From the NCBI GenBank assembly GCA_002392765.1, contig DGHT01000045.1, forward strand, positions 1,315-65,314: 64,000 nucleotides of DNA. Direction: 5' to 3'. Positions 1 to 64,000 of the stretch are shown here, one piece after another. The translations under genes were made by a program, and so were the position numbers. The stretch comes from Verrucomicrobia bacterium UBA3841 (GTDB lineage: Bacteria > Verrucomicrobiota > Kiritimatiellia > RFP12 > UBA1067). The notes under the pieces were generated by a model. It was not told the DNA's origin. It did not search any database and saw only the letters and a list, made by a program, of their open reading frames with translations. Within the stretch, counting starts at the first letter, position 1; the number at the start of each line of letters is the position of its first letter.

Positions 1-35
1 GCCTTTGGTCTCGGGGGATATGTTCCCCCAGTACA

Positions 36-61
36 CGGAGCGGGACGCTCCATCTCCTTGG
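36..61 (-). repeat. inverted copy of REP module H2 (CAAGGAGRTGGAGCGTCCCGCTCCG family)
   Basis: The reverse complement of 36..61 reads CCAAGGAGATGGAGCGTCCCGCTCCG. This matches the right half of the repeats at 14843, 18403 and 20202. It contains the hairpin GGAGCG-TCC-CGCTCC. Confidence 0.6.
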
Positions 62-210
62 TTGCAAACGGGCGAGACGCACGTTCTGTCCCGTTTTATG
101 ACAAGTTGACACTTTCTTTTTGAAGTCAAAGAAGGATAAGTCAAGGATATTTTCGAGGCTTCGGGCTTAGGTGCGGGTCTGAAGCAGCCACCGCTTGCGC
201 GCATTTCCCC

Positions 211-2310
211 TCAATCGCAGCGGGCGCAACCGCCGGCGGCGGCATCGCCGCCTTTCGCCCTGCGGGAAGCGTCGAAAGGAAGCCTCCAGGCGTTGTCGCG
301 GATGTCCCTGAGACAAGGCTTAAGCCCCGCGCCGTCGACAGGGGAAAGCTTCACGAGGTGCGTTGCATGGCCGGGGACCGAGGCGGAATACGATTCGACG
401 AACGTTCCATCGTCCCTCTGCCGCCAGAGATCGCGCACCTTCCACCTTCCGCGCATGCCGAGCTTCGCGAACGGAATCGAAAAGCCCTTCTCCTCCTCGT
501 CGGCATTCAGCATCGCGAAGGCGATGGAGCCGTCCGCAAGCGGACGCGCCCAGACCTCCGTCGACTCCTCTGCGTCTTCGAGGACGCGTGCCGCGGCCGC
601 GCCGAGCTCGTCCTGGTCGATCGCGAGCACCTCGTCGTTCGTAAGAAGCGACAGCGTGAACTCGTCGATCGTCGTCAGGTCGCACCCGATCATGAGCGGC
701 GAGGCGAACATGCACCACATCGACATGTGCGTGTACTGCTCGTTCGGCGTCAGGCGCGAGTCGTCCTGTCCGCCGCCCTTCCCGGCCCACACGTTGCGCC
801 CGAGAACGAGCATGTCCGCGTCGTTCCACGCTCCAGGGCCCGACCACGGCCAGAGCGCGGCCTGGGAGCGGATTCCGCCGTACACGCTCTGCCACGTGTC
901 GAAGATGTCGCCCGTCGTGCGCCAGGAATGTCCGCCCGCGAACGCACCCCACGTCTGCACGTCGTTCCATCCGTACTGGCACAGCGAGAACACTATGTCC
1001 CTCGGCTGCATCGCGAGGAAACGGCCCATCAGCAGGTACGGACGGCGAAACTTGTCGTCGCCCTCTCCGGTGGCGACCGAGCCATAGCTGCACCAGTCGT
1101 ACTTCAGGTAGTCGTATCCCCACGCCGCGTAGCTCTTCGCGTCCTGCAGCTCGTGCAGCCAGCTTCCCGTGCATCCGCCACAGGTGTACGGACCGGGCGA
1201 GGAATAGAGCCCCGCCTTGAGGCCCTTGGAGTGGATGTAGTCCGCGAGCGCCTTCATGTCGGGGAAGCGCGCGTTCGGCGCGATCGTCCCGTCCGCGTTG
1301 CGTTCAGGGCCCGCAAGCGTAGGATCGCTCTTTCCGTTCTGCGGATTCTTCTGCCAGAAGTCGTCGATGTTGACGTATGAGTATCCGTGCGCGTCGAGTC
1401 CAAGTTCGACGATCTTGTCCACCGCCGTGCGCATCTTCGCGTCGCTCACGCCTCCGGCGAAGGCGTTCCAGCTGTTCCATCCCATCGGCGGCGTAAGCGC
1501 GATCTTGTCGCCGACGACGAATGTCACCGTCTTGAACTCGACACGGCCCGCAACCGTGTTCTGTGCCGAAAACACTACGGGGTATTCGCCCGGCTTCGCG
1601 ATGGAGCCGGAGAGGATTCTCGTAGCAGGGTCGAACGAAAGCCCGCCAGGCAGCCCCTTTGCGGACACCTTGATCGGCTCAAGCCCAGTCACGGGCAGTT
1701 TGAAGAGAATGGGGCGCCCAGGCCTTACGCCATAGCGCGCAGGCGCGTTGATGCGCGGCGACGGCGATGCCTTCGGCGTGAGGATCCCGAGCTGCCGCGT
1801 CATCTCCGCCGCGGAAAGCGGCTTCGTGCCGTCCTTGAAGACGAACTTGGCGTCGCACCAGTCGGCGTGGTCGAAGTGCATTCCGTCGCCTCCGTCCGTC
1901 ACTTCAAGGACGATCCTCTTCGCGCCTGCAAGGTCGGCCGAGATCCGCTTCGCGGCTTCGCCGCCCTTCGCCGCGACCTCGGCTATGACCTTTCCGTCGG
2001 CGATGACGCGGAAGACTACGCTGCCCTTCCCGCCGCACTCGTCGTCTACTCCGACAAGCGCGGAGAACGACAGCGCGTTGCCGTTCGCAGCAACGCGGTG
2101 CGTGCTCGGCGCGTGCGTGCCGACGCCGCGGCGGTACTCCACTCCGCCGACCCTGAGCGCATTTCCGTCGACGGACTTCCCGGCCTTCGCCGAGCCGAAC
2201 CCGGAGCGCATCCTCACAAGCCCCGTATCCTCAATCGGAACGGACGAAACGCCAAGCGCGGCGAGAGTCGCAAAGGCAGCGCATGCGAACAGGACAGGAC
2301 GGAGTGTCAT
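211..2310 (-). CDS. secreted alpha-galactosidase (GH27 catalytic domain with N-terminal NPCBM-like module)
   Basis: 699-aa ORF with a signal-peptide-like N-terminus (MTLRPVLFACAAFATLAALG). NPCBM-like GVEYRRGVGTHAPS is present. GH27 hallmarks are PPMGWNSWNAF and YDYLKYDWC. Confidence 0.85.
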   Translation of the reverse strand: MTLRPVLFACAAFATLAALGVSSVPIEDTGLVRMRSGFGSAKAGKSVDGNALRVGGVEYRRGVGTHAPSTHRVAANGNALSFSALVGVDDECGGKGSVVFRVIADGKVIAEVAAKGGEAAKRISADLAGAKRIVLEVTDGGDGMHFDHADWCDAKFVFKDGTKPLSAAEMTRQLGILTPKASPSPRINAPARYGVRPGRPILFKLPVTGLEPIKVSAKGLPGGLSFDPATRILSGSIAKPGEYPVVFSAQNTVAGRVEFKTVTFVVGDKIALTPPMGWNSWNAFAGGVSDAKMRTAVDKIVELGLDAHGYSYVNIDDFWQKNPQNGKSDPTLAGPERNADGTIAPNARFPDMKALADYIHSKGLKAGLYSSPGPYTCGGCTGSWLHELQDAKSYAAWGYDYLKYDWCSYGSVATGEGDDKFRRPYLLMGRFLAMQPRDIVFSLCQYGWNDVQTWGAFAGGHSWRTTGDIFDTWQSVYGGIRSQAALWPWSGPGAWNDADMLVLGRNVWAGKGGGQDDSRLTPNEQYTHMSMWCMFASPLMIGCDLTTIDEFTLSLLTNDEVLAIDQDELGAAAARVLEDAEESTEVWARPLADGSIAFAMLNADEEEKGFSIPFAKLGMRGRWKVRDLWRQRDDGTFVESYSASVPGHATHLVKLSPVDGAGLKPCLRDIRDNAWRLPFDASRRAKGGDAAAGGCARCD

Positions 2311-2323
2311 TCTGGAATTCTCC

Positions 2324-3997
2324 TTATCTAAAAAAGATTGACAAGCCAGGCGCGGCAGGCGTTCCTGTCGGCGTTATGGAGACAGTATACGCCAATCCGC
2401 CATTGCCGTCAACAGAGGCGACGCGGTAGATGTAGCCAACTTTGGTCGGCCTTTCGGGACTGTCCGCATAAGTCGCGTCCGTGATTCCGCTCCTGGCGAC
2501 AGTCCATGTCGCGCCGCCGTCGGAGCTGCGCTCCACCCGGTAGCTCGCCGCATTCGGACTTGCAGTCCAGGTGATGACGGCCCTCGTGCCGCGCCACTCG
2601 GCGGCTAGGTCTTCAGGAGCAAGAAGGACGCTTTGCGATGACGCAAGAGTATATCCGTAGAGCGCGAGTTCAGCCACATTTCCGTAGAAGTCTCCATCGT
2701 TTGGCTTCATGACGTAGACATAGCGGTATGCAGCCTTGTCCGTGGTTTCAAACGTATACCACTGTGCCGCCGTAATCCCGCACGAAGCGGAAATTGCAGT
2801 TCCGTTCATCCAGTCGCCTGAATCGTTCGATGCACCGAGAACGACGCCGTTCAGCCTGTACAGGTAGCTGTCGGAGCGCGGATAGATTTTGAATGAGTCA
2901 ATGACATATGCGGATCCGAGGTCGACGCCGATTTTAATATTCACCTTGTCAGTCTCCTCGGCGTTCAAATCTGCGAATGTCGCGATATCTCCATCGAAAG
3001 CGCGCGCTCCAGTTGTATCAAGATTCCAGTTGTAACCTATCACCGACATCCCGGCCTTTAGCTGCGTGTCGGAAAGAGACGTGCGTTCAAGCTGCTCTAC
3101 GCGACGGAATGATGCACTTGCAGACAATTCTGATTTATATTCCGTTTCTCCAACGGTGTTTAAGAAATAGGCCCTGTAGTAGTACTTGACCCCTACGGAA
3201 AGTCCGGAAATGGCATCCTCACAGGAAATGGTCGTAGCTGCAAGCGTCGCGACAGTTGTCGTGAACGGTCCGCCGGGAGCCGTTGCGCGGACGACACGCA
3301 CGCTCTGGCAGGAAAACGACGGCAAATCCCAGGAAAGCGTCACATTGGCGTCACCACCAACGGCGGTGAGGTTCTGCGGCGCAGAAGCGGGTGTTCCGCT
3401 TGTCGCATCCGCCCAAGTCTTTCCGTAGAACTCGACTTCGATGAAATTGCCGCAGAATTCGTCATCCGCGACAACGCGCAGATATGTGAACGGCGAACTC
3501 TGCGCCGCACCTGCAACATCCACCTCCACCCATCCGGCCTTGAGCGTTTCGATGTCCGCATCTGCGGGAACGGTGTAAAGCGCCACGGCATCGGAGAAGT
3601 CCGCCGTGTTCGCACCCTCGAACCTGCATCCCCTTGCGCGCTCGGCCCATTCGTCGTTGCGCGTGATGAAACTGACGTGCGTCACCACGACCGGCTCTGT
3701 TGTCTGATAACCGGCCCAGTTGCATTCGCTGTCACCATGCACCCATCCCGGCTCGAACCAGCGATAAACGACTTTTTCGCCGTCCTGAAGTTCGGTGACG
3801 CCGTCGTAGATGCGTTCCTTGGTCCACTCCCATTCGCTGTCCGAGTAGTCGCCCGTTCCGAGAACGAATTTCCCGTCGGTCTCTGCGGCAAGCGTCTTCA
3901 AGTTGACGCCGGCGATGCCGTCCGTCGTGTGCGTGTATGTTCCCGCCCATGCGCAGGACGCGACAAGAGCGGCAACGGCGAAGATCGATTTTTTCAT
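2324..3997 (-). CDS. secreted glycan-binding protein with discoidin/F5-8 type C-like and FN3-like modules
   Basis: 557-aa ORF with signal peptide MKKSIFAVAALVASCAWA. There are two FN3-like segments (PQNLTAVGGDANVTLSWD; APEDLAAEWRGTRAVITWTASPNAASYRVERSSDGGATW). It lies 13 nt upstream of the alpha-galactosidase gene on the same strand. Confidence 0.55.
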   Translation of the reverse strand: MKKSIFAVAALVASCAWAGTYTHTTDGIAGVNLKTLAAETDGKFVLGTGDYSDSEWEWTKERIYDGVTELQDGEKVVYRWFEPGWVHGDSECNWAGYQTTEPVVVTHVSFITRNDEWAERARGCRFEGANTADFSDAVALYTVPADADIETLKAGWVEVDVAGAAQSSPFTYLRVVADDEFCGNFIEVEFYGKTWADATSGTPASAPQNLTAVGGDANVTLSWDLPSFSCQSVRVVRATAPGGPFTTTVATLAATTISCEDAISGLSVGVKYYYRAYFLNTVGETEYKSELSASASFRRVEQLERTSLSDTQLKAGMSVIGYNWNLDTTGARAFDGDIATFADLNAEETDKVNIKIGVDLGSAYVIDSFKIYPRSDSYLYRLNGVVLGASNDSGDWMNGTAISASCGITAAQWYTFETTDKAAYRYVYVMKPNDGDFYGNVAELALYGYTLASSQSVLLAPEDLAAEWRGTRAVITWTASPNAASYRVERSSDGGATWTVARSGITDATYADSPERPTKVGYIYRVASVDGNGGLAYTVSITPTGTPAAPGLSIFFR

Positions 3998-4065
3998 GTG
4001 CGAACTCCTTTTGTCTGGGAATGTTTACGCACATATTCTATCACTGTCCGATTTCCCGCGCAAGA

Positions 4066-4078
4066 TTGTCTAGACAGG
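4066..4078. promoter_or_regulatory. candidate operator TTGTCTAGACAGG (perfect palindrome TGTCTAGACA)
   Basis: The same 13-mer recurs at 8765..8777. This copy sits about 70 nt upstream of the 2324..3997 start codon. The GT-N4-AC core fits the general GntR-family operator pattern. Confidence 0.35.
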
Positions 4079-4098
4079 AAATTTCACAGCGGCGGAAA

Positions 4099-7000
4099 TC
4101 AATAGCGCTGCAGGAGCTCCAGCATTTTGCGATCGAGCTTGTGGCCGTTGAAATCCTCGTAGGCGACATCCGTCCGCCCGGAGTCGAGAACGCCGAAAGA
4201 TCCGCGCAGTTCCCACAGCGCCCACCCGATGTCGCGCTCTTTCCAGACGGAAAGCGCATCCTCCATGAACTTCAGCGCGGTCGCGTGCGGAGTCGCGCGC
4301 CATACGCCGAACTCGCCGATGTACGCGAACACGCCTTTTCCGATCGTATCATCCCACTGCGCGAGAGCCGTCCGGTAGTAGTATTCCCTTCCGTCGTCCG
4401 GATACGTCCTCGGCCCGCCATCCGACGCAAGAGGCCATTTCGGGGATTCGACCGGCATGTCGAGCCAAGGCGCCTTGTAGTGTGTGACGCTCAAGGGGTC
4501 GTATCCGCGCATTCCCGCGCCGACGCCCCCGATGCCGTAGACTGCGGGAGTAGGGATGCGTCCGTAGTCCATGCCGTCGGAAACGACGAACCGCTCCGGG
4601 TCCGCGGATCTTATAGCGCCGATCAGCGCCTTCGCCACGGGCAGGTATTTGTCCTCGCCGACGTTTTTCGGTTCGTTGACGATGTTGAACGTAAGCTCGC
4701 TGTTGGGAATCCCCTTGTAGCGTTTCGCCAGCGTATTCCAGTGGAGACACGCGACGCGCAGCGACTCCGGATCTGAAAATACGTCCGTCGGTTCCTGCGG
4801 CGTTCCGGCGGAATATCCCGGGAGCCGGTGGAGACATATCTGCACGTGAAGCCCGTATTTCCTGCCAAGCGCGACGGCAGCATCGATCTTCCCGAGTCCC
4901 CGTTCGTCGATGACATCCCAGTTCCTCCTGTCGCCGCCCTTTATCCAGTACCGGTAGTCGAGAGGGAGACGGACGAAATTGAAGCCCCAGCCGGAGATCG
5001 TTTTGAAATCCTCTTCCTTGAACCCTTCCGCATCTGGATTCCAATCGAGATTCAGCATTTCGGTGAGGTTGAATCCGCGCCAGCGGACGCCCGGACGACC
5101 GTCCGCGACTTCGCCGCCGAGCTTCACCGCGGCCGGCGCCGGCTTTGCGGCGAGATCGGCAAGAGAGACGACCGTCAGGCGCTTTTGGAATTCTTCGAAC
5201 GAAACGGGTTCTTTCGCCTCGAACACGAGTGTGCGCGGACGCCCCGGCAGAAGCGTGAGACAGTTGTCCGTAAACTCTCCGCGCGTTCCCCTGACGTTCG
5301 CCCAGACGAAAAACGCCGGCTTGTCGGCGGACAGCGTAAGTTCATACTTCCCGCCGTCCGCCATGCGCACGGACTTCCCGATCTTCGCCTGCCCGAGCGG
5401 CATGTCCCTGTACTTGCCGAAGTGCCAGTCGTTCACGAACGTCCCCTCGGCGGTCTCGAGCGACATGCAGAGGAATGCCGGCGTTCCGTCCGTTTGCGGC
5501 GCGGAGAAGCTGCCGACGGCCGCGACGCCGTCCGGCGGGACCTCGACGTTTTTCGTTTCGGACGACACTACCCTTCCGTCGTACCCCGTGTATTCGACGG
5601 TCAGTTTTCCGCGCAAGGGCGCGTCCGTATCGTTGAGCGCGAATATCCTGCCGCGCGAAAGGTCCGTCCTGCCGTTCGAAGTCTCCGGCAGCGCGACGAC
5701 GGCAACGGGCGCGAAGAAGCGTCTTGCCAGATGCTGGACCGGTTTCCACTTGCCGCCGTATTCTATCGAGCTCCAGGACGCGACGGGCCAGTTGTCGTTC
5801 AACTGCCAGAAAAGCGTGCCCATGCAGCGCGGACGCTGCGCGCGCCACCCCTCGCACGCCATCTTCATCGCCATGCCGTGCTGGAACTGCGACAGGAGAA
5901 GTTCCGATTCGACGTCTTTCGGCCGCTTGAAGTAGCGCTCCATCGTCTCGCGTATCCTGCGGTTTCCGCCCTGGTTCTTCTGGTGCCACTCGAAATCGGC
6001 GCCGTGCGACTCTATCGAGGCGCGGTCCGCGAACGTCTCGGCGATTTCCATCGACGGGAAGCTCTGGTAGCCGAACTCGCTGCAGAAGCGCGGCCGGAAG
6101 TTGTAGTAGTCGTCGAACGGCTTGTTCTCGTGCCAGACGTTCCAGTTGTGCATGTCGCCCTTGGAGTCGTCCTTCCAGGCGTTGCCGAAATCCCCGGGGC
6201 CGCAGCACGGCGAACTCGGCCAGTAGACGCGCGCGGGATCGTACTTTGCGACAAGTTCCCCCTGGAGTTTCGAGCGCTTCATCCACTCGCCGCGGTAGAA
6301 GCCGACGTCGTTCTTCGTCTCGTCGAACCATCTGATGGCGCCCAGGCATTCGTTGTCGCCGCACCACAGCGCGATGCAGGCATGGTCCTTCAGGCGGCGC
6401 AGCTGGTGCGAAAGCTCCTGTTCTATATCGCGCTTCATGATGTCGTCGCAGGGATACACGGCGCACGAAAACATCATGTCGTGCCACAGGAGGATGCCGA
6501 GTTCGTCGCAGATGTCGTAGAACTCGTCGCGCTCGTACTGTCCGCCGCCCCAGACGCGCAGCATGTTCATGTTCGCCTTCGCCGCACTTTCCAGGAGGTC
6601 GCGGTAGCGCTCCTCCGTCTGGCGGCTTTCGTAGGCGTCGCACGGAATCCAGTTGGCGCCCTTCATGAACAGCCGGCGGTTGTTGACGCGGAACACGAGC
6701 GAGAGCTCGTCCTTGCCGTCTTTCGACACGCTCTTCTCGTTCAGGACCTCGAGCTTCCTGAGCCCGATCCTGCGCGTCACCTTTTCGCCGAGGACGTCCA
6801 CGGTGAAAGTGTAGAACTTCCGCTCTCCTGCGCCGTTGGGCCACCAAAGCGGCGGATTGTCGATTTCAATCCTGTTCGTCACGACGGAGCCGTCGCTCAG
6901 GTCGGCGAACACGTCGAGCGTGCAGTGCGAAAGATCGTCCGAGAACGTCTGCCGCGTGTGGACGTAGTCGATGCGCGGACGGTCCGAGCCGACTATCTCG

Positions 7001-7605
7001 ACCTTTCCGCAGAATCCTACGACCTCGAGTTCCGGCCCCCAGTCCCAGCCGCCGTGGCAGGCGGGCTTGCGGATGTGCGCCTGGTTCTTCGCCCACGGCA
7101 CGTTCGACATCGGGTAGGGGCGCCCGCGCAGGGCCGCGATCGAGTCCGCTTCGGCGACGGGGCTCTTGAAGCGGCCGGCTATCGTATTTCTCCCCTCGCG
7201 GAGGAAAGGTTTCAAATCGAACGTGTAGCGCTGGAAACGGTCCGATGTACGTCCGACGCAGCTTCCGTTCACGCTTATGTCGCAGAAGGTATCGCAGTCT
7301 TCGAGGCGCAGCACGATTTCGCGCTGCGACAGCAGATCCGCAGACACGTCGAAATCGCGCGAGACCGTCCAGTCGCGTCTCGCCACCCATAGCGTCTTCT
7401 CCTCGTTGCGCCCGTAGAACACATCCGGCATCAGCCCCTGCGAGAGCAGCGCGGAGTGGACGTCCCCTGGAACAGGAATTGCGCATTCTATCGCCCCCCC
7501 GTCGGGATTGCGTCCGGAGAGCCTCCATTCTCCGGACAGATCAAGACTTGCGGCCGCGAGCGCGGACGACGCCGCGCACGCGATGGACATCAACTTGAAT
7601 TTCAT
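4099..7605 (-). CDS. beta-mannosidase (GH2) fused to a C-terminal GH5 (cellulase-family) domain
   Basis: 1168-aa ORF with a signal peptide (MKFKLMSIACAASSALAAAS). The GH2 beta-mannosidase-like body includes PLWWPNGAGERKFYTF, LWHDMMF and GDMHNWNVWH. The C-terminal third is GH5-like (GFNFVRLPLDYRYW, FNIVNEP). Confidence 0.8.
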   Translation of the reverse strand: MKFKLMSIACAASSALAAASLDLSGEWRLSGRNPDGGAIECAIPVPGDVHSALLSQGLMPDVFYGRNEEKTLWVARRDWTVSRDFDVSADLLSQREIVLRLEDCDTFCDISVNGSCVGRTSDRFQRYTFDLKPFLREGRNTIAGRFKSPVAEADSIAALRGRPYPMSNVPWAKNQAHIRKPACHGGWDWGPELEVVGFCGKVEIVGSDRPRIDYVHTRQTFSDDLSHCTLDVFADLSDGSVVTNRIEIDNPPLWWPNGAGERKFYTFTVDVLGEKVTRRIGLRKLEVLNEKSVSKDGKDELSLVFRVNNRRLFMKGANWIPCDAYESRQTEERYRDLLESAAKANMNMLRVWGGGQYERDEFYDICDELGILLWHDMMFSCAVYPCDDIMKRDIEQELSHQLRRLKDHACIALWCGDNECLGAIRWFDETKNDVGFYRGEWMKRSKLQGELVAKYDPARVYWPSSPCCGPGDFGNAWKDDSKGDMHNWNVWHENKPFDDYYNFRPRFCSEFGYQSFPSMEIAETFADRASIESHGADFEWHQKNQGGNRRIRETMERYFKRPKDVESELLLSQFQHGMAMKMACEGWRAQRPRCMGTLFWQLNDNWPVASWSSIEYGGKWKPVQHLARRFFAPVAVVALPETSNGRTDLSRGRIFALNDTDAPLRGKLTVEYTGYDGRVVSSETKNVEVPPDGVAAVGSFSAPQTDGTPAFLCMSLETAEGTFVNDWHFGKYRDMPLGQAKIGKSVRMADGGKYELTLSADKPAFFVWANVRGTRGEFTDNCLTLLPGRPRTLVFEAKEPVSFEEFQKRLTVVSLADLAAKPAPAAVKLGGEVADGRPGVRWRGFNLTEMLNLDWNPDAEGFKEEDFKTISGWGFNFVRLPLDYRYWIKGGDRRNWDVIDERGLGKIDAAVALGRKYGLHVQICLHRLPGYSAGTPQEPTDVFSDPESLRVACLHWNTLAKRYKGIPNSELTFNIVNEPKNVGEDKYLPVAKALIGAIRSADPERFVVSDGMDYGRIPTPAVYGIGGVGAGMRGYDPLSVTHYKAPWLDMPVESPKWPLASDGGPRTYPDDGREYYYRTALAQWDDTIGKGVFAYIGEFGVWRATPHATALKFMEDALSVWKERDIGWALWELRGSFGVLDSGRTDVAYEDFNGHKLDRKMLELLQRY

Positions 7606-8734
7606 TTTTCCTGCCTTTCCTTGATTTAGAAATCCTGGCGTTCACGCACGTCGAGGCGCGCTCGACAAGTTCCGCCGTCAGAAGCGTTTCGCGCGGAGCC
7701 ATGCGGCGGTTCGCAAGCCTCTGCAGCATGATCTCCACCGCGGTCTGTCCGATTTCCCGGCACGGCTGGACCATGGTGGTCAGACCCGGATCCGCTTTCT
7801 CCGCGCACTCGTCGCCGTTGATGCCTGCGAGCATGACGTCGCCGGGGACGTCTATTCCCATCGACTTCAGCGATTCGAGCAGACGCGCGGCGACGTAGTC
7901 GTTGACGGCCACGACCGCGTCTGGCCGGTCCGCGCCCCTGAACATGCGCCCGAGAAACCTCGTGTCGGACGGGTCGCCTATCACGATGCTGCCGCGGTTC
8001 CAGGCAAGGCCGGCCTCGGTCGCCGCAAAGCCGACGCCGCTGCCGCGCCGGAGCGAACTGGGCGCCGCGAGCCTGTTCGAGAAATACACGATCCGTTCGG
8101 CACCTTTCGAAATCAGATGGCCGGCGAGCCGGTATCCGGCGTTTGTGTTGTCGATGCTGACAATGTCGTATCCGCTTCTCGCCGGCGGAGTCGCGAAATC
8201 GCTGTCCAGCAGAACGACGGGTATGTCCGCGCCCGCGAACACGGACATGAGCGACCTGTTGAACTCCTCGGCCCTGTCGAGAAGCTGCACCGGCTGCAGA
8301 AACACCCCGCTCACTTTCTGCGACTTGCACACTTCCGCGAATTCGACCGCCTTTATGGCGCGCTCGTGCATTTCCCCCGAACCGAGCGCCGCCGCGAGCG
8401 TCGTATAGCCGTGCTTCTTCGCGCGGGATTCGATGCCGTCGCATATCCTCGCGTAGAAAGGATAGTATGCGTCAGGCACTATGACGCCGAAGCACTGCGT
8501 GGCAAGACGCGAAGCGCGGTCGGAAAGGAACGTGCCGTATCCGGGCCGGGTGTCCACAAGCTCCCTTTTCGTCAGTTCCCTGATGGCGCCGCGCACCGTT
8601 TCGCGCGCTGCGGAAAAACGGCGCATCAGCTGATGCTCGCTGGGGAGTTTCCGCGCCTCGTCGAACTTTCCGTCGACGATCTCCTGTCTGAGAATCTCGC
8701 TTATGCTCTTGCGTTTTGTTTTCATCTCATACAA
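7541..8734 (-). CDS. GntR-type HTH / LacI-type periplasmic-binding-fold sugar-responsive transcriptional regulator
   Basis: 397-aa ORF. The N-terminus is a GntR HTH (LPSEHQLMRRFSAARETVRGAIRELTKRELV). The remainder is a PBP type I sugar-binding fold (VVLLDSD, AVVAVNDYVAARLLESL). The 3' end overlaps the mannosidase start by about 65 nt. Confidence 0.8.
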   Translation of the reverse strand: MYEMKTKRKSISEILRQEIVDGKFDEARKLPSEHQLMRRFSAARETVRGAIRELTKRELVDTRPGYGTFLSDRASRLATQCFGVIVPDAYYPFYARICDGIESRAKKHGYTTLAAALGSGEMHERAIKAVEFAEVCKSQKVSGVFLQPVQLLDRAEEFNRSLMSVFAGADIPVVLLDSDFATPPARSGYDIVSIDNTNAGYRLAGHLISKGAERIVYFSNRLAAPSSLRRGSGVGFAATEAGLAWNRGSIVIGDPSDTRFLGRMFRGADRPDAVVAVNDYVAARLLESLKSMGIDVPGDVMLAGINGDECAEKADPGLTTMVQPCREIGQTAVEIMLQRLANRRMAPRETLLTAELVERASTCVNARISKSRKGRKNEIQVDVHRVRGVVRARGRKS

Positions 8735-8764
8735 TTATAACAGGAACGTCGCATACCGTCAACC

Positions 8765-8777
8765 TTGTCTAGACAGG
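8765..8777. promoter_or_regulatory. candidate operator TTGTCTAGACAGG (second copy)
   Basis: Identical 13-mer to 4066..4078. It lies about 30 nt upstream of the regulator start codon (8734), in the divergent intergenic region. Confidence 0.35.
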
Positions 8778-8884
8778 TTAATGCCCGGCGCAAGGTTTGC
8801 GCACTTGAACTCTGTCTTCTCGCCAACCATGTTTTCCCATTCTCTCTTCACCGCGAATCCGGAAAATATGATATAATCATTGTC

Positions 8885-9940
8885 ATGAAAATCTCGACTA
8901 TATTCGCGGCGGCGGCGTTTCTGGCCGTCTGCGCGCCCGCAGGCGCCTTTGCCGGCATGGAAAACCTGCACTTCGACCCGATGGCGGCGGCCGAGGGGAT
9001 TCCGCTGGCGATTGAGGCCTTGAAAATCATGGACAACGCATCCGCCAGAGAAGCGAAACACAGGCGCGAACTGGCCTCGAAGGGCATCGCCGAGGTGCCG
9101 ATGTCGAAAGCCGCGCTAAAATACACGATCGACACTCACGGCCTCGGAGACATGCTCTTCGACGACTGGGGCGAACTGTACATCGACAGGCGCTTCGTGA
9201 CGGACGCCGAACTCGAACGGATAAAGGTGATCGAAAAATTCGTATGGGACCATTTAATAGGTCCGATGCGCCAGGCCGGCGTCATTCCCGCACAGCGCAA
9301 GCCCGGCCCCGCGAAGAAGAACGTCCCTCCGGCGGTTGCTTCCGGCGCAAAGGCGGACAGATCCGTTTCTGGCGGCGCGGGCCTTCCCGTCTTCCGCGGG
9401 TTCGAGGATCCCCGCTACCAGGAGCACGATTCGCTCATAGCGTCGATGACCGCCGATTTCAACCGCGACAAAAAGGGTTGGTGCGGAGGGAGCGCCGCAC
9501 AGGCCGCGAAAATCCCCGACCTTGCGCCAGCGCAGGTAAAATCCCACATGATCGAGGAATCGGGGGGAAACGGCAAAAGAAGTCTCGCGGCGTGGAAGGT
9601 CGATCCGCTGCAGGTGAACGTTCCCGGCGACTGGGGCAGAGAGAAGGAGCTTGTCGGCCTGACAAAACCTGCAAAAAGGAACGAGGGCGACGTGCGCAAC
9701 AACGTCAAAGCCGCCATAATGTATCTTTCGAGAAAAGGATTCGGCGCCTCGGCAAGACCCGCGGAGGAACGGCCATCCGGATTCTTCGACGGCTGGAAGA
9801 GGGCCCTGCAGCGCTACAACGGACGGCGCGACAGGACCGATACCGACCGCTGGTACAGCGACGAGTACGCCGACAAGATATTGAAGCGCGCCGAAAACCC
9901 GGACATTTTCGTTCCGATCGAAATCAAACTGAAAAAATGA
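8885..9940 (+). CDS. secreted lytic-transglycosylase (SLT)-like domain protein
   Basis: I place the start at MKISTIFAAAAFLAVCAPAGAFA (a signal peptide), inside the longer track ORF 8765..9940. The SLT-like motif series is HMIEESGGN, DPLQVNV, AAIMYLSRKG and ALQRYNG. Confidence 0.5.
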   Translation: MKISTIFAAAAFLAVCAPAGAFAGMENLHFDPMAAAEGIPLAIEALKIMDNASAREAKHRRELASKGIAEVPMSKAALKYTIDTHGLGDMLFDDWGELYIDRRFVTDAELERIKVIEKFVWDHLIGPMRQAGVIPAQRKPGPAKKNVPPAVASGAKADRSVSGGAGLPVFRGFEDPRYQEHDSLIASMTADFNRDKKGWCGGSAAQAAKIPDLAPAQVKSHMIEESGGNGKRSLAAWKVDPLQVNVPGDWGREKELVGLTKPAKRNEGDVRNNVKAAIMYLSRKGFGASARPAEERPSGFFDGWKRALQRYNGRRDRTDTDRWYSDEYADKILKRAENPDIFVPIEIKLKK

Positions 9941-10659
9941 CCGACGCCCACTGCCATACCCGCGGGAAAGGCTCGCGGCATTTCATCTGCGATCCGTCCG
10001 ATTGCGTTTGCGCGGACGGCGACGTGCGTTTCTACGGACTCCACCCTTGGAATTTCACGGCCCCGAATGCCGCGCCTCCCCTTCCCGGAGACATTGAAGC
10101 GCTCGAAGCGAAACTGCTGGCCGACCCTCGGACTGGAGTCGGCGAAATCGGATTGGACAGACTTAAAACCCGCGACATCACGCCCGCGATGCGCTCGGCC
10201 TTTTCCATGCAGCTGGACCTCGCCGCGCGACTGCATAGACCTGTTGTCGTACACGGAGCGAAATGCTGGGGCGAAACCGTTGCGGAATGCAGAAAACGCG
10301 CGGACGGCATCCCTTCGTTTCTGTTCCACGGCTTTTCGCGGTCGTGGGGCCTTTTGAACGAAATCGAATCGATCGGAGGATTCATATCGGCCGGCCCCGC
10401 TGTTTTGAACCTCCATGCCGAAAACTACAGAAAGGCGCTCGCCTCCGTTCCCGAAAAAATGCTCCTTGCGGAAACCGACGCAACGGAGGAAAACTCCGGC
10501 GCCGTGCCGTCTGTTGAAGAAATCGCCGCAGAACTTGCGAAAATCAGGGGAACGCCTCCGGAGGAACTTGCAGCGGCCCTGGAATCGAACGCCGGCAGAT
10601 TCGCGGCTAGCCTTTTGCGAACAATCAGTCTCCCCTGCAGATTTCGACCTTGCCCTTGA
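9937..10659 (+). CDS. TatD-family metal-dependent hydrolase
   Basis: The internal start MTDAHCHTRG overlaps the upstream stop (ATGA). Motifs are DAHCH, GVGEIGLDR, RPVVVHG, FLFHGFS and LLAETDA. The upstream part of track ORF 9244..10659 is Arg-rich and overlaps the preceding gene, so I reject it. Confidence 0.7.
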   Translation: MTDAHCHTRGKGSRHFICDPSDCVCADGDVRFYGLHPWNFTAPNAAPPLPGDIEALEAKLLADPRTGVGEIGLDRLKTRDITPAMRSAFSMQLDLAARLHRPVVVHGAKCWGETVAECRKRADGIPSFLFHGFSRSWGLLNEIESIGGFISAGPAVLNLHAENYRKALASVPEKMLLAETDATEENSGAVPSVEEIAAELAKIRGTPPEELAAALESNAGRFAASLLRTISLPCRFRPCP

Positions 10660-10752
10660 TGCAGGCGCGGCGGATTTTCCCGACATCCGTGACGCCCTCG
10701 GCGCAACACGGTATTTTACGCGGGGTTGATTGAAACGATGCCGATTTTCGGC

Positions 10753-11370
10753 TCAGAGCAGATTGAGGTTCCTTATGTAGGGCAAGAGCGTATGCACGAC
10801 CAGATGTGCGTTCAGCCGGTGGCCGCCGTGGAATAGGCTCGACATCCCCGGATAATGCCGCTCGAAGACCGGACGCGCCTCCGACGCGAAAACCGTATCG
10901 TCTTCATCACCGAACAATCCGTGGCAAAGCGCACGGTCTTCGTCAGTCACGCCGTCGAACTGGTGCGCCTCCATCTCGCGGAAGTGCGCAATCGTCTCCT
11001 TTGTGACGTGGAACTCCGTTTCACCGTCCCTGCGACGGTTCATCCACTTGTGTTTGCCCACGAAGAGGACACTGTACTTGTCCGACAGGGTGAATGACGG
11101 ATTCACGCAGATTCGCGCAAATCCGTGGAGCTGCTGCGCGTACATGCCGCCCATTGAAGTGCCGATGACGAGATCCGGGCGCTCCCTGTCCGCCAACTCC
11201 TTGAGCATCGGCAGGGCGGCCAGCGGATCGAGCGGTATGTCGGGCGCCACCACGGCCGCGCGGCGGTTCGGCGCAGCCTTTTCCCAAAACTCGCGCCTCA
11301 GCAGCTCGACCGTGCCGCTCGCGCCCGACGACGCGAATCCGTGCAGATACATTATCTTTTTCATTTGCAT
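10753..11370 (-). CDS. YqiA-like esterase (alpha/beta hydrolase, UPF0227-like)
   Basis: Start taken at MQMKKIMYLHGFASSG. The nucleophile elbow is GTSMGG. The protein is about 205 aa. Confidence 0.6.
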   Translation of the reverse strand: MQMKKIMYLHGFASSGASGTVELLRREFWEKAAPNRRAAVVAPDIPLDPLAALPMLKELADRERPDLVIGTSMGGMYAQQLHGFARICVNPSFTLSDKYSVLFVGKHKWMNRRRDGETEFHVTKETIAHFREMEAHQFDGVTDEDRALCHGLFGDEDDTVFASEARPVFERHYPGMSSLFHGGHRLNAHLVVHTLLPYIRNLNLL

Positions 11371-11460
11371 TCCTCTATGCAGGTGCCGCAGTTTGCCATG
11401 ATGATGTACACCCTGAAAAAAAGTGTATGGGATGCATATTCTCCCTCCGGTCGCAGAACC

Positions 11461-11510
11461 GGTCGCCCGTGGCGAACTGAAGATGGTTGAACGGATTTCC
11501 CATGTCAAAT
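11461..11510 (-). pseudogene. 5' remnant of an AAA ATPase gene (paralog of 41473..42600)
   Basis: 11461-11510 (ggtcgcccgtggcgaactgaagatggttgaacggatttcccatg) aligns with 42561-42602, the start of the intact ATPase gene. Only the first codons survive here. Confidence 0.45.
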
Positions 11511-11742
11511 ATTATATCATCCCTGCTGTCGCGAAATCAAGTATCGGTTTGCGGAATTTTTCGTAGCGGAGAATTTCGTCTTTCGTGCTATGGGGCCCCA
11601 TTGTGTCGGTCTTCATTCTACTGTCAGATTCGCAAAACCGCATCGTATATGTATGGCAAAGGAACTGGAAACCAGAAACCGCAAACCGCCATCTTAATCT
11701 TCTACGTCCGCGCCCGCCGGGTCTGAAAATTGCCTTGACAGA

Positions 11743-13392
11743 ATGAAAAACGGCAAAAAATCAAAAACAAAGTTCGCAAGGATGAAATTCCTGGCGTCGG
11801 TCGTCTTGTCGTCGCCGGCGATCGTATTTCTCTATTCGCCTCTTATGGTCGCACTGTCCGTCGCGGGGATTGCAGTCCCGTTCGCCACCGGGCGATTCAT
11901 CGACTCCCTCGTCGGCGGGATGTCGCCTGCCGCGCCGTTCGCAATCCTCGCCGCGCTCATGGCCGTCCGGTCCGTGATGACACCATGCCTGCAGCGGTTC
12001 ATCCTCTCGCGCTCGAGAAACATCGAGCTGGACCTCCAGCGGCGCGTCCTCGACTCTGTCATGGATTTCCCGCCTTCCGAACTCGCATCGCTCGCCGACG
12101 GAACGCTCGTCGCCAAACTGACGCGCGACGCGTATGCGGTGGGCGGGTTCGCGAGCGGACTCTACCCGCGACTTCTCGGCGCGGTCGTCACAATGTGCGC
12201 GGCAGGCTTCGCACTCCATTCGCGCTCTCCGGCGCTCGGGCTTTCCTTCGTTGCGTTCATTCCGCTCTGCATTGTCATTTTCCTGCCGTTCGCGCGGCGC
12301 TTCGCCGCAAACTCCCGCAGTGTGCGCGCGAAAAGCGACCGGGCGTTCGCCGTGCTTTTCGACTCGTTCCGCTCGCTCCCCTTCCTGCGCACTCTTGACG
12401 CAGAACGACGCTTCGCCGACGCGCCCCGGCAGGCCCTTGACGGTTTCAAGGACGGCAACTGCGCGATGGACGGTCTGACGGTGGCTTTCGGGGCGCTTCT
12501 GGGCATGTTTCTGGTTGTCGGCGAAATTGCAGTCCTCGGCGTTGCGGGCGCGTTCGCCGCCAGGGGCGCGATCCCCGTCGGCGACGTAGTCGTATACCAA
12601 ATGCTGTTTCTCGCGGCCATGCAGTCCATTCAGGGGGTCGTCTCTCTCCTCCCAGAAACGGCGACACTTCGCGAAGGCGTCGATTCAATCGGCGAAATAC
12701 TCGCCCACGCACCGCCAAGGCGAGGAGGCACCCGTATCCACACCATAGAAAGCATCGAATTCCGAAACGTCTCGTTCGCCTACCCTGACACAGCGGCACG
12801 ACCCATTGTCAAGGACTTTTCAGCCACATTCCACGCCGACAAGGTCGTCGCACTCGTTGGAGCGAACGGGGCTGGCAAGACGACGCTTCTCAAATTGGCA
12901 ACTGCAGCACTCGAACCGCAGTCCGGCGAAATCCTCGTCAACGGTTCGCCCATGGCAACGCTCGACAGCGGGTCGTTCAGGCGCAGGATCGGGATCGTGT
13001 TCCAGGACAGTCTTCTCGTTTCGGGAACCGTGCGCGACAACATCACCCTGCGCGACCCCTCGTTCACCCGGGAGGACATAGACGAAGCCGCAGCGCTGAG
13101 CGGCCTTGAAGAAGTCGTGAAACGTCTCCCGCTCGGACTCGACACGCGCGTCGGTCTGTGGGGACAGTCCCTTTCGGGCGGCGAGATGCAGCGCCTAGCA
13201 ATCGCCCGCGCGGTTATACGCAGACCCGACATTCTCGTTCTGGACGAAGTGACGAACCACCTCGACGCGGAAGCGCGCGAGGCCTTCGGAAAACTGCTCC
13301 GCCGCCTCGCTCCCGGACGCATCGTCCTCGTCGTCAGCCACGACCCTGCACTCATCAATCTCTGCGACGAAAAGATTTATTGTCAGATTTGA
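11743..13392 (+). CDS. fused permease/ATPase ABC exporter (likely peptide exporter)
   Basis: 549 aa. The N-terminal half is a multi-TM domain. The NBD carries Walker A GANGAGKTT, signature LSGGEMQRLAIARA and Walker B ILVLDEVTNHLD. Confidence 0.85.
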   Translation: MKNGKKSKTKFARMKFLASVVLSSPAIVFLYSPLMVALSVAGIAVPFATGRFIDSLVGGMSPAAPFAILAALMAVRSVMTPCLQRFILSRSRNIELDLQRRVLDSVMDFPPSELASLADGTLVAKLTRDAYAVGGFASGLYPRLLGAVVTMCAAGFALHSRSPALGLSFVAFIPLCIVIFLPFARRFAANSRSVRAKSDRAFAVLFDSFRSLPFLRTLDAERRFADAPRQALDGFKDGNCAMDGLTVAFGALLGMFLVVGEIAVLGVAGAFAARGAIPVGDVVVYQMLFLAAMQSIQGVVSLLPETATLREGVDSIGEILAHAPPRRGGTRIHTIESIEFRNVSFAYPDTAARPIVKDFSATFHADKVVALVGANGAGKTTLLKLATAALEPQSGEILVNGSPMATLDSGSFRRRIGIVFQDSLLVSGTVRDNITLRDPSFTREDIDEAAALSGLEEVVKRLPLGLDTRVGLWGQSLSGGEMQRLAIARAVIRRPDILVLDEVTNHLDAEAREAFGKLLRRLAPGRIVLVVSHDPALINLCDEKIYCQI

Positions 13393-13473
13393 GAATAACC
13401 TTCGTATGTTAGTGTGCAACGGACGGGTGTCCGCTGCATTGGTTAACCAAAACAAGCAAAAAGGAAACAAATA

Positions 13474-13599
13474 ATGACACCTAACGACATCGCGACCGAT
13501 ATCAGCGGTCTCAATTCCACAGGTACTGGAAGCGTCGCCGCGTCAGTCAACTACACGTATACGTTCGAGCGGATGGACGATGCGAGGACCTGGGACTGA
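13474..13599 (+). CDS. candidate graspetide (omega-ester/amide RiPP) precursor peptide, 41 aa, not in ORF track
   Basis: My own translation is MTPNDIATDISGLNSTGTGSVAASVNYTYTFERMDDARTWD. The C-terminal part is rich in Thr/Ser donors and Asp/Glu acceptors. It lies between the ABC exporter and the ATP-grasp ligase and is followed by a hairpin. Confidence 0.45.
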   Translation: MTPNDIATDISGLNSTGTGSVAASVNYTYTFERMDDARTWD

Positions 13600-13623
13600 T
13601 TAGGCACGGCGTTTACCGCCTGA

Positions 13624-13658
13624 CATTGGGGCTGGCGTGCCAGCCCCAATGTTTTCGC
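13624..13658 (+). terminator. stem-loop plus T-tract (attenuator or terminator after the precursor peptide)
   Basis: CATTGGGGCTG-gcgtgc-CAGCCCCAATG is followed by TTTTCGCC. It sits between the 41-aa ORF and the ATP-grasp gene. Confidence 0.5.
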
Positions 13659-13684
13659 CAACGGCAAACGATGCAATTTGAACC

Positions 13685-14653
13685 ATGATTTTCATCTCCA
13701 CATGCAGCCAAGATTCCACTACGGACATCGTCGTGAAGGAACTCGACGCAAACGACGTCTTGCGCTTCAACATAGACAAGCCCGATGATTTCGCCTGGGA
13801 TTTCCACTCCCGCGGGTTCCGTGTCGCAGACAAAACCTCCGGGAAGGAGATTTCCGAAAAGACGCTCACCTCGTTCTATCTACGCAAACCAATGTACTTC
13901 GACCTCATCGACGTGCCCAAATACGGCTGCGTCGAAAACTGGCGGCGCGAGGAGACGGACGAGCTTTTCAACGACTTTTTCCGCGAGTGCCAGAGCCGTG
14001 GGCTGACCACGCTCGTCCGAAGTCAAAACAACAAGTACGGCAAGCTTCGGCAGTTGCTCGCCGCACAAAGACATTTCCGTGTCGCGCCCTGGCATTTCTT
14101 CCACGGCGAACTACCGGACGAATTGAAAAACGGCAGATGGGTCGTCAAGTCGATGACGCAAACGCCTATTGGACAAGGCAAGGTGTTCTTCGTAAAAGAA
14201 GTTGATCCACGTGCGCTCGACTTGAACTATCCTTGGTTCGTCCAGGAACGAATAGAAGGCGAAGAGGAGGTGACGGTCGTCTATATCGCCGGCAAGACTT
14301 ACGCGGCGAACGCGCCACGTACCTCCTTCGGTGGCGAAGACTCTCGCAAGTCCCTTATGGAAAAACCGACTGCCTGGCCGCGCTGCGAACTCTCTCCAGC
14401 GGAAGAACGCGCCATCAAAGGCTTCATGGACGAAACAGGCTACCGTTTCGGTCGCTTCGACTTCATCCGGAAGGACGGCGAGCTGTGGTTTCTGGAGCTC
14501 AACCCGAACGGACAGTGGGCGTGGCTCGACGAAAAGAACGAACACGGCCTCGTCTCGATGGTCGCTGACGCCGTCAAGCGCGAGGATGCCGCGCACCGTG
14601 CGCGGCAAAAGGCAGAAAGCAGGTCAGGCCTGGTTCCCTCAGTGGAATTGTGA
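13685..14653 (+). CDS. ATP-grasp ribosomal peptide maturase (MdnC/MvdD-like)
   Basis: 322 aa. FGRFDFIRKDGELWFLELNPNGQWAWL is typical of the RiPP ATP-grasp ligase family. The size and the position next to a small peptide and an ABC exporter also fit. Confidence 0.7.
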   Translation: MIFISTCSQDSTTDIVVKELDANDVLRFNIDKPDDFAWDFHSRGFRVADKTSGKEISEKTLTSFYLRKPMYFDLIDVPKYGCVENWRREETDELFNDFFRECQSRGLTTLVRSQNNKYGKLRQLLAAQRHFRVAPWHFFHGELPDELKNGRWVVKSMTQTPIGQGKVFFVKEVDPRALDLNYPWFVQERIEGEEEVTVVYIAGKTYAANAPRTSFGGEDSRKSLMEKPTAWPRCELSPAEERAIKGFMDETGYRFGRFDFIRKDGELWFLELNPNGQWAWLDEKNEHGLVSMVADAVKREDAAHRARQKAESRSGLVPSVEL

Positions 14654-14842
14654 AATTGCGGCTCTTCGGAGTTTTACAGAGGTCCTTAGCAACTCCTGCA
14701 TCGCTTCGTCAGCCATTTGAACTCCGTATATCCATTTACTATTTTTTGCAAAAATTTAATAATTCCATTTACTAAAACACGCATATGATATCATAACTGC
14801 ACCGATATGGTCGATGCTCTATCATTTTCGCGGGCGGTCAGA

Positions 14843-14920
14843 GTAGGGCTGGCGTTCCACCGCCAGCCGCCCCATCCGCCGACCCAAGGAGGCGGAGCGT
14901 CCCGCTCCGCCAGCCGCACC
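14843..14920 (+). repeat. REP-like modular repeat (H1 GGCTGGCGTTCCACCGCCAGCC plus H2 GGAGCGTCCCGCTCC)
   Basis: About 78 bp with two internal hairpins. The same unit occurs at 16881, 18403 and three times at 20202. Confidence 0.8.
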
Positions 14921-15086
14921 TAAGCCCACCTATCTGCCCGCACCTCCACGGCATCGAACCGCAATCCTTGTTCTCCGCCAGTTGTTCCATATACCGCTCT
15001 GCAATACTTTTTTATCCGCAATAAAACAATTATGCTTTTGCCAAGAAAATATGCTATACTATTAATCAACAATTGGAGAAAAGGCA

Positions 15087-16295
15087 ATGACAAAATCTGA
15101 AATTGAGGCAGCGATTGACGAACAGGCCGCTGAAGCCGGGCTCGCCTTGGGGATGAGGCGCGACGCGTTTCGCGATTTGCCGTGCGAAAAGAAGTTTGCG
15201 ACAATCCTGACAGGGGTTCGACGCTGCGGCAAGTCAACTCTTCTTGCGCAATGGGCGCACGATTCCGGCATGCGTGTCTTAAGCGTCCTTTTCGACGATC
15301 TTCGCCTGATGGATTTCTCCCCGTCGGATTTTAAGCTTCTGGGCAAGATAATAGCCGAACGGAAGCCCCAGGCCGTCGCCTTGGACGAAATCCAGGACAT
15401 AGACGGATGGGAGCTGTTCGTCAACGGCCTGCTGAATCTCGGCTATGCAGTATTTGTGACTGGATCAAATGCGAAAATGCTTTCGCGCGAACTTGGCACA
15501 AAGCTGACCGGGCGCCATCTGGACTTGCAACTTCTACCCTTCAGTTTTTCGGAGTTCTGCCGATTCAAGGGACTAGAGCGCAAAGGCGAATCAATTGACG
15601 AATATCTGCGCACCGGAGGATTCCCGGCGTATGTCGAAAGCGGAAACAGGCAGATCTTGGTAGAATTGTTCAACGACATCATCTATCGCGACATAGCCGT
15701 TCGCTACAACCTCCCCAATGCCGCCCCCGTCAAGCATTTGGCCGGATATCTCCTTGGGCACATCGGGACTCGCATTTCGCCCAGCCGATTGAAGGATGCC
15801 ATCCATGTGCAGTCCGCAAAGACCGTCCTCGAGTACTTCGACCATCTGACCGAATGCTGCATGATTCGCCGTCTGGAGCAGTATTCGGAATCGCCGAAAG
15901 CGAGAATGCTCGCGCCAAAGAAGGTGTATGCGTGCGATACCGCCCTGGCGTCGCTGTTCGACCGTGGCAAACAGCTAAATCTCGGACACAAACTGGAAAA
16001 CGTTCTCTTCTGGCACTTGAGCCGGATGGCAAAGGACATCACTTACCATCTCGACGACAAGGACCGCGAATGCGACTTTGTCGTCGAGGACGAGAACGGC
16101 TCGTTTTCGGTCGTGCAGGTCTGCTACGAGCTGACGGACGACAACAGGGAGAGAGAATTCGGCGGGCTTGCCTCCGCAGCAAAAAGGTTTGGCCTCAAAT
16201 CCGGAATCGTCGTCACTTGCAACCAATCCGACGAAGCGATCCACGACGGCTGCGAGATCTCCGTCATCCCAGCCGCCGACTACCTGTCAATGTAA
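15087..16295 (+). CDS. AAA+ ATPase with C-terminal DUF4143-like domain
   Basis: 402 aa with Walker A GVRRCGKSTLL and Walker B ALDEIQD. The architecture is typical of the uncharacterised AAA_14/DUF4143 family. Confidence 0.8.
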   Translation: MTKSEIEAAIDEQAAEAGLALGMRRDAFRDLPCEKKFATILTGVRRCGKSTLLAQWAHDSGMRVLSVLFDDLRLMDFSPSDFKLLGKIIAERKPQAVALDEIQDIDGWELFVNGLLNLGYAVFVTGSNAKMLSRELGTKLTGRHLDLQLLPFSFSEFCRFKGLERKGESIDEYLRTGGFPAYVESGNRQILVELFNDIIYRDIAVRYNLPNAAPVKHLAGYLLGHIGTRISPSRLKDAIHVQSAKTVLEYFDHLTECCMIRRLEQYSESPKARMLAPKKVYACDTALASLFDRGKQLNLGHKLENVLFWHLSRMAKDITYHLDDKDRECDFVVEDENGSFSVVQVCYELTDDNREREFGGLASAAKRFGLKSGIVVTCNQSDEAIHDGCEISVIPAADYLSM

Positions 16296-16448
16296 TACGC
16301 CGCCCCGTGCCGCACCGAGACCGTGCACCTCCTTGCGCCGTCCCCACACCCAAGGAGGTGGAGCGTCCCGCTCCGCCCGCCGCACAGGTGGTTGGATGAG
16401 TCCGAATCCGACAAGTCACGCTACATGTACACAGCGATTCAAGTGCAT

Positions 16449-16753
16449 TCACAACTCCAGCGGCTTGCCGACGTCATAAATCATAGTTGCCGGAAGCGAG
16501 TCTTTCTGCAGGAACATCACCATGTAGATTGGCGCATAGTATACTTTGCCGGCAGATTCCATCGCATCGTCGTCAAACACAATCGCCGACTCAATCCCGT
16601 ACTCATCGCATTCCAGAAGCTTGTCCAGTGCTCTGTGACGCTTGTAGTGCTTACCGCTCTTTACCTCGATCGGGCTCCATCAATGAGTAGTGCCGTTCTG
16701 CCTGCCTCTTGATAGAATCTTTCCAGTCTCTCCATTATTTTGCGATAAATCAT
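16449..16753 (-). pseudogene. internally deleted AAA/DUF4143 ATPase remnant
   Basis: The minus-strand reading starts MIYRKIMERLERFYQEAGRTALLIDGARSR and then hits a stop where the Walker A should follow. After a frame change it continues IEVKSGKHYKRHRALDKLLECDEYGIESAIVFDDD...GKPLEL, which is the family's C-terminal end. Confidence 0.5.
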
Positions 16754-16880
16754 ATACTTTCACCTTTCGCGGCAAATTATAGCATACCTACGTCAAAAAA
16801 TCAACCCGCAAATAAAGATTTTTGACAATTTTTGAACCACAAAAGAGTATCTACTTGACAAAAACTACCCCATCAGAAAT

Positions 16881-16957
16881 GGTAGGGCTGGCGTTCCACC
16901 GCCAGCCGCCCCACCCCCCGCCCCAAGGAGGTGGCGCGTCCCGCCCCACCCGCCACG
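16881..16957 (+). repeat. REP-like modular repeat, diverged copy
   Basis: GGTAGGGCTGGCGTTCCACCGCCAGCCGCCCCACCCCCCGCCCCAAGGAGGTGGCGCGTCCCGCCCC. A partial H2-only copy also lies at about 16345..16386. Confidence 0.75.
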
Positions 16958-17478
16958 CAGGAGATTGGATGCGCCCAACATCCGACAAGTCGCAGCATTT
17001 ATGGCGAGACGGGTTTACAATGGGGTCTGCCCCCCAACTGGGAAAGCACCCCTGCTAGGGCATCGCCAAGGCGACTCGCCTTCGGCTCGGGGGATATGCC
17101 ATCTTGGCGGCTGTATCAAGGAGATGGAGCATCTTGCTCCGTCCTAACTGGGAAAGCCGCCGTCCCGGCGGCTTAGGAATTTCGCAATTGCGGAATCGGT
17201 AGGGCGGCGTGTCCCCACACCGCTGGTAGGGCGCGATCACCGGTATCACCCGAACATAGCGAGCCGCGCAAGCGGTCGCTAGAGGGGTGCGCCCCGCCGT
17301 CGCCGCTGTCAAAAGAACAGAGGAAGGTATGCTCCGAAAAGTATCGTTGCATTCCCGACAATCGCACATTTCAGTCCATATGTCAATGCGACCCGTCGCA
17401 TGGCGCGGTTCAAACCCATCGCTTGGCACAACGGCACTGTGAAATCCACCCAAGCTCAAATCAAGGAAACGAGTGAAA

Positions 17479-17547
17479 CTTGACAAAATGACGGAGTGAA
17501 GCTTGGCAAAATGACGGAGTGGAATCTGGCAAAATGACGGAGTGCTG
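17479..17547 (+). repeat. three tandem 23-24-bp repeats (core GRCAAAATGACGGAGTG)
   Basis: cttgacaaaatgacggagtgaag / cttggcaaaatgacggagtggaat / ctggcaaaatgacggagtgctg, immediately upstream of the truncated ATPase ORF at 17556. Confidence 0.7.
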
Positions 17548-17555
17548 TTGCGTTT

Positions 17556-18167
17556 GTGCTGAAGTCGCTTGCACGCAATGTCTCGTCCATTGCCACCCAG
17601 CAGACAATCATTGACGACATGTGCGCCAACGACTGTACGGCGTCGGACAAAACGGTGGCAGACTACCTAAATGCACTCAGGAAGATATTTGTTGTTGAAG
17701 ACACGCCGGCGTGGACGCCCGCGCTACGGTCGAAGACGGCCATACGATCAGCTGCGAAGCGCCAGTTCTCGGATCCATCAATTCCAGCAGCCGTCCTGGG
17801 GGCGAATCCCGACGGCCTTATGCGAGATATCGTGACACTGGGATTCCTGTTCGAGTCGATGTGTTGCCGTGATCTCCGAGTTTACGCGCAGGCAATGGAC
17901 GGACAGGTTTCGCATTTCCGCGATCGGCATGGACTGGAAATTGACCTCGTGGTGTCATTGCCGGACGGAAGATGGGGCGGCGTGGAGGTGAAGCTCGGCA
18001 GTGGGCGGATAGACGAGGCTGCGCAGAATCTTCTCAAGGTCGCCGGACGAGTGGATGAGATGCGCACGGGCAAGCCTTCGTTTCTGATGGTTCTGACCGG
18101 GGCGAAATTCGCCTTCCGACGCCCTGATGGCGTCATTGTCTGTCCCTTGGGCTGCCTGAAACCTTGA
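17556..18167 (+). pseudogene. N-terminally truncated AAA/DUF4143 ATPase (C-terminal 203 aa only)
   Basis: The ORF lacks any Walker A region. It begins inside the DUF4143-like part and ends in the restriction-endonuclease-like tail (ENLGLEIDLVV..WGGVEVKLGSGRID pattern: GLEIDLVVSLPDGRWGGVEVKLGSGRIDEAA). Confidence 0.55.
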
Positions 18168-18190
18168 CCTTTCGCAGATCGACGGCGTCC

Positions 18191-18402
18191 TTTCGGTCGT
18201 GCAGGTCTGCTACGAGCTGACGGACGACAACAGGGAGAGAGAATTCGACGGGCTTGCCTCCGCGGCAAAAAGGTTTGGCCTCAAATCCGGAATCGTCGTC
18301 ACTTGCAACCAATCCGACGAAGCGATCCACGACGGCTGCGAGAACTCCGTCATCCCAGCCGCCGACTACCTGTCAATGTAATACGCCGCCCCGTGCCGCA
18401 CC
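18191..18402 (+). pseudogene. duplicated 3' end of the 15087..16295 ATPase gene
   Basis: 18191-18402 is near-identical to 16105-16320. It encodes ...VQVCYELTDDNREREFDGLASAAKRFGLKSGIVVTCNQSDEAIHDGCENSVIPAADYLSM together with the same downstream flank. Confidence 0.65.
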
Positions 18403-18481
18403 GGTAGGGCTGGCGTTCCACCGCCAGCCGCCCCACCCGCCGACTCAAGGAGGTGGAGCGTCCCGCCCCACCCGCCGCACC
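18403..18481 (+). repeat. REP-like modular repeat
   Basis: Full H1+H2 unit: GGTAGGGCTGGCGTTCCACCGCCAGCCGCCCCACCCGCCGACTCAAGGAGGTGGAGCGTCCCGCCCCACCCGCCGCACC. Confidence 0.8.
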
Positions 18482-18534
18482 ATGGGGAAAAAGGGATAGA
18501 CGTAGCCATGGCGCCTGCCGTACTCACTGCCGCG

Positions 18535-18654
18535 TCAGAACTCGCGAGTCGACGGGAACATCGCCCCATTTCGTTCTGCCGCAAGATACGGGCAGCCGCC
18601 CATTGGCATGCACAATATCAGGCAGCCAATTATGATCACGATTCTCTTTTTCAC
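18535..18654 (-). pseudogene. truncated paralog of the lipoprotein gene 20425..21090 (signal peptide only)
   Basis: A GTG-start reading gives MKKRIVIIIGCLILCMPMGGCPYLAAERNGAMFPSTREF then a stop. The DNA at 18600-18720 aligns with 21040-21140, including the upstream region. Confidence 0.45.
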
Positions 18655-18818
18655 AGCACAGCCTCCCTATCCAATTCACCAATGGCAAGAACGCGATGCT
18701 CGCGAGGTTTGCCGCTGTGCATAGATTTTCCAACTGCCGGTTATTAGATTAAAGCCAACAGCGGCACCATCAATCCGAACCTATGAAGCGATATCAGATC
18801 TGCCACGATATGTCGCCT

Positions 18819-18906
18819 CTTGCGATTTCCTTCGACGCCTACTTGCGATTTCCTCTGATTCCTACTTGCGATTTCCCCTGATTCCTACTTGCGATTTCCT
18901 CCTATG
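18819..18906 (+). repeat. four tandem 23-bp repeats (CTTGCGATTTCCNCTGATTCCTA)
   Basis: The units start at 18819, 18842, 18865 and 18888. The array ends about 40 nt before the ATPase start codon at 18946. Confidence 0.75.
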
Positions 18907-18945
18907 TTATGCTATAATATTATCAATAAAAATGGAGATAGTACG

Positions 18946-20163
18946 ATGATATCCAGATGGCAAGAAAATAATCTAATACATGGGCTCAAGGTGCGTCGCG
19001 GCATCCATCTTACAGGTGCTAGACAGGTAGGGAAAACCACACTGGCAGAAGCCATAAGCATAGATTCTGTCGTGCATCGCTCTCTGGACAAGTCATCACA
19101 AGTCAGGGCGGCAAAATCCGATCCAGAGCTGTTTGTGCGTAGGAAAGGGGCTGAAACCATTGTTATTGATGAAATACAAAAAGCGCCCGAGTTGCTTGAA
19201 GAGATAAAACTCAAAGTTGACCACGACAATTCGCCTGGCCAATATCTTCTTACCGGCAGCTCAAATCTTCGTTTCCTCAAATCTGTAAAGGATTCGCTTG
19301 CCGGACGGTTTGGCACAATCAGGTTGCGAACGCTAACCCTTGGTGAACTAAACGGCTCTGCTCCCGACTTTCTCGACCAGTTATTCAATGAAGACTTCAG
19401 GAGAGCTTCAAAGGGCTTTGACAAACCATCACTAATCCATGCAGCCTTCATGGGCGGCTATCCGGAGCCGCTTGAGTTTTCGCATAGAGACAAGAAAGAC
19501 TGGGTGAAGAACTACCTCAATGATATTCTGACGAAGGACATAAAGGACATAACGGAGCTTAGGAAGCTGGATTCCTTGAGTGCAGCCGTGCTTTGGCTGA
19601 TGGCCCACACGGCTCAGCTCTTTACAATCGAGGAGTTCGGCGCCAAAGCCGGACTCACGCGAGAAACATCCCAGACATACATAGCCGCGTTGACAGCGCT
19701 TTACCTCTTCGACAAGGTCCCAGCATGGGCGAAAAGCGATTATGACAAAATCGGGAAACGTCCAAAATACATCATCACAGACACCTCGCTCGCCTCAATC
19801 ATGCTGGGCTGGCACGAAGACAATGTGGTTTTCGACGAACACACAAACGGGAAACTTGCGGAGTCCTGGGCCTATCATGAGATAGCCGCCCAGGCTGATA
19901 TCACAGGCGACTACAGCATAACACATTACAGAGACAGTGACAAGCGCGAAATTGATTTTGTCGTTGAGCGCGACGACGGACATTGCGCCGGGATTGAGGT
20001 GAAATGCGGTTCCTCCGTCGGGGATGAAGATTTCAAGCATCTTAAATGGTTTCGTGCAAAGTTCAATATGGACCGATTCACAGGAATTGTCCTTTACACG
20101 GGAAACGACGTGCTGAGTTTCGGCAATCACATGTACGCCGTCCCCTTTGCGAACTTGACCTGA
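18946..20163 (+). CDS. AAA+ ATPase with DUF4143-like C-terminal domain
   Basis: Start taken at MISRWQENNL, preceded by GGAGA. Walker A is GARQVGKTTLAE and Walker B is VIDEIQK. The C-terminus is REIDFVVERDDGHCAGIEVKCGSS. Confidence 0.8.
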   Translation: MISRWQENNLIHGLKVRRGIHLTGARQVGKTTLAEAISIDSVVHRSLDKSSQVRAAKSDPELFVRRKGAETIVIDEIQKAPELLEEIKLKVDHDNSPGQYLLTGSSNLRFLKSVKDSLAGRFGTIRLRTLTLGELNGSAPDFLDQLFNEDFRRASKGFDKPSLIHAAFMGGYPEPLEFSHRDKKDWVKNYLNDILTKDIKDITELRKLDSLSAAVLWLMAHTAQLFTIEEFGAKAGLTRETSQTYIAALTALYLFDKVPAWAKSDYDKIGKRPKYIITDTSLASIMLGWHEDNVVFDEHTNGKLAESWAYHEIAAQADITGDYSITHYRDSDKREIDFVVERDDGHCAGIEVKCGSSVGDEDFKHLKWFRAKFNMDRFTGIVLYTGNDVLSFGNHMYAVPFANLT

Positions 20164-20201
20164 CGCTCCGCAAAAAACGGCAATCCGCCCCGTGCCGCAC
20201 C

Positions 20202-20403
20202 GGTAGGGCTGGCGTTCCACCGCCAGCCGCCCCACCCGCCGACCCAAGGAGGTGGAGCGTCCCGCTCCGCACGCCGCACCGATAGGGCTGGCGTTCCACC
20301 GCCAGCCGCCCCACCCGCCGACTCAAGGAGGTGGAGCGTCCCGCTCCGCCCGCCGCACCGGTAGGGCTGGCGTTCCACCGCCAGCCGCCCCGCCCGCCGC
20401 ACC
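20202..20403 (+). repeat. tandem array of REP-like units (two full units plus one H1-only)
   Basis: The units span 20202-20280, 20281-20359 and 20360-20403. They are directly abutting with no spacers. Confidence 0.85.
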
Positions 20404-20424
20404 GGAGCTTGCATCCTTCTGCCA

Positions 20425-21090
20425 CTACCGCAACATCCCATAACCAGGTATCACGACTTCGAGCGGACCGTATAACTCGGGCGCATAATGGTATGGCGCG
20501 ACAGAATATTCTGCGAAAACGAAGTGCAGACCATCCTTGCCGACATAGAAATTCTCCGAAAGCGAGGCGAGTACCTCGTTTGCCGTCGGCAGCAAATTCA
20601 TTTCCCCGCCGATCTTGGCGATTACGGCCTCTCGCACCCTTGCAATCGCCTCAGCGCGTTTGCCTTCCGGGATTACGTCGGCGGTAGTCAGCCGCTTCCC
20701 CGTCCTCACATCTATCGTCCCGACTTTGACAACCGTGCCGCCATGCGCTCCACCAGTGTACCTGAAGCATTCCGCACGATAGCTGAAGAACGTCCGTTGG
20801 TCGGTATAAACCACCTTGTATTCAGACTTGTATTCCCGTGTGGTCAGCATGTAGAACCCGCCGCCCTCCGGCTCGAAATAACTCGCCAGGTTCGTGTCGC
20901 CAAAGACATCCCGAACCTCGTTCACATAGCAATCCAGGTAATTCCTGAAATCGCTCGCAAAGGCATCGGCATCCTTCACAACAGAGTCGCACGCGCCCCC
21001 CTCTCGTCCAACTTCGCCATATCTGCACCCGCCCACCAAAGCGATACCCAATACCAGACAGCCGATTATGATCACGATGCTCTTTTTCAC
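20425..21090 (-). CDS. lipoprotein with DUF4163/DUF3298-like domains
   Basis: 221 aa with a GTG start and lipobox LVGGC. FRYTGGAHGG is characteristic of the DUF3298 (RsiV-like) fold. Confidence 0.6.
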   Translation of the reverse strand: MKKSIVIIIGCLVLGIALVGGCRYGEVGREGGACDSVVKDADAFASDFRNYLDCYVNEVRDVFGDTNLASYFEPEGGGFYMLTTREYKSEYKVVYTDQRTFFSYRAECFRYTGGAHGGTVVKVGTIDVRTGKRLTTADVIPEGKRAEAIARVREAVIAKIGGEMNLLPTANEVLASLSENFYVGKDGLHFVFAEYSVAPYHYAPELYGPLEVVIPGYGMLR

Positions 21091-21279
21091 GGCATCTCCT
21101 CCCTATCCAATTCACCAATGGCAAGAAGCAGCCCCAAGGTCGATTCCAATATCATCGCGACAAAACAGCTTTGACATGATGCTCATACTTGCGTTCCTTT
21201 CTATGTGATACTCGCCTTACTCGAATATACGATCCTCTCGCAAAATTATGACAAGGCTGTTCCCGACATCCCCGCCGTA

Positions 21280-22569
21280 CTATCCGTTGAACAGCACTTC
21301 GCGAAGCTTTTCCGGCGACGCTTTGCAGTTGCGCGGAAGGCTCAGCACGAGCGAGCAATTCTCCGGACGGAAAATTTCGGCCGCAAGACTCTGCAGGTCG
21401 GAAGCCGATACGCTGCGAATACGTTCCACTTCCTCGTCGATTCCTTCAATTTTCTTATGATTTTCCAAACATCCTTTAAGTATGTTGTATTCACCCTCGC
21501 AGTTGGCTTCGTTCCCCAAGATGGCGATGCTGGCAAACTTCTCGCGCAGGAAAGCGAGCTCTTGGCGTCCGACCGGTTTGCCGGCGAGCGCCTTAAGCTC
21601 GTGTCCGCAGAGTGCGAGCGCCTTCTCGATCGAATCAGGAGACACCTCGGCGCTAATGCATATCGTTCCATTATCTTCTTCCGCGCCGAAGAAGGCCCCG
21701 ACTGCATAGGCAAGGCCGTGGCGCTCGCGCACGCTTCGATACAGGCGGGAACTCGAACCGCCTCCGAGGATGGACGTCAGAAGCGTCTGCGCATCCTTGC
21801 GGGGATCCGAGTCCGCCACGCCTCGAAACGATATGATGAAGCCCGCACCCGACTCGTCGCAGCGATCCACCGCGACAGGTTTTACGGGCCAATCCGGGGA
21901 GGCCCGGCGGTAGCGAGGCTCTGGCGCGTCCGAAAGCGCGTCGAACACGGGACGGACGCGCTCGACGATCTCATCATGGTCGACCTTTCCCGCCGCGATG
22001 AACATCGCGCCCCGCGATGTGTAGCGCGCGCGGTGGAACGCCTTGAGAGAATTCGCGTCGATAGACGCTATCGACTCCGGCGTTCCGATGATCGGCCTGC
22101 CGAGCGGATGTCTGGGCCACAACGACTCGTTTACAAGATGAAAAAGCCTGCTGGCCGAATCGTCTGCCGCCATCCGGATTTCCGAGAGAATTGCATTGCG
22201 CTCGATCTCGATATCCGGCTGGGAAAAGAGCGGATGTGCAATCGCGTCTCCCAAGACTCCAATGGTTTTTCCAATGCCGTAGGCGGGAACATGCGCATAG
22301 AACCTGGTCCAGAGATCCGACGTCTCGGCATTTTTGCACCCGCCGAATCTGCCCAGAATGCGATTGATGATTTTCTGCGATGGATACTTCTCCGATCCAC
22401 GCAGGACCATGTGTTCTGCAAAGTGGCTCCATCCTGCCTCGGACGCCTTCTCGCGGCGGCTGCCCATCGGGATGTGGAACCCGAGATGGCAGACGTTCGA
22501 CCCCTTCATCTCAGACGTCGCGACGCACGCCCCGTTTTCAAGCTTCGTGATCTTCACATTCTCGAACAT
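21280..22569 (-). CDS. M16-family (pitrilysin/insulinase-like) zinc peptidase
   Basis: 429 aa. It carries the inverted zinc motif HFAEH (HxxEH) followed by the RGSEKYP region. Confidence 0.8.
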   Translation of the reverse strand: MFENVKITKLENGACVATSEMKGSNVCHLGFHIPMGSRREKASEAGWSHFAEHMVLRGSEKYPSQKIINRILGRFGGCKNAETSDLWTRFYAHVPAYGIGKTIGVLGDAIAHPLFSQPDIEIERNAILSEIRMAADDSASRLFHLVNESLWPRHPLGRPIIGTPESIASIDANSLKAFHRARYTSRGAMFIAAGKVDHDEIVERVRPVFDALSDAPEPRYRRASPDWPVKPVAVDRCDESGAGFIISFRGVADSDPRKDAQTLLTSILGGGSSSRLYRSVRERHGLAYAVGAFFGAEEDNGTICISAEVSPDSIEKALALCGHELKALAGKPVGRQELAFLREKFASIAILGNEANCEGEYNILKGCLENHKKIEGIDEEVERIRSVSASDLQSLAAEIFRPENCSLVLSLPRNCKASPEKLREVLFNG

Positions 22570-22602
22570 TTCTTCGTTCCTTTCGTTATGTTACTTTTAT
22601 GT

Positions 22603-22728
22603 TTAACAACCCTTGAACAGGAAGATGAGTACAACCAGAACTATGATTATCCCCAAACACCCTGAATTATCATCTCTGTGAATATGTATCCACTCATCCG
22701 ATCTTGCGTGAATATGGCGATGTCTCAT
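22603..22728 (-). CDS. small His-rich membrane peptide (41 aa, not in ORF track)
   Basis: My own translation is MRHRHIHARSDEWIHIHRDDNSGCLGIIIVLVVLIFLFKGC. A strong SD (AAAGGAGGGAAAAATG) precedes it, and it has one hydrophobic helix. Confidence 0.3.
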   Translation of the reverse strand: MRHRHIHARSDEWIHIHRDDNSGCLGIIIVLVVLIFLFKGC

Positions 22729-22798
22729 TTTTCCCTCCTTTTTCAGTTTATGAGATTAGTTTGTATGTCGGCGTTGTCTTTTATCGACTAATCATACA

Positions 22799-23566
22799 CT
22801 ACCCTGCGATGCCATCTACCGAATCGGGCGTCCGATCTCTTCTATGCACGCATTCCGCACCTCGATACGAAATTTTCAGGTCTTTCGAGCATGACACGAA
22901 CACCGCGTCCAACGGTTCGTTTTCCAGATGTCGAGGTAGCGACACGTTCTTAAGATGCCTACATCCAAGAAACGCGCACCGCCCTAAGCGCATCACACTA
23001 TCGGGTATTGTTATGCTTTCAAGTTGTATGCAATCATCAAACGCATTCTCCTTGATTTCTTTAACACCATGGGAAATCGTTACATGCAACAGACTACAGC
23101 AAGATGAAAATGCATACATAGGAATACTCTCTAATGTCGAAGGTATCGTCACGCGTACTAATCCATAGCACATGATGAATGCGGAAAAGCCCATCCACAC
23201 GACACCTTCCGGTATGTCCACCCACCTCAGTCCTTCGCATCCAGCAAATGCGCATTCTCCAATAACCCTTACGCTTGGCGGAATCTTGACGCATGTCAAC
23301 ATCGGACTGTATGCAAACGCAGATTCACAAATCCATACCACACTATCCGGCATAGTCACACCTGTCAATTCGCCGCAACCAGCGCTAAACGCAAGACCGC
23401 CTATGCGCTTGACAGGGAGACCCTCTATTTCGGAAGGTATCGCGACATACCCATGCGCCGCTTCCCCCCAAGTAACCGTAACATACGGCACCGCTTCATC
23501 AGCAGCATTGCCGCCAATTTCAACTTCATACTCCAGCTTCGCACCTGGCAATCTTATCTTACCCAT
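22799..23566 (-). CDS. BspA-type leucine-rich-repeat (LRR_5-like) protein
   Basis: Start taken at MGKIRLPG, preceded by AAGGAGGA. There are repeated roughly 23-aa units of the form IP.SV..IGE.AF..C..L..V.IP. Confidence 0.7.
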   Translation of the reverse strand: MGKIRLPGAKLEYEVEIGGNAADEAVPYVTVTWGEAAHGYVAIPSEIEGLPVKRIGGLAFSAGCGELTGVTMPDSVVWICESAFAYSPMLTCVKIPPSVRVIGECAFAGCEGLRWVDIPEGVVWMGFSAFIMCYGLVRVTIPSTLESIPMYAFSSCCSLLHVTISHGVKEIKENAFDDCIQLESITIPDSVMRLGRCAFLGCRHLKNVSLPRHLENEPLDAVFVSCSKDLKISYRGAECVHRRDRTPDSVDGIAG

Positions 23567-23689
23567 TCCAGCTCCTCCTTGCTTTGTTTTCATAATTGCT
23601 TGTCTATATTGCCTTGCAAATATGCTTTTAAATCCCCAGTCCCATGTCACAACCTTCTCTTTGTCCTTCGCGGTGTACTACAGACCTCT

Positions 23690-23962
23690 TTATTTTCCCA
23701 CATAAACTTTCGGAGGAAATAACCCCAGATACACTTCTCCTTTTCTGGGATGCCAAGTCGTGCGCGAATACTCCCCACTTCCTCCGCATTTGCGGCAAGT
23801 CTTTCCATGGACTTTGCCAGAACCATTGCAGCGGAAACATTCGCCGCTTACCTCCTTGTACCTACAACCGAATAAGTTTTTACCACGCTTCACACGTGTA
23901 TCACGCTTATTACCTGCGAAAGCCGATAGGATCGCGCACCCAACCAGAAGCTCTACGATCAT
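23690..23962 (-). CDS. small membrane-anchored protein with DnaJ-CR-type zinc finger
   Basis: Start taken at MIVELLVGCAILSAFAG, preceded by AAGGAGGA. The motif is CFRCNGSGKVHGKTCRKCGGSG (two CxxCxGxG units). Confidence 0.5.
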   Translation of the reverse strand: MIVELLVGCAILSAFAGNKRDTRVKRGKNLFGCRYKEVSGECFRCNGSGKVHGKTCRKCGGSGEYSRTTWHPRKGEVYLGLFPPKVYVGK

Positions 23963-23978
23963 CTCATCCTCCTTACTT

Positions 23979-24506
23979 TTAACCATTTTTCTGATACACA
24001 CCCATGCCGCCACATTTGCGACACGTTTCCCCCGTTTTATGGAACACTCCTGTCCCATTACAGCGGAAACATATGCCGCTGTATGACCTTGAATAGCCAG
24101 GGAGTATCACACCCCTGCGTCCGCGCCACGAGCCAACAGATTCCCCATCTTCCCCATAATGCTCAAGCTTGTCACAATTCCCGAACAATCCGCAATTCAT
24201 AGTCTTTACAGACTTCTTGACCCGCCCGTGTTCAAACTCCAACTTCTCAACATCGTGCCCCCAGGCATCTTTCTTGATGCTGCCTTTCCCGACTCTTCTT
24301 CCATCCCGATAGACCTTGACATCCGTCCGATCGCCAAAGAAGCCTTGCCCATGCTTATACTCCTTCGTTGTCCCTGTGTCGTAATTGTGGACCACCGTCT
24401 TCTTGTTGCCCCAGAAGTCCCTAGTCCTAGTAATCGTCGTTCCAGACTGCGTCAGATAGTTGAACATCCTTCCGAGCAGTCCTGTCTCGCGTCTTCCATG
24501 TCCCAT
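23979..24506 (-). CDS. protein with C-terminal DnaJ-CR-type zinc finger (paralogous finger to 23690..23962)
   Basis: Start taken at MGHGRRETGLL. The upstream part of the track ORF would run through the AT-rich promoter region. The C-terminus is CFRCNGTGVFHKTGETCRKCGGMG. Confidence 0.5.
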   Translation of the reverse strand: MGHGRRETGLLGRMFNYLTQSGTTITRTRDFWGNKKTVVHNYDTGTTKEYKHGQGFFGDRTDVKVYRDGRRVGKGSIKKDAWGHDVEKLEFEHGRVKKSVKTMNCGLFGNCDKLEHYGEDGESVGSWRGRRGVILPGYSRSYSGICFRCNGTGVFHKTGETCRKCGGMGVYQKNG

Positions 24507-24643
24507 GGCACACACCTTTCTATTTGATCTACCCGATGGCACCCACTCGAGCGCCTCACTATATGTCTGAAATCCACAAACAGCCCTCCTTACCCCATTT
24601 TGACAGCATAATCTATTTATTTTAATATGTATACCTATTGGTA

Positions 24644-24672
24644 TTGACATTTCATATTTAAAATGATACAAT
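24644..24672 (+). promoter_or_regulatory. near-consensus sigma-70 promoter for the RtcR-like gene
   Basis: TTGACA (24644-24649), a 17-nt spacer, then TACAAT (24667-24672). The ATG follows 38 nt downstream. Confidence 0.55.
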
Positions 24673-24709
24673 GCCATCAATTAAAAGTTGAGCAGGAAAG
24701 GACCGCCTA

Positions 24710-26647
24710 ATGGACAGCAAAGGCAGAAAAGTTGTTGTATTCTCTTTTTTCGACGAAACAGAGGACTATCGCGGCATAATCAATGCCGCACTTAGAAAAG
24801 ATTGGGAGAATGAGGTTGACAAGTGGGCAGAGAATAGCTATTCAGGAGAAAGACCCTCAAGAAATAAATATAAGAAAAACAGCACCAAAAAGTTTTCCGA
24901 AACACATAATCCAGAAGAAATTGACAAAACGTACTGGCGGCCATCCACCGCCTTGGCACTCTCATTACGGGAAAGACAAAAAATTACCATAGACGAGTAT
25001 CACCTATTCTATCAACCGAAATTAAAAGATCACGAAAGCGAGCAACTCAATGGTACACACTATATTAAGGATGCAATTGAACGTTTAGTGCCAGGCATTA
25101 AAGTTAATCTTGAGAAAATTGACATAGGCAACGGTCACAATCTCAAGATCGTGTACGAAAACCTCTTTACATACTTTCTGAATTACTTTAATCCATCACA
25201 AGCAGACGCTAACACCACGAACATTCGATATCTAGTCCACGTCACATCTGGTTCACAGGCCGTCCGCATGTGCCTCTTTCTTCTCGCCCAGAACAGATGG
25301 ATACCAGCTGAATGCATTCAACTCTGGACAACAAAAAAGAACGATCCAGTCGGGGAATGCTCAATAACAGCGCTTGGGGCTTCGACCAAAGGGGAAACCA
25401 AGCTCTTGCAGAACGACCCCGAATCCCTTGGCGAAATTATCGAAACAAGAGATAAAGACTACAGCAACACACTTGCATATATTAAGCGGATTGCAGACAA
25501 AACTAATGAACCAATCTTGCTATTGGGCGACACTGGAGTCGGAAAATCCCAAATTGCGAAGTTAATATTCGACCATCGTAAAAAATCCCTTGCAAGCAAA
25601 GATGACTATATATCAAACAAAAACAATGAATGGATTACAAAGGATGGAGCCTTTAAATGGGTTAACTGTAGCGGCCTCGACGACGCTCTTGTAAATGACA
25701 CTCTGTTTGGGCATGTGAAGGGTGGGTACACAGGCGCGACAGAGGACAAAGCTGGGCTAGTAGAACTGGCCTGTGGAGGTGTGTTGTTTCTGGATGAAAT
25801 AGGCAATCTCCCTATCGAAACACAAGGGAAATTGCTTACTCTCATTGACGAGCATAAATTCAACCCCATTGGTGATCGCGGAGCGCCAAAAGAATCTAAA
25901 TTCCTCCTCATCTGCGCTACCAATGAATGGATACCAGATCTAATTGAGAAAGGTAAGTTTCGCCGTGATCTTTTTGAACGTATTCGTACTTGGACATTCC
26001 GCATTCCAAATCTTAAAGAGCGCCCGGACGACATTGACCTTAACATTGACAACCTGTTAAAGATCTTCAGCAGAGACAATGGCACCAATATTCAGTTCAG
26101 CAACGAACTGTCACGCCAAAATTTCCTATCCGCCATAAAAGGCATGACGTTCAATGGTAATTTCAGAGAACTAAGACGGATCATATGGCGTATGGCAACC
26201 ATTGCCACACTTGAAAAACACGTCATTGACGACAGCATAATTCAAGACGAAATCGAAAGACTCAAAAGCGAGCAGGAATGGAATAACAAGTCCTCGTCCA
26301 AGCAAGTGCAGTCACCACCCAAGATAGCATCTATCAACGAAACCTTTGCCGACAAAGTCTTGAATGCCATCCACCAAAAATATGACATCAAATCTAATAT
26401 CAACAACATTGAACTTCATCAACTGCGGCACGTTATTGAGGTTTGTTTACGAAGCAAGACAGGTGCGGCCGCTGCGAGAGAACTGTTTAATGTAAGTTTA
26501 AAAGATAAAGGCAATGGTTTAGGCGCTAAAAGCAATGCCTCCGATTATATGAGCCGTTATTTTAGGCGAAAAGCCATTAGCCAGCTAGGCATCGACTTTG
26601 ACACGATTAAGTCTATCGCAAGGGAGCTCCGCCAAAAAACTACTTGA
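24710..26647 (+). CDS. RtcR-like regulator: CARF-like N-terminal domain, sigma-54-interaction AAA+ domain and C-terminal HTH
   Basis: 645 aa that is collinear with my recollection of E. coli RtcR. The matching blocks are YLVHVTSGSQAVRMCLFLLAQNRWIPAECIQLW, Walker A GDTGVGKS, LFGHVKGGYTGA (a GAFTGA-loop variant, 25721-25738), GGVLFLDEIG, GKFRRDLFERIRTWTFRIPNLKERPDDI and NGNFRELRRIIWRMA. Confidence 0.85.
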   Translation: MDSKGRKVVVFSFFDETEDYRGIINAALRKDWENEVDKWAENSYSGERPSRNKYKKNSTKKFSETHNPEEIDKTYWRPSTALALSLRERQKITIDEYHLFYQPKLKDHESEQLNGTHYIKDAIERLVPGIKVNLEKIDIGNGHNLKIVYENLFTYFLNYFNPSQADANTTNIRYLVHVTSGSQAVRMCLFLLAQNRWIPAECIQLWTTKKNDPVGECSITALGASTKGETKLLQNDPESLGEIIETRDKDYSNTLAYIKRIADKTNEPILLLGDTGVGKSQIAKLIFDHRKKSLASKDDYISNKNNEWITKDGAFKWVNCSGLDDALVNDTLFGHVKGGYTGATEDKAGLVELACGGVLFLDEIGNLPIETQGKLLTLIDEHKFNPIGDRGAPKESKFLLICATNEWIPDLIEKGKFRRDLFERIRTWTFRIPNLKERPDDIDLNIDNLLKIFSRDNGTNIQFSNELSRQNFLSAIKGMTFNGNFRELRRIIWRMATIATLEKHVIDDSIIQDEIERLKSEQEWNNKSSSKQVQSPPKIASINETFADKVLNAIHQKYDIKSNINNIELHQLRHVIEVCLRSKTGAAAARELFNVSLKDKGNGLGAKSNASDYMSRYFRRKAISQLGIDFDTIKSIARELRQKTT

Positions 26648-27311
26648 AGAGTCGCCGCAAAGGAATGCTTCCATTACTCCAAGCAAGACGGGCTGCACCC
26701 AAGTACTTCGAAAATGACGGCAATAGAATTTTCTGATCTTTTTTCGCATTAAGAACCTCTAGAAACTCCGTCTGCGTAATCGGCTTATGCTTTGAAAGAA
26801 ACTCGACCGGGGAGGCTAACTGCTTCATAGCACCAGGCTCCATAAGCCATTCAGCAGTTGCACAATAGGCTTCACGGCGCTGAACAAGCTTCAGTAAAGT
26901 GTTTCTGCCAAGTACACTACGTCCAACATATGTCTCTCCCCCCATCTCTGGCACGTCTATTTCAATCCTACCATCTTCATTTCGAAATACGCGAAGCACA
27001 TATGCGGCATCCGTCAAAAAAGGCCCCGTCTCGAAAACCTCGGACAAAACCGCATCACTTTCGACCGTTAATGCATCTTCATCCGAGAAATCCCACTCCG
27101 CGTCAAACACTTCCTCGGCAAGCTCATCGTCTATTGCCAAATCTTCATATCCAACGGAAATATCCTGGACTATGTGCCCTCGCTGCTCCAGTTCCTGTAA
27201 GTTGCGCTGCACTTCCAGAGGCCCCCCAGAACAAACTATATCGGCCAGAACGTGTAATGCCTGAGTTTGCTTCGTCTGCTGTTCCTGCCCAATACCAAAT
27301 CCGAGGCCCAT
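26640..27311 (-). CDS. truncated sigma-54 (RpoN)-like factor, about 223 aa
   Basis: It has a Gln/Leu-rich Region-I-like N-terminus (GIGQEQQTKQTQALHVLADI...LEVQRNLQELEQ) and an acidic Region-II-like stretch. This is followed by AYVLRVFRNEDGRIEIDV, RNTLLKLVQRREAYCATAEWLMEPGAMK and KPITQTEFLEVLN...LPSFSKYLGAARLAWSNGSIPLRRLF, which resemble the sigma-54 DNA-binding region up to the HTH (..STISRVT..KY..TPRGIFELKYFF). No RpoN box is present. The start at 27311 has an AAGGAGG 9 nt upstream, inside the RNAP gene's end. Confidence 0.6.
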   Translation of the reverse strand: MGLGFGIGQEQQTKQTQALHVLADIVCSGGPLEVQRNLQELEQRGHIVQDISVGYEDLAIDDELAEEVFDAEWDFSDEDALTVESDAVLSEVFETGPFLTDAAYVLRVFRNEDGRIEIDVPEMGGETYVGRSVLGRNTLLKLVQRREAYCATAEWLMEPGAMKQLASPVEFLSKHKPITQTEFLEVLNAKKDQKILLPSFSKYLGAARLAWSNGSIPLRRLFK

Positions 27312-27312
27312 C

Positions 27313-30300
27313 TTAAGCATCCTCCTTTCCGCAAGTCTTTTCGCGATGCCCCCAGCGATTGAACATCACCTTGGCAAATGGTGAATCAAATGACAACACA
27401 CCGTCGCTTATCGCAAGTTCAAATATCTGCCGTTTCTGCCTCTGAAAAAGAATATCCGTAAACGTTTTGTCCGCCGATTTATCAGCTGCCGCACTATTTT
27501 TCGTTGCCTCTCGTTTCTTCTTCAGTGCCTCCCAGAGGATTTCCAGATACTTATCGTCAATTTCCGCATATTCGGTCTCTTCATTATCCCCATTTTTTCT
27601 AATTGCATTTATAAAACCGACCTTATCGTCATCCCTAACATAATCTCTATGTTCAGGACTCCCCTTCTCCCCAACTTCCCCGGTTAAGAACAACGCACGG
27701 GATCGCGCGATGTCGATTCCCTTCCCACCTGTATGGAACCCCTGCATCGCGACCTGAAGTCCCCTTTCGCCTATTGCCTGCGCCGCGATAAGACCTTCTT
27801 GCCCTTTCGGCCAGAGCATAAACACAAGGCGACGCGTAAGATCGCCGGCCTTACCTGCACCAAGCTTCTTATTGCACATAGTGGTGCGAGCATTTAACGA
27901 CGACCAGAACATTTCGTCCCACGACATCCCATGCACGAGCGAACAATCGAACTTCTTGGCCTTATCCGGGATTAGGTCTTTTGAGTACCCCAAATGATCC
28001 ATGTCCACATGCAACTCGCCTCGCGAACCTATTAATTGGCGTATTTGGCTTTGACCGTTTGCACCCGACCTGACCATGTCCAAAACTGACTTCTCTCCGG
28101 CAGACAGATCGGACGCTCCACGCACTTTGTCGAGAATGCCTTGCTCCTCCATCTTCCCAACTCGCGAACTAAGGTCTAATAAATCATAGAACCCAAAGGA
28201 CACGCCTTGGCGTGTACATGCATGATAAGCAAGACGGGCGAGAGCAGCAATCGCCTTTGCCGACTTCTCACCATTCTCCTCGGACAACTCATCAATAAGT
28301 TTCTTGCCGAACTCGCCAGGCTTATCAAACTTCTCCTCAAATAGCTTGCGAATCCCGTCATCCAGATTAATCTCGTCAATCTCTTTCTTATACTTCACCT
28401 GGTTCTCATAGACAATCTGCAGCCCAGTCACAAAATCGCGGTCATACTGCGCCGAAGCTTTTCCCGTACCTATCATACGAAGATTATTGCGCGGTAGCAT
28501 TACAACAGCCTCTTTCTGGGCCTCGTCAGATACAGGATAGTGTCCAACCATCTCGTCACCATCGAAGTCGGCGGCAAAACCCTTGCAGCAGAGCGGCGAT
28601 ATCTGCAGCACTTCGCCGTCTTCGGGCTTCAATGGCTCAGGGTAAAACGCCTGAAAGCCATGACGATGAAGTGTTGGCTGACGATTGAGCAAAATCAACT
28701 GCGGATGTTCATTCAAATAGTCGCGAAGCAACTTATACTTCTCGTCATCTGTAAGCGAAGAAGCGGCCTTATTCCACCACCATCCAACGCGCAGTACAAT
28801 TTCGGAGTCATTCGATCCAGACACTACCGTTTCTGAGTCTGCAGGATTGCTTGTTTCAGCCCCCATAAACGAAGCTAATACTCTGTCTCCCATCAATTCC
28901 CACAGGACATCTGTCGGTACGCGGACCTTATCCCATTCCAATTCGGGATTTGGCGTAATGACCAATCGGAATGAACGATCAACGCGACGCCCCAGTCCTT
29001 CGCGACGCAACAATCCATCCTTTTTGTCAAGACGATTAGCGATTTCCACGAACAGCTCTTTGACCGCTGTCTTAACACCGGCCAAGCACTTCTCTTTATC
29101 TTTAACTCCACATGCCCTAACAAGTTTGCGGTAGAGGTTATTAATCTCGGCGCAGCTTGCCGCATTGTCGGATATTTCCGGGATCGGCCGTCGATAGCGA
29201 ATCGGGAGAACTGGTATAATTGTTAGTTTGGGCAGTTCCTGTCCCAACGACCTCAAATCTTTTGCAGATATGCCAAAAGCATCGTATGGATAATCAACTG
29301 GCTCTGGAAGTTTAACATATCCCCACTTATCATCGCAAAGTTCCGGCTTTCTCCAATCACCAAATATCACTTCGTCAAATATACTGCCCGGATTGGCTTT
29401 ATAATAACACCCGTATGGAGGCGTCGCTTTCAGAGAGATTGTCGCGTGGTGAGGACATGTGACAGAGAAGTCTCCCAGCGCCGGACCCTCTTTCTCTCCA
29501 CATAACGAACTAAGAAGATCTTTAGCGGATCTGTTAAGCGGTTTGCCAGCCACCTTCCCCTTGCTAAACCTCCCGTAACAGGTCATCGTTTCCATACCAA
29601 CCGGCCATTTAGGAGGTTGCATTCCAGGCTTAGGAACAATCTCAGCCTTTATCCAGTCTTTCTGCGGGTCATAGTCTTTTAGCGTCACAACAAGAGTACA
29701 TTTGGGAGCGCCCTCAACCGGAGTTAAATCCCACTCAAAGACCGCAGGTCCCATGCCTTGACCTGGCATCGGATGAATAGGCTTTGTGCAATCATACCCC
29801 CAGCTGCGCAAAACACTCTTAACTCTGAGCGCATTGGTGTTTTTGTTGTCACCACTACCTTTTGGCAGCTTCTCATTGCCAAACGGCATCCCACATCCTT
29901 TGGGACAGACAAACGAAGCTGTTGGCTCCTTTGAAACACCACCGGCAGACAACACACGCTGCGCACCATTGTCTTCAATCCATTCCCTGATCGTCTCTTC
30001 TGACATTAACGAGAATCGAACCTTGTCTGCCCCTGCCTGCTCCATATCAATCCCAAGCGCCCAAAGCCAATCTCGCGCAACTCGCGGGAATCCAGAAAAC
30101 AGCTCCTTTACAGGCGGGGCTCCTTCAGCTTTCCATTCGCTCGCCCATTCAACGTCGGACTTCGCGCCCAGCATCTCTTCAAGAATATGCGGCACGCCGT
30201 ATGCAGCAAGCGCCCACACCTCCATCTCCCCCAGTCTCTGCCCGCCGCCAATTCGACGTCCATGCGCAGCCTGCCGAGTGGTAGACGAATATTTTGCATC

Positions 30301-32460
30301 CGAACCACCACATCGTGCCTGCGCTTTAAACTCTGGCACATGATGAAGCCGGACAAAGTACTCAAACCCAACGAGTACAGGGCTCTCCGTCTTCGACCCA
30401 TCTGGCAACACCAATTGGATGCATCCCTTCCGGTCTAGCCCACTTGCCTCAAGGGCGTGGCGAATTGCATCATGGTCAAGATTCGCGTTGTCGAAGCAAC
30501 CAAGTTCAGGCGACACTCCGCCACTTTTCAAGAAGTTAGCCCCATTCCACCCCGCATGAAGCAGCCAACCAAGATGCGTTTCCAGAAGCTGGCCAGGGTT
30601 CATCCTAGATAGCACACCATGTGGGTTAAGCAGAACATCTATGGCTTTGCCACGCAGATTCGCTGGCAACCGAGGATCATCGGGGAGGTGCGGCATTTCT
30701 TCTTCATCAAGAACCCTCGCGACCACCCCCTTGTTACCATGCCGCCCCATCAACTTGTCACCGAGACCAAGCGGCACCTCTTTCTCTAGTTCAAATGACA
30801 AACGCTGAGACAACTCTTGCAATGCTTCAGAATCTTCACACCCTTCATTAGGCGGAAAGAATGGTCCTTTGGAAATCCGGGCAGGATTCGGGTCCTCATA
30901 TCGCAAGACAAGCTTTTTCTTGTCACCATTGGCAAAAGATATGACAACATCTCCTTGCTTTAGAGGTGTGCAATTGTCAATCCTTTTCCAGAACGGGACC
31001 CATTCCGGGCTAATTTCGTGCGAAAACCACTTGCGCTCCGCAATCGCCATTTTTTCTGCGACTTTCCGACTGACAACAATCGCATCATCCACATTCCATC
31101 CATTCCACGACATATAGGCCACAAGAAGATCGCACCCGAGCGCAAGATCACCCTTCTCATCGATGGTGTTTGGACAGATGCCTATGTCTGTAAGCCGACA
31201 CATCTTTTCGACAAGTTCGCGCTCCGCGCCAGTCTTTACAAGCGGTGCGCAGCGTCCTGAGACGAGTGTTGCCTGCCGAAGGTTCTTTGCACCCAGCATA
31301 TTCCTGGCGTCGTCATTATGTTGCGCAAAGGGAATCATAGAAACTCCCCAGCCCACGCTCCCCATAGCTCCACCATGCTGCTCCATTGCCCCCTCAGCCA
31401 TGACAATCTCGCCATTTGCAGTGACACGAGCATGCCGAGCCAGTTGCAATGAGATGCCAATCATTTCGGATTCAGGTGTCTCAATCGGACAAATCCGGCC
31501 ACGGAACGACGGATGATTCTGCCGAAAATCCAATGGGAAACAAAGCACATTGGTTCGCTTGACATGGTAGCGCTTTATACCGGTGATGCTTGCCATCAGC
31601 TCCAGTGCGTTGTTCGGTTGGACAGGGGTGACAAAACCACCTCGCTTCAGCCCATTCAACGGCACCAAGCAATCGGGAACATATTTGGCCACTTCTTCTG
31701 AAAAGAAATCATCCCCATCCTTGTGTTTCGCGAACAATTTACAAAGTCGAAAAGCAAGCCAGCGCGGGAATGAAACAACAACACGATGCGCAAGATCATC
31801 CTGATCAACAGGCTGCATCAATTCACCTGCATGTTCGCGCACAGCATCAATCACATCCTTTGCCTTGCCGTTCAAAGCCTCCTTTAACCATTCGGGGATG
31901 AGCTCTTTGCTATCCTGTGCCCCACCCCACAATGGACCGAACGGCATGTCATCCATCAACTTCTGCAGACGCTTACAAACGTTATCTGACGGTTCATCCC
32001 ACAGCAAAGACCCTTTTGGTCCGTCCGGAAGTTTCACACTAAACTGCACACACGAAGCATCTGGGAATCCTATTCTCAATTCAACCTCTTTTTCAACCTC
32101 TCGCCTCGTTTTTCCGGCAGGATACACGAACCTAATGCCGGGCTTTTCGGCAAGCCATGAATTCCATACAAGTGACTGCGCATGTTTATCAGAAGCGCCT
32201 ATAAAGACTCCGTCTATGGGAAAAGGTAGCTTCTCAATTCTAAGTACATTTTTGGGATTGCAATTCGACCTGATCTCGATTTCACCGCACAACGTTCGGT
32301 TGTTGTTCCAACACTTCTCTGCCAGCCTTTCAGAAGGAAGTCGCAAACAGGCAGAGACATCCTGCCTCAATATCCGAGAAAGAACCTCCGAAACAGCATC
32401 GTTCCATTCTTTCGCGGTTTCAGGATCAAACATTAGCCAATTAGTTTTTCTGTCTTCCAT
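27313..32460 (-). CDS. single-polypeptide fusion of multisubunit RNA polymerase beta-like and beta'-like moieties (minimal, 1715 aa)
   Basis: Beta motifs are FRGRICPIETPESEMIG (aa 319-335), IPFAQHNDDARNMLGAKNLRQA, VAYMSWNGWNVDDAIVVS, GDKLMGRHGNKGVV (GRHGNKG at 30727-30747), IDVLLNPHGVLSRMNPGQLLETHLG and QRLGEMEVWALAAYG. Beta' motifs are GRRVDRSFRLVITPNP, LLNRQPTLHRHGFQAF, PLCCKGFAADFDGDEM (AADFDGD at 28555-28575), SQIRQLIGSRG, the bridge-helix-like GDLTRRLV and AAQAIGERGLQVAMQGFHTGG. Confidence 0.9.
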   Translation of the reverse strand: MEDRKTNWLMFDPETAKEWNDAVSEVLSRILRQDVSACLRLPSERLAEKCWNNNRTLCGEIEIRSNCNPKNVLRIEKLPFPIDGVFIGASDKHAQSLVWNSWLAEKPGIRFVYPAGKTRREVEKEVELRIGFPDASCVQFSVKLPDGPKGSLLWDEPSDNVCKRLQKLMDDMPFGPLWGGAQDSKELIPEWLKEALNGKAKDVIDAVREHAGELMQPVDQDDLAHRVVVSFPRWLAFRLCKLFAKHKDGDDFFSEEVAKYVPDCLVPLNGLKRGGFVTPVQPNNALELMASITGIKRYHVKRTNVLCFPLDFRQNHPSFRGRICPIETPESEMIGISLQLARHARVTANGEIVMAEGAMEQHGGAMGSVGWGVSMIPFAQHNDDARNMLGAKNLRQATLVSGRCAPLVKTGAERELVEKMCRLTDIGICPNTIDEKGDLALGCDLLVAYMSWNGWNVDDAIVVSRKVAEKMAIAERKWFSHEISPEWVPFWKRIDNCTPLKQGDVVISFANGDKKKLVLRYEDPNPARISKGPFFPPNEGCEDSEALQELSQRLSFELEKEVPLGLGDKLMGRHGNKGVVARVLDEEEMPHLPDDPRLPANLRGKAIDVLLNPHGVLSRMNPGQLLETHLGWLLHAGWNGANFLKSGGVSPELGCFDNANLDHDAIRHALEASGLDRKGCIQLVLPDGSKTESPVLVGFEYFVRLHHVPEFKAQARCGGSDAKYSSTTRQAAHGRRIGGGQRLGEMEVWALAAYGVPHILEEMLGAKSDVEWASEWKAEGAPPVKELFSGFPRVARDWLWALGIDMEQAGADKVRFSLMSEETIREWIEDNGAQRVLSAGGVSKEPTASFVCPKGCGMPFGNEKLPKGSGDNKNTNALRVKSVLRSWGYDCTKPIHPMPGQGMGPAVFEWDLTPVEGAPKCTLVVTLKDYDPQKDWIKAEIVPKPGMQPPKWPVGMETMTCYGRFSKGKVAGKPLNRSAKDLLSSLCGEKEGPALGDFSVTCPHHATISLKATPPYGCYYKANPGSIFDEVIFGDWRKPELCDDKWGYVKLPEPVDYPYDAFGISAKDLRSLGQELPKLTIIPVLPIRYRRPIPEISDNAASCAEINNLYRKLVRACGVKDKEKCLAGVKTAVKELFVEIANRLDKKDGLLRREGLGRRVDRSFRLVITPNPELEWDKVRVPTDVLWELMGDRVLASFMGAETSNPADSETVVSGSNDSEIVLRVGWWWNKAASSLTDDEKYKLLRDYLNEHPQLILLNRQPTLHRHGFQAFYPEPLKPEDGEVLQISPLCCKGFAADFDGDEMVGHYPVSDEAQKEAVVMLPRNNLRMIGTGKASAQYDRDFVTGLQIVYENQVKYKKEIDEINLDDGIRKLFEEKFDKPGEFGKKLIDELSEENGEKSAKAIAALARLAYHACTRQGVSFGFYDLLDLSSRVGKMEEQGILDKVRGASDLSAGEKSVLDMVRSGANGQSQIRQLIGSRGELHVDMDHLGYSKDLIPDKAKKFDCSLVHGMSWDEMFWSSLNARTTMCNKKLGAGKAGDLTRRLVFMLWPKGQEGLIAAQAIGERGLQVAMQGFHTGGKGIDIARSRALFLTGEVGEKGSPEHRDYVRDDDKVGFINAIRKNGDNEETEYAEIDDKYLEILWEALKKKREATKNSAAADKSADKTFTDILFQRQKRQIFELAISDGVLSFDSPFAKVMFNRWGHREKTCGKEDA

Positions 32461-32473
32461 AACACATCAAACT

Positions 32474-34468
32474 TCATTCAAGACTCAACATCTTCTTAGC
32501 AATTTCTATCTGCCCTTCTGCAAATACAGAAAACACATCATACGTTTGAACGGTATTTACATTTGCACACACATGTCCAACACACTGGGAAGCAACGTCT
32601 TCCCCGCCAAGTAGACCATTTCTCGAGAAAGTCATATGTGCATTTCTCATCAACGGGTTTACTCTTGCTCTTAGAGAATCCGTCCATGGTGGACCATTCT
32701 GTTCCACTTCATCAGGATTAAATTCTATCGCCGCAGCCCCATCCTTTGGGCCAGAATAAATCAGCCAACTCTGATTCGGTAGTTTATCATTAAACCACAC
32801 GCCATCACGATATTTATCTCGCTTCTCTACGTCATTTGTGTCAAGATACGGGCAAGATTTTGCATCCAAAACAATCCAATACTGACTTTCTGGAGAATTA
32901 TCACTATAAAACACAATTGCATAATCAGGAGTCAACAGATAGCGAGACGTAAAACCTCTTATGTTAGAATTCTGGTCTTGATATGCTCTAATGCCGCCGT
33001 ATAATTCCACCCTCAATGGACAATCTCTCTGTTTTAGTTTTGCACAGATTGGGCCATTGAATGTTGGTCCAAGATGAATATTCTTGATGCATTGCACGAC
33101 TTGCCTTGCATAGTTAGTCCCAAGATCTTCAAGTCCCTCATTCATAAATGCTTGGACAAGACGCTTAAACACCCATGCCTCATATATAAACGAGTAGTTC
33201 TTTTGCCAAGTTGAACATTCGCCATCATCCAAATCGCGCACATGCTTGGGTAAACGAAAACAACCATTCAAACGGCCCTTAAAGTCTCGCAATTTCAAGA
33301 AGTCCATCATTAATTTATGTGTACGGTTATATGCTTCAGTATTAGGAATGTCAACAGTTGCGAGGTAATCAATGGAACCGGAAACAACGCCTATGCACTG
33401 CATCCATGGACATCCTTCCGTGAAGAAAGGTTGACACTGCCCAACAATCTCCCTCACTTTATCAATCAAAGACCGTTTGAATTCAATTTCTTTCTTTATA
33501 TCCTTAAGAAGGAATTTATCGATATCCGGAACCTTGCTCAACCAATCTTCATCTGCCGATATACTATCTTTTATTTTGTGTATCAAATCAACCACGCAGT
33601 TCTTAAAATACAACAGGAATCCTTTTATTGCCCTATGTATCGGCACATCGTATGACATTGACAACACTGGAGCATAAACCTTTCCATGAGATATTCCCAA
33701 CGACAATCTGCGATTCATATCACGTCTTGTCTTCGATGATATCTTACGTAGTTTCTCCTGGGGAGTCCTCTGATAAGATCTCACAACACCCCCCGCACAT
33801 CTACTTGCAATGTCTAAAAGATATGGCTTCAATGAACTTATCAAACCTTTAAACTCGAGAATTTGCCTCTCTACATCCCTAAGAATGCTCGCCGTCTCGG
33901 AAGAAAAACATTCCTCTTTTATGTTTGTCCTTGAAAGCCCCTCAAATGTAGAAAGAACCGCAGAAGGATTCACACCAATCATCTCATCAACCATACGATC
34001 CAACAACTGCTTCTTGTCAGGATTCGGCTCTACCTTAATGTCAAACTCTGCAATAGTAACCCATTCAAAGTTTTCTGTCATGTTAGCGCGACGACGTAGC
34101 CGCAGCATTGACGGCCCAGAAGCACCACGCAACATCTGCATTCTAAAAACATGAACTTTGTTACCTTTATTATCCTTTCCCCATGTAAAGAACCGCCCTC
34201 CCGAGTCTGTCTGTGGTTCATAATCTGGTCGATACGCAAGTTGTAATTGATATAAAGAATCCAAGTCTTCATTGGGGGCAATCTTTTCAAGTCTCGCCTC
34301 CAAAAACAGAAGGTCACTAACAGCACCTTTGACGCCCCACGCACCTTCGCTAAAGTGAATAAGATTTCGAATGCTGCCCACCACCCCATCGCCAAGAGGA
34401 AGCGATGGTGTTTCAACGAAAGACTCCTTGGAATCTTTATCCTTATAAAAGAAAATCTTAAGATCCAT
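32474..34468 (-). CDS. McrC/DUF2357-like protein with C-terminal PD-(D/E)xK nuclease motif
   Basis: 664 aa. FIYEAWVFKRLVQ is followed by LLTPDYAIVF ... WIVLDAKS (D515, D535-x-K537; 32858-32929). It is immediately downstream (7 nt) of the McrB-like gene. Confidence 0.65.
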   Translation of the reverse strand: MDLKIFFYKDKDSKESFVETPSLPLGDGVVGSIRNLIHFSEGAWGVKGAVSDLLFLEARLEKIAPNEDLDSLYQLQLAYRPDYEPQTDSGGRFFTWGKDNKGNKVHVFRMQMLRGASGPSMLRLRRRANMTENFEWVTIAEFDIKVEPNPDKKQLLDRMVDEMIGVNPSAVLSTFEGLSRTNIKEECFSSETASILRDVERQILEFKGLISSLKPYLLDIASRCAGGVVRSYQRTPQEKLRKISSKTRRDMNRRLSLGISHGKVYAPVLSMSYDVPIHRAIKGFLLYFKNCVVDLIHKIKDSISADEDWLSKVPDIDKFLLKDIKKEIEFKRSLIDKVREIVGQCQPFFTEGCPWMQCIGVVSGSIDYLATVDIPNTEAYNRTHKLMMDFLKLRDFKGRLNGCFRLPKHVRDLDDGECSTWQKNYSFIYEAWVFKRLVQAFMNEGLEDLGTNYARQVVQCIKNIHLGPTFNGPICAKLKQRDCPLRVELYGGIRAYQDQNSNIRGFTSRYLLTPDYAIVFYSDNSPESQYWIVLDAKSCPYLDTNDVEKRDKYRDGVWFNDKLPNQSWLIYSGPKDGAAAIEFNPDEVEQNGPPWTDSLRARVNPLMRNAHMTFSRNGLLGGEDVASQCVGHVCANVNTVQTYDVFSVFAEGQIEIAKKMLSLE

Positions 34469-34475
34469 ACGCTAA

Positions 34476-36479
34476 TTATACTTGCATGATTCTTTTAGTG
34501 TAGTCATCTATTCGCCTTTTCAAGAGCTCCGCAGAAAGTGGTAACTTGAGAACATCCGAGTTTACATTCTGATCGCCCTTGCCACTCACCTCAATTTCAA
34601 ATCCTTTGTTAACGTTATCGTAAAGTGTATTAATAGCAGTTATCGTCCCTGGTGTGGGTCTGCATGCAAAAAACACCCTTTGCGCGAGAAATTCATCCAG
34701 CGCGACTTTCTGTCGCTCGGCTTCAGTAAGGAATGAATTATTTCCTTCATATGGAGGCCTGTTCCGAATATATGTAAACATATCTGAGACAATACGCCCG
34801 CTCATATCGAACCCTGCGTCTGACATAATGCTTTCATTCCCATCCTTAGGTCCTAGAAGAGACAAAATGGCGTTAACAATTATATTGTCAATGTCGCGAG
34901 ACGACTCACACCAACGCTTAAAGGTCCCATATGTGATTGGTTCTCGGCCGACGAAAGGCTTTATTTCAGGGGCATTTCCATCTGCAAGATCCGTCACAAG
35001 CTTCTTCGTAGTTTCAAAAGAACTTGCTAGTTCAATGGTGTTGCAGCGACTTAAAAAACGCGGACTCAATGGGCGTGTTGTTTCGTCCGAATTACATGTA
35101 CCGATCACGCGGAAGTTTTGCTCCACAAACAAGTCCATGCCATTATCCTTACACCCAGGAATCACCCCCATTCCTCGACTCATGATTTGGATAAAATCAG
35201 AGAAGTAATGCTCAACACATGCAAGATTCATTTCTTCAAAACAGACAATGCCCATCGGCAAGTTCTCACCTTCAGATATATTCCTTATGAATTCTGCCAA
35301 GTGACTCGGCGCATGCCGAAAACCACCGTCTGTCTCATAGCCAAGTAGATCCGCAGGTTCCATCCATGCCGGGTTAACAAAAATCTGCCGCCACGACCGC
35401 TCGGCCGGCGGCCGCTCGGCGTCATTCTTTGCGGGCGAACCAGCAACAGCCCTCATATACAATTCTGCCAATGAAGATTTACCTGTGCCGGGGTTACCCG
35501 CTAACAGCGTACACATCGAACACTTGACGCTTGTGTGTAGTCTTACTAGATCGGCCGTGCTATACTTGAAGCCGCACCTTTTGACATATTGCTCAAAACT
35601 TTTCAAAAAAGATATCTCTGTCTCATCCCATTTATCGTCATCCTTGTTGCCTGCACTTTCATGTGACGAATTCTTTCCTGTCAAGCCAGCCGTATCAGAA
35701 GTGGCATCACCAGTCGCTTGTGGCCGGCCAGATATTGCTCTTTCTACGCTATCGCCAACATTGGCACCTATCATGCCGCCTCCACTCAACGGCTCGTCAT
35801 CTTCTGCCTCTGCCCCACGTTCACAACCATCATCGACGGGCAACTTTCGCCAAATGTTTTCATCCGCAAGAAGATCGTCGGTAGTCACATTTTTGAACGG
35901 ATTCACTAACACAAATTGGTCACCATTAAACTTGATCTCCTTACGACGATCGTCATTGCTGAAGAAATAAAACGTCTGCTTCAGGGTCTTCTCCTCATGA
36001 TCCGGCAACCGATCTTCACGAACACCTTCTCCAACTTGAACACGGCCCGTCTCACGATCATAAGTAAATCCTGAATAAAACTTGTTTTCATCTGAAATGA
36101 TAACGTCTCGCGTCCATATTTTATACTTTGGACATAGCCCTTTTGCTGAATTATTTCGGATGAAATCATCCAACGAGGTAGTCTTTGACTCCTCAAATTC
36201 TTCCCATTTCCTCATCTGCACAGGGCGTTTTGCGTTTGCAAATAGGAGTGTCTTTCCATTTTTTACTGTGCACACCGCAAACTCATCACAGACGCAATAT
36301 GGCTTTTCCCCTGAATCAACATGTATTTCACGATCGCCAAGAGGATTGCCAGCTGCATCTACTGCGCTTTTCAATATATGCTTTCGAACTGCGCCTGTCG
36401 CATCACGATCGCGATCATCGTATATCCCATAAATAAAGTCGTCCTTCTTGACATTCCTATTGTAGTGTTTTGGTGCCAT
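34476..36479 (-). CDS. McrB-like AAA+ (AAA_5) NTPase with large unknown N-terminal domain
   Basis: Start taken at MAPKHYNRNV, preceded by AAGGAGAG. Walker A is LLAGNPGTGKS (35475-35498). Walker B plus the McrB-type segment is IVCFEEMNLACVEHYFSDFIQIM, followed by VIGTCNSDETTRPLSPRFLSRCNTIEL. Confidence 0.75.
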   Translation of the reverse strand: MAPKHYNRNVKKDDFIYGIYDDRDRDATGAVRKHILKSAVDAAGNPLGDREIHVDSGEKPYCVCDEFAVCTVKNGKTLLFANAKRPVQMRKWEEFEESKTTSLDDFIRNNSAKGLCPKYKIWTRDVIISDENKFYSGFTYDRETGRVQVGEGVREDRLPDHEEKTLKQTFYFFSNDDRRKEIKFNGDQFVLVNPFKNVTTDDLLADENIWRKLPVDDGCERGAEAEDDEPLSGGGMIGANVGDSVERAISGRPQATGDATSDTAGLTGKNSSHESAGNKDDDKWDETEISFLKSFEQYVKRCGFKYSTADLVRLHTSVKCSMCTLLAGNPGTGKSSLAELYMRAVAGSPAKNDAERPPAERSWRQIFVNPAWMEPADLLGYETDGGFRHAPSHLAEFIRNISEGENLPMGIVCFEEMNLACVEHYFSDFIQIMSRGMGVIPGCKDNGMDLFVEQNFRVIGTCNSDETTRPLSPRFLSRCNTIELASSFETTKKLVTDLADGNAPEIKPFVGREPITYGTFKRWCESSRDIDNIIVNAILSLLGPKDGNESIMSDAGFDMSGRIVSDMFTYIRNRPPYEGNNSFLTEAERQKVALDEFLAQRVFFACRPTPGTITAINTLYDNVNKGFEIEVSGKGDQNVNSDVLKLPLSAELLKRRIDDYTKRIMQV

Positions 36480-36495
36480 CGTACTCTCCTTATTT

Positions 36496-36672
36496 TTAAA
36501 TTCCAACCTCTTGCTGAGCTTGCAGTCTCCGATCCAAGTCCAATTGCATATAATCCACCGCTACAGAACGAAGCCCCATAAAATCATATCCAAGATCATC
36601 AAGAAACATTTTCGCTACAAAATAATTGGCATCAACTAATGCGTTGAAATACCTGTACTTATTCTCTTCCAT
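36496..36672 (-). CDS. 58-aa acidic helical protein, first gene of the island operon (not in ORF track)
   Basis: My own translation is MEENKYRYFNALVDANYFVAKMFLDDLGYDFMGLRSVAVDYMQLDLDRRLQAQQEVGI. A strong SD (GAGGAGGAGGCTCTACAATG) precedes it. Its composition is AT-rich like the island. Confidence 0.4.
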   Translation of the reverse strand: MEENKYRYFNALVDANYFVAKMFLDDLGYDFMGLRSVAVDYMQLDLDRRLQAQQEVGI

Positions 36673-36736
36673 TGTAGAGCCTCCTCCTCAGCGCCACAAA
36701 CCTATCCGATCGGAATCGTGCCACTGTTCCCCTCTT

Positions 36737-36934
36737 TCATTCCAAGCCTTCAAGCGCCTTCAGTACCGCTTTGATGTCTGAAAGGGTATACCGGCCCGGC
36801 GTAAAGACCACCTTGTCGCCGACGACTTTCCACCGCGGTGAAGGCTTTTTCGCGCCAAGGCGCTTCTTCGCCGCTGAAGTCTTCGTCTTCGGGGTCTCAA
36901 CATGTTTCTGCGCCTTAGATGACATTCGTTTCAT
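36737..36934 (-). CDS. small basic hypothetical protein
   Basis: High-GC ORF reading MKRMSSKAQKHVETPKTKTSAAKKRLGAKKPSPRWKVVGDKVVF... I recognise no motif, and the start is uncertain. Confidence 0.3.
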   Translation of the reverse strand: MKRMSSKAQKHVETPKTKTSAAKKRLGAKKPSPRWKVVGDKVVFTPGRYTLSDIKAVLKALEGLE

Positions 36935-36997
36935 GCTATTGCCCACCTTACCTTCCCTTTGCACCGTGTTCCACTGCAGACGGCACGCTCGGTGATC

Positions 36998-37272
36998 GCG
37001 CCCTACCGTTCCCCGCGCAGGAAATCTGTTTGTACATATTATACCACAAAAATGGAAAATGCGGCGGAATTTTTCCCGTTCACAACGACGAGGGCGTCGT
37101 CGCTACGCAGGACATCTGTCAGCTATCTCCAACTTTGCAACATTGCCAAAATCAGGTCTGCGGCACGAAAATTCCCGCGAGAGATCCCCGCCCGCAGGCC
37201 TGCCCGGGCTCTCTCAGCCGGGTTTACGCCTAGTGGCATTACAGTATACGGGAGAGCGGCGGGAATCTGACA
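36998..37272 (+). repeat. composite repeat A+B+C (left end of the cassette-like stretch)
   Basis: A (36998-37065) recurs at 41079-41145. B+C (37089-37272) recurs at 39466-39649 with one mismatch. C (37235-37272, GGCATTACAGTATACGGGAGAGCGGCGGGAATCTGACA) recurs four times in total. Confidence 0.85.
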
Positions 37273-37343
37273 ACGAGAGCGATGAGGATAGCGACATTCA
37301 TTTGAACCGGAACGATACACGCGCGTAAATTGCGAACGCGCCC

Positions 37344-38309
37344 TTGCTATTATTCCGCAAATATGGTATCATGTGCGGCATGGACGGAAGCGATATACTA
37401 TATCTATCGAGCGAAGATACGGCGAAACGGTGGGAAATATCCGACCGGAGAGTGCGCGTTTTATGCGAGAACGGGCAGATTCCCGGCGCTATACGCGATG
37501 GGAATCTGTGGAAAATCCCCGCCCCTGCCGTGAAACCGCGCGACGGGCGGACGATGCGCGGCCTCGGAATTCCCGTCGCCTTGCGCGGAACTATCGCCGA
37601 AATCGATTCGCTCAAAGAACAACTCGCAGCCAAGCGCCCATTGACGGACGGCGAGCGCGAACGGTTGCGCGATGCGTTTCTTGTCGATTACACCTACTCG
37701 TCGAACGCCATCGAGGGCAACACGCTCACGCTCAGCGAAACAGCGATGGTGCTTTCGGGTATGACAATTGGCGAAAAGCCGCTTCGCGACCATCTTGAAG
37801 CGACTGGACACCGGGACGCCTTTTGCTTCCTGGAAGATTTCGTGAAATCCGGCGAGGCGATTGGCGAAGCCTTCATCCGCCAGCTCCATTCGCTCGTCCT
37901 TGCAGACAAGCCGATGGACAAGGGCGTCTATCGCCGCATCCCCGTCATTATTACCGGAGCCGTCCATACGCCGCCGCAACCTTACATGGTCGCGCCGATG
38001 ATGGAAGAATGGGTGCGGGACTTGCGCGCTACGCGGCACCACCCGATTGTCGCCGCAGCGGAATTTCACATTCGCTTCGAGGCCATCCATCCGTTCATCG
38101 ACGGCAACGGAAGAACAGGGAGGCTTTTGGCAAACTTCATCTTGATGCAGTCAGGCTATATGCCGGTCAGCGTCAAATACGAAGACCGCCGGGCCTACTA
38201 CGACGCCTTCACCGCCTATCATAAAGACGGCGACATCGCGCCCATGCTTGGAATATTCGCCGAGCGTGAACGGCAACGCCTGTTGGATTGTCTCGCTGCA
38301 ATAGGCTGA
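37344..38309 (+). CDS. Fic-family protein (AMPylase-type Fic/DOC domain)
   Basis: It carries the Fic motif HPFIDGNGRTGRLL. There is an N-terminal HTH-like segment. The start codon is uncertain (alternative ATGs at 37371 and 37380). Confidence 0.85.
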   Translation: MLLFRKYGIMCGMDGSDILYLSSEDTAKRWEISDRRVRVLCENGQIPGAIRDGNLWKIPAPAVKPRDGRTMRGLGIPVALRGTIAEIDSLKEQLAAKRPLTDGERERLRDAFLVDYTYSSNAIEGNTLTLSETAMVLSGMTIGEKPLRDHLEATGHRDAFCFLEDFVKSGEAIGEAFIRQLHSLVLADKPMDKGVYRRIPVIITGAVHTPPQPYMVAPMMEEWVRDLRATRHHPIVAAAEFHIRFEAIHPFIDGNGRTGRLLANFILMQSGYMPVSVKYEDRRAYYDAFTAYHKDGDIAPMLGIFAERERQRLLDCLAAIG

Positions 38310-38483
38310 AAAACGCCTGCATGCTTTAGTTGCTGTCAGTTCCTTTATTACCGTAATATGTCGGATGATGGGATAGGGACTCGATTTCCTGCACCGCAAT
38401 TCGGCTGTAGCCCGCCGCTCTCGCACTTGACAAATGTAGCCCACAAATGCTACAATACGCTCATCATTTCTTGGAGGCAATCA

Positions 38484-38816
38484 ATGCAAGCTACGCGAAC
38501 CGACACAGTCAGAGCAAGAATATCTCCCGAGTTGAAGAACTCGGTTGAAGGGATATTCTCGTCGCTCGGCATGAATTCATCACAGGCGATAGTCCTGTTT
38601 TTCAAACAAGTCGAATTGCATAACGGGCTTCCGTTCGACGTGACTTTGCCGCCAAAGAAAATCCCCAACATGGCCACGATGTCCGACGAAGAGGTTGATG
38701 CCGCTCTTCAGGCGGGCATCGATGAAATTGACGCGGGCAAGTGCGTTCCGCTGAACAGGGCTTATGCCGGATTTCGCAGGAGACACGCAAAATGGGCGAC
38801 TATGGCATCGAAATAA
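38484..38816 (+). CDS. RelB/DinJ-family antitoxin
   Basis: The start MQATRTDTVRARISPELKNSVEGIFSSLGMNSSQAIVLFFKQV is preceded by GGAGG. This is a ribbon-helix-helix DinJ-like N-terminus. Confidence 0.75.
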   Translation: MQATRTDTVRARISPELKNSVEGIFSSLGMNSSQAIVLFFKQVELHNGLPFDVTLPPKKIPNMATMSDEEVDAALQAGIDEIDAGKCVPLNRAYAGFRRRHAKWATMASK

Positions 38817-39094
38817 CTCCTGCGGCAATCAGGGACATTGACGAGGCGTTCGGCTACTTCTCCTTTCATCTTGAAAACCCGCAGGCGGCATTTGACTTGA
38901 CCAACGAGATTTATCTCCGCATGCAGGATTTGGACTGCATGCCGGAGCGCTTTCCCGTATGGAAACGAGAGCCGTTCAGATCAAGAGGCGTCCGCAGTTT
39001 TGGAGTAAAGAACTTCAACGTCTTCTATACGGTCGACAAAGAACGGCTGCGCGTAAGCATCATTCGCGTCATCTACAATCGTCGCGACGTGTAA
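38792..39094 (+). CDS. RelE/ParE-family toxin
   Basis: 100 aa, overlapping the antitoxin's end by 25 nt. The C-terminus NVFYTVDKERLRVSIIRVIYNRRD is typical of ParE/RelE. Confidence 0.75.
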   Translation: MGDYGIEITPAAIRDIDEAFGYFSFHLENPQAAFDLTNEIYLRMQDLDCMPERFPVWKREPFRSRGVRSFGVKNFNVFYTVDKERLRVSIIRVIYNRRDV

Positions 39095-39465
39095 ACGAAA
39101 AAAGCGGCCGCGCCTCCATGTTAGAAGCGTGACCGCTCTGGTCTACCCTTGAGGCTTGCAATCTTCACATTGCCCGCATTTCGCGTTCTCGCTACACCCG
39201 CCATCGCACGGCGCATCCGGCAGTCAATCTGAGCACTCGTCCTTGCGCGCCCGCACCTCCTCCGCGGCAGCCTTGCGATTTTTCATCTGCCAAGTGATCG
39301 AGCCTCTCGCCCAGTGCGAACGACGCTATGCCAAGCAAACCTCCAGCAGCGCGCGCCTTAGGTGCTTTGCCGTATCGTGCAACGGCTCCCAGCGCTGCAA
39401 TACGGTGCACTTTTTATCTATATCTACCGACGTCTTTGCCATTCCCTGTTGATTGTCAAACTGGG

Positions 39466-39649
39466 CGAGGGCATCGTCGCTACGCAGGACATCTGTCAGC
39501 TATCTCCAACTTTGCAACATTGCCAAAATCAGGTCTGCGGCACGAAAATTCCCGCGAGAGATCCCCGCCCGCAGGCCTGCCCGGGCTCTCTCAGCCGGGT
39601 TTACGCCTAGTGGCATTACAGTATACGGGAGAGCGGCGGGAATCTGACA
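39466..39649 (+). repeat. repeat B+C copy
   Basis: 184 bp, near-identical to 37089-37272. Confidence 0.9.
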
Positions 39650-39730
39650 AGCAAAAATTGCAAAAAACACCTGCAAAAACACCTGCGGCCGACACGTATT
39701 CTACGACGGCTTTTCAGCAAAAGGATGGAC

Positions 39731-40042
39731 TTATACCATATCCGCACAATCCTCGCGCACGGCATCGGCAAACAGCTTCGGCTGGCGAATCGCAATGCGG
39801 AGAAGAACCCGCGCCGCTCCGGTCGGATGACGCCGCCCTTGTTCCCAATTGCGCAGTGTGCCGACGCTGACGCCCATGAATTTTGCAAATGAGTCCTGGC
39901 TGAGATTGAAGGCCTGACGCACATGTTGTACGTCTTCCTTGTTTTCGACCACAAAACGGCGAGAAGGCCTGCGCTCTCCCCTAAGGATTTCTCCCCCTTC
40001 GCGCATGCTCTCAAGCAGCAAGTCAAAATTCTTCTTATTCAT
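39731..40042 (-). CDS. XRE-type HTH antitoxin (HigA/COG2944-like)
   Basis: Start taken at MNKKNFDLLLESMREG, preceded by GGAGGG. The HTH is LSQDSFAKFMGVSVGTLRNWEQGRRHPTGAARVLL. Confidence 0.7.
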   Translation of the reverse strand: MNKKNFDLLLESMREGGEILRGERRPSRRFVVENKEDVQHVRQAFNLSQDSFAKFMGVSVGTLRNWEQGRRHPTGAARVLLRIAIRQPKLFADAVREDCADMV

Positions 40043-40107
40043 GTTTATAACCCTCCGCAATTTCCTTCATCAACTTTTTCTGACCTTCTGTCAGATTTTC
40101 TCCTAAT
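40035..40107 (-). pseudogene. 3' remnant of the cognate toxin gene, truncated by repeat C
   Basis: The frame reads ...LGENLTEGQKKLMKEIAEGYKHE then a stop, and it overlaps the antitoxin's ATG. The reading frame disappears into the repeat copy at 40108-40145. Confidence 0.35.
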
Positions 40108-40145
40108 GGCGTTACAGTATACGGGAGAGCGGCGGGAATCTGACA
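40108..40145 (+). repeat. repeat C copy (alone)
   Basis: GGCGTTACAGTATACGGGAGAGCGGCGGGAATCTGACA. Confidence 0.85.
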
Positions 40146-40240
40146 GGGATGTTTACGGCGAGGCCGACCCGAGTCTGATTCCACGGCATCTTCAGGGCGG
40201 CAATTCTGCCGACATCAGGGAGATGCGCCATTCTGGCGCG

Positions 40241-40990
40241 TCACAGTTCCGAAAGGATGTTCTTCCGCCCGGACTGGTATTCCTCCTCGGTGACGAGGTT
40301 CTCGTCCTTCAATTCCTGCAAAGCGGCGAGACGGTCTTTGAGCGGCTGTTTGCATGGAACGGCAGCTGCTTCGCTCTTCCTGTTCCAGCAAGCCAGCAAA
40401 GTCGCGTAAAACACGAAAAGCGCAATTTGCCCGATCAATTCAAACCACGGGAAAACGTTTCTGTACAAAGGCGAATAATCGTTCTGGGCATAGACGATCA
40501 GGCGAACGACGAGCATTTCTGCAATCGTCGCGAATCCGATCATGCCTATGCAGCCGACCGCTCCTGCCACTCTGTCCTTCAACAGATGCACGGGCGTCAG
40601 CGTCAATGCCGTAAAAGCGGACATCAACGCAAGCCAGTGCATCTGGTTCTCCCTGGCGAACTCAATAATGAAATCCGCCTCGCAATACACGGCAAGATTA
40701 TGCAGCAGGCACATGAAACCGCCCGCCAATCCAAGGTAGGGAGTTATGCGATGCGGCTTGAAAACAAGCAGCGACACAATTCCTCCGATAAAGCAGACAT
40801 TCCCTGTCAGGTAAAGCAGCTGGATAAAATCGTAATACGACTTGAATTCATCGTAAGACTTGAAATCGAACTTGATCAGCGTAAGTCCCGCGTTTATTGC
40901 AAACAATGCGTACGCAATGGCGCAAAGTGCGCCTGTCCATACCAGGCATTGCCTGCGCTCCACGTTTGGTTTTACAACTTGACCAGTCAT
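40241..40990 (-). CDS. multi-pass membrane protein with C-terminal SHOCT-like domain
   Basis: 249 aa with about six hydrophobic helices. The C-terminus is LAALQELKDENLVTEEEYQSGRKNILSEL. Confidence 0.6.
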   Translation of the reverse strand: MTGQVVKPNVERRQCLVWTGALCAIAYALFAINAGLTLIKFDFKSYDEFKSYYDFIQLLYLTGNVCFIGGIVSLLVFKPHRITPYLGLAGGFMCLLHNLAVYCEADFIIEFARENQMHWLALMSAFTALTLTPVHLLKDRVAGAVGCIGMIGFATIAEMLVVRLIVYAQNDYSPLYRNVFPWFELIGQIALFVFYATLLACWNRKSEAAAVPCKQPLKDRLAALQELKDENLVTEEEYQSGRKNILSEL

Positions 40991-41078
40991 TTTCCTGTTC
41001 CTCTCGCTTATATTTCAGGTTTGGTTTGATAAAACAGCAGAAAACTGGGCCGCAGGGATGGCGGCGCACCCGGAGTGT

Positions 41079-41186
41079 GCGCCCTACCGTTCCCCGCGCG
41101 GGAAATCTGTTTGTACATATTATACCAAAAAATGGAAAATGCGGCAATGGCATTACAGTATACGGGAAAGCGGCGGGAATCTGACA
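41079..41186 (+). repeat. repeat A+C copy (right end of the cassette-like stretch)
   Basis: A spans 41079-41145 and C spans 41149-41186. The B module is absent. Confidence 0.85.
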
Positions 41187-41250
41187 AGGCTTGCGCCAGT
41201 TGAAAGGTTGAAGGTTGAAAAGTTGAAAGGCGGCTTTCCCGGTTAGTAGA

Positions 41251-41430
41251 ACGGGCGGGACGCCACCCTGCTAGGGCATCCGCTTCGCGGACGGTCTTCG
41301 ACCGGGGGATACGTTCCCCCAGTTACGGGCGGGACGCCACCCCTGCTAGGGCATCCGCTTCGCGGACGGTCTTCGACCGGGGGATACGTTCCCCCAGTGA
41401 CGGGCGGGACGCCCATTCCCCCAGTGACGG
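41251..41430 (+). repeat. tandem 74-75-bp repeats (two full units plus a partial)
   Basis: The unit is ACGGGCGGGACGCCACCCCTGCTAGGGCATCCGCTTCGCGGACGGTCTTCGACCGGGGGATACGTTCCCCCAGT. Related single copies lie at 1-35 and 17040-17110. Confidence 0.8.
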
Positions 41431-41472
41431 CGGTGCGGGGTCACACCGCCCTACCGGACGCGCTTATGCGAC

Positions 41473-42600
41473 CTATGCAAAGCGGAGGAATTGCGCGAAA
41501 AAAGGATCGGCAACGACGTACTTTCCTTCAGACTGCTCGATATGACCGTCTTCCATCAACTTGCCCTTGGCGGAATTTACAGTAGACGAGACTCCGAGCG
41601 CATGACGTCTTCGATATGCATCGCCAAACTCATCCGTCCGTTCGCGCGACAGTGCGATCAGCAGTTTCTTCTGCGAGACGGACAACGTGAGCATCAGCTG
41701 TTCGTACTGGTCGCGGTTGAACCCGGAAAGATTTGCGAACGCCGAGTCCACGTCATCCGGCGAAACCGACTTCCGGCGCGCGTCGTCGATCAACCGGAAT
41801 GTCTCGAATCCCAGCTGCTGGATGAAATATGGTATGTTCTCCACCTTCGCGACAAGCCGTTCGGCCGTCTCACACGCAATTGCCTTCCCAGCGCTCGCGA
41901 ACCTGTCGACCACGAAACGGACACTCTCATCCACCGGCGGCTTGTCGATGTGAATCGTGACAGCCGACTTGTAGAACGGACGGTTGTGGTCGGTGAACAT
42001 CCTCCGAAGCATGTGGTATCGGCTGCCGAGAAAGATATACGAGACGTTGCGGTGCGACTGTATGGCCGAGCGCATGACCCTCTCGAAGCCGTCGTTCGGC
42101 AACAGGTCCTTCACCTCCTGGAATTCGTCCAACACGACAACGGCCCGCTTCTTTCCTGAAAGCAGCTTCTGCGGGAGGTCCAGAACCTCCGTCAACGCCT
42201 CGGCTCCAATCTGCTCATCCGACGGCTCGAAGGAAAAACCCGCCTCGCCCGTCTGGTCAAGCGTCATCTTTGGCCTGAGGCTCTTTAGGAACGTCCCCAA
42301 CTTCCTCAATTCGAATTTGACGGGCGCAAGCCGCCGGTATACCTTCGTCGCGTACGCGGAGACGAACAGGTCGATCGACGGGACCTTCACCACGTCAAGC
42401 GTCACGCACGGGATTCCGGCCTTTTCGAGATCGCCTGTCAACTCGGCGACAAGCGAACTCTTGCCGTAGCGTCGCGGTCCGTACAGGACAACGTTCGACT
42501 GTCCGCTCAAGAACCTGGAAAGAAGGTCTTCGCGGATATCCCTCCTGTCGTAGAACTGGTCGCCCCTGGCGAACTGAAGATAGTTGAATGGATTTCCCAT
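41473..42600 (-). CDS. AAA+ ATPase (archaeal-ATPase/PF01637-like, with C-terminal winged-helix-like part)
   Basis: Start taken at MGNPFNYLQFARGDQFYDRRD. Walker A is GPRRYGKSSL and Walker B is VVLDEFQE. Confidence 0.75.
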   Translation of the reverse strand: MGNPFNYLQFARGDQFYDRRDIREDLLSRFLSGQSNVVLYGPRRYGKSSLVAELTGDLEKAGIPCVTLDVVKVPSIDLFVSAYATKVYRRLAPVKFELRKLGTFLKSLRPKMTLDQTGEAGFSFEPSDEQIGAEALTEVLDLPQKLLSGKKRAVVVLDEFQEVKDLLPNDGFERVMRSAIQSHRNVSYIFLGSRYHMLRRMFTDHNRPFYKSAVTIHIDKPPVDESVRFVVDRFASAGKAIACETAERLVAKVENIPYFIQQLGFETFRLIDDARRKSVSPDDVDSAFANLSGFNRDQYEQLMLTLSVSQKKLLIALSRERTDEFGDAYRRRHALGVSSTVNSAKGKLMEDGHIEQSEGKYVVADPFFAQFLRFA

Positions 42601-42865
42601 GCCGACAATTATACCATTTGCCAAACGGATTATCAAGTATCAACTTACGAAATTTTTCGTTACGAGAAACTTCGTAATGCGAGGCGGCTTCCGCCAATTT
42701 TACATTTTACACTTTACATTTTACACTATTCCCCGGCGGTTTTGTTGTCAGATTCGGGGAATGGCGCCGTATATGACGCCAGAATGGACAGCGGTTCGTC
42801 CTTTCGCGCACGAGCGACATCGAACTGCGGTTGCAGGAATCGGTTCTCCGCGCCATTCTGGACAT

Positions 42866-43180
42866 CCCCCGCCGGAACTTTCGTCCGTCGCGGACGGAAC
42901 GCCCGTCGCCAAGGGCGCGATCCCCGTAGGGGACGTGGTCGTCTATCAGATGCCTTTCCTCGCGGCGATGCAGCCCGTACAGGGCATCGTCTCGCTCCTC
43001 CCCGAAGCCGCAGCGCTACGCGAAGGGATCGACTCCATCCGCAAGAACGGCGAGCTATGGTTCCTTGAACTGAATCCGAACGGGCAGTGGGCGTGGTTAG
43101 ACGAAAAGAACGAACACGGACTCGTTTCGATGGTCGCGGATGCGATCAAGCGCGAAGATGCCGCGCATCGGGCGCGTCCA
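42866..43180 (+). pseudogene. deletion-fused remnant of a second ABC-exporter / ATP-grasp (graspetide-type) locus
   Basis: The reading ..PPPELSSVADGTPVAK|GAIPVGDVVVYQMPFLAAMQPVQGIVSLLPEAAALREGIDSI|RKNGELWFLELNPNGQWAWLDEKNEHGLVSMVADAIKREDAAHRAR joins three segments. They are homologous to 12070-12120, 12560-12690 and 14470-14610. Confidence 0.65.
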
Positions 43181-43772
43181 TTTCGGCAAGAACCTGCGCA
43201 ACCGCCTCGCGCAGCCTCGCGGTGAGGCGCTTGCGGATCTGGTAGAGATTGTCGCGGGATATGCCGTAGATACGCATGACGGTTTCGGTGTCCTGCCCCT
43301 CGACCGCGCTCGCGACAAACGCCGCATAGTGCTCGGGACGGGCCTCCGGCTTGATTCGGCGGAGCGCCTCTTCCATCGCCGCCTGCTGCCACTCGCGCTC
43401 GGAGAAGCCGTCATCGTCGGACGCAGCAGCCTTGGCTTCCTCCCAGAACGACGCCTTCAGCCCGGCGTCGCGTTTGCCGGACCTCAGTCTGTCGTTGACG
43501 CGCCAGTGGACCAGCCCCGTAAGATACGACCTGAATTTTCCTTTGGCGCGATCGTATTTGAACGCCGGCAGGTTGCGCGCAAGATCAGTGAAAACGACTT
43601 GCACGATGTCGTCGGCGTCCTCTTCTTTGAGTCCCTTCGAGCGCGCAATGGAGAACACGAACCCTGCGTAGAGGTCGAAGAACTTCTGCCACGCCGCCTC
43701 GTTTCCCGTGTCCGCGACAGCCCTGATGACGCTGGAGCGCGTCGTTTCGTTGTTGAAGTGTCTGTATGTCAT
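43146..43772 (-). CDS. ECF-type sigma-70 family sigma factor
   Basis: The start MTYRHFNNETT overlaps the kinase stop (ATGA). Region 2 is FFDLYAGFVFSIARSKGLKEEDADDIVQVVF. Region 4 is the HTH ETVMRIYGISRDNLYQIRKRL. Confidence 0.8.
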   Translation of the reverse strand: MTYRHFNNETTRSSVIRAVADTGNEAAWQKFFDLYAGFVFSIARSKGLKEEDADDIVQVVFTDLARNLPAFKYDRAKGKFRSYLTGLVHWRVNDRLRSGKRDAGLKASFWEEAKAAASDDDGFSEREWQQAAMEEALRRIKPEARPEHYAAFVASAVEGQDTETVMRIYGISRDNLYQIRKRLTARLREAVAQVLAEMDAPDARHLRA

Positions 43773-45271
43773 CTTAACAACCAGGGTTCGAATCCACAAT
43801 CGTGGTGTATGCGCCAAACTATATGGAAGAATGCCTCGACCTGAGGATATATTTCTACGAACAGCGAATTGCGCTTTTTGAATATTTTCTGCGCTTGTCC
43901 GAATTCCTCCTTGTCGTCTAATCCGGACAAGACCTTTTCTTTTCCCTTGGAATGCAACAGGATTATCTCCTTCTTCAGCGAGGCGTCTTTGGCGTCAAGT
44001 CCGGCTATCTTTTCCGCAAGATTGTCGTAACTCCGTTGCAACTGTTCCGCCTTTGCTTTGTCGACAGTGCCGATTTCTTCGATATCTCTCTCGATAATAT
44101 CTATGAACGACTCGATCGCGCCTCTATTCTCCGCTTTTATTTCAAGACCTCCCCAGTTGGAGTATCGCCCGTGGGACTTGATCTGCAAGACTTCATCTTC
44201 GATTCTGTCCTCCGGGAGTATGCCTTTCAATGTTTCCCGGATTGATTCTTCCGCCATTGCATCAAACGCGGATACGGTTTTTTTCGCCTCTGCGATCTCA
44301 GCGGATTGCTTCACAATGCCGTTTTTCGCTTGAACAGCATTTTCATTGGCTTGATTGGCGGCGTTTTTGATTTGTTTTATAGCGATTATCGAAGCCGCCG
44401 CAACAGCAGCGATGCACAACGCCGCCAGCGCATATACGGTTTTTGCAGTCCGGGACTTCGCAAAAGAAGCAATCGCAATCTTTCTGCGGAGAGCCAGCAA
44501 ATCCTTCAGCAAAGCCTTTGCCGATTGGTAGCGGCGAGCAGGCGTAGGATCGGTTGCCTTGTTGAGGATGCGCCACCACGCGGGGAAGAGCGGCGCGCCC
44601 GTATCGGCTTCCAGCGCGGGGCCTTTGTCGAGGTCTTCCAATTTCCTTCCGAAGCTCGCCGCCTTGAGCGTGAGGCCGAGACTGTAGATGTCGCTGGCGG
44701 CATCAGTGAACTTCTCCGGCGGAACATATCCGGGCGTACCGACGGTGGAGACTGCGACGGATTCTTCAACGAGAAGCCCGGGGTCGGAAAGAACGGGACG
44801 TCCTTTGACGTACAGAACGTTAGCGGGCTTGATGTCGCGATGGAGCAGATGGTGGCGCTGGAGGACGGCAAGCCCCTTCGCCAGCGACAGGGCGAGGCCG
44901 ATGCACTCCTTGACCGGCAAAGCCTTCTCGCTCTCGATCACGCGGGCGAGCGTCTTCGGGCGATAGCCGGACTCTGCTTCCCGCGAACCGCCGAATTCAT
45001 CGTCCGCAAGATCCATCACGGCATAGAAGCATCCGTCCGCCTCGCGGAGGCCCCTCATGCGCACAAGCCCCTCATGCGGAGGAATCGAACGGTAGAGCTT
45101 CGCTCCGCGCAGCTCGCGTTCGTAACGCTCGTCGCCGACATCTTCACGACGGCAGACCTTAACCGCCGCGCGTCCACCGTCCGGACCGGCAGCCATGTAG
45201 ACCGCGCCGTACGCGCCGCGGCCGATCTCCCGCGACAGTTTCCACTCTCCGCATGTTTGCATCATCGACAA
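43769..45271 (-). CDS. Hanks-type Ser/Thr protein kinase with TM segment and coiled-coil C-terminal domain
   Basis: Motifs are GRGAYGAVY, AVKV, HRDIKPANVL, SDPG and GTPGYVPPE. A hydrophobic helix follows (VYALAALCIAAVAAASIIAI). Confidence 0.85.
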   Translation of the reverse strand: MSMMQTCGEWKLSREIGRGAYGAVYMAAGPDGGRAAVKVCRREDVGDERYERELRGAKLYRSIPPHEGLVRMRGLREADGCFYAVMDLADDEFGGSREAESGYRPKTLARVIESEKALPVKECIGLALSLAKGLAVLQRHHLLHRDIKPANVLYVKGRPVLSDPGLLVEESVAVSTVGTPGYVPPEKFTDAASDIYSLGLTLKAASFGRKLEDLDKGPALEADTGAPLFPAWWRILNKATDPTPARRYQSAKALLKDLLALRRKIAIASFAKSRTAKTVYALAALCIAAVAAASIIAIKQIKNAANQANENAVQAKNGIVKQSAEIAEAKKTVSAFDAMAEESIRETLKGILPEDRIEDEVLQIKSHGRYSNWGGLEIKAENRGAIESFIDIIERDIEEIGTVDKAKAEQLQRSYDNLAEKIAGLDAKDASLKKEIILLHSKGKEKVLSGLDDKEEFGQAQKIFKKRNSLFVEIYPQVEAFFHIVWRIHHDCGFEPWLLR

Positions 45272-45359
45272 TTCCTTTCATTTGAGCCGCCGGGACGGAC
45301 GGCTTTCCCAGTCAGTGACGGAGCTGGAAGCACCATCTCCTTGGCGGCGGTTTCGACAT

Positions 45360-47471
45360 TCAAGCGCGCGGACAGAACAGCGCGAGCTGGCCTTCGGCCT
45401 GCGCCTTGAGCATGGAGTATCCGTTTTCCGTCCTGCATCCCGCCGCCGACGCGCGTTCCATGAGCGGCGTGACGGGCGGTTCGTAGCGCAGATCGTAAAC
45501 GAGCTGGTCCGGCGAAAAAACGTAACCGGGAACCGGATCGACCGGCGTCGCGTTCACGATCAGATCCGGCCGCGTCAGAAGCGGACGGCGATGTACGACC
45601 TCCACCTCCGCGCCAAGCCTTTCCAAGGCGCATTTGACGGCCTTCGCCGCGCCTCCGTTTCCGAGAAGCGCGGTTTTCACGCCTTTCAGGTCCGGCCTGC
45701 CAATGAAATCGAGAATCGCTTTCGCGAATCCAGGTTCGTCCGTGTTGTACCCGCGTTTCGCGCCGTCCGAAAAGACGACAGTGTTGACTGCGCCTATCTT
45801 TTCCGCCGCGGCGTCCACCGAATCGAGATGCTTCATGACGGCTTCTTTGTGCGGGATCGTCACGGCCATTCCCTTGACGGCGCACCTCTCCGCGAACCGG
45901 AGAGCCTCTTCGATCGTGCGCGCCGGGAAAGAAACCATCTCCGCCGCCCTTCCGGCTTTCGCGTGGGCGGCATTGTGCAAGGCCGGGCTCCCGGTCTTCG
46001 CGAGCGGCCAGCCGGTGACGGCGTAAAGATCCATCTTGAAAACATCCCAAAATCCCGGATACGACTTGTTCACGCACGAGGCGCCGTGAATCAGGACGGG
46101 GCCGTCCGCAACAGTCGAAAGGACTGCCGCGGCCATCGCAATCCTGTGGTCGTTTCGCGGATCGACGTCGCTCGGATCGCGGAACACGGCCTCCATCGCT
46201 TCAATGCGGTCAGATTCCTTGATGCGCAGCCTTTCCGTTCCGGTAAAACGCGAGGGGGATCTCAGAGCGTGCGCAACGACGGAAAGCGCGGGATAGTTGT
46301 CGGGACATTCCGACACGTCCACCGTCTCCCCCATTTTTATGCGTTCGATCAAATCGCAGACGACCCTGTCCGGCTGCGCCGATCCTCTGTCGAGTCCGGC
46401 CACCTCCAGTTCGCTTCCGAGAGCGTTCGCCGCGAACCAGAACGCCGCGCCGCTCCAGTCGGCCTCAGCTTCGATCCGCCCGGCAGCGGCGTACTTCTGG
46501 CGTCCGGGCACCCTGAAGCCGCTCTCCGTCTCCTCGACCGAAACCCCGAACCGCGAAAGGACGCGGAGCGTCATGTCGACATATCCGCGCGACTGCAAGG
46601 GGACTGTCAGCACGATTTCCGAATCCCCGTCCAGAATCGGCAGCGCGAAAAGAAGCCCCGTCACGAACTGGGACGAAACGTTCCCCGGAAGTTCGAATCT
46701 CCCGGGCGAAATCGAATCGTACTCGATCGACGGGCGGCTCGCAAGACGCCCTCTTTTCACGAATTGCGCTTTGATTCCCAAAGCGGCGGCGACCGGCGAA
46801 AAGAATCTGAGAGTCGAACCGCTTTCGCCGCAATCCAGCACGGCGGACGCGGATCCGGCGGCGCGGGCGCGCGCCAGCGCCTCGATGCAGCGCCGCGTCG
46901 CGGCGATATCCTCGCTCTCCTTTACGCCGGCCGGAGCGGGATCTACATCTGCCCCGGAAAGGAACTGCGCGATCAGAATCCTGTGCAAATGCGATTTCGA
47001 GACAGGAGGCACGACCCTGCCGCGCAAAGGGCGCGGCAGAAGGATTTTGTCGTCCGGACCGAAATGATGCGCGAACGACGCGTAATGCGCCCGGCGCTCG
47101 GCAAGCATGTCGCCGAGCGGACGCGTCCCCGACGCGGCTTCGATTCTTCTTGCGATTTCTTCCGGATCCGCGTCGAGGACGACGACGAACCCCTTCTCCT
47201 CCGCGTACTCCCTGTTGCGCGGATCGAGAAGCGTTCCGCCGCCAAGGGCGATTATCGGCGCGTCGATCTCTCTCAAGGTCTCGCTTTCGATGCGGCGGAA
47301 CTCAGCCTCCCCGTCCTTCGAGAAAATGTCGGGGATCGTCCGCCCCGTGCGCCGCACGATTTCCTCGTCGAGATCGAGATACATCCTGCCGCACTCGCGC
47401 GCCAGCCGTTTGGCCAGAGTCGTCTTTCCGCTCGCGGGCGGTCCGTACAGATAAAGCGTTTTCGGTTTCAT
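45360..47471 (-). CDS. trifunctional fusion: shikimate kinase, EPSP synthase and shikimate dehydrogenase (AroK-AroA-AroE)
   Basis: AroK is marked by YLYGPPASGKTTLAKRLA. AroA is marked by PPVSKSHLHRILIAQFL, CGESGSTLRF, LPGNVSSQFVTGLLFALP, RLRIKESDRIEAM, DHRIAMAAAVL and VNKSYPGFWDVF. AroE is marked by VTIPHKEAV, IGAVNTVV, GYNTDEPG and LLGNGGAAKA. Confidence 0.8.
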   Translation of the reverse strand: MKPKTLYLYGPPASGKTTLAKRLARECGRMYLDLDEEIVRRTGRTIPDIFSKDGEAEFRRIESETLREIDAPIIALGGGTLLDPRNREYAEEKGFVVVLDADPEEIARRIEAASGTRPLGDMLAERRAHYASFAHHFGPDDKILLPRPLRGRVVPPVSKSHLHRILIAQFLSGADVDPAPAGVKESEDIAATRRCIEALARARAAGSASAVLDCGESGSTLRFFSPVAAALGIKAQFVKRGRLASRPSIEYDSISPGRFELPGNVSSQFVTGLLFALPILDGDSEIVLTVPLQSRGYVDMTLRVLSRFGVSVEETESGFRVPGRQKYAAAGRIEAEADWSGAAFWFAANALGSELEVAGLDRGSAQPDRVVCDLIERIKMGETVDVSECPDNYPALSVVAHALRSPSRFTGTERLRIKESDRIEAMEAVFRDPSDVDPRNDHRIAMAAAVLSTVADGPVLIHGASCVNKSYPGFWDVFKMDLYAVTGWPLAKTGSPALHNAAHAKAGRAAEMVSFPARTIEEALRFAERCAVKGMAVTIPHKEAVMKHLDSVDAAAEKIGAVNTVVFSDGAKRGYNTDEPGFAKAILDFIGRPDLKGVKTALLGNGGAAKAVKCALERLGAEVEVVHRRPLLTRPDLIVNATPVDPVPGYVFSPDQLVYDLRYEPPVTPLMERASAAGCRTENGYSMLKAQAEGQLALFCPRA

Positions 47472-49768
47472 AAACCTCCCTTCGCACTTCCGCGCGACGG
47501 CACCTTCGCGACCTCGCGCATGATTTCCTCATTGCGACGGAGCGGGACGCTCCATCCCCTTGATGTCACCGCCGCGACGGCGCGGATGATTCTCGCTGCG
47601 CACTTTCGAAGATCCTCGCGGCGCACTTTGCCGCGCACGACCGCCTCGTACAAGTCGTCTATTTCGTCCGGCACGCCGGGCATGACAAGATCGTTCCCCG
47701 CCTGCGGATGCTCCAGCTTGTCCGAGACGCACCACCAGTCCGTCATGACGATGCCGCCGAACCCCCATTCGCCGCGCAAAATGCCGTCTACGAGACGCCT
47801 GTCCGCAGCGGGCCATTTTTCCCCTACGCGGTTGTAGGACGTCATTACCGCGAACGGCGACGACTTCGCGACCGCTATTTCAAACGGTCTCAGATATATT
47901 TCCCTGAGCGTACGCTCGTCGACCGCGGATACGGTCTCGCGTCTGTGCGATTCCTGATTGTTGCAGCAGAAATGCTTCACTACGGCGTACCGTCCCGACG
48001 GCGATCCGTCATCGCGCGTCTGCACGCCGCGCACGACGGCCGCGGCCATTTCCCCGGCGAGCAGAGGATCTTCCGAAAAATATTCGAACAACCTTCCGCA
48101 AAGCGGATTCCTGTGGATGTTCACGCCCGGCGCCAGTATGACGTCCACGCCCGCCTTCTCCATGTCGCGCGAGAGCATCCTGCCGAATTTCACGGCGGCG
48201 GAAAGGTCCCAGGTCTGCGCTATCGCGGTTTCGCTCGGCCACTGGAACATCTCCATCGCCGCGGCGGACGGCCTGTCCGAACCGAATGGCGCAAGCCTCA
48301 CTCCGGCTGGTCCGTCCGCCAGCACGACGGGCGCGCACCCGAAACGCGGCGGAAGGCGTATTTCCGCCGCCTCGCCTTCGACGGCGCCGCCGGACGCGCC
48401 TCCCGCCCACGCCCTGTCGCCCGCCGGAAAGCCGTTGACGATCTGCGCAAGTTCGCGGTCGTCAAGCGACGCCTCGGGATCCTGAATGCGCGCGCCACCG
48501 GCGGTTTGCTCTGCAAACGGGCGGGCCGCCCGTTCTACGGCGCCGGGGGCGCGATAGGCGGTTGCATCGATCTCCTCCGTTTCGAAACGGAACGCCTCGC
48601 GGAGCGACGCGGCGGTATCGCCGATAGAGACCGTCCATGCGTCAGCCGGCACTTTCCACGCGCCGCACCCCGCGTCGTACGATGCAAAACCCCTCAAATC
48701 GAAGGAAAGATCGACATTCACGCAGGCACCGGGGGCGATCTCGCGCGTCTTGGCAAACGCGCAAAGGACGGCGGCAGGCTCCGTCTGCGGACACCTTCCG
48801 CTTCGGGACAGATACGCCTGCACGACATGGCGTCCGGCGCGGCGTCCGGTGTTTTCCACATCGGCCGAAACGCGCACGACGGTTCCGTCCAGCGAACCGC
48901 CGCGAGGAGCGACCGAAAAACCAGTGTACGAAAGTCCGTGTCCGAAAGGATAGCGGACCTTGTCCGGCCGGTCGCAAAAATACCTGTAGCCGACAAGCAG
49001 GCCCTCGCTGTACGGAACTTCGAACGAACCGAAATATCTGCGCGCCGGACAATCGCGGTACGCCGCCCACGTATCGACAGTCCTGCCCGACGGATTCACC
49101 GTCCCCGAAAGGACGCGCGCGATCGAAACGCCGGACGCTTCCCCGAGAAGCGGCGCGTAGAGAAGCGCTCCGACGCGATGTCTGTCCATAAACGAAACAT
49201 CCATCGCGCCGCAGGCGTTCAAGACGACCGCGACCTTTTCGAACCTCCTGCAGGCGAGGCGCACGAGACGCTCCTCTTCCCTGTGAAGACGGAACGATCC
49301 TCCGCGATCCTTGCGGTCGGCGGATTCGCCGGACATCCTGCCGACGACGACAACGGCGGTTGCATCCCGCGAAACCTCCGCTGCGAGCGCATCGAAAACG
49401 GCGTCGGGCATTGAAGGCTCCGGAATGCGTTCTGTCCACTTCCACCAATCGCAATTCAGCCGCGCGAACTTGCGCCGCACCGCAAGAAGGTTCCCGGAAT
49501 AGAAACCGTCGAAAGAACGTGCGATCGCAACGCCCTCCGCCTTCAACCCTTCGACGCAGGAAACCGGCCGCGAAAAAGGTTTGTCTCCGCTGCCCCATCC
49601 CATTCTGACGCCGAAATAGGCCGAAATCCCCAGAAGAACAACCCCGGAGCCCGGCGTCAAAGGAAGAATCCCGCCGCGATTGTCCAGCAGGACGATTCCG
49701 TCCGCGCCGAGAGATGCCGCGAAATCCATTCTGCCGTCGGCGGGCTTTGAAGTGTCGGGGCGGATCAT
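47468..49768 (-). CDS. GH3 beta-glucosidase-family enzyme with permuted domain order
   Basis: The start MIRPDTSKP overlaps the upstream stop (ATGA). The GH3 C-terminal-type sandwich and FN3-like parts come first (YPFGHGLSYTGF, VVQAYLS). The (alpha/beta)8 domain comes last (GIVMTDWW, KHFCCNNQE). Confidence 0.75.
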   Translation of the reverse strand: MIRPDTSKPADGRMDFAASLGADGIVLLDNRGGILPLTPGSGVVLLGISAYFGVRMGWGSGDKPFSRPVSCVEGLKAEGVAIARSFDGFYSGNLLAVRRKFARLNCDWWKWTERIPEPSMPDAVFDALAAEVSRDATAVVVVGRMSGESADRKDRGGSFRLHREEERLVRLACRRFEKVAVVLNACGAMDVSFMDRHRVGALLYAPLLGEASGVSIARVLSGTVNPSGRTVDTWAAYRDCPARRYFGSFEVPYSEGLLVGYRYFCDRPDKVRYPFGHGLSYTGFSVAPRGGSLDGTVVRVSADVENTGRRAGRHVVQAYLSRSGRCPQTEPAAVLCAFAKTREIAPGACVNVDLSFDLRGFASYDAGCGAWKVPADAWTVSIGDTAASLREAFRFETEEIDATAYRAPGAVERAARPFAEQTAGGARIQDPEASLDDRELAQIVNGFPAGDRAWAGGASGGAVEGEAAEIRLPPRFGCAPVVLADGPAGVRLAPFGSDRPSAAAMEMFQWPSETAIAQTWDLSAAVKFGRMLSRDMEKAGVDVILAPGVNIHRNPLCGRLFEYFSEDPLLAGEMAAAVVRGVQTRDDGSPSGRYAVVKHFCCNNQESHRRETVSAVDERTLREIYLRPFEIAVAKSSPFAVMTSYNRVGEKWPAADRRLVDGILRGEWGFGGIVMTDWWCVSDKLEHPQAGNDLVMPGVPDEIDDLYEAVVRGKVRREDLRKCAARIIRAVAAVTSRGWSVPLRRNEEIMREVAKVPSRGSAKGGL

Positions 49769-50601
49769 GGTCCGAATCCGAGAAATCCCAGATACCAGGA
49801 CGCCAGCTCCGGCCCGCGGAACATCCAGACAAGCGACCCCAGACAGATATAAGGCCCGAAAGGTATTTCCGCGAACGAGCCGAATTTCGTCTTGGACAGC
49901 GCGATCGCCGAAAGGCCGACCGCAGATCCCGCTATGGAAGAGATTATGATCACCGCGACGGTCGCAACCGGTCCCTGCAGCGCGCCCACGGCGCCGAGAA
50001 GAAGAACGTCGCCCATCCCCATCGCCTCCCGGCGGAAGGCGAGAGTGCCGAGAAACCTCACGAGCCAGAGCGAGCCGAAACCGGCGGCGGCGCCCAAGAG
50101 CGAAGTCAGAGGCTTGATGAAAAACGCACTCCCGTCCGGCGGCGGAAGAGACACGCCGCAAAACGCTCCGGCGGCCCAAAAAGAAACGGAAACGGCGATG
50201 CCGTACACCATGCCGCCGACAGTAACGAAATCGGGCAGCAGCTTGTGGTCGAAATCTATGAACGAGCCGGTTATCATGAGCGAAATCCAAACCCATGCGA
50301 GCGGTGCGAAAATTCCGTAGCGCCAGAACGCGGCGGCGAAAAGCGCGCCGCCGAGAATCTCCACGAAAAGATATCGCGGAGAAATCGGTTCGCCGCAGTT
50401 CGCGCACCTGCCCCTGAGCGCCAGCCACGAAAGGATGGGGACGTTCTGCCACCAGCGGATCGTCGCGCCGCACTTAGGACAGTGCGAGCGCGGCGAAATG
50501 ATCGACTCGCCGCGCGGCACGCGCCAGACCACCACGTTCAGGAACGAGGCGATCGTCGCGCCGAACGCAAAGGATATAACGTAGAAGGGCGCGTACATCA
50601 T
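49765..50601 (-). CDS. prepilin (type IV leader) peptidase, A24 family
   Basis: SFLNVVVWRVPRGESIISPRSHCPKCGATIRWWQNVPILSW, followed by a multi-TM body with GMGDVLLLGAVG. Confidence 0.8.
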   Translation of the reverse strand: MMYAPFYVISFAFGATIASFLNVVVWRVPRGESIISPRSHCPKCGATIRWWQNVPILSWLALRGRCANCGEPISPRYLFVEILGGALFAAAFWRYGIFAPLAWVWISLMITGSFIDFDHKLLPDFVTVGGMVYGIAVSVSFWAAGAFCGVSLPPPDGSAFFIKPLTSLLGAAAGFGSLWLVRFLGTLAFRREAMGMGDVLLLGAVGALQGPVATVAVIIISSIAGSAVGLSAIALSKTKFGSFAEIPFGPYICLGSLVWMFRGPELASWYLGFLGFGP

Positions 50602-51539
50602 TCGCGCTTTCCGGCGGGCGGCGGCGTCCGGCACCATTCGTCGATGCCCTGCGCTATCGCCTCGCCTATGCGCTTGCGGCGCTTCCAGTCCCAGATGGCC
50701 TCTTCGCCTTCCGGAGTGGTTATGAAGTCGGTCTCGACGAGACAGCTCGGCACTTCTGGATTTCTCGTCACCGCGAAATTGGCGTGCAGGACGCCGCTAG
50801 ACGGGATGTCGCCTTCGAGTTCGGCCGCCATCTTCCCGGAAACGGCCTTCGCGAGAGCCTCGCCTATCGGATTCCAGGCGTAGACGGCGGTATACCGGAC
50901 CTTGCGGGGATCCGAATTGCAGGCCGTCGCATTGTGGTGGATCGACACGAACGCATCGGCCTCGCCTTCGCACGCGCTCCTGGGGCGCTCTGTCAGCACG
51001 AGCGGGACGTCGGAGTCGCGCGTCATCTCGACGCGGTAGCCCATGTTTGTGAGAGCGACGACGACTTCCCGCGCCAGACGGAGGTTCGCCTCCTTTTCGA
51101 AAAATCCGTGGGGACTGACGGCGCCCGTGTCGGCCGGTCCGCCGTGTCCGGGGTCTACGACGATCAGGATGTCGGACGGCGCCTTGCCCGAAGGATGGAC
51201 GCGGGGCTCGTCCTTGGCGTATTCGAGTTTCGTCCACTTCTTCTCGCGCGCCGCGGTCTTGTTCACCGGCAGCGGCTTCGGCTTCTGTTCGACACGGACC
51301 GTCACGTTCGTCTTTACATCCCCGGCCACGATCTCTATCTGGTTCTCGCCGGAAACGACATCGACCATCGTCACCCATCCGCCGGTGCGGTACACGGACA
51401 CTTCCCTGCCCTGGACGGTTATCGTCTGGGTGCCCCGCGGAACCGCACCCGACATGTAGGTCGAATCGACCGGCGGAAGAACCTGTCCGGGTTTCGGGAA
51501 CGCGACTGAAACCGCGAGCATCAGCGGCGCGACGGTCAT
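50598..51539 (-). CDS. N-acetylmuramoyl-L-alanine amidase (Amidase_3)
   Basis: Motifs are ILIVVDPGHGGPADTGAV, EKEANLRLAREV, DAFVSIHHNA and ETDFIT. Confidence 0.8.
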   Translation of the reverse strand: MTVAPLMLAVSVAFPKPGQVLPPVDSTYMSGAVPRGTQTITVQGREVSVYRTGGWVTMVDVVSGENQIEIVAGDVKTNVTVRVEQKPKPLPVNKTAAREKKWTKLEYAKDEPRVHPSGKAPSDILIVVDPGHGGPADTGAVSPHGFFEKEANLRLAREVVVALTNMGYRVEMTRDSDVPLVLTERPRSACEGEADAFVSIHHNATACNSDPRKVRYTAVYAWNPIGEALAKAVSGKMAAELEGDIPSSGVLHANFAVTRNPEVPSCLVETDFITTPEGEEAIWDWKRRKRIGEAIAQGIDEWCRTPPPAGKRE

Positions 51540-52138
51540 TTGTCCATGCTCCTGAAAATGGCCGCAAGGAAATCGTCGTACGTCTCGAACGCGGGGATGT
51601 CGGGATTGGCCGCCTTGATCTCGGGAGTGGACCTGAAAAGGAAGCCGGCCTTCGAAGCGCGGATCATGGCGAGGTCGTTGTAGCTGTCGCCGGCGGCGAT
51701 CGTATCGAACCCGCAGCTCTGGAGGGCGCGCACGGTGGTGAGCTTCGATTGCGGACAGCGCATCTTGTAGCCGGTCACGCGTCCGTCCTTCACGACTAGC
51801 GAATTGCAGAAAATCGCAGGCCAGTTGAGCTTGCGCATCAGCGGACGCGAGAACTGGTCGAACGTGTCGGAAAGTATGAGCACCTGCGTTCTCTCGCGCA
51901 GTTGGTCGAGAAATTCCTCCGCGCCGATCAGCGGACGCATCGACGATATGACATCCTGTATCTGCTTGAGTCCGAAACCGTGTTTATCGAGAAGATCGAT
52001 GCGGTAGTGCATCAACTTGTCGTAGTCGGGCTCGTCGCGCGTCGTTCTCCTGAAGTCCGGGATTCCCGTGGCTTCGGCGAACGCTATCCAGATTTCAGGC
52101 ACGAGAACGCCTTCAAGATCGAGACATACTATTTCCAT
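51536..52138 (-). CDS. ThrH-like phosphoserine phosphatase / homoserine phosphotransferase (HAD superfamily)
   Basis: Start taken at MEIVCLDLEGVLVPEIWIAFAE. Also present are LILSDTFDQF and AAGDSYNDLAM. Confidence 0.7.
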   Translation of the reverse strand: MEIVCLDLEGVLVPEIWIAFAEATGIPDFRRTTRDEPDYDKLMHYRIDLLDKHGFGLKQIQDVISSMRPLIGAEEFLDQLRERTQVLILSDTFDQFSRPLMRKLNWPAIFCNSLVVKDGRVTGYKMRCPQSKLTTVRALQSCGFDTIAAGDSYNDLAMIRASKAGFLFRSTPEIKAANPDIPAFETYDDFLAAIFRSMDK

Positions 52139-52167
52139 TTTATCTTCCTCTTTCGCTTTCCGGGTTT

Positions 52168-53235
52168 TCAGAAACGGGGTTTTTCGCTTTTGGACACGAC
52201 TTCGCATCCGTTTTCCGTGACAAACACGAGATCTTCGATCCTCACGCCGAGATTGCCTTCCAGATAGACGCCGGGTTCGATCGTCACCGTCATGCCGGGC
52301 TTCAGGACTGTTTTCGAGCGCTTTGCGGCCGCGGGGGCTTCGTGTATGTCGATGCCGACGCCGTGTCCGAGCGAGTGTCCGAACGCTTTCCCGAATCCGT
52401 TCTTCTCAAGGAAGGACCTCGCAGCGCGGTCGAGCGCGCCTGCCGTCATGCCCGGCTTCAGGGCCTTGATCGCGCGCTCGTTGGCCTCGAGGACGAGGGA
52501 ATAGACCTTCTTGTAGAGCCGCGACGGACGGTCCGGCAGGATGTTTCTCGTCATGTCGGAACAATATCCGCCGAGTTTCACGCCCATATCGACGAGAACC
52601 GGCTCCTTGCCGTTCCATACGGTCGAATCCGGCACATGGTGGCACTCCGCCGCGTTCTTTCCGACGCAAACGATCGTCTCGAACGCCTCGCCGTCCCCTC
52701 TTTCGATCATCAGCTTCTTTATCTCGCGCGCCATGTCCTTTTCCGTCATGCCCGGAGAGAAACGTTTCTGCGCCTCGGCCCATATTTCGTCGTTGAGGAG
52801 AACGGCCGCCCTGATTTTTTCAAGTTCCTCCGGCGTCTTCTCCATTCTCAGGTCGAGAATGCTCTGGAGCACGTCGACCAGTTCTGCCTTCGGAAACGCT
52901 TTCTTGAGCGTCAGGTATTTCGAATACGGCACGGAAGATTCGAATCCGATTTTGGCGAACGCCCTCGCGCCGGACGGGAAAGGCTTCTTGCCGTTGAACT
53001 TCTTGATGTCGCCCGTCTTGAGCCACGGAGCCGTGCGGTTGACGCTCGCCGTATATCTGAAATCGGTGTAGAACACGACGGACCGCGGCGTCACGAACAG
53101 ACACGCGTTGTCGCAGTCGACCCCCGTAAGGCTCATGACGTTCGACTGTCCGGACACGACCGCCGCGTCCAGTCCCTTGTCTGCGACGGCGGCGGAGAAC
53201 GCCGCCAGTCTTTTCCCGAATGGATTATTCTTCAT
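52168..53235 (-). CDS. Xaa-Pro aminopeptidase (M24 family)
   Basis: Metal ligands lie in VLVDMGVKLGGYCSDMTR, HSLGHGVGIDIHE, TIEPGVY and RIEDLV. Confidence 0.85.
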   Translation of the reverse strand: MKNNPFGKRLAAFSAAVADKGLDAAVVSGQSNVMSLTGVDCDNACLFVTPRSVVFYTDFRYTASVNRTAPWLKTGDIKKFNGKKPFPSGARAFAKIGFESSVPYSKYLTLKKAFPKAELVDVLQSILDLRMEKTPEELEKIRAAVLLNDEIWAEAQKRFSPGMTEKDMAREIKKLMIERGDGEAFETIVCVGKNAAECHHVPDSTVWNGKEPVLVDMGVKLGGYCSDMTRNILPDRPSRLYKKVYSLVLEANERAIKALKPGMTAGALDRAARSFLEKNGFGKAFGHSLGHGVGIDIHEAPAAAKRSKTVLKPGMTVTIEPGVYLEGNLGVRIEDLVFVTENGCEVVSKSEKPRF

Positions 53236-53268
53236 TTTCGGATCCTCCTTGAAACCGTTCCACCGCGC

Positions 53269-54612
53269 CTAGAGCGCGGCGAGAATCTTCTGCGCCCATT
53301 CGCGGGCGCGCGCAAACTGGCCGGCCGAATAGCTTTCGTTCGGCGAATGTATCCTGTCCTCCGTCTGGCCCCACCCTACGATAAGCGGAGCTGCGCCGGA
53401 AACCTCCTTGAGGACGGACACGACCGGTATCGACGCCCCGTCCCACACGAACGCGGGTCCGCGCGGATCCATTTGCGAAAGAACGTCCTGCGCAAGCCTG
53501 AAAAGCGGAGATGAAAGAGGCAGCCTGAAACCGCCGGCGCCGGGCGTCCAGTCCTCTATCGCCATTTTCATACCGCGCGGCACGCGCGATTCGAGATGGC
53601 GGCGCACCGCATCCATCGAGCCGGCGGGGGTCTGTCCGGGAACGAGACGCATCGAAATCTTCGCGAGCGCCGCGCACGGGATGACCGTCTTCGCGCCGGG
53701 GCCGCCGTAGCCGGAATGGATGCCGTTCACTTCGATCGTCGGCTCGAACGATCCGCGCTGGGAGACCGTCTTGCCGAGCTGTCCGCCGGCCGGTTCGCAG
53801 CCGATGTCGGCGGCGACGGCCTCGTCTCCGCCGTAAAACGCCTCCGCGAGTCTGCGCTCTTCATGCTCGGGCGGAATCGCGCCGTCGCAAAAACCGAATA
53901 CGGCGATCGACCCGTCCGGGTTGTGGAGGGACGCGACGAGTTCGGCAATCCCCTGCGCGGCGTTCGGCGCTATGCCGCCGTACTCGCCGGAATGCAGATC
54001 GCGCGATGCCGCGGACAGTCTGATCGTGAAATGGCTCACTCCGCGCAGCCCTGCGACAATGGCGGGACGCATGTCCGGCGCGGCGGAAGTGTCGCACACC
54101 AGAAGGACGTCGGCCGCGAGCTCCCTGCGCATTTCGGGCGCCATCGCGCAGAGCGCCGCGCTGCCGGACTCCTCCTGCCCTTCGAGGACTATCTTGACCG
54201 TCGGCTTCTCTCCGGGCGTTTCCAGGTAGTCGCGCATTCCAAGGAGGAACGCGAAGAACTGCCCCTTGTCATCCTGGGCTCCGCGGCAGTACACCCGCTC
54301 CCCGTCGACGACAGGTTCGAACGGCGGCGTGCGCCACTCGTCTGCGGGGTCGGCGGGCTGGACGTCGTAGTGCCCGTAAAAGAGAACCGTCGGACGGCCT
54401 TCGCCGCCTTTCCTCTCAGCGACGACCACCGGCGGCGCAGCCTTGCCGTCCTTCACGTCCGGCATCGCCAGACGCACGGCGAACCCGGCGGAGGAAAGCC
54501 ATTCCTTCAGAAACACCGCGCATTTCGCGCACTCGCCGAGCCTCGACGGATCGGCGCCCACGCTCTCGAAACGCAGCAGTTTGAAATACTCTTCGGGGAA
54601 ATCCACGTGCAT
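53269..54612 (-). CDS. M20-family dipeptidase (ArgE/DapE/CPG2-like)
   Basis: Start taken at MHVDFPEEYFKLL. Motifs are LFYGHYDVQP, CRGAQDDKGQ, LEGQEESGS and HSPNE. Confidence 0.8.
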   Translation of the reverse strand: MHVDFPEEYFKLLRFESVGADPSRLGECAKCAVFLKEWLSSAGFAVRLAMPDVKDGKAAPPVVVAERKGGEGRPTVLFYGHYDVQPADPADEWRTPPFEPVVDGERVYCRGAQDDKGQFFAFLLGMRDYLETPGEKPTVKIVLEGQEESGSAALCAMAPEMRRELAADVLLVCDTSAAPDMRPAIVAGLRGVSHFTIRLSAASRDLHSGEYGGIAPNAAQGIAELVASLHNPDGSIAVFGFCDGAIPPEHEERRLAEAFYGGDEAVAADIGCEPAGGQLGKTVSQRGSFEPTIEVNGIHSGYGGPGAKTVIPCAALAKISMRLVPGQTPAGSMDAVRRHLESRVPRGMKMAIEDWTPGAGGFRLPLSSPLFRLAQDVLSQMDPRGPAFVWDGASIPVVSVLKEVSGAAPLIVGWGQTEDRIHSPNESYSAGQFARAREWAQKILAAL

Positions 54613-54628
54613 CCTCCTGTTCCGGCGG

Positions 54629-55105
54629 TCAGCGCCCTTTCTTCCCGCCGGAATTTTCGGCGAAAAGGATTTTTCCGACACCCTGCCCTTTGGCTATTTC
54701 GGCAAGTTTCATAAGTTCTCCGCCCTTGACGCGCCTGTCGGCAAGGACAAGCAGGGCGGGCTTCTCCGCCGCGGACGCCCTTCGCGCCAGCAGCGCAGTG
54801 AACTCCTCCATCTGGCGTTCGTCGTCGAACACGTATCTCGTGTCGTCGAAAAAGACGAGCGTACCCTGGGAGGCGGGGACCATCAAGACGGACATGGTCG
54901 TGTCGGCGACATCGCCCACGGACCCTTCGGGCAGATTGAACGCGACGCCTTCGCGTCCCGTCAGCGTTCCGCTCATCGCCCATATCGTCATCGACAGGAT
55001 CCCGAGCGAAATCCAAGGAGCCAGCATCGCCGCCGTCCTCAGCCAGGACGGACACGGATCCGTCCCGGATCTTGCGTGGATGGCAGACCATCCCCAGCGG
55101 TTCAT
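54629..55105 (-). CDS. ExbD/TolR-family biopolymer transport protein
   Basis: 158 aa with a single N-terminal TM helix followed by a periplasmic domain (LLVLADRRVKGGELMKLAEIA). It shares an ATGA overlap with the upstream ExbB-like gene. Confidence 0.65.
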   Translation of the reverse strand: MNRWGWSAIHARSGTDPCPSWLRTAAMLAPWISLGILSMTIWAMSGTLTGREGVAFNLPEGSVGDVADTTMSVLMVPASQGTLVFFDDTRYVFDDERQMEEFTALLARRASAAEKPALLVLADRRVKGGELMKLAEIAKGQGVGKILFAENSGGKKGR

Positions 55106-55707
55106 ACGCGAGACTCCTTCGACATGATGTAGCCGATGATTTCCGTAGCCGCCGCCTCAAGCTCCGTCACGAGCCTGTCCATTTTCAGTCTGAGCGTGGC
55201 GTACATGACGGCGACCGGTATCGCGACGGCCACGCCCGCCGCCGCGTCGACCATCGCGGAGAGCGCCGGCATGATGAGTTCCGTGCGCGGCACTATGTCG
55301 TACCGGCTGACGGCCGCGACGACTTTCACGAACCCTGCAAACGTTCCGAGAAGCCCGATCAGAGGGGCTATGTGCCCTATCACCGAAATAGCCGCGATGC
55401 GCCTTTCCAAACGGCTCACCTCGGCGCGCCCCTGGGCGTCAACCGCCTCCCTCAAGGCATGGACAGACCCCTTCCTGTGGCGGATGGCGCAGGCGGCGAC
55501 GTTTGCCACAGGCACGGGAGTGTCGGCGCATATCGCCAGCGCCTCGTTCTCGTTCCCCCCGGAAAGCACGTTTATAACGCCCTTCAGAAAATCCTGCCAG
55601 TCGATCTGCGACCGCCTGAGTTCGACAAGCCTCCCGAAAAACATGACAAGCGCCGCCACCGCCATCGCGCAAAGCAGCCAGAACACCGGATCGCGAAAAT
55701 CGATCAT
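55102..55707 (-). CDS. MotA/TolQ/ExbB-family proton channel
   Basis: The start MIDFRDPVFWLL overlaps the TPR gene's stop. IAPLIGLLGTFAGF is characteristic of the family. Confidence 0.75.
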   Translation of the reverse strand: MIDFRDPVFWLLCAMAVAALVMFFGRLVELRRSQIDWQDFLKGVINVLSGGNENEALAICADTPVPVANVAACAIRHRKGSVHALREAVDAQGRAEVSRLERRIAAISVIGHIAPLIGLLGTFAGFVKVVAAVSRYDIVPRTELIMPALSAMVDAAAGVAVAIPVAVMYATLRLKMDRLVTELEAAATEIIGYIMSKESRV

Positions 55708-57824
55708 TCGTCCATTCCTTTCTTTTTGAGGCGTTCGCGCCTGTTTTTGGCCTCCTTGACCGCAGGCAGGACGTCGCTTTTGACCACAAGGCGCAGAATC
55801 CTGTCGGCCTGCGCCAGATCGCCGCGCGCCTCGAGCATGTCGGCGGAGATGAACGCCGCGCGCGCGAAAGTCGCCTTCGACTCCTCGGAATACGCGACTC
55901 CTCTGGCGCGCCCGTCGCGGTACGCCAGAACGACATCGCAATAATAATGGTCGAGGGCTTCGTCGGCGTTGCCGAGCTTGTCGAGCGTGCGGGCGGTCTT
56001 GAACGCGAGAAGGAGTTTCATGTCGGCATCCAGTTCCTCGCCCATCTGGAGTTCGCGGTACGCGTCAAGCGCCTCGACGTAGCGCACGGGGTTGTCGGCG
56101 CCCAGCACGAAAAACGAATCGGCCCTGAGCATTTTGGCGCGGCGTCTGTCGCCGGCGGAGGCCCTGGAATCGGACATGACGCTCTCGAACACGACCGCCG
56201 CCTCGTCCAGTCTCGACAGCTCCACGAGCGCCTCGCCCTGGACAAGCATGCCCGCCGGCTTCTCCGGAGAGTCGGGTCCCGCCTTGGAAAGCGTCGTGAC
56301 TAGATCTATCGCCCGCTGGAATTCGTTTCCGGCGAACGCGGCGCGCGCGGCCCAAACGAGCGACGACGGGGCGTGCGGCGAATCGGGCGCCAGTTTCACG
56401 GCGTATTCCTCGAAAAGATCGCACGCGTCGCGCCACTGGCGGGCGTTGTAGAAAAACTTCGCGAGCCAAAGCGTCGCCTCGGCGCGTATGGCGGGATTCT
56501 TCGCCACGGCCGCGATGTTTTTCGCCCGGCGCGACGCTTCGGCGTCCTGGCCCTGGCCGTAAAGGCAGAGCATTATCATGTAATCCATGCTTTCGCGCCT
56601 GGACGGGTCTCGCTTGCCGACCTCGTCGAACGCGGAGGCCGCCTCGCGGAACTTGAAATTCTCGAACAGTTCGCGTCCGTCGCGCTCCATCTCCTTCACC
56701 TCGACGACGTTCTTCAGTTTCGCGCCGGCGGGAGTGTCGGGGTATTTTTCGAGGACGAGCTTGTACTTGGCGAGCGCCTCGGCTCCGCGCGACGTCTCCG
56801 CAAGCACGTCGCCCTGCTCCATTAAGGCCGAAGCGCGCAGGACGTCGTTTGTCGCGCACTCGCCGGCCTTGCCGAACGACTCGATCGCCTCGTCGTATCT
56901 GCCCGCCTTTCTCAAAGCCCACGCGAGACCCTCGTGGACGGAATGGAGTTTCGCCGCGGACGGCCAGGCTTCCATCGCCTCCTTGTAGGAGGACGCCGCC
57001 TTTTCCCAATCCTCCTTCTCGAGGTACGCGTCGCAAAGGCAGAGGAACGTCTCCATCGCGCCTTCCGTGTCCGGGGAGTCGTACACCGCCGACCTGACGA
57101 GATTCGCGCCTTCCTCGAAGCTTTCGTCCTTCTCCGTCAGGATCCTTCCGAGCGCCAGGGCGAGCGAGCGCTTGAGGGCCGGCGTACCGGCCCTGCCGTA
57201 GGCGATCCTGTACGATTCCGCATCGCCCAGCCCGGCCGCGGCGATCGCCGCGGCCTCCTCGCCGGAATCCTCCGTTTCGAGGACTCCGCGCCAGATTTCC
57301 TTCGCCTCCCGCGCCATTCCGGATCGCGAAAAAACGGCCGCGGCGACAAGTCTGGCGTCCACGTCCGCCTTTTTCAAGTCGATGCCGCAGTCCGCCACGA
57401 TCCTGGCCGCCTTAGGCAAGTCTCCGGCGTCGAGCGCGATCACCGCCTCGAGAAGCGGCGCCCTCTTCGCATACGGTCCGGAGCCGTTCCCGGAAAGCGG
57501 CTTGAGCGTCTCCAGGGCCGCCGCGCCGTCGCCCTTCATCGCCTGCGCGAGAGCCCTGTAGTAGACGGCGCCGTCCCCTTGCGCTGCCGCGCCGCCGGCG
57601 GTTTTTTCGAGAATGTCGTCCCAGCGCCGCTCTTTCGCGTACGACTCGAGAACGGCGATCGGCGCATCGGGGTCGGCGCTCTTCGCCGCCTCCATGCGCA
57701 CCACGTCCCAAAGGCCGTCCCTGAGGGCGTTTCTGGCCATATCGAGAGGTCTGTCGGCGAACGCGGCGGAAACGGCTCCGGCGGCGCAGAAAAGAAATGC
57801 GGAACGGACGCGCTTGAAAATCAT
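55704..57824 (-). CDS. secreted TPR-repeat protein
   Basis: The start MIFKRVRSAFLFCAAGAVSAAFA (a signal peptide) overlaps the era stop. It is Ala/Leu-rich with TPR-like periodicity throughout. The N-terminal extension of the track ORF overlaps era, so I reject it. Confidence 0.65.
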   Translation of the reverse strand: MIFKRVRSAFLFCAAGAVSAAFADRPLDMARNALRDGLWDVVRMEAAKSADPDAPIAVLESYAKERRWDDILEKTAGGAAAQGDGAVYYRALAQAMKGDGAAALETLKPLSGNGSGPYAKRAPLLEAVIALDAGDLPKAARIVADCGIDLKKADVDARLVAAAVFSRSGMAREAKEIWRGVLETEDSGEEAAAIAAAGLGDAESYRIAYGRAGTPALKRSLALALGRILTEKDESFEEGANLVRSAVYDSPDTEGAMETFLCLCDAYLEKEDWEKAASSYKEAMEAWPSAAKLHSVHEGLAWALRKAGRYDEAIESFGKAGECATNDVLRASALMEQGDVLAETSRGAEALAKYKLVLEKYPDTPAGAKLKNVVEVKEMERDGRELFENFKFREAASAFDEVGKRDPSRRESMDYMIMLCLYGQGQDAEASRRAKNIAAVAKNPAIRAEATLWLAKFFYNARQWRDACDLFEEYAVKLAPDSPHAPSSLVWAARAAFAGNEFQRAIDLVTTLSKAGPDSPEKPAGMLVQGEALVELSRLDEAAVVFESVMSDSRASAGDRRRAKMLRADSFFVLGADNPVRYVEALDAYRELQMGEELDADMKLLLAFKTARTLDKLGNADEALDHYYCDVVLAYRDGRARGVAYSEESKATFARAAFISADMLEARGDLAQADRILRLVVKSDVLPAVKEAKNRRERLKKKGMDE

Positions 57825-58738
57825 ATCTCGCCTCCCAGATACCCCATCTCGGAGAGCAGCCTCTCGTTTCCCATCCAGCCGGGTTCGACGCGCACCCAGA
57901 GTTCGAGCGACGCCTTTACGCCGAACATCGAGGAAATCTCCTTCTGCGCCCTGATCCTGGCGTTCTTGATCAGCCCGGCGTCGCGGCCTATGACGATCGG
58001 CTTCTGAGACGGACGGTTCACTATGACGTCGGCCTTGACGCCCCAGCGTCCGCTTTCCTCCGATATCGATTTCACGATTACGCCGAGTTCGTGCGGAAGC
58101 TCCTGGTGGAGGCGCGCGAGGAATTTCTCCCTTATGACGTCTGCAATCGCCAGTTTTCTCGGATAGTCGGTGGCGATATCCTCGGGGAAAAGAGGCTCGC
58201 CCTCCTCCGCCATCGAAAAAAGGGCGTCCTGCACGCCGTTCGCGCCACCTTCGGCGGAGGCTATGCATTTGACCCACGCGGGCTGCGGGAAACCCGCCCC
58301 GGAAGAGCGGTGCGCGGCGGCGATTCCGTCCCACGCCTCCCTGTACCCGGACTCGCAGAACGGAGACTTGTCCGCCTTGTTGAGGACGAAAAGGGTTTTC
58401 GCCGGACGCTCCTTCGCGACGCGCTCCATCCATCCCGCATCCTCGATTTTCGGGGGGACGGCGGCGTCGAACACGACGCACAGGATGTCCGTTCCGCTCG
58501 CGCTCCGCCGCGCCATCCTGTTCAGAAGCTTTCCGAGTCTGCCCTCGGCCTTGTGGAGGCCGGGCGTGTCGAGAAGGACAAGCTGTCCGCGCGGTTCGCA
58601 CACGATCCCGCGGACGGTGTTCCTCGTCGTCTGCTGCACGGGCGAGACGATCGACACCTTTTCGCCGACGAGCCGGTTTACGAGCGTCGATTTACCGGCG
58701 TTCGTGCGTCCGACTATGCCGACGACTGCGACCTTCAT
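57821..58738 (-). CDS. era: GTPase Era
   Basis: Motifs are VGIVGRTNAGKSTLVN, DTPG and NKAD, with a C-terminal KH domain. Confidence 0.9.
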   Translation of the reverse strand: MKVAVVGIVGRTNAGKSTLVNRLVGEKVSIVSPVQQTTRNTVRGIVCEPRGQLVLLDTPGLHKAEGRLGKLLNRMARRSASGTDILCVVFDAAVPPKIEDAGWMERVAKERPAKTLFVLNKADKSPFCESGYREAWDGIAAAHRSSGAGFPQPAWVKCIASAEGGANGVQDALFSMAEEGEPLFPEDIATDYPRKLAIADVIREKFLARLHQELPHELGVIVKSISEESGRWGVKADVIVNRPSQKPIVIGRDAGLIKNARIRAQKEISSMFGVKASLELWVRVEPGWMGNERLLSEMGYLGGEI

Positions 58739-58781
58739 GCCAAGAACATCTTCCTTTCCGGTTTTCCGGCCCCGGCGCGCT

Positions 58782-60461
58782 TTACGGCACGGGGAAACCG
58801 GCCACGAGTTCCTTCGCCTCGCGTTTCACGCGCTCCTGCACGGAAACGTCGGCGATGTTGTCCAGGACGTCGGCGATCCAAGTTCCGATCTTGATCATCT
58901 CGGCCTCTTTCATGCCGCGAGTCGTGACGGACGCGGTGCCCACGCGTATGCCGCTCGTCTTGAAAGGCGATTCGGTGTCGTACGGGATCGTGTTCTTGTT
59001 GACGACGATGCCCGCCGCGTCGAGGGCCGCCGCGGCCTCCTTGCCCGTGATGCCTTTCGTGGACTTCACATCGACGAGGAAAAGATGGTTGTCGGTGCCG
59101 CCGGAGACGATCCTGTAGCCGCGGTCCTGAACGGTCTTGCAGAGGACCTGGCAGTTCTTGACGACCTGCTGCGCGTAGCCCTTCTTCTCCTCGCTCATCC
59201 ACTCCTTGAACACGACCGCCTTCGCGGCGATTATGTTCTCGAGCGGGCCGCCCTGCATTCCCGGGAACACGGCGCTGTCGAGCGCTTTCGCCCACTTCTC
59301 CTTGCAGAGCACCATGCCGCCGCGCGGACCGCCGAGCGTCTTGTGAGTCGTCGTGGTGACGAAATCCGCGTACGGAACGGGGCTTTCGTGCGCCCCGCCG
59401 GCGACGAGTCCTGCGATGTGCGCCATGTCGACCATCATGATGCAGCCGGCCTTGTCGCAGATTTCGCGCACGCGCTTGAAATCGATCTTGCGCGGATAGG
59501 CGCTTGCGCCCGTCAAAAGGATCTTGGGCTTGATTTCGAGCGCAAGGCGTTCGATCTCGTCGTAATCGAGCATTTCAGTCTCGCGGTTCACCGTGTAGGG
59601 GACGATGTTGTAGATCTTGCCTGAGAAATTCACGGGGGAGCCGTGGCTCAAATGTCCGCCCTGGTCGAGCGACATGGAAAGGATCGTGTCGCCCGGCTTG
59701 ATGGTCGCGAAATACACGGCCATGTTCGCGGCGCTTCCGCAGTGCGGCTGGACGTTCGCGTGTTCCGCGCCGAACAGTTCGCACGCGCGCTTGCGAGCAA
59801 GCTCCTCGGCGGCGTCCACCGGGACGCACCCCGAATACCAGCGCTTGCCCGGATAGCCCTCGGCGTACTTGTTCATCAGAACGGAGCCGGCCGCTTCGCG
59901 GCACGCGCGGGACGAAGTGTTTTCGGACGCGATGAGATTGATCTCGGTATCCTCCTGCGCCGTCTGCGCGGCGATCGCGGCGAACACCTCCGGGTCGGCG
60001 GCGAGAAGACCGGACGCGTCGGAGAGGCGTCCGGCGCGCTCGAGTTTCGCGCGGCGACGGGCGTGACGCTCCGATTCGTCTACGGGCGTTGCGGCGAAAG
60101 CGCGTATCATTTCAAGCGCATACTCGCCGGAAACCGAATCGCCGGCTATGCAGATCACGTTCGCTCCGTTGTGCTGGCGCGACAGCACCGCCGCGTCGAC
60201 GGTGTGGCACAACGCGGCCCTTACGTTCTGGAAACGGTTCGCGGCCATCGACATGCCGATGCCGCTGCGGCAGATCAAAACGCCGAAATCCGCCGCGCCC
60301 GATGCGACGTCGAGAGCCACCTTGACGGCGTAGTCGGGATAGTCGCATGGATCCCTGTCGAAGGGTCCCTTGTCGTCGATTGCAAACTCTCCGGAAAGGG
60401 CGGAAACCGCAAGAGCCTTGAGCTCCACGCCGCCGTGATCCGATCCTATCGATATTTTCAT
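58782..60461 (-). CDS. glyA: fusion of ribose-5-phosphate isomerase B (RpiB/LacAB) and serine hydroxymethyltransferase
   Basis: The N-terminal roughly 145 aa are RpiB-like ([29 protein letters not shown]). The remainder is SHMT ([38 protein letters not shown]). Confidence 0.85.
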
Positions 60462-61369
60462 GTGTTCTCCTTGTCGTTTTCGGTTTCAGACTGGTTTCGG
60501 GGTTCTTCCGGGACGGACTGCCCCGCCGGTTGCGGTTCCTGTCCGGCCGTCCCGGGCGCGGAGGCCGGCGCGGAGGCAGGCGCGTCGAACCGCGTTGGAT
60601 TCTTTGCCATAAATTCCCATGCGAACGCCTTGTAGCTTTCCGCCCCTTTCGAGGACGAATCGAGGAACACCACGGGGGTGCCCATCGACGGCGCTTCGGA
60701 AACGCGGACGTTTCTGGGAATGATCGTCTCGTACACCTTGTCGCCGAAGTGGTTGCGGACTTCCTCCATGACATCCTGCGTGAGCCTCGCCTGCCTGTTC
60801 ACCATGGTGAAAATTATGCCGTTGAGCTCAAGCGACGGGTTGACGCTTTCCTGGATGCGCTTTATCGAACCTGTAATGAGCGCGAGTCCGTCCATGGCCA
60901 GGAATTCCGCCTGGATCGGAATGAGAATGCCGTCCGATGCGGCCAGGGAACTCGTCATCACGATTCCGAGCGACGGCGGACAGTCGAGGATTATGTAGTC
61001 GAACGCGCCCGACTCCTTTACGGGCGCAAGAGCGTCGCGCACCATGGAAAGCCGGTCTTCGCGGGCTCCGAACTCAAGCTCCGCCCCGGCCAGATCGACC
61101 TCGGAAGGTATGACGTTCAGATTGTTCCACTTCGTGGGCTCTATGACATCCTCGACCGGTTTTTCGCCGGTGAGGACCCTGTACAGCGACGTCCCCTGGC
61201 GCTTCTCCAGGCCGAGACCGAGCGTCGCGTGCGCCTGCGGATCGAGATCGACCACGAGGACGGCCCGCTTTCTTGCCGACAGCGCGGCGGCGAGGTTGAC
61301 CACAGTGGTGGTTTTCCCTACGCCCCCCTTCTGGTTCGCTATGGCTATGGTTTTAGTCTTTCTTTGCAT
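60458..61369 (-). CDS. parA: ParA/Soj-family partition ATPase with low-complexity C-terminal tail
   Basis: It has the deviant Walker [15 protein letters not shown]. It shares an ATGA overlap with the downstream fusion gene. No parB is seen adjacent. Confidence 0.85.
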
Positions 61370-61378
61370 ATTCGCTCC

Positions 61379-61876
61379 TCAGGATTGTTCGCCGAACAGC
61401 TTCCCGCGTTCGTTCAGCTCCATGATGTTGCGCCCGGCGCTGCGCATGACTTCCCTGCGCCAGAGTTCCACGAGCGCGACGTCCCACGGATCGTCCACGC
61501 CCTGGAGGACGGCGGCGAACTTGTCGTTCTTGACTATCGCCTCGCGCTTGATCTTCGCCGCGACCGCTTCGATCGGTTCCGTAAGGACCGTCTCGGAGAA
61601 ATTGTCGCTCTTCAAATGGTATCCGTACTCGAGTATGCGCAGGTTCTTCTCCGTCTGTCTCAGAAATTCGAGATATTCCTGCGCCGCCTCGCCGAGTCCG
61701 TCCGTCGTTATCCCAGAGAAATCGGGGGTTATGACGAGAGGCTTGTGCGCTTCCAGACGGCCCTCGCGGATGCGGATCTTCCCGGGTCTGTCCTCTATCT
61801 CGGAAATAAGATGGTAGTTGACGAGCGTGGAGCCGAACGTCTCCAGTCCGTGCGAAGGCGAAAGGAATATCTTCAC
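61379..61876 (-). CDS. hypothetical protein (about 165 aa, GTG start proposed)
   Basis: Only the C-terminal 165 aa of track ORF 61379..62500 have non-biased composition (VKIFLSPSHGLETFG...). The upstream part overlaps the HAD gene. I recognise no motif. Confidence 0.35.
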   Translation of the reverse strand: MKIFLSPSHGLETFGSTLVNYHLISEIEDRPGKIRIREGRLEAHKPLVITPDFSGITTDGLGEAAQEYLEFLRQTEKNLRILEYGYHLKSDNFSETVLTEPIEAVAAKIKREAIVKNDKFAAVLQGVDDPWDVALVELWRREVMRSAGRNIMELNERGKLFGEQS

Positions 61877-61917
61877 GTTCCTCGCCGCGTACCACCTGTC
61901 GAAACCCGCGTCCGCGC

Positions 61918-62580
61918 TCACGGCAGTTCCTCCATTTCCGAAAGATCTCCCACTATCCACCTGGCGCCAGGGAAATCCGAGGCCGGATTCCCGCGGCGGT
62001 TGACGGCGATCGCCGGCATTCCCGCCGCGACAGCGGACGCCACCCCGACGGGCGAATCTTCGACGACGACGCACCGCGACGGTTCGACGCCGAGAAGTTC
62101 GGCGGCTTTCAGGTATCCGTCGGGTTCCGGTTTGCCGCGCGCGTAGTCGCCCGCGCCGAGAACGAGCGCCACCATGCCGGCAAGCCCGCAGTCCGCCGCC
62201 GCCGCGAGCACGTCGCCGCGCGGCGAGCCGGAAACGATCGCGCAGGGCGCGGCTGCGGCCGCCTTCTTGAAGAACGCGACCGCGGACTTTATGATTTTGG
62301 GCGCGGCCGAATATTTTTTGTAGAACGAACGAAGCTCCGCGGCGTCCTGTTCGAGCGGCGACTCGCCGATCGCCGGAAAGCGCCTGTGCAGGTCGCGGTC
62401 GATATCGATCCAGTTGCGTCCGATGATGGATGGCAGTATGTCCTCGAAGCGCGCGCTCTGCGAGCGCGACGCAAGCCAGTCGACCATCGCGCGGGCCCAA
62501 TACTCCTCGGTATCGACCAGCGTGCCGTCAAGATCGAAAAGGAACGCTCCCGCCTTCAACTCGCCTTCGCTCCGCAGCAT
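61918..62580 (-). CDS. HAD-superfamily hydrolase (beta-phosphoglucomutase-like subfamily)
   Basis: Start taken at [25 protein letters not shown] (the DxDGT motif). Also present are VSGSPRG and [17 protein letters not shown]. Confidence 0.7.
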
Positions 62581-63074
62581 TTCTTGTATTTCTTCCCGCT
62601 GCCGCAGGGACACGGATCGTTGCGCCCCACCTTGGGGGATTCGCGTCTCTCCGGCTCCTCGGGCACGAGTTCGCCGTCGTCGAACTTCCATCCGTCGGCC
62701 TCCTTGACGAAAACCGCCCGTTCGCGATGGTTGCAATATTCGTTGTTCGCGGTGTACTTGGCACGGAATTCGACGACGCCTTCGGTGTCGTTCTCTCCAC
62801 CCTTCTCGGTGCTTATTATCGTAAGGCCGTGCCACGTCGCCGCCTTGCTCCAGGCGGCGCTGACCTTCTCGTTGAATTCGTCCTGCACCTTTTTCGTGCC
62901 GCTCTCCTTGAGAAACGGTATCGAACCCGTCGCGTACGCGCTGTATCTGGCGCGCATCAAAGCCTCCGCCGTGCGGGCCTTCGCCTTGCCTTCCAGAATC
63001 GGCCCGCAGCATTCTCCGTAAGCGCTGCCGCTGCCGCAGGGACAACTGTCTTGTTCGTTTATGCTCATAGTCAT
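62556..63074 (-). CDS. YchJ-like SEC-C motif protein (UPF0225)
   Basis: SEC-C metal-binding motifs occur at both ends ([13 protein letters not shown]; [15 protein letters not shown]). Confidence 0.8.
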
Positions 63075-63152
63075 ACTATTCTATCAAATATTGTGGTGGA
63101 ATTGCAAAAAAAATTAAAAATTACGGGGGAAAATTTGGTATAATAACAGGCA

Positions 63153-64000
63153 TGGACATCTATTCGAAAAATATCGCGGCGGCTTGCCTGGCCGCGCTGG
63201 CAGTCGCTTTCGCCCCGCAGGGCCATTGCAAAACGAAAGTCGTGACGACGACTTTCCCGCTTTACGACTGGACGAGAAACGCGATAGGCGCGGAAACCAA
63301 CGATTTCGAGCTTGTTCTTCTGGAAACGTCCGGAGCGGACATGCACAGCTTCCGTCCGACGATGCGCGACGTGAAAAACATGAGGGAATGCGATGTATTC
63401 GTCCAGATCGGGGGCGAATCCGACGAATGGATCGACAAGGCGCTCGCCGACGGCCAAGGATTGTCGCGCAAAACGGTCAAGGTTCTCGACATCCTCGGCA
63501 GCGAAGCCGTCGACGACGGGGACGGCGACAGGGACGAACACGTGTGGCTCTCTCCGCGCAGGGCGGAAAAGATCGCCGGAGCGATTGCCCAGACTCTCGC
63601 AGCCGCCGAGCCGTGGAAGCGCGAGACGGTCGTCTCGAACGCGACAGCCTATTGCGCAAGCCTGTCGGCGCTGGACGCCGAATACGCCGCGCGGCTCTCA
63701 AAACCGGCGCGGAGAACGCTCGTAATTGCCGACCGCAACCCGCTGCGATACCTGACCGCCGACTACTCGCTCGATGCGGTCGCCGCGTTTTCCGGATGCG
63801 GCGCCGAATCCGAGGCGAGTTTCAAAACCGTCGTCTCGCTGGCGAAAAAGGCCGATTCCCTCGGCGCGAACGCCCTGCTTGTTCTAGAAAACGGCAACCG
63901 CAGGCTTGCGGCGTCGGTGAACAGGGCGACGAAGCGCAAAAATCTGAAGACGGTCGAGTTCGACTCGCTCCAGTCTGTTTCGTCAGGCGACGTCGAATCG
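63153..64000 (+). CDS. ZnuA/TroA-like metal ABC transporter substrate-binding protein (3' end outside the window)
   Basis: My own translation is MDIYSKNIAAACLAALAVAFAPQGHCKTKVVTTTFPLYDWTRNAIG...DMHSFRPTMRDVKNMRECDVFVQIGGESDEW. The frame is open to the window edge, so it is absent from the ORF track. Confidence 0.7.

Follow-up and report, generated by a model that had tools for sequence, protein, structure and literature searches.

Does a 41-codon open reading frame (ORF), lying between an ABC exporter gene and an ATP-grasp gene in the 64,000-nucleotide stretch of DNA analysed here (the window), encode the substrate of its enzyme neighbour, and what kind of peptide would such a locus produce? 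We consider the locus to be a graspetide-type RiPP cassette, with a probability of roughly 85%; judged from the sequences, the neighbouring ATP-grasp enzyme most likely cross-links the precursor, and the ABC pump exports the product. The cassette is part of a large family of gut Kiritimatiellae that is unnamed in the portions of the sources covered by our searches, and it appears to represent a new group within an established class of natural products, and not a system of a new kind. The exporter, the 41-aa ORF and the ligase all lie exactly where the initial annotation had placed them (Table 1).

Table 1. Coordinates of the cassette, its putative control elements and the related features elsewhere in the window.
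Feature	Position	Strand	Remarks
Promoter-like motif TGTCAGATT-N13-CGTAT, copy 1	11622..11648	+	95 nt before the start of the ABC gene
ABC exporter half-transporter (transmembrane domain and ATPase)	11743..13392	+	549 aa
Promoter-like motif, copy 2	13381..13407	+	overlaps the last ABC codons (FCQI*), precedes the precursor
10-bp hairpin, presumed 5′ UTR of the precursor mRNA	13415..13438	+	conserved, covarying
Palindrome TTGGTTAACCAA	13439..13450	+	12 nt, near-invariant; from alignments of 23 loci and of 48 sequences
Precursor peptide MTPNDIATDISGLNSTGTGSVAASVNYTYTFERMDDARTWD	13474..13599	+	41 aa; upstream of every homologous ligase
Precursor leader, residues ~1–19			MTPNDIATDISGL, then Gly-rich linker
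Precursor core, residues ~20–41			SVAASVNYTYTFERMDDARTWD
GC-rich hairpin, precursor–ligase spacer	13622..13653	+	stem of 12 Watson-Crick pairs, at most 14 when A-T and G-T are added; weak T-tract after
ATP-grasp peptide ligase, graspetide maturase type	13685..14653	+	322 aa; divergent clade, no curated model
Decayed second cassette	42584..43225	+	by tblastn and ORF translation
ECF-type sigma factor	43146..43817	-	convergent with the decayed cassette; candidate trans regulator
Membrane Hanks-type Ser/Thr kinase	43769..45271	-	Pfam Pkinase 11–262; upstream of sigma, overlaps its start

What marks the small ORF as a precursor? Conservation beside homologs was one test named in the initial annotation, and a small ORF indeed lies 5′ of the ligase gene in every related locus with enough upstream DNA (approximately 100 loci, with ligase identities down to 42%). 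Because the leader of the encoded peptides is conserved (consensus MTPNDIAT.I..L) and the core is hypervariable, the family displays the pattern of a RiPP precursor, with mean pairwise identities of 0.77 in the leader, 0.37 in the Thr box and 0.56 in the Asp-Asp tail. P3 and D36 are invariant in the alignment, and conservation reaches at least 90% at T2, A7, T8, T28 and D35. Across 172 unique precursor peptides, cores follow the pattern T-x-[S/T/C], 3–13 residues, then D-D; the Asp-Asp pair is present in 164, and one fifth of the cores place a cysteine in the Thr-x-Ser/Thr/Cys box. The middle segments take 90 distinct forms, 0–12 residues long and in frame throughout, and the C-terminal residue varies among relatives (D, G, R, Y, S, Q, H, V or N). 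Automatic registration of the Thr box is imperfect, and we relied only on how often Asp-Asp occurs, on the conservation seen in the alignment and on the identity values; a codon-position count on the leader was excluded as evidence, being biased by our own search pattern. By its sequence pattern, the 41-codon ORF is a genuine conserved RiPP precursor. Its C-terminal 15 residues carry three Thr and four acidic residues, as first counted in the initial annotation, and Thr28, Thr30, Asp35 and Asp36 are the candidate ring residues. The precursor family comprises 188 database clusters, none of them named; relatives that were gene-called in other assemblies are always labelled “hypothetical protein”, and ligase and peptide alike are annotated “hypothetical” wherever they are named.

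The affiliation of the enzyme emerges from three kinds of search. Within NCBIfam, the window ligase matches four graspetide maturase models only (TIGR04187, E = 8e-23; MvdC, 2e-15; MvdD, 7e-9; GRASP_w_spasm, 1e-8), and the same four are matched by 25–26 of 26 diverse relatives. A profile of the ligase family matches AMdnB, MdnB, CdnC, MdnC and PruB alone in the PDB, each along its full length (E 4e-36 to 1e-18). In a fold search with an AlphaFold model (pLDDT 91, pTM 0.87), AMdnB, PruB, MdnC, CdnC and MdnB lead, above RimK and D-Ala-D-Ala ligase, and the best 17 matches are all graspetide ligases (E 6e-14 to 5e-11), with PsnB (7e-9) and RimK (6e-8) lower down; global TM-scores to the solved ligases are just 0.42–0.47. 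The FLELNPNGQWAWL block aligns with FLEVNPGGEWGML of MdnB and FLEINPTGEWGML of AMdnB, in agreement with its earlier description as resembling the MdnC/MvdD type. Invariant in the family are D259, E271 and N273 (Mg/ATP residues), R67-K68 and D219-x-R221, which align to D, E, N, RR and DWR of AMdnB. Two conserved arginines are important in graspetide ligases and bind the ring-forming carboxylate (bioRxiv 10.1101/2021.03.09.434688); from their positions, the arginines of R67-K68 and D219-x-R221 may be the equivalents of PsnB Arg72 and Arg213. A grouping with non-RiPP ATP-grasps, which would have spoken against the initial proposal, is thus seen in none of these searches, and the ligase belongs to the RiPP maturase branch (MdnB/MdnC, CdnC, PsnB and PruB type), not to RimK/Ddl.

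All four NCBIfam scores are below the curated cut-offs (81, 56, 35 and 35 bits against 350, 425, 475 and 230), the TIGR04187 alignment spans the C-terminal half of the enzyme only, and no match of the 26 relatives attains its cut-off, as judged on best E-values; the window ligase is outside the TIGR04184, TIGR04185, TIGR04187 and TIGR04192 subfamilies. Pfam gives no match for it and essentially none for the 26 relatives, and relatives in a viral collection share just 23–48% identity and are uninformative. Since the scores are so far under the cut-offs and Pfam is blank, the predicted chemistry could differ. The enzyme might then act on the peptide without forming side-chain macrocycles, by RimK-like addition of amino acids or by joining the peptide to another molecule, and the fold search does list RimK and LysX/ArgX (E 6e-8 and above), their TM-scores being similar. 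We nevertheless find this quite improbable: RimK, D-Ala-D-Ala ligase and other non-RiPP ATP-grasps give no sequence or profile match at E up to 0.01–1, the variable C-termini of the precursors are ill-suited to a C-terminal tailing enzyme, and the conserved residues are internal, at the hydroxyl and Asp-Asp positions.

We favor macrocyclization and envisage that the leader of the translated 41-aa peptide (TPNDIAT.I..L) would dock on the ligase, by analogy with the chemistry of the family, and that the enzyme would use ATP to phosphorylate the side-chain carboxylates of Asp35-Asp36. The activated Asp pair would close with the hydroxyls of the Thr-x-Ser/Thr box (Thr28, Thr30) into omega-ester rings, the probable product being a small bicyclic peptide, which may leave through the half-size ABC transporter. 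Pfam assigns ABC_membrane (36–294) and ABC_tran (357–505) to this exporter, and its best NCBIfam matches are generic exporters, every one under its cut-off. It is not a PCAT: Pfam detects no C39 peptidase domain, and the transmembrane region begins at about residue 17–36. No leader peptidase is encoded within the cassette. Where genome loci include enough DNA, an ABC gene precedes the precursor in 27/27 (57–84% identity); all three genes of the cassette are likewise found side by side in 27/27, each locus having a single precursor.

Some loci are arranged otherwise, with no ABC gene upstream of the precursor in L030 and the peptide retained in different layouts among distant relatives. The LacI-like, 391-aa, TatD-like, esterase-like and AAA_14 genes of the window were dismissed as conserved neighbors, as they are not kept beside homologs; among the related loci compared, the sole match to the flanks is one identical short contig.

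How might the cassette be expressed? The window contains the promoter-like motif seven times in exact form, where 0.01 copies would be expected, and one-mismatch variants are lacking there. It lies 37–78 nt 5′ of the ABC start in most related loci, and the precursor-side copy is conserved in 23/23 loci aligned from the precursor start and in a 48-sequence alignment (A3); it is kept in L030 despite the missing upstream ABC gene. No copy occurs between precursor and ligase. Two ECF-like copies would drive the cassette, one from before the ABC gene and one from within its last codons. Two other readings of the motif were rejected, that of a degenerate general promoter on the seven exact and zero one-mismatch copies, and that of a cassette-specific element on the four further copies that precede unrelated genes.

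Between the second motif copy and the precursor, the 5′-UTR hairpin has 91.5% of its alignment cells paired, with five pairs changed on both sides (18 cells), and 0/500 shuffles match the observed pairing or covariation score; on the sense strand, many of the pairs are G-U. The palindrome that follows may serve as an operator, and is itself followed by an A-rich stretch and a Shine-Dalgarno sequence, AGGA (13462–13465). Shine-Dalgarno-like motifs precede 27/27 precursors, 6/27 ligases and 1/27 ABC genes. Rfam gives no match over 11–21 kb at E up to 0.1, so these UTR elements are not of a known RNA family.

The 3′ end of the precursor gene carries a second hairpin, in which 13624–13635 pairs with 13640–13651 around a CGTG loop; the 90-nt spacer has a folding energy of −36.4 kcal/mol (z = −3.3). 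An 11-bp stem with a T-tract had been described at 13624–13658; the hairpin itself is present, but its stem is longer, with 12 pairs that extend to 14 across 13622–13653, and the T-tract is only TTTT, two T of which can pair with the stem. It is not listed by a consensus terminator scan and, given the weak T-tract, would not be a canonical terminator. All 30 of 30 loci have a hairpin of 8–16 bp and −16 to −32 kcal/mol, 8–27 nt past the stop codon; stem sequences differ among them, and the 8 nt after the stem contain 0–6 T, usually 2–4. The hairpin is also found in a distant human-gut locus (L110). Its origin as a genome-wide repeat was ruled out, the GGGCTGGC..GCCAGCCC pattern occurring once in the window. 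A similar arm in downstream 79-nt repeats is part of another element.

A short ORF, a strong conserved hairpin and then an enzyme gene is also the classical layout of an attenuator, in which the ORF would be a regulatory leader peptide or uORF that attenuates the ligase together with the hairpin, and not the substrate of the enzyme. We regard this as hardly credible, as conservation is at the protein level, with P3, D36, the Thr box and Asp-Asp kept after in-frame insertions of 0–12 residues. Furthermore, the spacer contains only one hairpin, without alternative pairing, the exporter is strictly co-inherited, and distant relatives keep the peptide in other layouts. The precursor message would carry the 5′ hairpin and the strong 3′ hairpin at its ends as well as the sole consistent Shine-Dalgarno site, and the precursor would therefore be made in excess, with the ligase expressed solely by read-through past the 3′ hairpin. 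Such over-production had been read from the hairpin in the initial annotation; we infer it likewise from the 30/30 conservation, the precursor-side motif and the Shine-Dalgarno site, although the T-tract of the hairpin is weak.

Is there a dedicated regulator? The window contains a second, decayed cassette, in which ABC fragments (residues ~84–125 and 269–316) are fused to a ligase C-terminus (258–307, 92% identity), the precursor is deleted and a promoter-like motif is retained at 42746–42772; with 78–86% DNA identity to the intact cassette, it is an old paralogue rather than the result of recent copying. No sigma or kinase gene adjoins the intact cassette; the pair flanks the decayed one. 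The sigma factor scores 59.5 bits with TIGR02937 (sigma70-ECF), above the cut-off of 42.9, and matches Pfam Sigma70_r2. A sigma homolog adjoins the ligase 3′ end in 44 of the 78 loci with enough downstream DNA and is found elsewhere in the locus in 12 more, and its identity follows that of the ligase (r = 0.85). Kinase homologs are present in 50/114 related loci searched and, by ORF clustering, in 29/33 genome loci. About a quarter of loci are without an adjacent pair, and the linkage to the cassette persists through rearrangements at sigma identities down to 33–46%. In distant loci the promoter motif is present where sigma is kept and absent where it is missing, a correlation confounded by lineage; no consistent site was found through which the motif would place the sigma/kinase operon under its own control. 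The pair, which most relatives keep with their cassette and which here sits beside the decayed paralogue, is a candidate regulator.

One may ask whether the exported peptide is an autoinducer instead of a protease inhibitor or antagonist, with the linked kinase sensing it and activating the ECF sigma and the cassette promoters. The persistent sigma and kinase linkage, the ECF-like appearance of the promoters and the highly variable extracytoplasmic part of the kinase would fit. We think it unlikely, however, as the C-terminal regions of the kinases resemble charged coiled coils, not ligand-binding domains, and the intact window cassette, like about a quarter of loci, does without an adjacent pair. 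Nor do the kinase C-termini track the core class: the cores of L021, L022 and L024 are identical but their kinases measure 345, 325 and 571 aa, and L061 has a core that differs from that of L021 with a similar kinase C-terminus. Co-variation of a kinase sensor domain with the peptide core class is accordingly unsupported.

Protease inhibitors and constrained peptide scaffolds are increasingly being obtained from graspetides, of which at least 43 groups are on record (PMC13097080). Two large graspetide surveys, to the extent that their supplements were covered, contain no motif or accession that matches, and no description of the core motif was found in the literature and the survey supplements searched. 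We tentatively propose, at somewhat less than even odds, that these loci form an undescribed graspetide group of gut Kiritimatiellae and relatives, with a TPNDIAT leader, a T-x-[S/T/C]...DD motif, hundreds of fast-diversifying cores, and expression through a co-inherited ECF sigma/kinase pair and a dedicated promoter motif. The cassette extends the known range of graspetides to a rumen and gut lineage that is mostly uncultured, and its ligase clade has no name in the present Pfam and NCBIfam models. With at least 172 natural core variants and near-identical enzymes, substrate tolerance can readily be tested, and the ECF sigma/kinase linkage together with a well-defined promoter motif makes RiPP regulation in this phylum directly testable.

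How does the cassette relate to known systems? The top curated family for the window ligase and for 26/26 relatives is that of the Actinobacterial SAV_5884-type maturases (TIGR04187), from which the system differs in taxon, leader and core; the score is 81 bits against 350. On the regulatory side, adjacency of an ECF sigma gene to one for a membrane Ser/Thr kinase is the hallmark of ECF43 (EcfP/PknT, EcfK/PknS), in whose sigma-2.2 region DxxDxxQE typically gives way to an uncharged segment that has a conserved phospho-acceptor Thr (PMC13147305). The window sigma shares the kinase adjacency but, reading EEDADDIVQVVF, retains the charged DxxDxxQ segment (D-A-D-D-I-V-Q), and the described ECF43 context includes no RiPP cassette.

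By sequence, profile and fold alike, the ligase is matched best by the microviridin ligases MdnB/MdnC and AMdnB (group 1), which align over their full length and share FLE-x-NP-x-G-x-W, the Asp/Glu/Asn metal ligands and the DWR motif with the window ligase. A leader-bearing precursor in one small operon, often with an ABC transporter, is likewise common to both systems. However, identity in the fold alignment is only 18–21%, the scores for the MvdC and MvdD models are far under cut-off, and a single ligase replaces the two of the microviridin pathway. The leader is TPNDIAT.I..L instead of PFFARFL, and both PFFARFL and the TxKxPSDx(D/E)(D/E) core are absent from the 41-aa peptide and from all of its 172 relatives. 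On its sequence the peptide is not a microviridin, as the initial annotation had recognized, and with no conserved Lys in the core, no lactam is expected in its product.

In plesiocin (group 2; PsnA2/PsnB), the core TTxxxxEE carries two nested Thr-Glu esters, which form an inner and an outer macrolactone ring per core (bioRxiv 10.1101/2021.03.09.434688). PsnB is a weaker fold match (E 7e-9) with no sequence match to the window ligase family; the acceptors here are Asp instead of Glu, one residue separates the donors, the spacer varies in length, and each precursor has one core in contrast to the four repeats of plesiocin. What the two systems have in common is the arrangement from which rings would be built, with two close hydroxyl donors and two neighboring acidic acceptors.

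The ATP-grasp enzyme of the cassette is, judged by sequence comparison and structure prediction, a graspetide-type ligase from a clade without any curated model. All three open reading frames lie exactly where the initial annotation had placed them. The ligase has no match in Pfam, and its NCBIfam matches are confined to four graspetide maturase families (TIGR04187, 8e-23; MvdC, 2e-15; MvdD, 7e-9; GRASP_w_spasm, 1e-8), with all four scores far under the curated cut-offs. Sequence matches in the PDB comprise only MdnB, AMdnB, PruB, CdnC and MdnC, whose FLE(V/I)NPxGEWGML segment aligns with the FLELNPNGQWAWL block originally taken as the mark of a MdnC/MvdD-type ligase. An exhaustive search (E up to 1e-3) yielded a family of 1471 representatives, proteins of about 300 residues. 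Of the four NCBIfam models named above, three are matched by all of the 26 diverse relatives chosen for the family alignment and profile and the fourth by 25, with no other family matched; the profile itself finds only the five solved graspetide ligases in the PDB, over their whole length (E 4e-36 to 1e-18). An AlphaFold model based on an alignment of 38 relatives has high confidence (pLDDT 91, pTM 0.87). In a PDB fold search its hits 1–17 are all graspetide ligases (E 6e-14 to 5e-11), followed by PsnB at 7e-9 and by RimK and D-Ala-D-Ala ligase at 6e-8 and above, with modest global TM-scores of 0.42–0.47. The putative metal-binding residues D259, E271 and N273, an Arg-Lys pair (67–68) and a D-x-R element (219–221) are invariant across the family and align with the corresponding residues of AMdnB; in PsnB and in graspetide ligases generally, two conserved arginines are reported to bind the carboxylate that forms the ring (bioRxiv 10.1101/2021.03.09.434688). 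Together, the family, profile, fold and conserved-residue matches are led by graspetide ligases and point away from a grouping with non-RiPP enzymes such as RimK or D-Ala ligases. Every public source that names the protein annotates it as a "hypothetical protein".

Features of the intact cassette, the decayed cassette and the linked candidate regulatory genes in the window
Feature	Position	Strand	Remarks
ABC exporter	11743-13392	+	Pfam: transmembrane and ATPase parts
5' hairpin	13415-13438	+	10 bp; between motif and precursor start codon
Near-invariant palindrome	13439-13450	+	TTGGTTAACCAA; between motif and precursor start codon
Small ORF (precursor)	13474-13599	+	41 codons; MTPNDIATDISGLNSTGTGSVAASVNYTYTFERMDDARTWD
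3' hairpin	13624-13635 paired with 13640-13651	+	loop CGTG; 14 pairs over 13622-13653
ATP-grasp ligase	13685-14653	+	322 aa
Decayed cassette	42584-43225	+	one ORF: ABC fragments fused to last 50 ligase residues (92% identical)
ECF sigma factor	43146-43817	-	TIGR02937 over cut-off
Membrane Hanks-type Ser/Thr kinase	43769-45271	-	

The proposed precursor is conserved beside ligase homologs wherever upstream DNA exists. A homologous small ORF lies 53–185 nt 5' of the ligase in every such locus of a sample of 34 genome loci, nearly all from ruminant-gut Kiritimatiellae metagenome-assembled genomes, and likewise in 80 metagenome loci, human-gut contigs included, with ligase identity down to 42%. 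Gene callers have recorded such peptides in 188 clusters, all without a name or a Pfam domain. Across the pooled set of 172 unique peptides, mean pairwise identity is 0.77 in the leader (first 13 residues), 0.37 in the Thr box and 0.56 in the acidic tail; the middle segments occur in 90 distinct forms of 0–12 residues, always in frame. P3 and D36 are invariant, and T2, A7, T8, T28 and D35 are at least 90% conserved. This pattern of conservation in the aligned peptides is as expected for a RiPP precursor.

The Thr box follows the consensus [S/T]-x-x-x-T-x-[S/T/C], and Asp-Asp is present in 164 of the 172 peptides, the other eight forming a single class with D-x4-D (LPSW..T..G.DWNQWDS). Cys takes the third box position in 34 peptides, 33 of which keep the upstream Thr (a lead rather than a count, the registration script being imperfect). 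Since the Cys class almost always retains this Thr, at least two hydroxyl donors and at least two acidic acceptors would seem to be available in nearly every core. Lys is not conserved in the precursor set, and a lactam is thus not expected. A conserved Gly precedes the core (..G|N-I..) and may be a point of cleavage; the cassette encodes no peptidase, and the ABC exporter lacks a peptidase domain by Pfam. In a goat-omasum genome, the precursor (L001:3827-3964) carries an in-frame stop where relatives such as that of locus L051 have Trp (...NYTYCSG*NGQRLDDSHTWD), which makes it a pseudogene or a case of read-through, unless the stop is a sequencing error.

All 27 genome loci of sufficient length carry exporter, precursor and ligase together, with one precursor per cassette; the other genes flanking the intact cassette in the window are not kept beside its homologs. 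The UBA3750 assembled genome holds two cassettes (L009 and L015) whose cores differ. The rapid divergence of cores among ligases that are nearly identical, the paralogous cassettes and the decay of a cassette would be consistent with a role in antagonism or inhibition.

How might the supply of precursor be balanced against that of the ligase? A 27-nt motif, TGTCAGATT-N13-CGTAT, lies upstream of the precursor, overlapping the last codons of the ABC gene, and is kept in all aligned loci, including one (L030) in which no ABC gene precedes it. The motif also stands 5' of the ABC start, at 95 nt in the window and at 37–78 nt in most related loci, and was never found between precursor and ligase. 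In its sharpness and in its layout, with a -35-like box, a spacer of fixed length and a CGT-containing -10, it resembles ECF-type promoters. Between motif and precursor start codon, the 5' hairpin is 91.5% paired across loci, with five pairs showing double changes, and none of 500 shuffles reaches these pairing and covariation values; many G-U pairs occur on the sense strand. Shine-Dalgarno-like sites precede 27 of 27 precursors, 6 of 27 ligases and 1 of 27 ABC genes.

Past the precursor, the stem-loop described by the initial annotation is present but larger than the 11 bp given there, with 12 Watson-Crick pairs, or 14 when extended; the T-tract also exists but is merely TTTT, and a consensus terminator scan does not list the hairpin. 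The 90-nt spacer between precursor and ligase has a computed folding energy of -36.4 kcal/mol (z = -3.3). A GC-rich hairpin of 8–16 bp (-16 to -32 kcal/mol), starting 8–27 nt past the precursor stop, is present in 30 of 30 loci, with only 0–6 T in the next 8 nt. The stems differ in sequence among these loci, which argues for selection on structure, and a distant human-gut locus also has a 3' hairpin. Taking the 3' hairpin, the promoter-like motif, the 5' elements and the Shine-Dalgarno pattern together, we infer, in line with the original suggestion, that more precursor than ligase is produced and that ligase expression would depend on read-through of the 3' hairpin.

The window holds seven exact copies of the motif, where 0.01 would be expected, and none with a single mismatch. 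The cassette is not its only setting: four copies, all on the minus strand (37246-37272, 39623-39649, 40119-40145 and 41160-41186), precede unrelated genes, so the motif defines either a wider regulon or a lineage-typical promoter. These four share an identical spacer sequence and all lie inside short repeats; the genes behind them include those for an XRE-type HTH protein (start 40042) and a membrane protein (start 40990).

Clustering of neighbouring genes yielded two more conserved genes, encoding an ECF sigma factor and a membrane Hanks-type Ser/Thr kinase. Of the 78 loci whose downstream DNA is long enough, 44 have the sigma gene in convergent orientation, touching or overlapping the ligase 3' end, and 12 more have it elsewhere in the locus; identity to the window sigma factor rises with ligase identity (r = 0.85). 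Rearrangements have not broken up the association of this pair with the cassette, as locus L027 (1-4092) illustrates: ligase, ABC exporter, kinase and sigma factor follow there in that order on one strand. Distant loci that keep the sigma gene keep the motif and those without it lack the motif, a correlation confounded by lineage. In the window, the pair adjoins the decayed cassette, which has lost its precursor by deletion and retains the promoter-like motif (42746-42772); its DNA identity to the intact cassette, 78–86%, marks it as an old paralogue. Given this position, and because the closest relatives of the intact cassette (L003, L029 and L109), like that cassette itself, have no adjacent sigma factor, we propose the sigma/kinase pair as a candidate regulator acting in trans. 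The idea that the peptide is a signal sensed by the linked kinase gained no support in the test run here. The genomic context resembles that of ECF43, but the window sigma factor keeps a charged DxxDxxQ segment that is usually absent from ECF43 members (PMC13147305).

The two cassette regions have a common upstream junction, with 78% DNA identity across some 120 nt: a 42-codon remnant (MGNPFNHLQFATGDRF...) at 11375-11503 (minus strand), 5' of the intact cassette, is part of an AAA ATPase gene whose intact version lies upstream of the decayed cassette (41473-42636, minus strand). Downstream of the intact cassette, a repeat of about 79–96 nt with the palindrome GGCTGGCG-TTCCAC-CGCCAGCC, without an Rfam match, occurs in six copies confined, within the window, to 14825-20438; the first starts 170 nt past the ligase stop and three lie in tandem at 20185-20438. 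A cluster of AAA_14/DUF4143 ATPase genes (15087-16295, 17556-18381 and 18889-20163; one intact, one fragmented, one divergent) and a 222-nt segment duplicated at 97% identity (16096-16317 and 18182-18403) suggest local rearrangement. Intergenic tandem repeats comprise a 23-nt unit in three copies (18819-18901), which lies directly 5' of the gene start at 18889 and runs across it, and a 73-nt unit in two copies (41266-41413).

Small upstream ORFs also accompany ligase relatives at 34–46% identity, their peptides beginning alike, with [S/T]P-x-x-h-A, and carrying PAYDW as an additional box. Loci L037 and L117 pair a 46%-identical ligase (5001-5915 of L037) with a 75-aa precursor, MSPANVATDV...PAYDW...NDDAVPYD, among phage-like neighbours (pRha/KilA-N/ANT, DUF3987, a PD-(D/E)XK nuclease and a DNA ligase), and may represent a prophage-borne relative of the cassette. 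In three further loci (L035, L036 and L040), ligases of 34% identity lie behind genes for a 61-aa peptide, M[YL]TPE[MI]LSS..PAYDW..DSQNDNND, and for a conserved 175-aa protein without a family match, with a pentapeptide-repeat protein following in L035 and L040; this type may be a variant that depends on a partner protein.

The system probably works like a graspetide pathway. A survey by Makarova et al. in 2022 described 174 precursor families (PMC8939145), and a 2026 RODEO update lists 43 groups and 21,584 predicted graspetides (PMC13097080). Within the portions of these two sources covered, which take in their supplementary tables in part and so do not prove absence, there is no mention of the phylum name, of the leader or core motifs, or of four NCBI accessions of the family, and the same holds for the other literature searched. 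Microviridin enzymes are nearest to the window ligase; a microviridin identity is ruled out, as the microviridin leader and core motifs are absent, and so is membership in the four curated maturase subfamilies, to none of which the enzyme belongs. The nearest core logic is that of plesiocin, TTxxxxEE, with two nearby donors and two adjacent acceptors (bioRxiv 10.1101/2021.03.09.434688). We regard the cassette family as a new group inside a known class, the graspetides.

Follow-up and report, generated by a model that had tools for sequence, protein, structure and literature searches.

A minimal fused RNA polymerase linked to a sigma-54-like factor and an RtcR-like activator: a candidate signal-gated transcription module in uncultured bacteria

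Introduction

RNA polymerases (RNAPs) in which β and β′ are joined in a single chain are known from Helicobacter, Wolbachia and other reduced genomes, in which the fused rpoBC products are housekeeping enzymes of ~2,500–2,900 aa that carry all Pfam RNAP domains (P0080–P0098). Reduced polymerases are also encoded by selfish elements, and one of these enzymes, YonO of SPbeta, is reported to work without a sigma factor. The two-barrel RNAPs of selfish elements include, in addition to YonO, the Rpb2::Rpb1 fusion Orf6 of the yeast killer plasmid pGKL2, NCgl1702 of C. glutamicum, and jumbo-phage and crAss-like enzymes (PMC2919709). RtcR-like CARF–AAA+–HTH regulators also occur outside rtc operons, in the neighbourhood of restriction systems, where sigma-54 is assumed to mediate their action (PMC4012209).

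Here, we describe a locus within a 64-kb stretch of bacterial DNA, the whole of which is referred to as the window, that encodes a fused RNAP, a miniature sigma-54-like factor and an RtcR-like enhancer-binding protein (bEBP). No prior description of this trio was found in the literature or in four profile libraries, and it seems to be undescribed so far. Given the homologies and the conservation of gene linkage and of a motif reported below, the locus is probably a self-contained, portable transcription module, consisting of a minimal RNAP, a sigma-54-derived factor and a bEBP that gates it, with a context that points to a role in conflict.

Results and discussion

Organization of the locus

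All of the ORFs proposed in an earlier sequence-only reading of this DNA were found at the coordinates given there (Table 1). The 3′ ends of the bEBP gene and the operon overlap by 8 nt, and the gaps within the operon, from the 58-aa ORF to the sigma-like gene, are 16, 7, 13 and ~1 nt. That reading had placed the 58-aa ORF first in a five-gene operon, which has to be revised: this ORF has homologs in none of the related loci and is missing from the alignment with locus L001, and the 75-aa ORF upstream of it is the conserved first operon gene in the sub-clade of the window, so that the operon order is 75 aa, (58 aa), McrB-like, nuclease, RNAP and sigma-like. The GC content of the island is 0.42–0.50 compared with ~0.62 in the flanks, and the neighbours in the window include Fic, RelB, STAND and DUF4143. 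As had been stated, neither rtcA nor rtcB was found in the window (tblastn; best E-values of 0.87 and 3.7, respectively), and the same search gave no canonical sigma-54 there.

Table 1. Features of the locus, with positions numbered from the first letter of the window
Feature	Position	Strand	Remarks
bEBP gene, RtcR-like, 645 aa	24710–26647	+	Convergent with the operon
Sigma-like gene, 223 aa	26640–27311/27320	-	
Fused RNAP β::β′ gene, 1715 aa	27313–32460	-	
PD-(D/E)xK partner gene, 664 aa	32474–34468	-	
McrB-like AAA_5 gene, 667 aa	34476–36479	-	ATG start with AAGGAG RBS
58-aa ORF, uncertain status	36496–36672	-	Plausible RBS; listed in the sequence-only reading
75-aa basic small protein gene	36737–36964	-	Homologs in L001 and L102 occupy the corresponding position
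175-aa ORF, divergent from the bEBP gene	23979–24506	-	C-terminal CxxCxGxG zinc-finger pair
Candidate element GTTTGTGGATTTCAG	24567–24581	-	Conserved in five loci
Sigma-70-type promoter, bEBP gene	24644–24672	+	Sequence match
Sigma-70-like promoter candidate, operon	37243–37273	-	Conserved window versus L001

The fused RNAP

The assignment of the 1715-aa protein as an RNAP β::β′ fusion was borne out by Pfam matches (Rpb2_3/6/7 and Rpb1_2/5), by NCBIfam matches and by HHalign probabilities of 100% against both E. coli β and E. coli β′, with residues 278–810 corresponding to β 513–1341 and residues 1079–1581 to β′ 239–941. Both catalytic barrels are present, the catalytic motif is AADFDGDEM, and the catalytic aspartates D1298, D1300 and D1302, numbered as in the earlier reading, are invariant columns in the family alignment. 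The catalytic core, the clamp helices, the bridge helix and the first trigger-loop helix are retained, and the HHalign deletion map places the β lobes, the β flap, the β′ N-terminus, the rim helices and the jaw/SI3 among the missing parts.

The sigma-54-like factor

At its N-terminus the 223-aa factor has a Gln-rich helix that represents a degenerate Region I; an acidic linker, a β hairpin and an ELH-HTH module follow. It gave no match in Pfam, NCBIfam, PHROG or PADLOC and no PDB sequence match; in a Foldseek search of the PDB with its AF2 model, which has a pLDDT of ~90 over residues 103–226, the top 14 hits were all sigma-54, with E-values of only ~0.02 and low TM-scores. HHalign matched the factor to sigma-54 residues 325–426 (ELH-HTH) at 88.6% (P 2.6e-6, compared with 0.34 for the reversed control), weak HMM matches co-linear with sigma-54 numbered 42 among the family members and one in the control, and weak Sigma54_DBD matches were obtained for 4/119 family members and for the distant L019 protein. 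The N-terminus of the ortholog P0127 matches sigma-54 residues 1–21 at 11/21 positions; in the window's own factor, Region I is shortened by a 12-residue deletion, and across the factor family the Region I match does not reach significance. Neither the core-binding domain (CBD) nor the RpoN box was detected in the 223-aa factor. The factor is remotely homologous to sigma-54 in the ELH-HTH module only, and the sigma-54-like identity originally given to it holds for this module and not for the CBD or the RpoN box.

The RtcR-like activator

The bEBP contains a CARF domain, an AAA+ Sigma54_activat domain, a lid and a C-terminal HTH region, and the proposal of an RtcR-like regulator was confirmed by matches to Pfam (RtcR, 1.2e-16; Sigma54_activat, 3.5e-41), to NCBIfam RNA_repair_RtcR (8.6e-103, under the equivalog cutoff) and to PADLOC RtcR--CARF_AAA_HTH (2.4e-101). 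It is RtcR-like from end to end, with an identity to E. coli RtcR of 33% across residues 27–521. The Walker motifs, the arginine fingers and the aromatic L1 loop are kept, the loop being GGYTGA, a variant of GAFTGA. The L1 loops of the RNAP-linked bEBPs vary (GGYTGA, GAYTGG, GSFSDG and others), as would be expected if they were co-evolving with a private partner.

The McrB-like NTPase and its PD-DxK partner

The 667-aa AAA+ protein, rightly recognized as McrB-like, matches Pfam AAA_5 (7.4e-7) and PADLOC PDC-M26A (1.6e-16) and aligns with E. coli McrB 197–371 (HHalign 96.3%, E 1.9e-9), with CNSDE as the equivalent of the NTAD motif and a long N-terminal region without assignment. The 664-aa protein occupies the McrC position, directly after the NTPase gene, and has a C-terminal PD-(D/E)xK signature (P514, D515, D535 and K537), the PD...DxK motif of which is invariant in seven homologs with identities of 17–31% except for one close copy. 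DUF2357 is sub-threshold at E 0.23, PDDEXK_7 is sub-threshold at E 0.012 in two homologs, and HHalign to E. coli McrC gives only 3%; the earlier description of a McrC/DUF2357-like PD-DxK protein is thus retained for the motif, and McrC homology is not demonstrable. The weld to a restriction-like module that had been proposed exists in the sub-clade of the window (7 loci) and does not extend across the whole family, most loci of which are without the pair. The pair shows identities of 24–33% compared with 85% for the RNAP, and so diverges far faster than the core (mosaic divergence).

Conserved linkage in related loci

The survey of linkage covered ~45 loci related to the window. The sequence-only reading had named beforehand a lack of linkage in other genomes as a ground for rejecting it; linkage of the three genes was found in distant relatives. 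The sigma-like gene is immediately 3′ of the RNAP gene in 27/29 informative loci (15/15 and 12/14), and a bEBP is linked in ~80% of loci (13/15 and 7/10), in a convergent, a co-directional downstream or an upstream arrangement; no bEBP was found nearby in about 20% (L097, L099, L108 and L119). The association holds across 29–85% RNAP identity. A CRISPR type III-B system adjoins L100 and NUDIX/PARG/ResIII genes adjoin L006, and many loci, among them L003 and L097, have neighbours with the appearance of ordinary metabolic genes.

These surroundings bear on the explanation that the module serves a mobile element as its machinery for transcription (or for transcription-primed replication), much like the yeast killer-plasmid fusion, YonO or phage-encoded RNAPs. 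It would then express the genes of the element without the host and would play no part in defence. We consider this to be unlikely, since most loci are without mobile-element hallmarks and have differing, chromosomal-looking flanks, although one 17.6-kb contig (L101) carries the triad together with a tyrosine integrase, an excisionase-like HTH_17 protein and an AEP-TOTE primase, and a VirD4/TraG-type coupling protein is located near L003. The low GC content of the island and the minimal fused RNAPs known in plasmids and prophages (PMC2919709) would also suit a mobile element; however, the window contains no integrase, tRNA, replication or capsid genes, the 50,697 phage and 72,556 plasmid records searched gave no family member, and the M16-peptidase flank common to the window, L001 and L102 suggests vertical residence.

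Promoters, the conserved element and possible targets

The promoter of the bEBP gene (TTGACA, 17 nt, TACAAT, with an extended TG) has 11/12 matches to the sigma-70 consensus, and its reverse complement is conserved in a four-locus intergenic alignment. The promoter candidate of the operon (TTGTCA, 19 nt, TATACT) is followed by a conserved leader, which matches no Rfam family and is not unusually stable.

The element GTTTGTGGATTTCAG (consensus GTTT-N2-3-GGRTTTCAK) is oriented toward the gene that diverges from the bEBP gene and recurs at the equivalent place in five loci, namely the window, L001, L102, L002 and L118. It is unique in the window, in which 0.01 would be expected by chance, and an element of this type was not found in L005, L006 or the long-sigma clade. 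The private polymerase may use it as a promoter or regulatory site; alternatives are a binding site for the activator or an element of the 5′-UTR. The 175-aa ORF, for which a homologous N-terminus is present in L001 and no Pfam match was found, is a candidate for the first target gene of this polymerase.

In L102, L002 and L118 the genes divergent from the bEBP gene start with S1-like RNA-binding sequences. Together with the RtcR homology, which ties the locus to RNA-damage signalling, and with the several loci amid metabolic genes, this could suggest a non-conflict stress-response paralogue, namely a back-up or specialized polymerase that serves a small regulon of housekeeping or stress genes, RNA-damage repair being one example. 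Such a paralogue is very unlikely in view of the patchiness and rarity of the family (~78 cluster representatives with the fused-RNAP architecture among 5.8 billion clusters, and at least two to three members among the matches listed in a scan of 185,579 species genomes), the low GC content, the highly variable cargo, the fast divergence of the co-operonic nuclease pair and the defence or TA genes as neighbours.

The canonical sigma-54 promoter TGGCAC-N5-TTGC is missing at the locus and shows no enrichment in the window, which argues against the bEBP being an ordinary host-sigma-54-dependent activator of its neighbours, with the RNAP and the small protein doing work that is not gated by it, such as synthesis that is non-templated or uses an RNA template, priming, or the tracking of DNA as a sensor to which the McrB-like/nuclease pair is coupled. 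RtcR-like regulators near restriction systems are already known (PMC4012209), the small protein is without the CBD and the RpoN box, the RNAP gene shares its operon with those of a McrB-like motor and a putative nuclease, and some RNAP/sigma-like loci have no bEBP, all of which would fit such a division of labour. It nevertheless appears improbable, because the bEBP stays linked through the three gene orders and the whole range of RNAP identity, the linked L1 loops depart from the otherwise near-invariant GAFTGA, the factor retains the sigma-54 module that bEBPs act through and a remnant of Region I, and the McrB-like pair is missing from most family loci.

Proposed mechanism

In the self-contained, bEBP-gated module that we favour, the host sigma-70 RNAP would make all of the parts constitutively from the two promoters in Table 1. 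The 223-aa factor, with the ELH-HTH for promoter melting and -12 recognition and what may be left of the activator-contacting Region I, would arrest the private polymerase at the closed-complex stage on a private promoter. This promoter is presumably the GTTTGTGGATTTCAG element, which is oriented toward the genes that diverge from the bEBP gene, as in rtcR/rtcBA. A ligand, presumably an RNA-damage or cyclic-phosphate-type signal by analogy with RtcR, would bind to the CARF domain, and the bEBP hexamer would then, with ATP and its GxYTGx L1 loop, remodel the factor so that transcription fires. The bEBP would thereby act on the private factor and not on host sigma-54, and the output of the polymerase may be a small, variable local regulon. 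In the sub-clade of the window, the polymerase would be co-transcribed with the rapidly diversifying pair of a McrB-like GTPase and a PD-DxK nuclease, and this association, within an island rich in defence and TA genes, points by way of gene neighbourhood to a putative conflict (anti-mobile-element) role, along the lines of the anti-phage or anti-plasmid system that the sequence-only reading had suggested as a possibility. The trio travels together in uncultured bacteria, and it may represent signal-gated transcription that is independent of the host polymerase.

Comparison with known systems

The activator of the locus shares the architecture of RtcR, and its gene is divergent from its presumed targets as rtcR is from rtcBA; however, the locus supplies its own polymerase and factor, is without rtcA/rtcB and a canonical -24/-12 promoter, and has GGYTGA in place of GAFTGA. 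The factor resembles sigma-54 (RpoN) in its ELH-HTH and its trace of Region I, but is much shorter than the ~477 aa of RpoN and is without the CBD and the RpoN box.

The RNAP has β and β′ joined in the same order as in the fused rpoBC of Helicobacter, Wolbachia and other reduced genomes, but it is an accessory enzyme of 1715 aa without the β lobes, flap, rim helices, SI3 and jaw. It shares with the selfish-element RNAPs, some of which are of the single-chain β–β′ type, a drastically reduced two-DPBB form outside the core genome (PMC2919709). Those enzymes are far more divergent, whereas the RNAP of the locus is 29–31% identical to bacterial β/β′ with an HHalign probability of 100%, and neither a sigma-54-like factor nor an AAA+ enhancer-binding protein has been reported for any of them.

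Like McrBC type IV restriction systems, the locus encodes an AAA_5 NTPase homologous to the GTPase domain of McrB, including an NTAD-like motif, immediately followed by a partner with a PD-DxK signature. The NTPase differs from McrB in its 330-aa N-terminus, the partner is twice the size of McrC and without detectable homology to it, and the pair, for which the PADLOC match is to the candidate family PDC-M26A only, is distinguished from McrBC by being co-operonic with an RNA polymerase.

The fused RNA polymerase

The 1715-aa protein matches the Pfam families Rpb2_3, Rpb2_6, Rpb2_7, Rpb1_2 and Rpb1_5 in the order β and then β′, and the NCBIfam matches are concordant. Both the β-type DPBB/hybrid-binding domain (Rpb2_6, 3.3e-41; Rpb2_7, 5.6e-11) and the β′-type DPBB (Rpb1_2, 1.5e-21) are found, and the Mg-binding motif reads AADFDGDEM, which is of the NADFDGD type, with D1298, D1300 and D1302 invariant in an alignment of 32 family members. 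As shown by HHalign, residues 278–810 correspond to residues 513–1341 of E. coli β and residues 1079–1581 correspond to residues 239–941 of E. coli β′, each with a probability of 100% and around 30% identity. The β/β′ fusion and the three catalytic aspartates named in the sequence-only reading of the window are thus confirmed. In the gap map against the E. coli enzyme, the two double-psi barrels are kept along with the clamp coiled-coil; the segments of the bridge helix (β′ 751–806) and of the first trigger-loop helix (β′ 911–941) align, and nothing is detectable past β′ 941. The parts that are missing or undetectable are β 1–512 (the lobes) and β 851–969 (the flap region), together with β′ 1–238, 657–711 (the secondary-channel rim), 807–910 and everything beyond 941 (SI3 and the jaw); residues 1–277, 811–1078 (Cys-rich) and 1582–1715 of the fused protein are without detectable relatives. 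Judged from its sequence, the protein is a minimised single-chain β::β′ RNA polymerase, for which template-dependent RNA synthesis is predicted.

Around 78 cluster representatives retrieved by a word-indexed database search share this architecture of 1,500–1,900 aa and lie clearly apart from the full-length housekeeping rpoBC fusions of 2,200–2,900 aa. Nearly all of them are metagenomic and are named 'hypothetical', and the attributions, where named, are to Kiritimatiellae or Verrucomicrobiota; no member was found among 50,697 phage and 72,556 plasmid records. A survey of genome contigs was keyed on the generic motifs GNKGV and DFDGDEM, and the matches listed were mostly archaeal RNA polymerases, with at least two to three true members.

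The sigma-54-like factor

Neither the sigma-like protein nor its six syntenic orthologs match any family in Pfam, NCBIfam, PHROGs or PADLOC, and profile searches of PDB sequences with two alignments (A1 and A3) gave matches limited to acidic low-complexity stretches. An exhaustive HMMER search yielded a family of 164 representatives at 50% identity, all of 220–360 aa, and never reached full-length sigma-54. Even so, the ELH-HTH module of sigma-54 is indicated by five independent lines of evidence. Firstly, in the AlphaFold2 model, which has a pLDDT of about 90 for residues 103–226, the 14 best PDB matches found by Foldseek are all sigma-54 chains, with probabilities of 0.82–0.96 for most of them, although the E values are only about 0.02 and the TM-scores are low. 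Secondly, the family alignment (119 members) matches a nine-species sigma-54 alignment over E. coli residues 325–426 with an HHalign probability of 88.6% and a P value of 2.6e-6 (0.34 in the reversed control); the nine-species alignment, built from plasmid-borne rpoN genes and anchored on the E. coli sequence verified against PDB entry 9mse, was required, since a single sigma-54 sequence gave only 21%. Thirdly, a sigma-54 HMM gave 42 weak co-linear matches among the members over the ELH-HTH segment, compared with one in the reversed control. Fourthly, Sigma54_DBD is the Pfam family matched by the most members, yet by only four of the 119 and weakly. Finally, a more distant 396-aa counterpart from a Desulfobacteraceae MAG (locus L019) matches Sigma54_DBD (E 0.063) as well as the sigma-54 HMM, in which 'TPLWGVVPLSTFF' is aligned with 'TPRGIFELKYFF'.

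The remaining parts of sigma-54 are less evident. The first 21 residues of one ortholog (P0127) match those of E. coli sigma-54 at 11 positions, with an E value of 0.002 for this one comparison alone; at the family level only six non-significant matches and no HHalign signal were obtained for Region I, and the window copy carries a 12-residue deletion there. Pfam, HMM and HHalign comparisons gave no signal for the core-binding domain (CBD); the short chain has no room for it, and an acidic linker of about 50 residues occupies its place. The RpoN box gave no HHalign signal and no ARRTVAKYR-like motif, and the protein ends with GSIPLRRLFK directly after the HTH equivalent; an unassigned C-terminal extension is present in the long-form relatives. 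Because neither the CBD nor the RpoN box is detectable and the chain ends right after the HTH, the protein is better named 'sigma-54-derived' than assigned to the RpoN family. The proposal of a sigma-54-like protein therefore holds for the ELH-HTH module but not for the CBD and RpoN box, and the Pfam match to Sigma54_AID/DBD that had been expected is absent from the window protein, being represented only by the few weak Sigma54_DBD matches in its family. The flap region is part of the sigma-factor docking surface on the canonical core, and we infer that the loss of the CBD by the factor and the loss of the β flap by the polymerase are connected.

Separately, a very divergent sigma-54 homolog annotated as 'hypothetical protein' was observed on a Paracoccus pantotrophus plasmid (NZ_CP058691.1; locus L015, 412–1548); it has about 25% identity to E. 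coli RpoN and a canonical RpoN box, and a similar protein occurs in P. versutus.

The RtcR-like activator

The enhancer-binding protein (bEBP) matches Pfam RtcR (1.2e-16; CARF) and Sigma54_activat (3.5e-41), contains a C-terminal HTH region and matches the PADLOC family RtcR--CARF_AAA_HTH over residues 73–623 (2.4e-101). By BLASTP it shows 33% identity to residues 27–521 of E. coli RtcR (E 8e-78), and its NCBIfam RNA_repair_RtcR score is 345 bits, which is under the equivalog cutoff of 650 bits. Pfam, NCBIfam and PADLOC thus agree with its earlier description as an RtcR-like regulator.

In canonical systems the L1 loop is the bEBP element that touches Region I of sigma-54, and its GAFTGA motif is nearly invariant in ordinary bEBPs. 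The loop of the window protein reads GGYTGA, in which the aromatic residue and the threonine are retained and the flanks differ. Across nine bEBPs linked to the fused polymerase, the variants GAYTGA, GSFTGA, GAFTGA, GAYTGG (twice), GAYTDG, GSFSDG and GAASGI are found. Such variation is unusual and fits co-evolution with a private partner. The RtcR/CARF domain is present in only some of the polymerase-linked bEBPs; the rest consist of a bare AAA+ domain or carry REC domains.

Conserved linkage of the three genes

Around 45 related loci were collected from 12 exact-protein contig look-ups, two usable loci of the genome collection and a metagenome scan for the family-specific motif QNHPSFxGR[IL]CP (canonical β has RDVHPTHYGRVCP), and were scored with home-built HMMs. 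The sigma-like gene directly follows the polymerase gene in all 15 loci of the first set with downstream DNA and in 12 of 14 in the metagenome set, where both exceptions have broken polymerase ORFs. A bEBP gene is present in 13 of 15 loci of the first set and in seven of the ten metagenomic loci with enough flank. Its position varies: it is convergent in the clade of the window, co-directional and downstream in the clade with long sigma-like proteins, and upstream in loci L101 and L112. The persistence of the linkage despite changes in gene order and polymerase identities of 29–85% argues strongly that the three genes form a functional unit. Linkage of polymerase homologs to these partners in other genomes had been set beforehand as a test that could refute the proposal, and it was borne out.

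In another related locus (L130, 1307–7060) the polymerase frame is only 1186 aa long, a second ORF of 499 aa comes after it, and a sigma-like gene was not detected; this may be a split copy, a decayed copy or an assembly problem.

Locus organization and the McrB-like/nuclease pair

A six-frame ORF list reproduces every gene proposed for the locus (see the table). The intergenic gaps of the operon are 16, 7, 13 and about 1 nt, and the convergent 3′ ends of the bEBP and sigma-like genes share 8 nt. The GC content of the locus is 0.42–0.50, compared with about 0.62 in the outer parts of the window. No tRNA was found in the window, and tblastn with the E. coli proteins detects no canonical sigma-54 and, as had been stated, no rtcA or rtcB. 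The 58-aa ORF proposed as an operon gene is present, but the nearest related loci lack any equivalent of it; the 75-aa ORF, which lies further upstream, is conserved in them.

Features of the locus and its surroundings (window coordinates)
Feature	Position	Strand	Basis or remark
RtcR-like bEBP gene	24710–26647	+	six-frame ORF list
Sigma-like gene	26640–27311, or 27320 with upstream ATG	−	six-frame ORF list
1715-aa fused RNA polymerase gene	27313–32460	−	six-frame ORF list
664-aa partner (nuclease) gene	32474–34468	−	six-frame ORF list
AAA+ (McrB-like) gene	34476–36479	−	six-frame ORF list; AAGGAG before ATG
58-aa ORF	36496–36672	−	six-frame ORF list; unique to the window among related loci
Basic 75-aa ORF, operon head	36737–36964	−	kept in related loci L001 and L102
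Near-consensus sigma-70-type promoter, bEBP gene	24644–24672		
Conserved element	24567–24581	−	60 nt upstream of 175-aa zinc-finger ORF
HTH_17+Fic/DOC, RelB-like antitoxin, STAND/AAA_16 NTPase, three AAA_14+DUF4143	37344–38816; 41473–42636; 15087–20163	+; −; +	

The AAA+ protein matches Pfam AAA_5 and aligns with the GTPase domain of E. coli McrB (residues 197–371; HHalign 96.3%, E 1.9e-9), with its CNSDE at the position of the NTAD signature of McrB, so that its assignment as McrB-like stands. In PADLOC, the protein is matched by the candidate family PDC-M26A. McrB has an N-terminal domain that reads modified DNA; residues 1–330 of the AAA+ protein have no match in Pfam, NCBIfam, PHROGs or PADLOC. 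The 664-aa partner had been described as a McrC/DUF2357-like PD-DxK protein. The signature P514-D515...D535-x-K537 is invariant across seven homologs, and PDDEXK_7 (E 0.012) and DUF2357 (E 0.23), a domain pair typical of McrC-type partners, are matched below threshold. However, HHalign against E. coli McrC gives only 3%, PADLOC returns nothing and a PDB profile search returns only coiled-coil noise; the single-sequence AF2 model has a pLDDT of 33.7. The partner thus has a nuclease signature but is not demonstrably McrC.

The pair is limited to seven loci (the window, L001, L102, L111, L112, L113 and L118), and is a clade-specific addition outside the conserved module; the proposed weld to a restriction-like module is real at the window but confined to this one sub-clade. 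The genes of L112 are all co-directional and follow one another as bEBP, McrB-like, nuclease, polymerase and sigma-like gene. Between the window and L001, the identities are 85% for the polymerase, 76% for the bEBP and 66% for the sigma-like factor, and 33% for the McrB-like NTPase, 33% for the 75-aa protein and 24% for the nuclease partner. This strongly mosaic divergence points to diversifying selection or cassette exchange, both of which are typical of conflict genes.

Promoters and candidate target

The sigma-70-like promoters of the operon and of the bEBP gene are conserved in L001, so that the module components are probably made by the host RNA polymerase. The conserved leader of the operon was considered as a structured RNA and rejected (no Rfam family; folding z-score −0.79), and we interpret its 5′ end as a sigma-70-like promoter. 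Matches to the canonical sigma-54 promoter consensus show no enrichment in the window (25, compared with 24 expected). The two one-mismatch matches in the locus, at 24506 and 26949, were judged to be chance; one of them is shared with L001, but its position is within the coding sequence of the sigma-like gene, which is itself highly conserved. An exact TGGCAC hexamer at 36718–36723 (−), which precedes the 58-aa ORF by about 45 nt and lacks a −12 TTGC partner, is probably also a chance occurrence.

Throughout the RtcR clade, the bEBP gene and a neighbouring gene are transcribed divergently, an arrangement also seen for rtcR and rtcBA. The intervening region contains an element, GTTT-N2-3-GGRTTTCAK, that is conserved in five loci and unexplained by the bEBP promoter: GCTGTTTGTGGATTTCAG in the window and L001, CCGTTTTGGGGGATTTCAT in L102, CATGTTTTTGGGTTTCAG in L002 and GCGTTTCGGGATTTCATAG in L118. 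It is unique in the 64 kb, where 0.01 occurrences are expected by chance, and is missing from L005, L006 and the long-sigma clade. The element (motif GGATTTCA) may be the private promoter, being −12-like without a −24 partner, and this would fit a factor without an RpoN box; a role as an activator-binding site is equally possible.

In L102 (12996-), L002 (8068-) and L118, the protein encoded by the first gene on the divergent side of the bEBP gene has an S1-like start (MK..KF.VGD.FVA.VK.V...G..I.MP); in the window and L001 this gene encodes a small CxxCxGxG zinc-finger protein instead. The bEBP-divergent cluster of L002 also contains a WXG100 protein and an FtsK/SpoIIIE ATPase (10044–14918), a type VII secretion-like pair.

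Genomic setting

The low-GC stretch of the window also carries Fic/DOC, RelB-like, STAND NTPase and three AAA_14/DUF4143 genes, and the region of about 13–45 kb looks rich in toxin–antitoxin and defence genes, with no integrase or tRNA seen within it. Elsewhere, a type III-B (Cmr) CRISPR-Cas system with Cas6, Cas2 and an RT-Cas1 fusion lies directly upstream of the triad (L100, 1–9119), and NUDIX, PARG and ResIII genes are neighbours in L006. REC-HD-CE proteins, in some cases fused to a nucleoside hydrolase or lying next to one, recur beside the polymerase in L098 (4275–9974), L017 (7086–9836) and L007 (6140–9947), members of the clade with long sigma-like proteins (about 330–350 aa); L098 also has a second, REC-type bEBP. 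The whole 17.6-kb contig of L101, found in four samples, carries a tyrosine integrase, HTH_17 and an AEP-TOTE primase together with the most divergent triad (29% polymerase identity), and is likely to be an integrative mobile element. The neighbours in L003 and L097 are ordinary metabolic genes. The setting of the triad loci thus leans towards conflict and defence but is not uniform.

As a separate observation, the window encodes at 45360–47471 (−) a 703-aa AROM-like fusion of shikimate kinase, EPSP synthase and the N-domain of shikimate dehydrogenase in a bacterium.

Significance and comparison with known systems

The sequence comparisons, and a linkage that is conserved through rearrangements, support a private polymerase encoded with a sigma-54-like factor and a bEBP, whose biological role and transcriptional target we infer only. 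A tentative reading, which we regard as possible but rather doubtful, is that of a previously unrecognised class of orthogonal three-gene cassette by which island cargo (nucleases, toxins and secretion genes) is fired by a danger signal. If this were true, the island could still be expressed after shut-off of the host polymerase or its takeover by a phage, transcription would in itself be a layer of immune effectors, and the natural minimal sigma-54-type holoenzyme would show which polymerase and sigma-54 parts are sufficient for enhancer-dependent initiation. Bacteria are taught to possess one RNA polymerase core, and a second, chromosomal or island-borne minimised β::β′ enzyme with its own dedicated sigma-54-derived factor and AAA+ activator would be unexpected in transcription biology. 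If real, the module would offer a natural minimal model of enhancer-dependent initiation (a core of about 1,700 aa and a factor of 223 aa, with no flap, CBD or RpoN box) that reveals the required contacts, an orthogonal ligand-gated expression system ready for use in synthetic biology and possibly a new logic of genome conflict, in which effector expression is insulated from the host polymerase.

Neither family has an entry of its own in Pfam, NCBIfam, PHROGs or PADLOC, and their public names are 'hypothetical' or generic RNA polymerase subunits, which would explain why they have been overlooked. RtcR-like regulators near restriction systems have been noted, with no polymerase (Makarova et al. 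2014, PMC4012209). No description of the module was found in the literature searched, beyond which a mention is possible, so that its novelty is probable but not proven.

Among known systems, the window factor falls outside RpoN, having no CBD and no RpoN box, and the bEBP falls outside the RtcR equivalog, with a score under the cutoff and no rtcBA. The rpoBC genes of Helicobacter and Wolbachia are fused in the same order, but theirs are full-size housekeeping enzymes. Minimisation is common to the window polymerase and the killer-plasmid Orf6 fusion, NCgl1702 and YonO (PMC2919709), none of which is reported with a sigma-54-like factor or a bEBP; the window polymerase is much closer than these to bacterial β/β′. 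The module would work like sigma-54/bEBP transcription, with RtcR-type sensing, and may represent enhancer-dependent transcription by a non-canonical minimal RNA polymerase.

Follow-up and report, generated by a model that had tools for sequence, protein, structure and literature searches.

A half-size, distant relative of sigma-54 encoded with a fused RNA polymerase and an enhancer-binding-type ATPase in a Verrucomicrobia genome

A protein of 223 amino acids encoded in the genome of Verrucomicrobia bacterium UBA3841 is, judging from profile alignments and a predicted structure, a genuine, though very remote, relative of sigma-54 (RpoN/sigmaN), and it is probably the dedicated, activator-gated initiation factor of the compact fused RNA polymerase whose gene adjoins its own. 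The gene lies at 26640..27311 on the reverse strand (stop codon 26640-26642 included) of the window, by which we mean the whole 64,000-nucleotide stretch of DNA that was analysed. Together, the sigma-like protein, the polymerase and an RtcR-like ATPase encoded convergently point to a hitherto undescribed transcription system that is self-contained and gated by a signal. To our knowledge, sigma-54 has been viewed as one family of uniform architecture, tied to the core polymerase of the cell and without known divergent paralogues. A full-text literature search found no description of the protein, the polymerase family or the trio, and paywalled work may hold one.

Read from the first ATG, the open reading frame spans 26640..27320 on the reverse strand (226 aa). 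The ATG at 27311, which the initial annotation had taken as the start, is a credible start of the 223-aa protein, and we prefer it on the basis of three observations: a Shine-Dalgarno sequence, AAGGAGG (27321..27327, reverse strand, read from the sequence), is spaced 9 nt from this ATG vs. 0 nt from that at 27320; a database gene call (P0001) is 223 aa long and 100% identical to the window protein; and M-G/S-L-G-F is the N-terminus common to all close homologues. The AAGGAGG does lie within the final codons of the gene for the polymerase, as first reported. The polymerase stop codon TAA is at 27315-27313, leaving 1 nt before the ATG, so the tight junction described earlier stands with a spacing of 1 nt, the 2 nt originally given being the position offset. 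The junction is similarly tight in every homologous locus, the two genes overlapping by 4 nt at one extreme and lying 30 nt apart at the other.

All sequence features quoted in the initial annotation were found in the translation: the block in the beta-sheet region (AYVLRVFRNEDGRIEIDV), GRNTLLKLV, and the C-terminal block LPSFSKYLGAARLAWSNGSIPLRRLFK, directly after which comes the stop. The protein thus terminates ...PLRRLFK, right behind the hairpin of the helix-turn-helix (HTH). Its layout on the reverse strand comprises a Gln/Leu-rich N-terminal two-helix segment (aa 7-43, 27183..27293; AF2 helices 7-28 and 31-43), an acidic segment (aa 50-95, 27027..27164; charge count and family alignments), a small beta-sheet (aa 104-130, 26922..27002; AF2 strands 104-110, 116-119 and 128-130) and a region of long helix, HTH and terminal beta-hairpin (aa 133-223, 26643..26915; hhalign, Foldseek and PDB profile match). 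As predicted by this structure, the protein retains a helical N-terminal tail, a strongly acidic linker, a small beta-sheet, a shortened extra-long helix and an HTH.

That this is a half-size sigma-54 relative whose C-terminal half tracks the sigma-54 DNA-binding region, as had been proposed, was borne out by profile comparison. We found 78 representative relatives of the protein, and a family profile of 74 relatives aligned with a profile of 10 sigma-54 sequences at 90.7% probability (hhalign, P 1.3e-6), matching residues 135-223 to residues 326-406 of E. coli sigma-54, a stretch that takes in the last part of the extra-long helix, the HTH and the hairpin with PRGIFELKYFF. Sigma-54 uses this module to recognise the -12 element of the promoter and to keep the complex in its closed, non-melting state. 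The alignment score of 54.9 stands ~17 SD above that of 100 column-shuffled profiles (13.8±2.3, maximum 23.8), and the match persists in separate comparisons of the short-only (87.8%, P 3.3e-6) and long-only (71.5%, P 3.6e-5) subfamilies, demonstrating a C-terminal likeness well beyond chance. The two families are homologous and collinear from the end of the long helix through the three-helix HTH to the G-x-x-x-L-x-x-[FL]-F hairpin, in which G214/L218/F222 align with G395/L399/F403 of the sigma-54 G..F.L..FF motif; R145, present in 82% of the family, aligns with R336 and S201-K202 ([R/K]202 in the family) with S382-R383, so that the equivalents of these sigma-54 residues are kept in the small protein. 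The AF2 model (pLDDT 85.1) gives a similar picture, as the best 12 PDB matches in Foldseek are all sigma-54/sigmaN chains, with the lowest E-value for 8f1j_M (0.011) and the highest probability for 9msh_M (0.99, rmsd 4.4 Å over 125 columns); the figures themselves are modest, with E-values of 0.011 and above and TM-scores of 0.35 or less. An earlier AF2 model built from 10 close homologues reached a pLDDT of 57 and fold E-values ≥0.2 and was not relied on.

It is very improbable that the likeness reflects composition, or that a generic helix-turn-helix has converged on it by chance. Such an origin would fit the single-sequence searches, which returned no match in Pfam, NCBIfam, PADLOC or the PDB (phmmer), and a similarity to Region I that stays at chance level; against it stand the distance of the profile-profile score from its shuffles, the identity of the top PDB profile match (Aquifex sigmaN, 5ui5, E 0.094, at the HTH) and of the 12 best folds, sigma-54 being outranked there by no other HTH family, and an independent genomic linkage to sigma-54-type activators (see below). 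A profile of 10 close homologues gave no sigma-54 match in the PDB, Pfam Sigma54_DBD was weakly touched by 2 of the 74 relatives (best E 0.0027, below the gathering score), and the curated sigma-54 models (Pfam at gathering scores, NCBIfam) assigned the window protein to 0 families.

The other parts of the protein differ in how far they follow sigma-54. The small beta-sheet corresponds to the 'PDVxVxxxxGxWxVxLN' block, which sigma-54 carries ahead of its extra-long helix, and the likeness noted there initially is marginally beyond chance, its hhalign score of 12.7 lying just above the maximum of 12.0 from 100 shuffles (P 0.011). The proposed likeness of the N-terminus to Region I is not supported as homology: the N-terminal segments align with P 0.18 and a score of 9.1 vs. 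a null of 6.9±1.4. Although weak, this alignment is collinear, and the two-helix segment sits where sigma-54 has Region I, a correspondence that falls short of showing homology, and we read the resemblance as a probable analogy of position, helicity and composition. Profile checks on the sigma-54 domains were significant for the extra-long helix and HTH and not significant for Region I. The acidic stretch reported earlier is present, with a net charge of -18 (family mean -18.6, 74 members), and within it lies D70-x-E72-W-D74-F-x-D77-E78-D79, the best conserved motif of the family, in which D77 occurs in 100% and D79 in 98% of the 74 members. We know of no sigma-54 counterpart of this acidic DxEWDFxDED motif. 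In overall order the small protein resembles sigma-54, in that both begin with a helical tail and continue into an acidic linker, and a switch from positive to negative charge has been described for Region I and II of sigmaN (PMC12322047). The family mirrors this switch, with a basic N-terminus (mean charge +2.7 over the first 30 aa) ahead of the acidic block; the corresponding charge in the window protein is -1.

Two sigma-54 domains are absent, as the initial annotation had stated and as length and alignments confirm. No residues of the window protein are left to align with E. coli 407-477, which includes the RpoN box (ARRTVAKYR) that reads the -24 element. The core-binding domain (Sigma54_CBD, approximately residues 110-300 of E. 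coli sigma-54) has no Pfam match and no room in the AF2 layout, where the acidic linker ends at about aa 95 and the beta-sheet starts at aa 104, leaving no space for a helical core-binding domain; of this domain, the beta-hairpin block at the very end (~20 residues) alone has a counterpart in the small protein, and a weak one. Whilst sigma-54 has ~480 aa and a long helix of ~50 residues, the small protein has less than half the length and a helix of ~25. As the anchor of sigma-54 to core RNA polymerase is missing, the anchoring of the small protein would have to differ. Longer relatives of ~310-355 aa (such as P0043, P0064 and P0028) share the same layout up to the terminal LF motif and then carry ~90 extra residues ending '[ML]D[FL]PxFIxxANxxAGTxWxxVxxxYxxRM'. 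The last ~40 residues of this long form weakly resemble the RpoN box region 'LxxLLxxxGIxVARRTVAKYRExL' (P 0.006), and the whole extension aligns with the sigma-54 C-terminus at E 0.17 to 0.038. These relatives also follow a fused polymerase and have a bEBP-type neighbour; in the loci examined, their ATPase partners are co-directional, ~430-450 aa long and have no recognisable CARF domain.

The gene preceding that of the small protein (27313..32460, reverse strand) encodes a fused beta-beta' compact RNA polymerase of 1,715 aa, with Pfam matches to Rpb2_3, Rpb2_6, Rpb2_7, Rpb1_2 and Rpb1_5 and the active-site motif AADFDGD at aa 1296-1302. Its NCBIfam rpoB/rpoC matches are far below the cut-offs and it belongs to a distinct family of ~80 clusters. 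Two further genes lie upstream in the same operon, both on the reverse strand. The nearer (32474..34468) encodes a 664-aa protein, 21% identical to its counterpart in locus L001, which may be McrC-like, a very weak assignment (E 0.23 for Pfam DUF2357). The operon begins with a gene (34476..36506) for a 676-aa AAA_5 (McrB/dynein-type) ATPase (Pfam AAA_5 7.4e-07), which is a PADLOC candidate (PDC-M26A, 1.6e-16) and 34% identical to its L001 counterpart.

The order of polymerase and then small protein is conserved in 10 of 10 distinct loci, with polymerases of 1,600-1,800 aa and identities down to 28%, and this strict adjacency with translational coupling suggests a stoichiometric partner of the polymerase and not a regulator. 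We therefore think it unlikely that the small protein, though derived from sigma-54, acts as a DNA-binding regulator or a decoy, either repressing the module via its HTH or titrating the AAA+ activator by its Region-I-like tail, with the polymerase initiating alone or with another factor. Such a role would agree with the HTH-containing part alone being demonstrably sigma-54-like, with the missing core-binding domain, and with the reported ability of some single-chain relatives of multisubunit RNA polymerases, such as YonO, to work without a sigma factor (PMC5467207). It sits poorly with the constant coupling to the polymerase, and also with the tail, the acidic linker and R145 of the extra-long helix, all pieces of a kind that sigma-54 uses within the holoenzyme.

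The third member of the trio (24710..26647, forward strand) is an RtcR-like CARF-AAA+-HTH ATPase of the enhancer-binding type, whose gene converges on that of the sigma-like protein with an overlap of 8 nt. It matches Pfam Sigma54_activat (3.5e-41) and RtcR (1.2e-16), PADLOC RtcR--CARF_AAA_HTH (2.4e-101) and NCBIfam RtcR (8.6e-103), the last with a score of 345 that is below the cut-off of 650. A sigma-70-type promoter-like site (24644..24672, forward strand; TTGACA-17-TACAAT with an upstream TG, 11 of 12 matches in a consensus scan) lies 38 nt ahead of its start codon, a pattern match only. The sensor domain of the ATPase is of the CARF/RtcR type in the window and of other kinds at other loci.

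In 9 of the 10 loci the genes for the polymerase and the small protein have a bEBP-type Sigma54_activat AAA+ gene with a GAFTGA-like loop as a neighbour; in the tenth (L021) there is no bEBP within 8 kb. This linkage of the small protein's gene to AAA+ ATPases with a GAFTGA-type loop insertion is a further point of likeness to sigma-54. The ATPases differ widely in their N-terminal domains and some loci are without McrB-like genes; as the ATPases vary and the McrB-like cargo is not constant, the constant partner of the ATPase is the polymerase/small-protein pair. This bears on another explanation, which we regard as improbable, in which the RtcR-like ATPase is an ordinary activator that turns on host E-sigma54 at a promoter within this island, in the way that RtcR acts on rtcBA, and the small protein a structural or assembly subunit of the polymerase that acts independently of any activator. 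The ATPase does match the RtcR model along almost all of its sequence, C-terminal HTH included, there is an AAA_5/McrB-like gene at the head of the operon, and RtcR-like CARF-AAA+ proteins beside restriction-type genes have been predicted to act via sigma-54 (PMC4012209). However, varied bEBP-type ATPases accompany the pair also at the loci where McrB-like genes are missing, and in the window the convergent arrangement leaves the ATPase gene and the operon no shared divergent promoter region. Upstream of the operon there is no good -24/-12 site, and canonical sigma-54 sites (GG-N10-GC) occur at chance frequency (25 vs. 24 expected). When aligned with loci L001 and L003, the region upstream of the operon displayed no obvious conserved motif. 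The six ATPase loops that were aligned read GGYTGA (L1 loop of the window ATPase, in place of GAFTGA), GAYTGA (two loci), GAYTGG, GAFTDA and GSYSGA, so that tyrosine replaces the loop phenylalanine in 5 of 6, consistent with a non-canonical target.

If the small protein is the dedicated initiation factor that we favour, translational coupling would produce it in step with the polymerase, which it would bind and set on the DNA in a locked state at promoters that it would itself recognise. The bEBP-type ATPase would then grip the N-terminal tail by its GAFTGA-like (GGYTGA) pore loops and ATP hydrolysis would lift the block, by analogy with the limited unfolding of Region I in canonical sigma-54. 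The CARF-type domain would tie transcription by this private polymerase to a nucleotide or RNA-end signal. More tentatively, the trio may be an orthogonal signal-gated system of variable or defence islands, in which sensing of infection-related nucleotides or damaged RNA would switch on a polymerase that serves immunity independently of host RNA polymerase, for instance through expression of the linked McrB-like genes, transcription of the invader's DNA or a supply of transcripts to RT-Cas1 type III CRISPR modules, which two of the loci adjoin.

The arrangement has partial parallels in known systems. The RtcR-sigma54 system of rtcBA also has a fusion of CARF-type sensor, AAA+ domain and HTH encoded beside its putative targets, as in the window (PMC7790460, PMC9650030); the window differs in having neither rtcA nor rtcB, in its convergent ATPase gene and GGYTGA loop, and in adding a sigma-54-like protein and a polymerase, both private to the system. 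Whilst sigma-54 serves the cellular core enzyme, the small protein presumably serves the non-canonical single-chain polymerase encoded beside it. The RNA polymerases of SPbeta (YonO), crAss-like phages and jumbo phages are likewise compact two-barrel enzymes encoded outside the core transcription genes (PMC5467207, PMC7598289, PMC2919709). In contrast to these phage-borne enzymes, the window family had no tBLASTn match in the phage and plasmid records searched and nothing in a viral structure library, and these collections lend no support to an origin in phages or plasmids; its polymerase also keeps clear bacterial beta and beta' signatures. We know of no use of a sigma-54-like factor or an AAA+ activator by YonO, crAss-like or jumbo-phage polymerases. 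In species-representative genomes no relatives of the small protein were found, either with the family alignment or with P0028 alone.

If these readings are true, a tail, an acidic linker and the extra-long helix with its HTH would suffice for activator-gated initiation, the core-binding domain and RpoN box being dispensable or replaceable. The three genes would form a natural orthogonal transcription system, which would be attractive for synthetic biology and bears on the origin of sigma-54. It would also link AAA+-gated transcription to CARF sensing and type III CRISPR loci, which suggests that the polymerase may act as an effector of immune signalling.

Searched as a single sequence against Pfam, NCBIfam, PADLOC and the PDB, the small protein had no match; only 10 close homologues were present in a 5.8-billion-protein set, and a profile of these did not find sigma-54 in the PDB. 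When 1.84 billion representatives were searched exhaustively by profile, 78 relatives emerged, falling into a short (~215-255 aa) and a long (~310-355 aa) class; 74 of them form the family alignment and profile. Among PDB sequences this profile matched Aquifex sigmaN (5ui5) best, with the match located at the HTH (E 0.094), and against E. coli RpoN alone it reached P 0.003. Profile-profile comparison with a 10-sequence sigma-54 profile, built for this analysis from the rpoN genes of E. coli and of plasmids, gave 90.7% probability (P 1.3e-6): the significant match, negative with the single sequence, appears with the family profile, exactly where the initial annotation had the C-terminal half follow the sigma-54 DNA-binding region. 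Residues 135-223 pair with E. coli sigma-54 326-406, a span that takes in the extra-long helix in its C-terminal part, then the HTH and, after it, the PRGIFELKYFF hairpin. The real score was 54.9, against 13.8±2.3 (maximum 23.8) for 100 column-shuffled sigma-54 profiles, and the short-only and long-only subfamilies each reproduced the match separately; a likeness arisen by chance fits these statistics and the gene trio described below less well, and is very improbable. The AlphaFold model from the 74-sequence alignment was confident (pLDDT 85.1, pTM 0.76), and its 12 best PDB fold matches were all sigma-54/sigmaN chains (best E-value 0.011, 8f1j_M; highest probability 0.99, 9msh_M, rmsd 4.4 Å over 125 columns). 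Conserved family positions fall on sigma-54 residues of known function, R336 and R383 among them: R145 (82% conserved in the family) is equivalent to E. coli R336 and S201-[R/K]202 (S in 79%) to S382-R383, whilst G214, L218 and F222 (the last 100% conserved) are equivalent to G395, L399 and F403.

The open-reading frame was confirmed on the minus strand at 26640-27320, with a Shine-Dalgarno sequence, AAGGAGG (27327-27321, minus strand), 9 nt upstream of the ATG at 27311 and flush against that at 27320. The start at 27311, as originally proposed, is preferred because of this spacing, the 223-aa database gene model (P0001) and the M-G/S-L-G-F start common to all close homologues. The junction with the 1,715-aa polymerase frame is as tight as described, the gap itself being a single base, since the polymerase stop TAA occupies 27315-27313; the 2 nt given originally is the offset in position. 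The gene also overlaps the 3' end of the convergent gene (24710-26647) by 8 nt.

Collinear with the main match, the beta-hairpin block AYVLRVFRNEDGRIEIDV aligned with PDVLVRKHNGHWTVELN at P 0.011, barely over the best of 100 shuffles, and the proposed resemblance of this DV.V block holds only weakly. The N-terminal segment, two predicted helices in the model, had been likened to the activator-interacting Region I; because its alignment with sigma-54 LLQLSxxELxxxLxxELExNPLLE scored at chance level (9.1 vs. 6.9±1.4), that homology is unsupported. The acidic stretch, likened to Region II, is a family constant (mean net charge -18.6 over ~49 residues) and is preceded by a basic N-terminus in 73% of members, an order echoing the positive-to-negative charge switch described for sigmaN Regions I and II (PMC12322047). 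The target is an exception: its acidic stretch is present, and the preceding basic N-terminus is absent (net charge -1 over the first 30 residues). The acidic motif DxEWDFxDED (D-x-E-W-D-F-x-D-E-D; aa 70-79, 27075-27104, minus strand) and the C-terminal F222 hold the only invariant or near-invariant positions of the 74 members, with D77 (100%) and D79 (98%) conserved above any HTH residue; we know of no comparable conservation in canonical Region II. Among the candidate roles, the motif might touch the active-site cleft, mimic DNA or signal the ATPase to stop. Translation, alignments and model all bear out the reported lack of an RpoN box and of a full core-binding domain. Long paralogues have ~90 extra residues, the last 40 of which align weakly (P 0.006, score 14.6 vs. 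a null of 7.25±1.45) with the helix of the RpoN box, so the short form looks, from sequence, like a member without the RpoN-box-like domain. A separate 378-aa “hypothetical protein” on Paracoccus pantotrophus plasmid NZ_CP058691.1 (L013:2812-3948) is a sigma-54 of reduced length and divergent sequence, which shares 25% identity with E. coli RpoN over residues 124-468 and still ends in ARRTVAKYR. It is unrelated to the small-protein family and demonstrates that plasmids or chromids can carry reduced sigma-54 variants.

The fused compact beta-beta' RNA polymerase (27313-32460, minus strand) matches Pfam Rpb2_3, Rpb2_6, Rpb2_7, Rpb1_2 and Rpb1_5, with NCBIfam rpoB and rpoC matches far under cut-offs. 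Its catalytic motif is intact (aa 1296-1302, window 28555-28575), reading AADFDGD instead of the near-universal NADFDGD with all three aspartates retained. The family comprises ~80 clusters of 1,500-1,900 aa, nearly all without a name, and is distinct, with a sharp score drop to canonical beta and beta'. Across 10 distinct loci (the window, L001-L003, the locus of the long-form member P0043, L015, L016, L017, L018, L019/L020, L021/L022 and L023) the small protein is always directly 3' of the polymerase, the two genes overlapping by 4 nt at one extreme and lying 30 nt apart at the other, and HMM searches assign the small frames behind distant polymerases to the family (E 5.6e-64, 1.3e-62 and 5.3e-11). 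Homology of the small protein to sigma-54 and its genomic linkage are demonstrated. A Sigma54_activat AAA+ gene adjoins in nine loci; a sigma-54-derived regulator or decoy would fit this trio and the statistics less well, and is an unlikely reading. The exception, L021, has no bEBP-type ATPase within 8 kb, a DUF2400 gene following the 255-aa member instead; RecC-, RecB- and RecD-like genes precede the polymerase and this member there (L021:1-14400) and in L022. At the most distant locus, L019, a radical-SAM/spore-photoproduct-lyase-like protein (L019:1792-3696) precedes the polymerase, and a 1,208-aa Sigma54_activat protein (L019:9167-12793), with no significant Pfam domain in its ~800-aa N-terminal region, lies 3' of the small protein. 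In L015 and L023, mutually unrelated, the trio stands beside an RT-Cas1/Cas2/Cas6 adaptation module (sites L015:12-424 and L023:7549-7972, with cas genes at L015:494-3792 and L023:1-7119), each with its own, unrelated CRISPR array of different repeats; in L023, 29 nt separate the end of the array from the polymerase start codon, and Cmr/Cas10 type III-B genes are present too.

In the window, the polymerase operon extends upstream to a 664-aa protein, function not assigned, and an AAA_5 (McrB-type) ATPase (32474-36506). Identity to L001 is 85% for the polymerase, 73% for the activator-type ATPase and 66% for the small protein, vs. 34% for the McrB-like and 21% for the 664-aa gene (L001:876-4782), which fits a fast-evolving or swapped specificity/effector pair. 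Around the module lies a variable stretch (~15-42 kb) with three AAA_14/DUF4143 ATPases, a Fic/DOC protein with HTH and another AAA-type ATPase (15087-20163, 37344-38309, 41473-42636); outside it the chromosome is ordinary, bearing genes for glycoside hydrolases and the shikimate pathway. A canonical sigma-54 pattern scan and comparison of the operon upstream region with related loci found no promoter of the system.

The convergent gene (24710-26647, plus strand) encodes an RtcR-like CARF-AAA+-HTH protein (Sigma54_activat 3.5e-41, RtcR 1.2e-16, PADLOC RtcR--CARF_AAA_HTH 2.4e-101), with a sigma-70-type promoter-like site just upstream by pattern match. Its sigma-54-contacting GAFTGA-type loop lies at aa ~331-336 (25700-25720); all six aligned L1 loops (window, L001, L015-L018) are GAFTGA variants, five with Tyr for Phe (GGYTGA, GAYTGA, GAYTGG, GSYSGA), and this Tyr may have co-varied with the small protein's divergent N-terminal tail. 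The ATPase is convergent with an RtcR/CARF-type N-terminal domain in the window, L001, L017 and L018; in the examined long-form loci (L015, L016, L023) it runs co-directionally, is ~440 aa long and has an N-terminal domain that was not recognised. RtcR-like CARF-AAA+ proteins near restriction systems, probably acting via sigma-54 (PMC4012209), are the nearest published account; an ATPase working only through host sigma-54 fits the trio and statistics less well, and we think it improbable.

The small-protein family was absent from the curated models, phage records, plasmid records and species-representative genomes searched, and the full-text literature searched yielded no description of the protein or its system. 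We classify it as a sigma-54-family derivative, new in architecture and partner. It is probably a minimal sigma-54 homologue that is dedicated to the fused polymerase and serves it as an activator-gated initiation factor; we infer that it would bind this polymerase, recognise promoters and depend on ATP, with the CARF-bearing ATPase as a signal-dependent switch. More tentatively, the trio might form an orthogonal transcription system with a role in defence.
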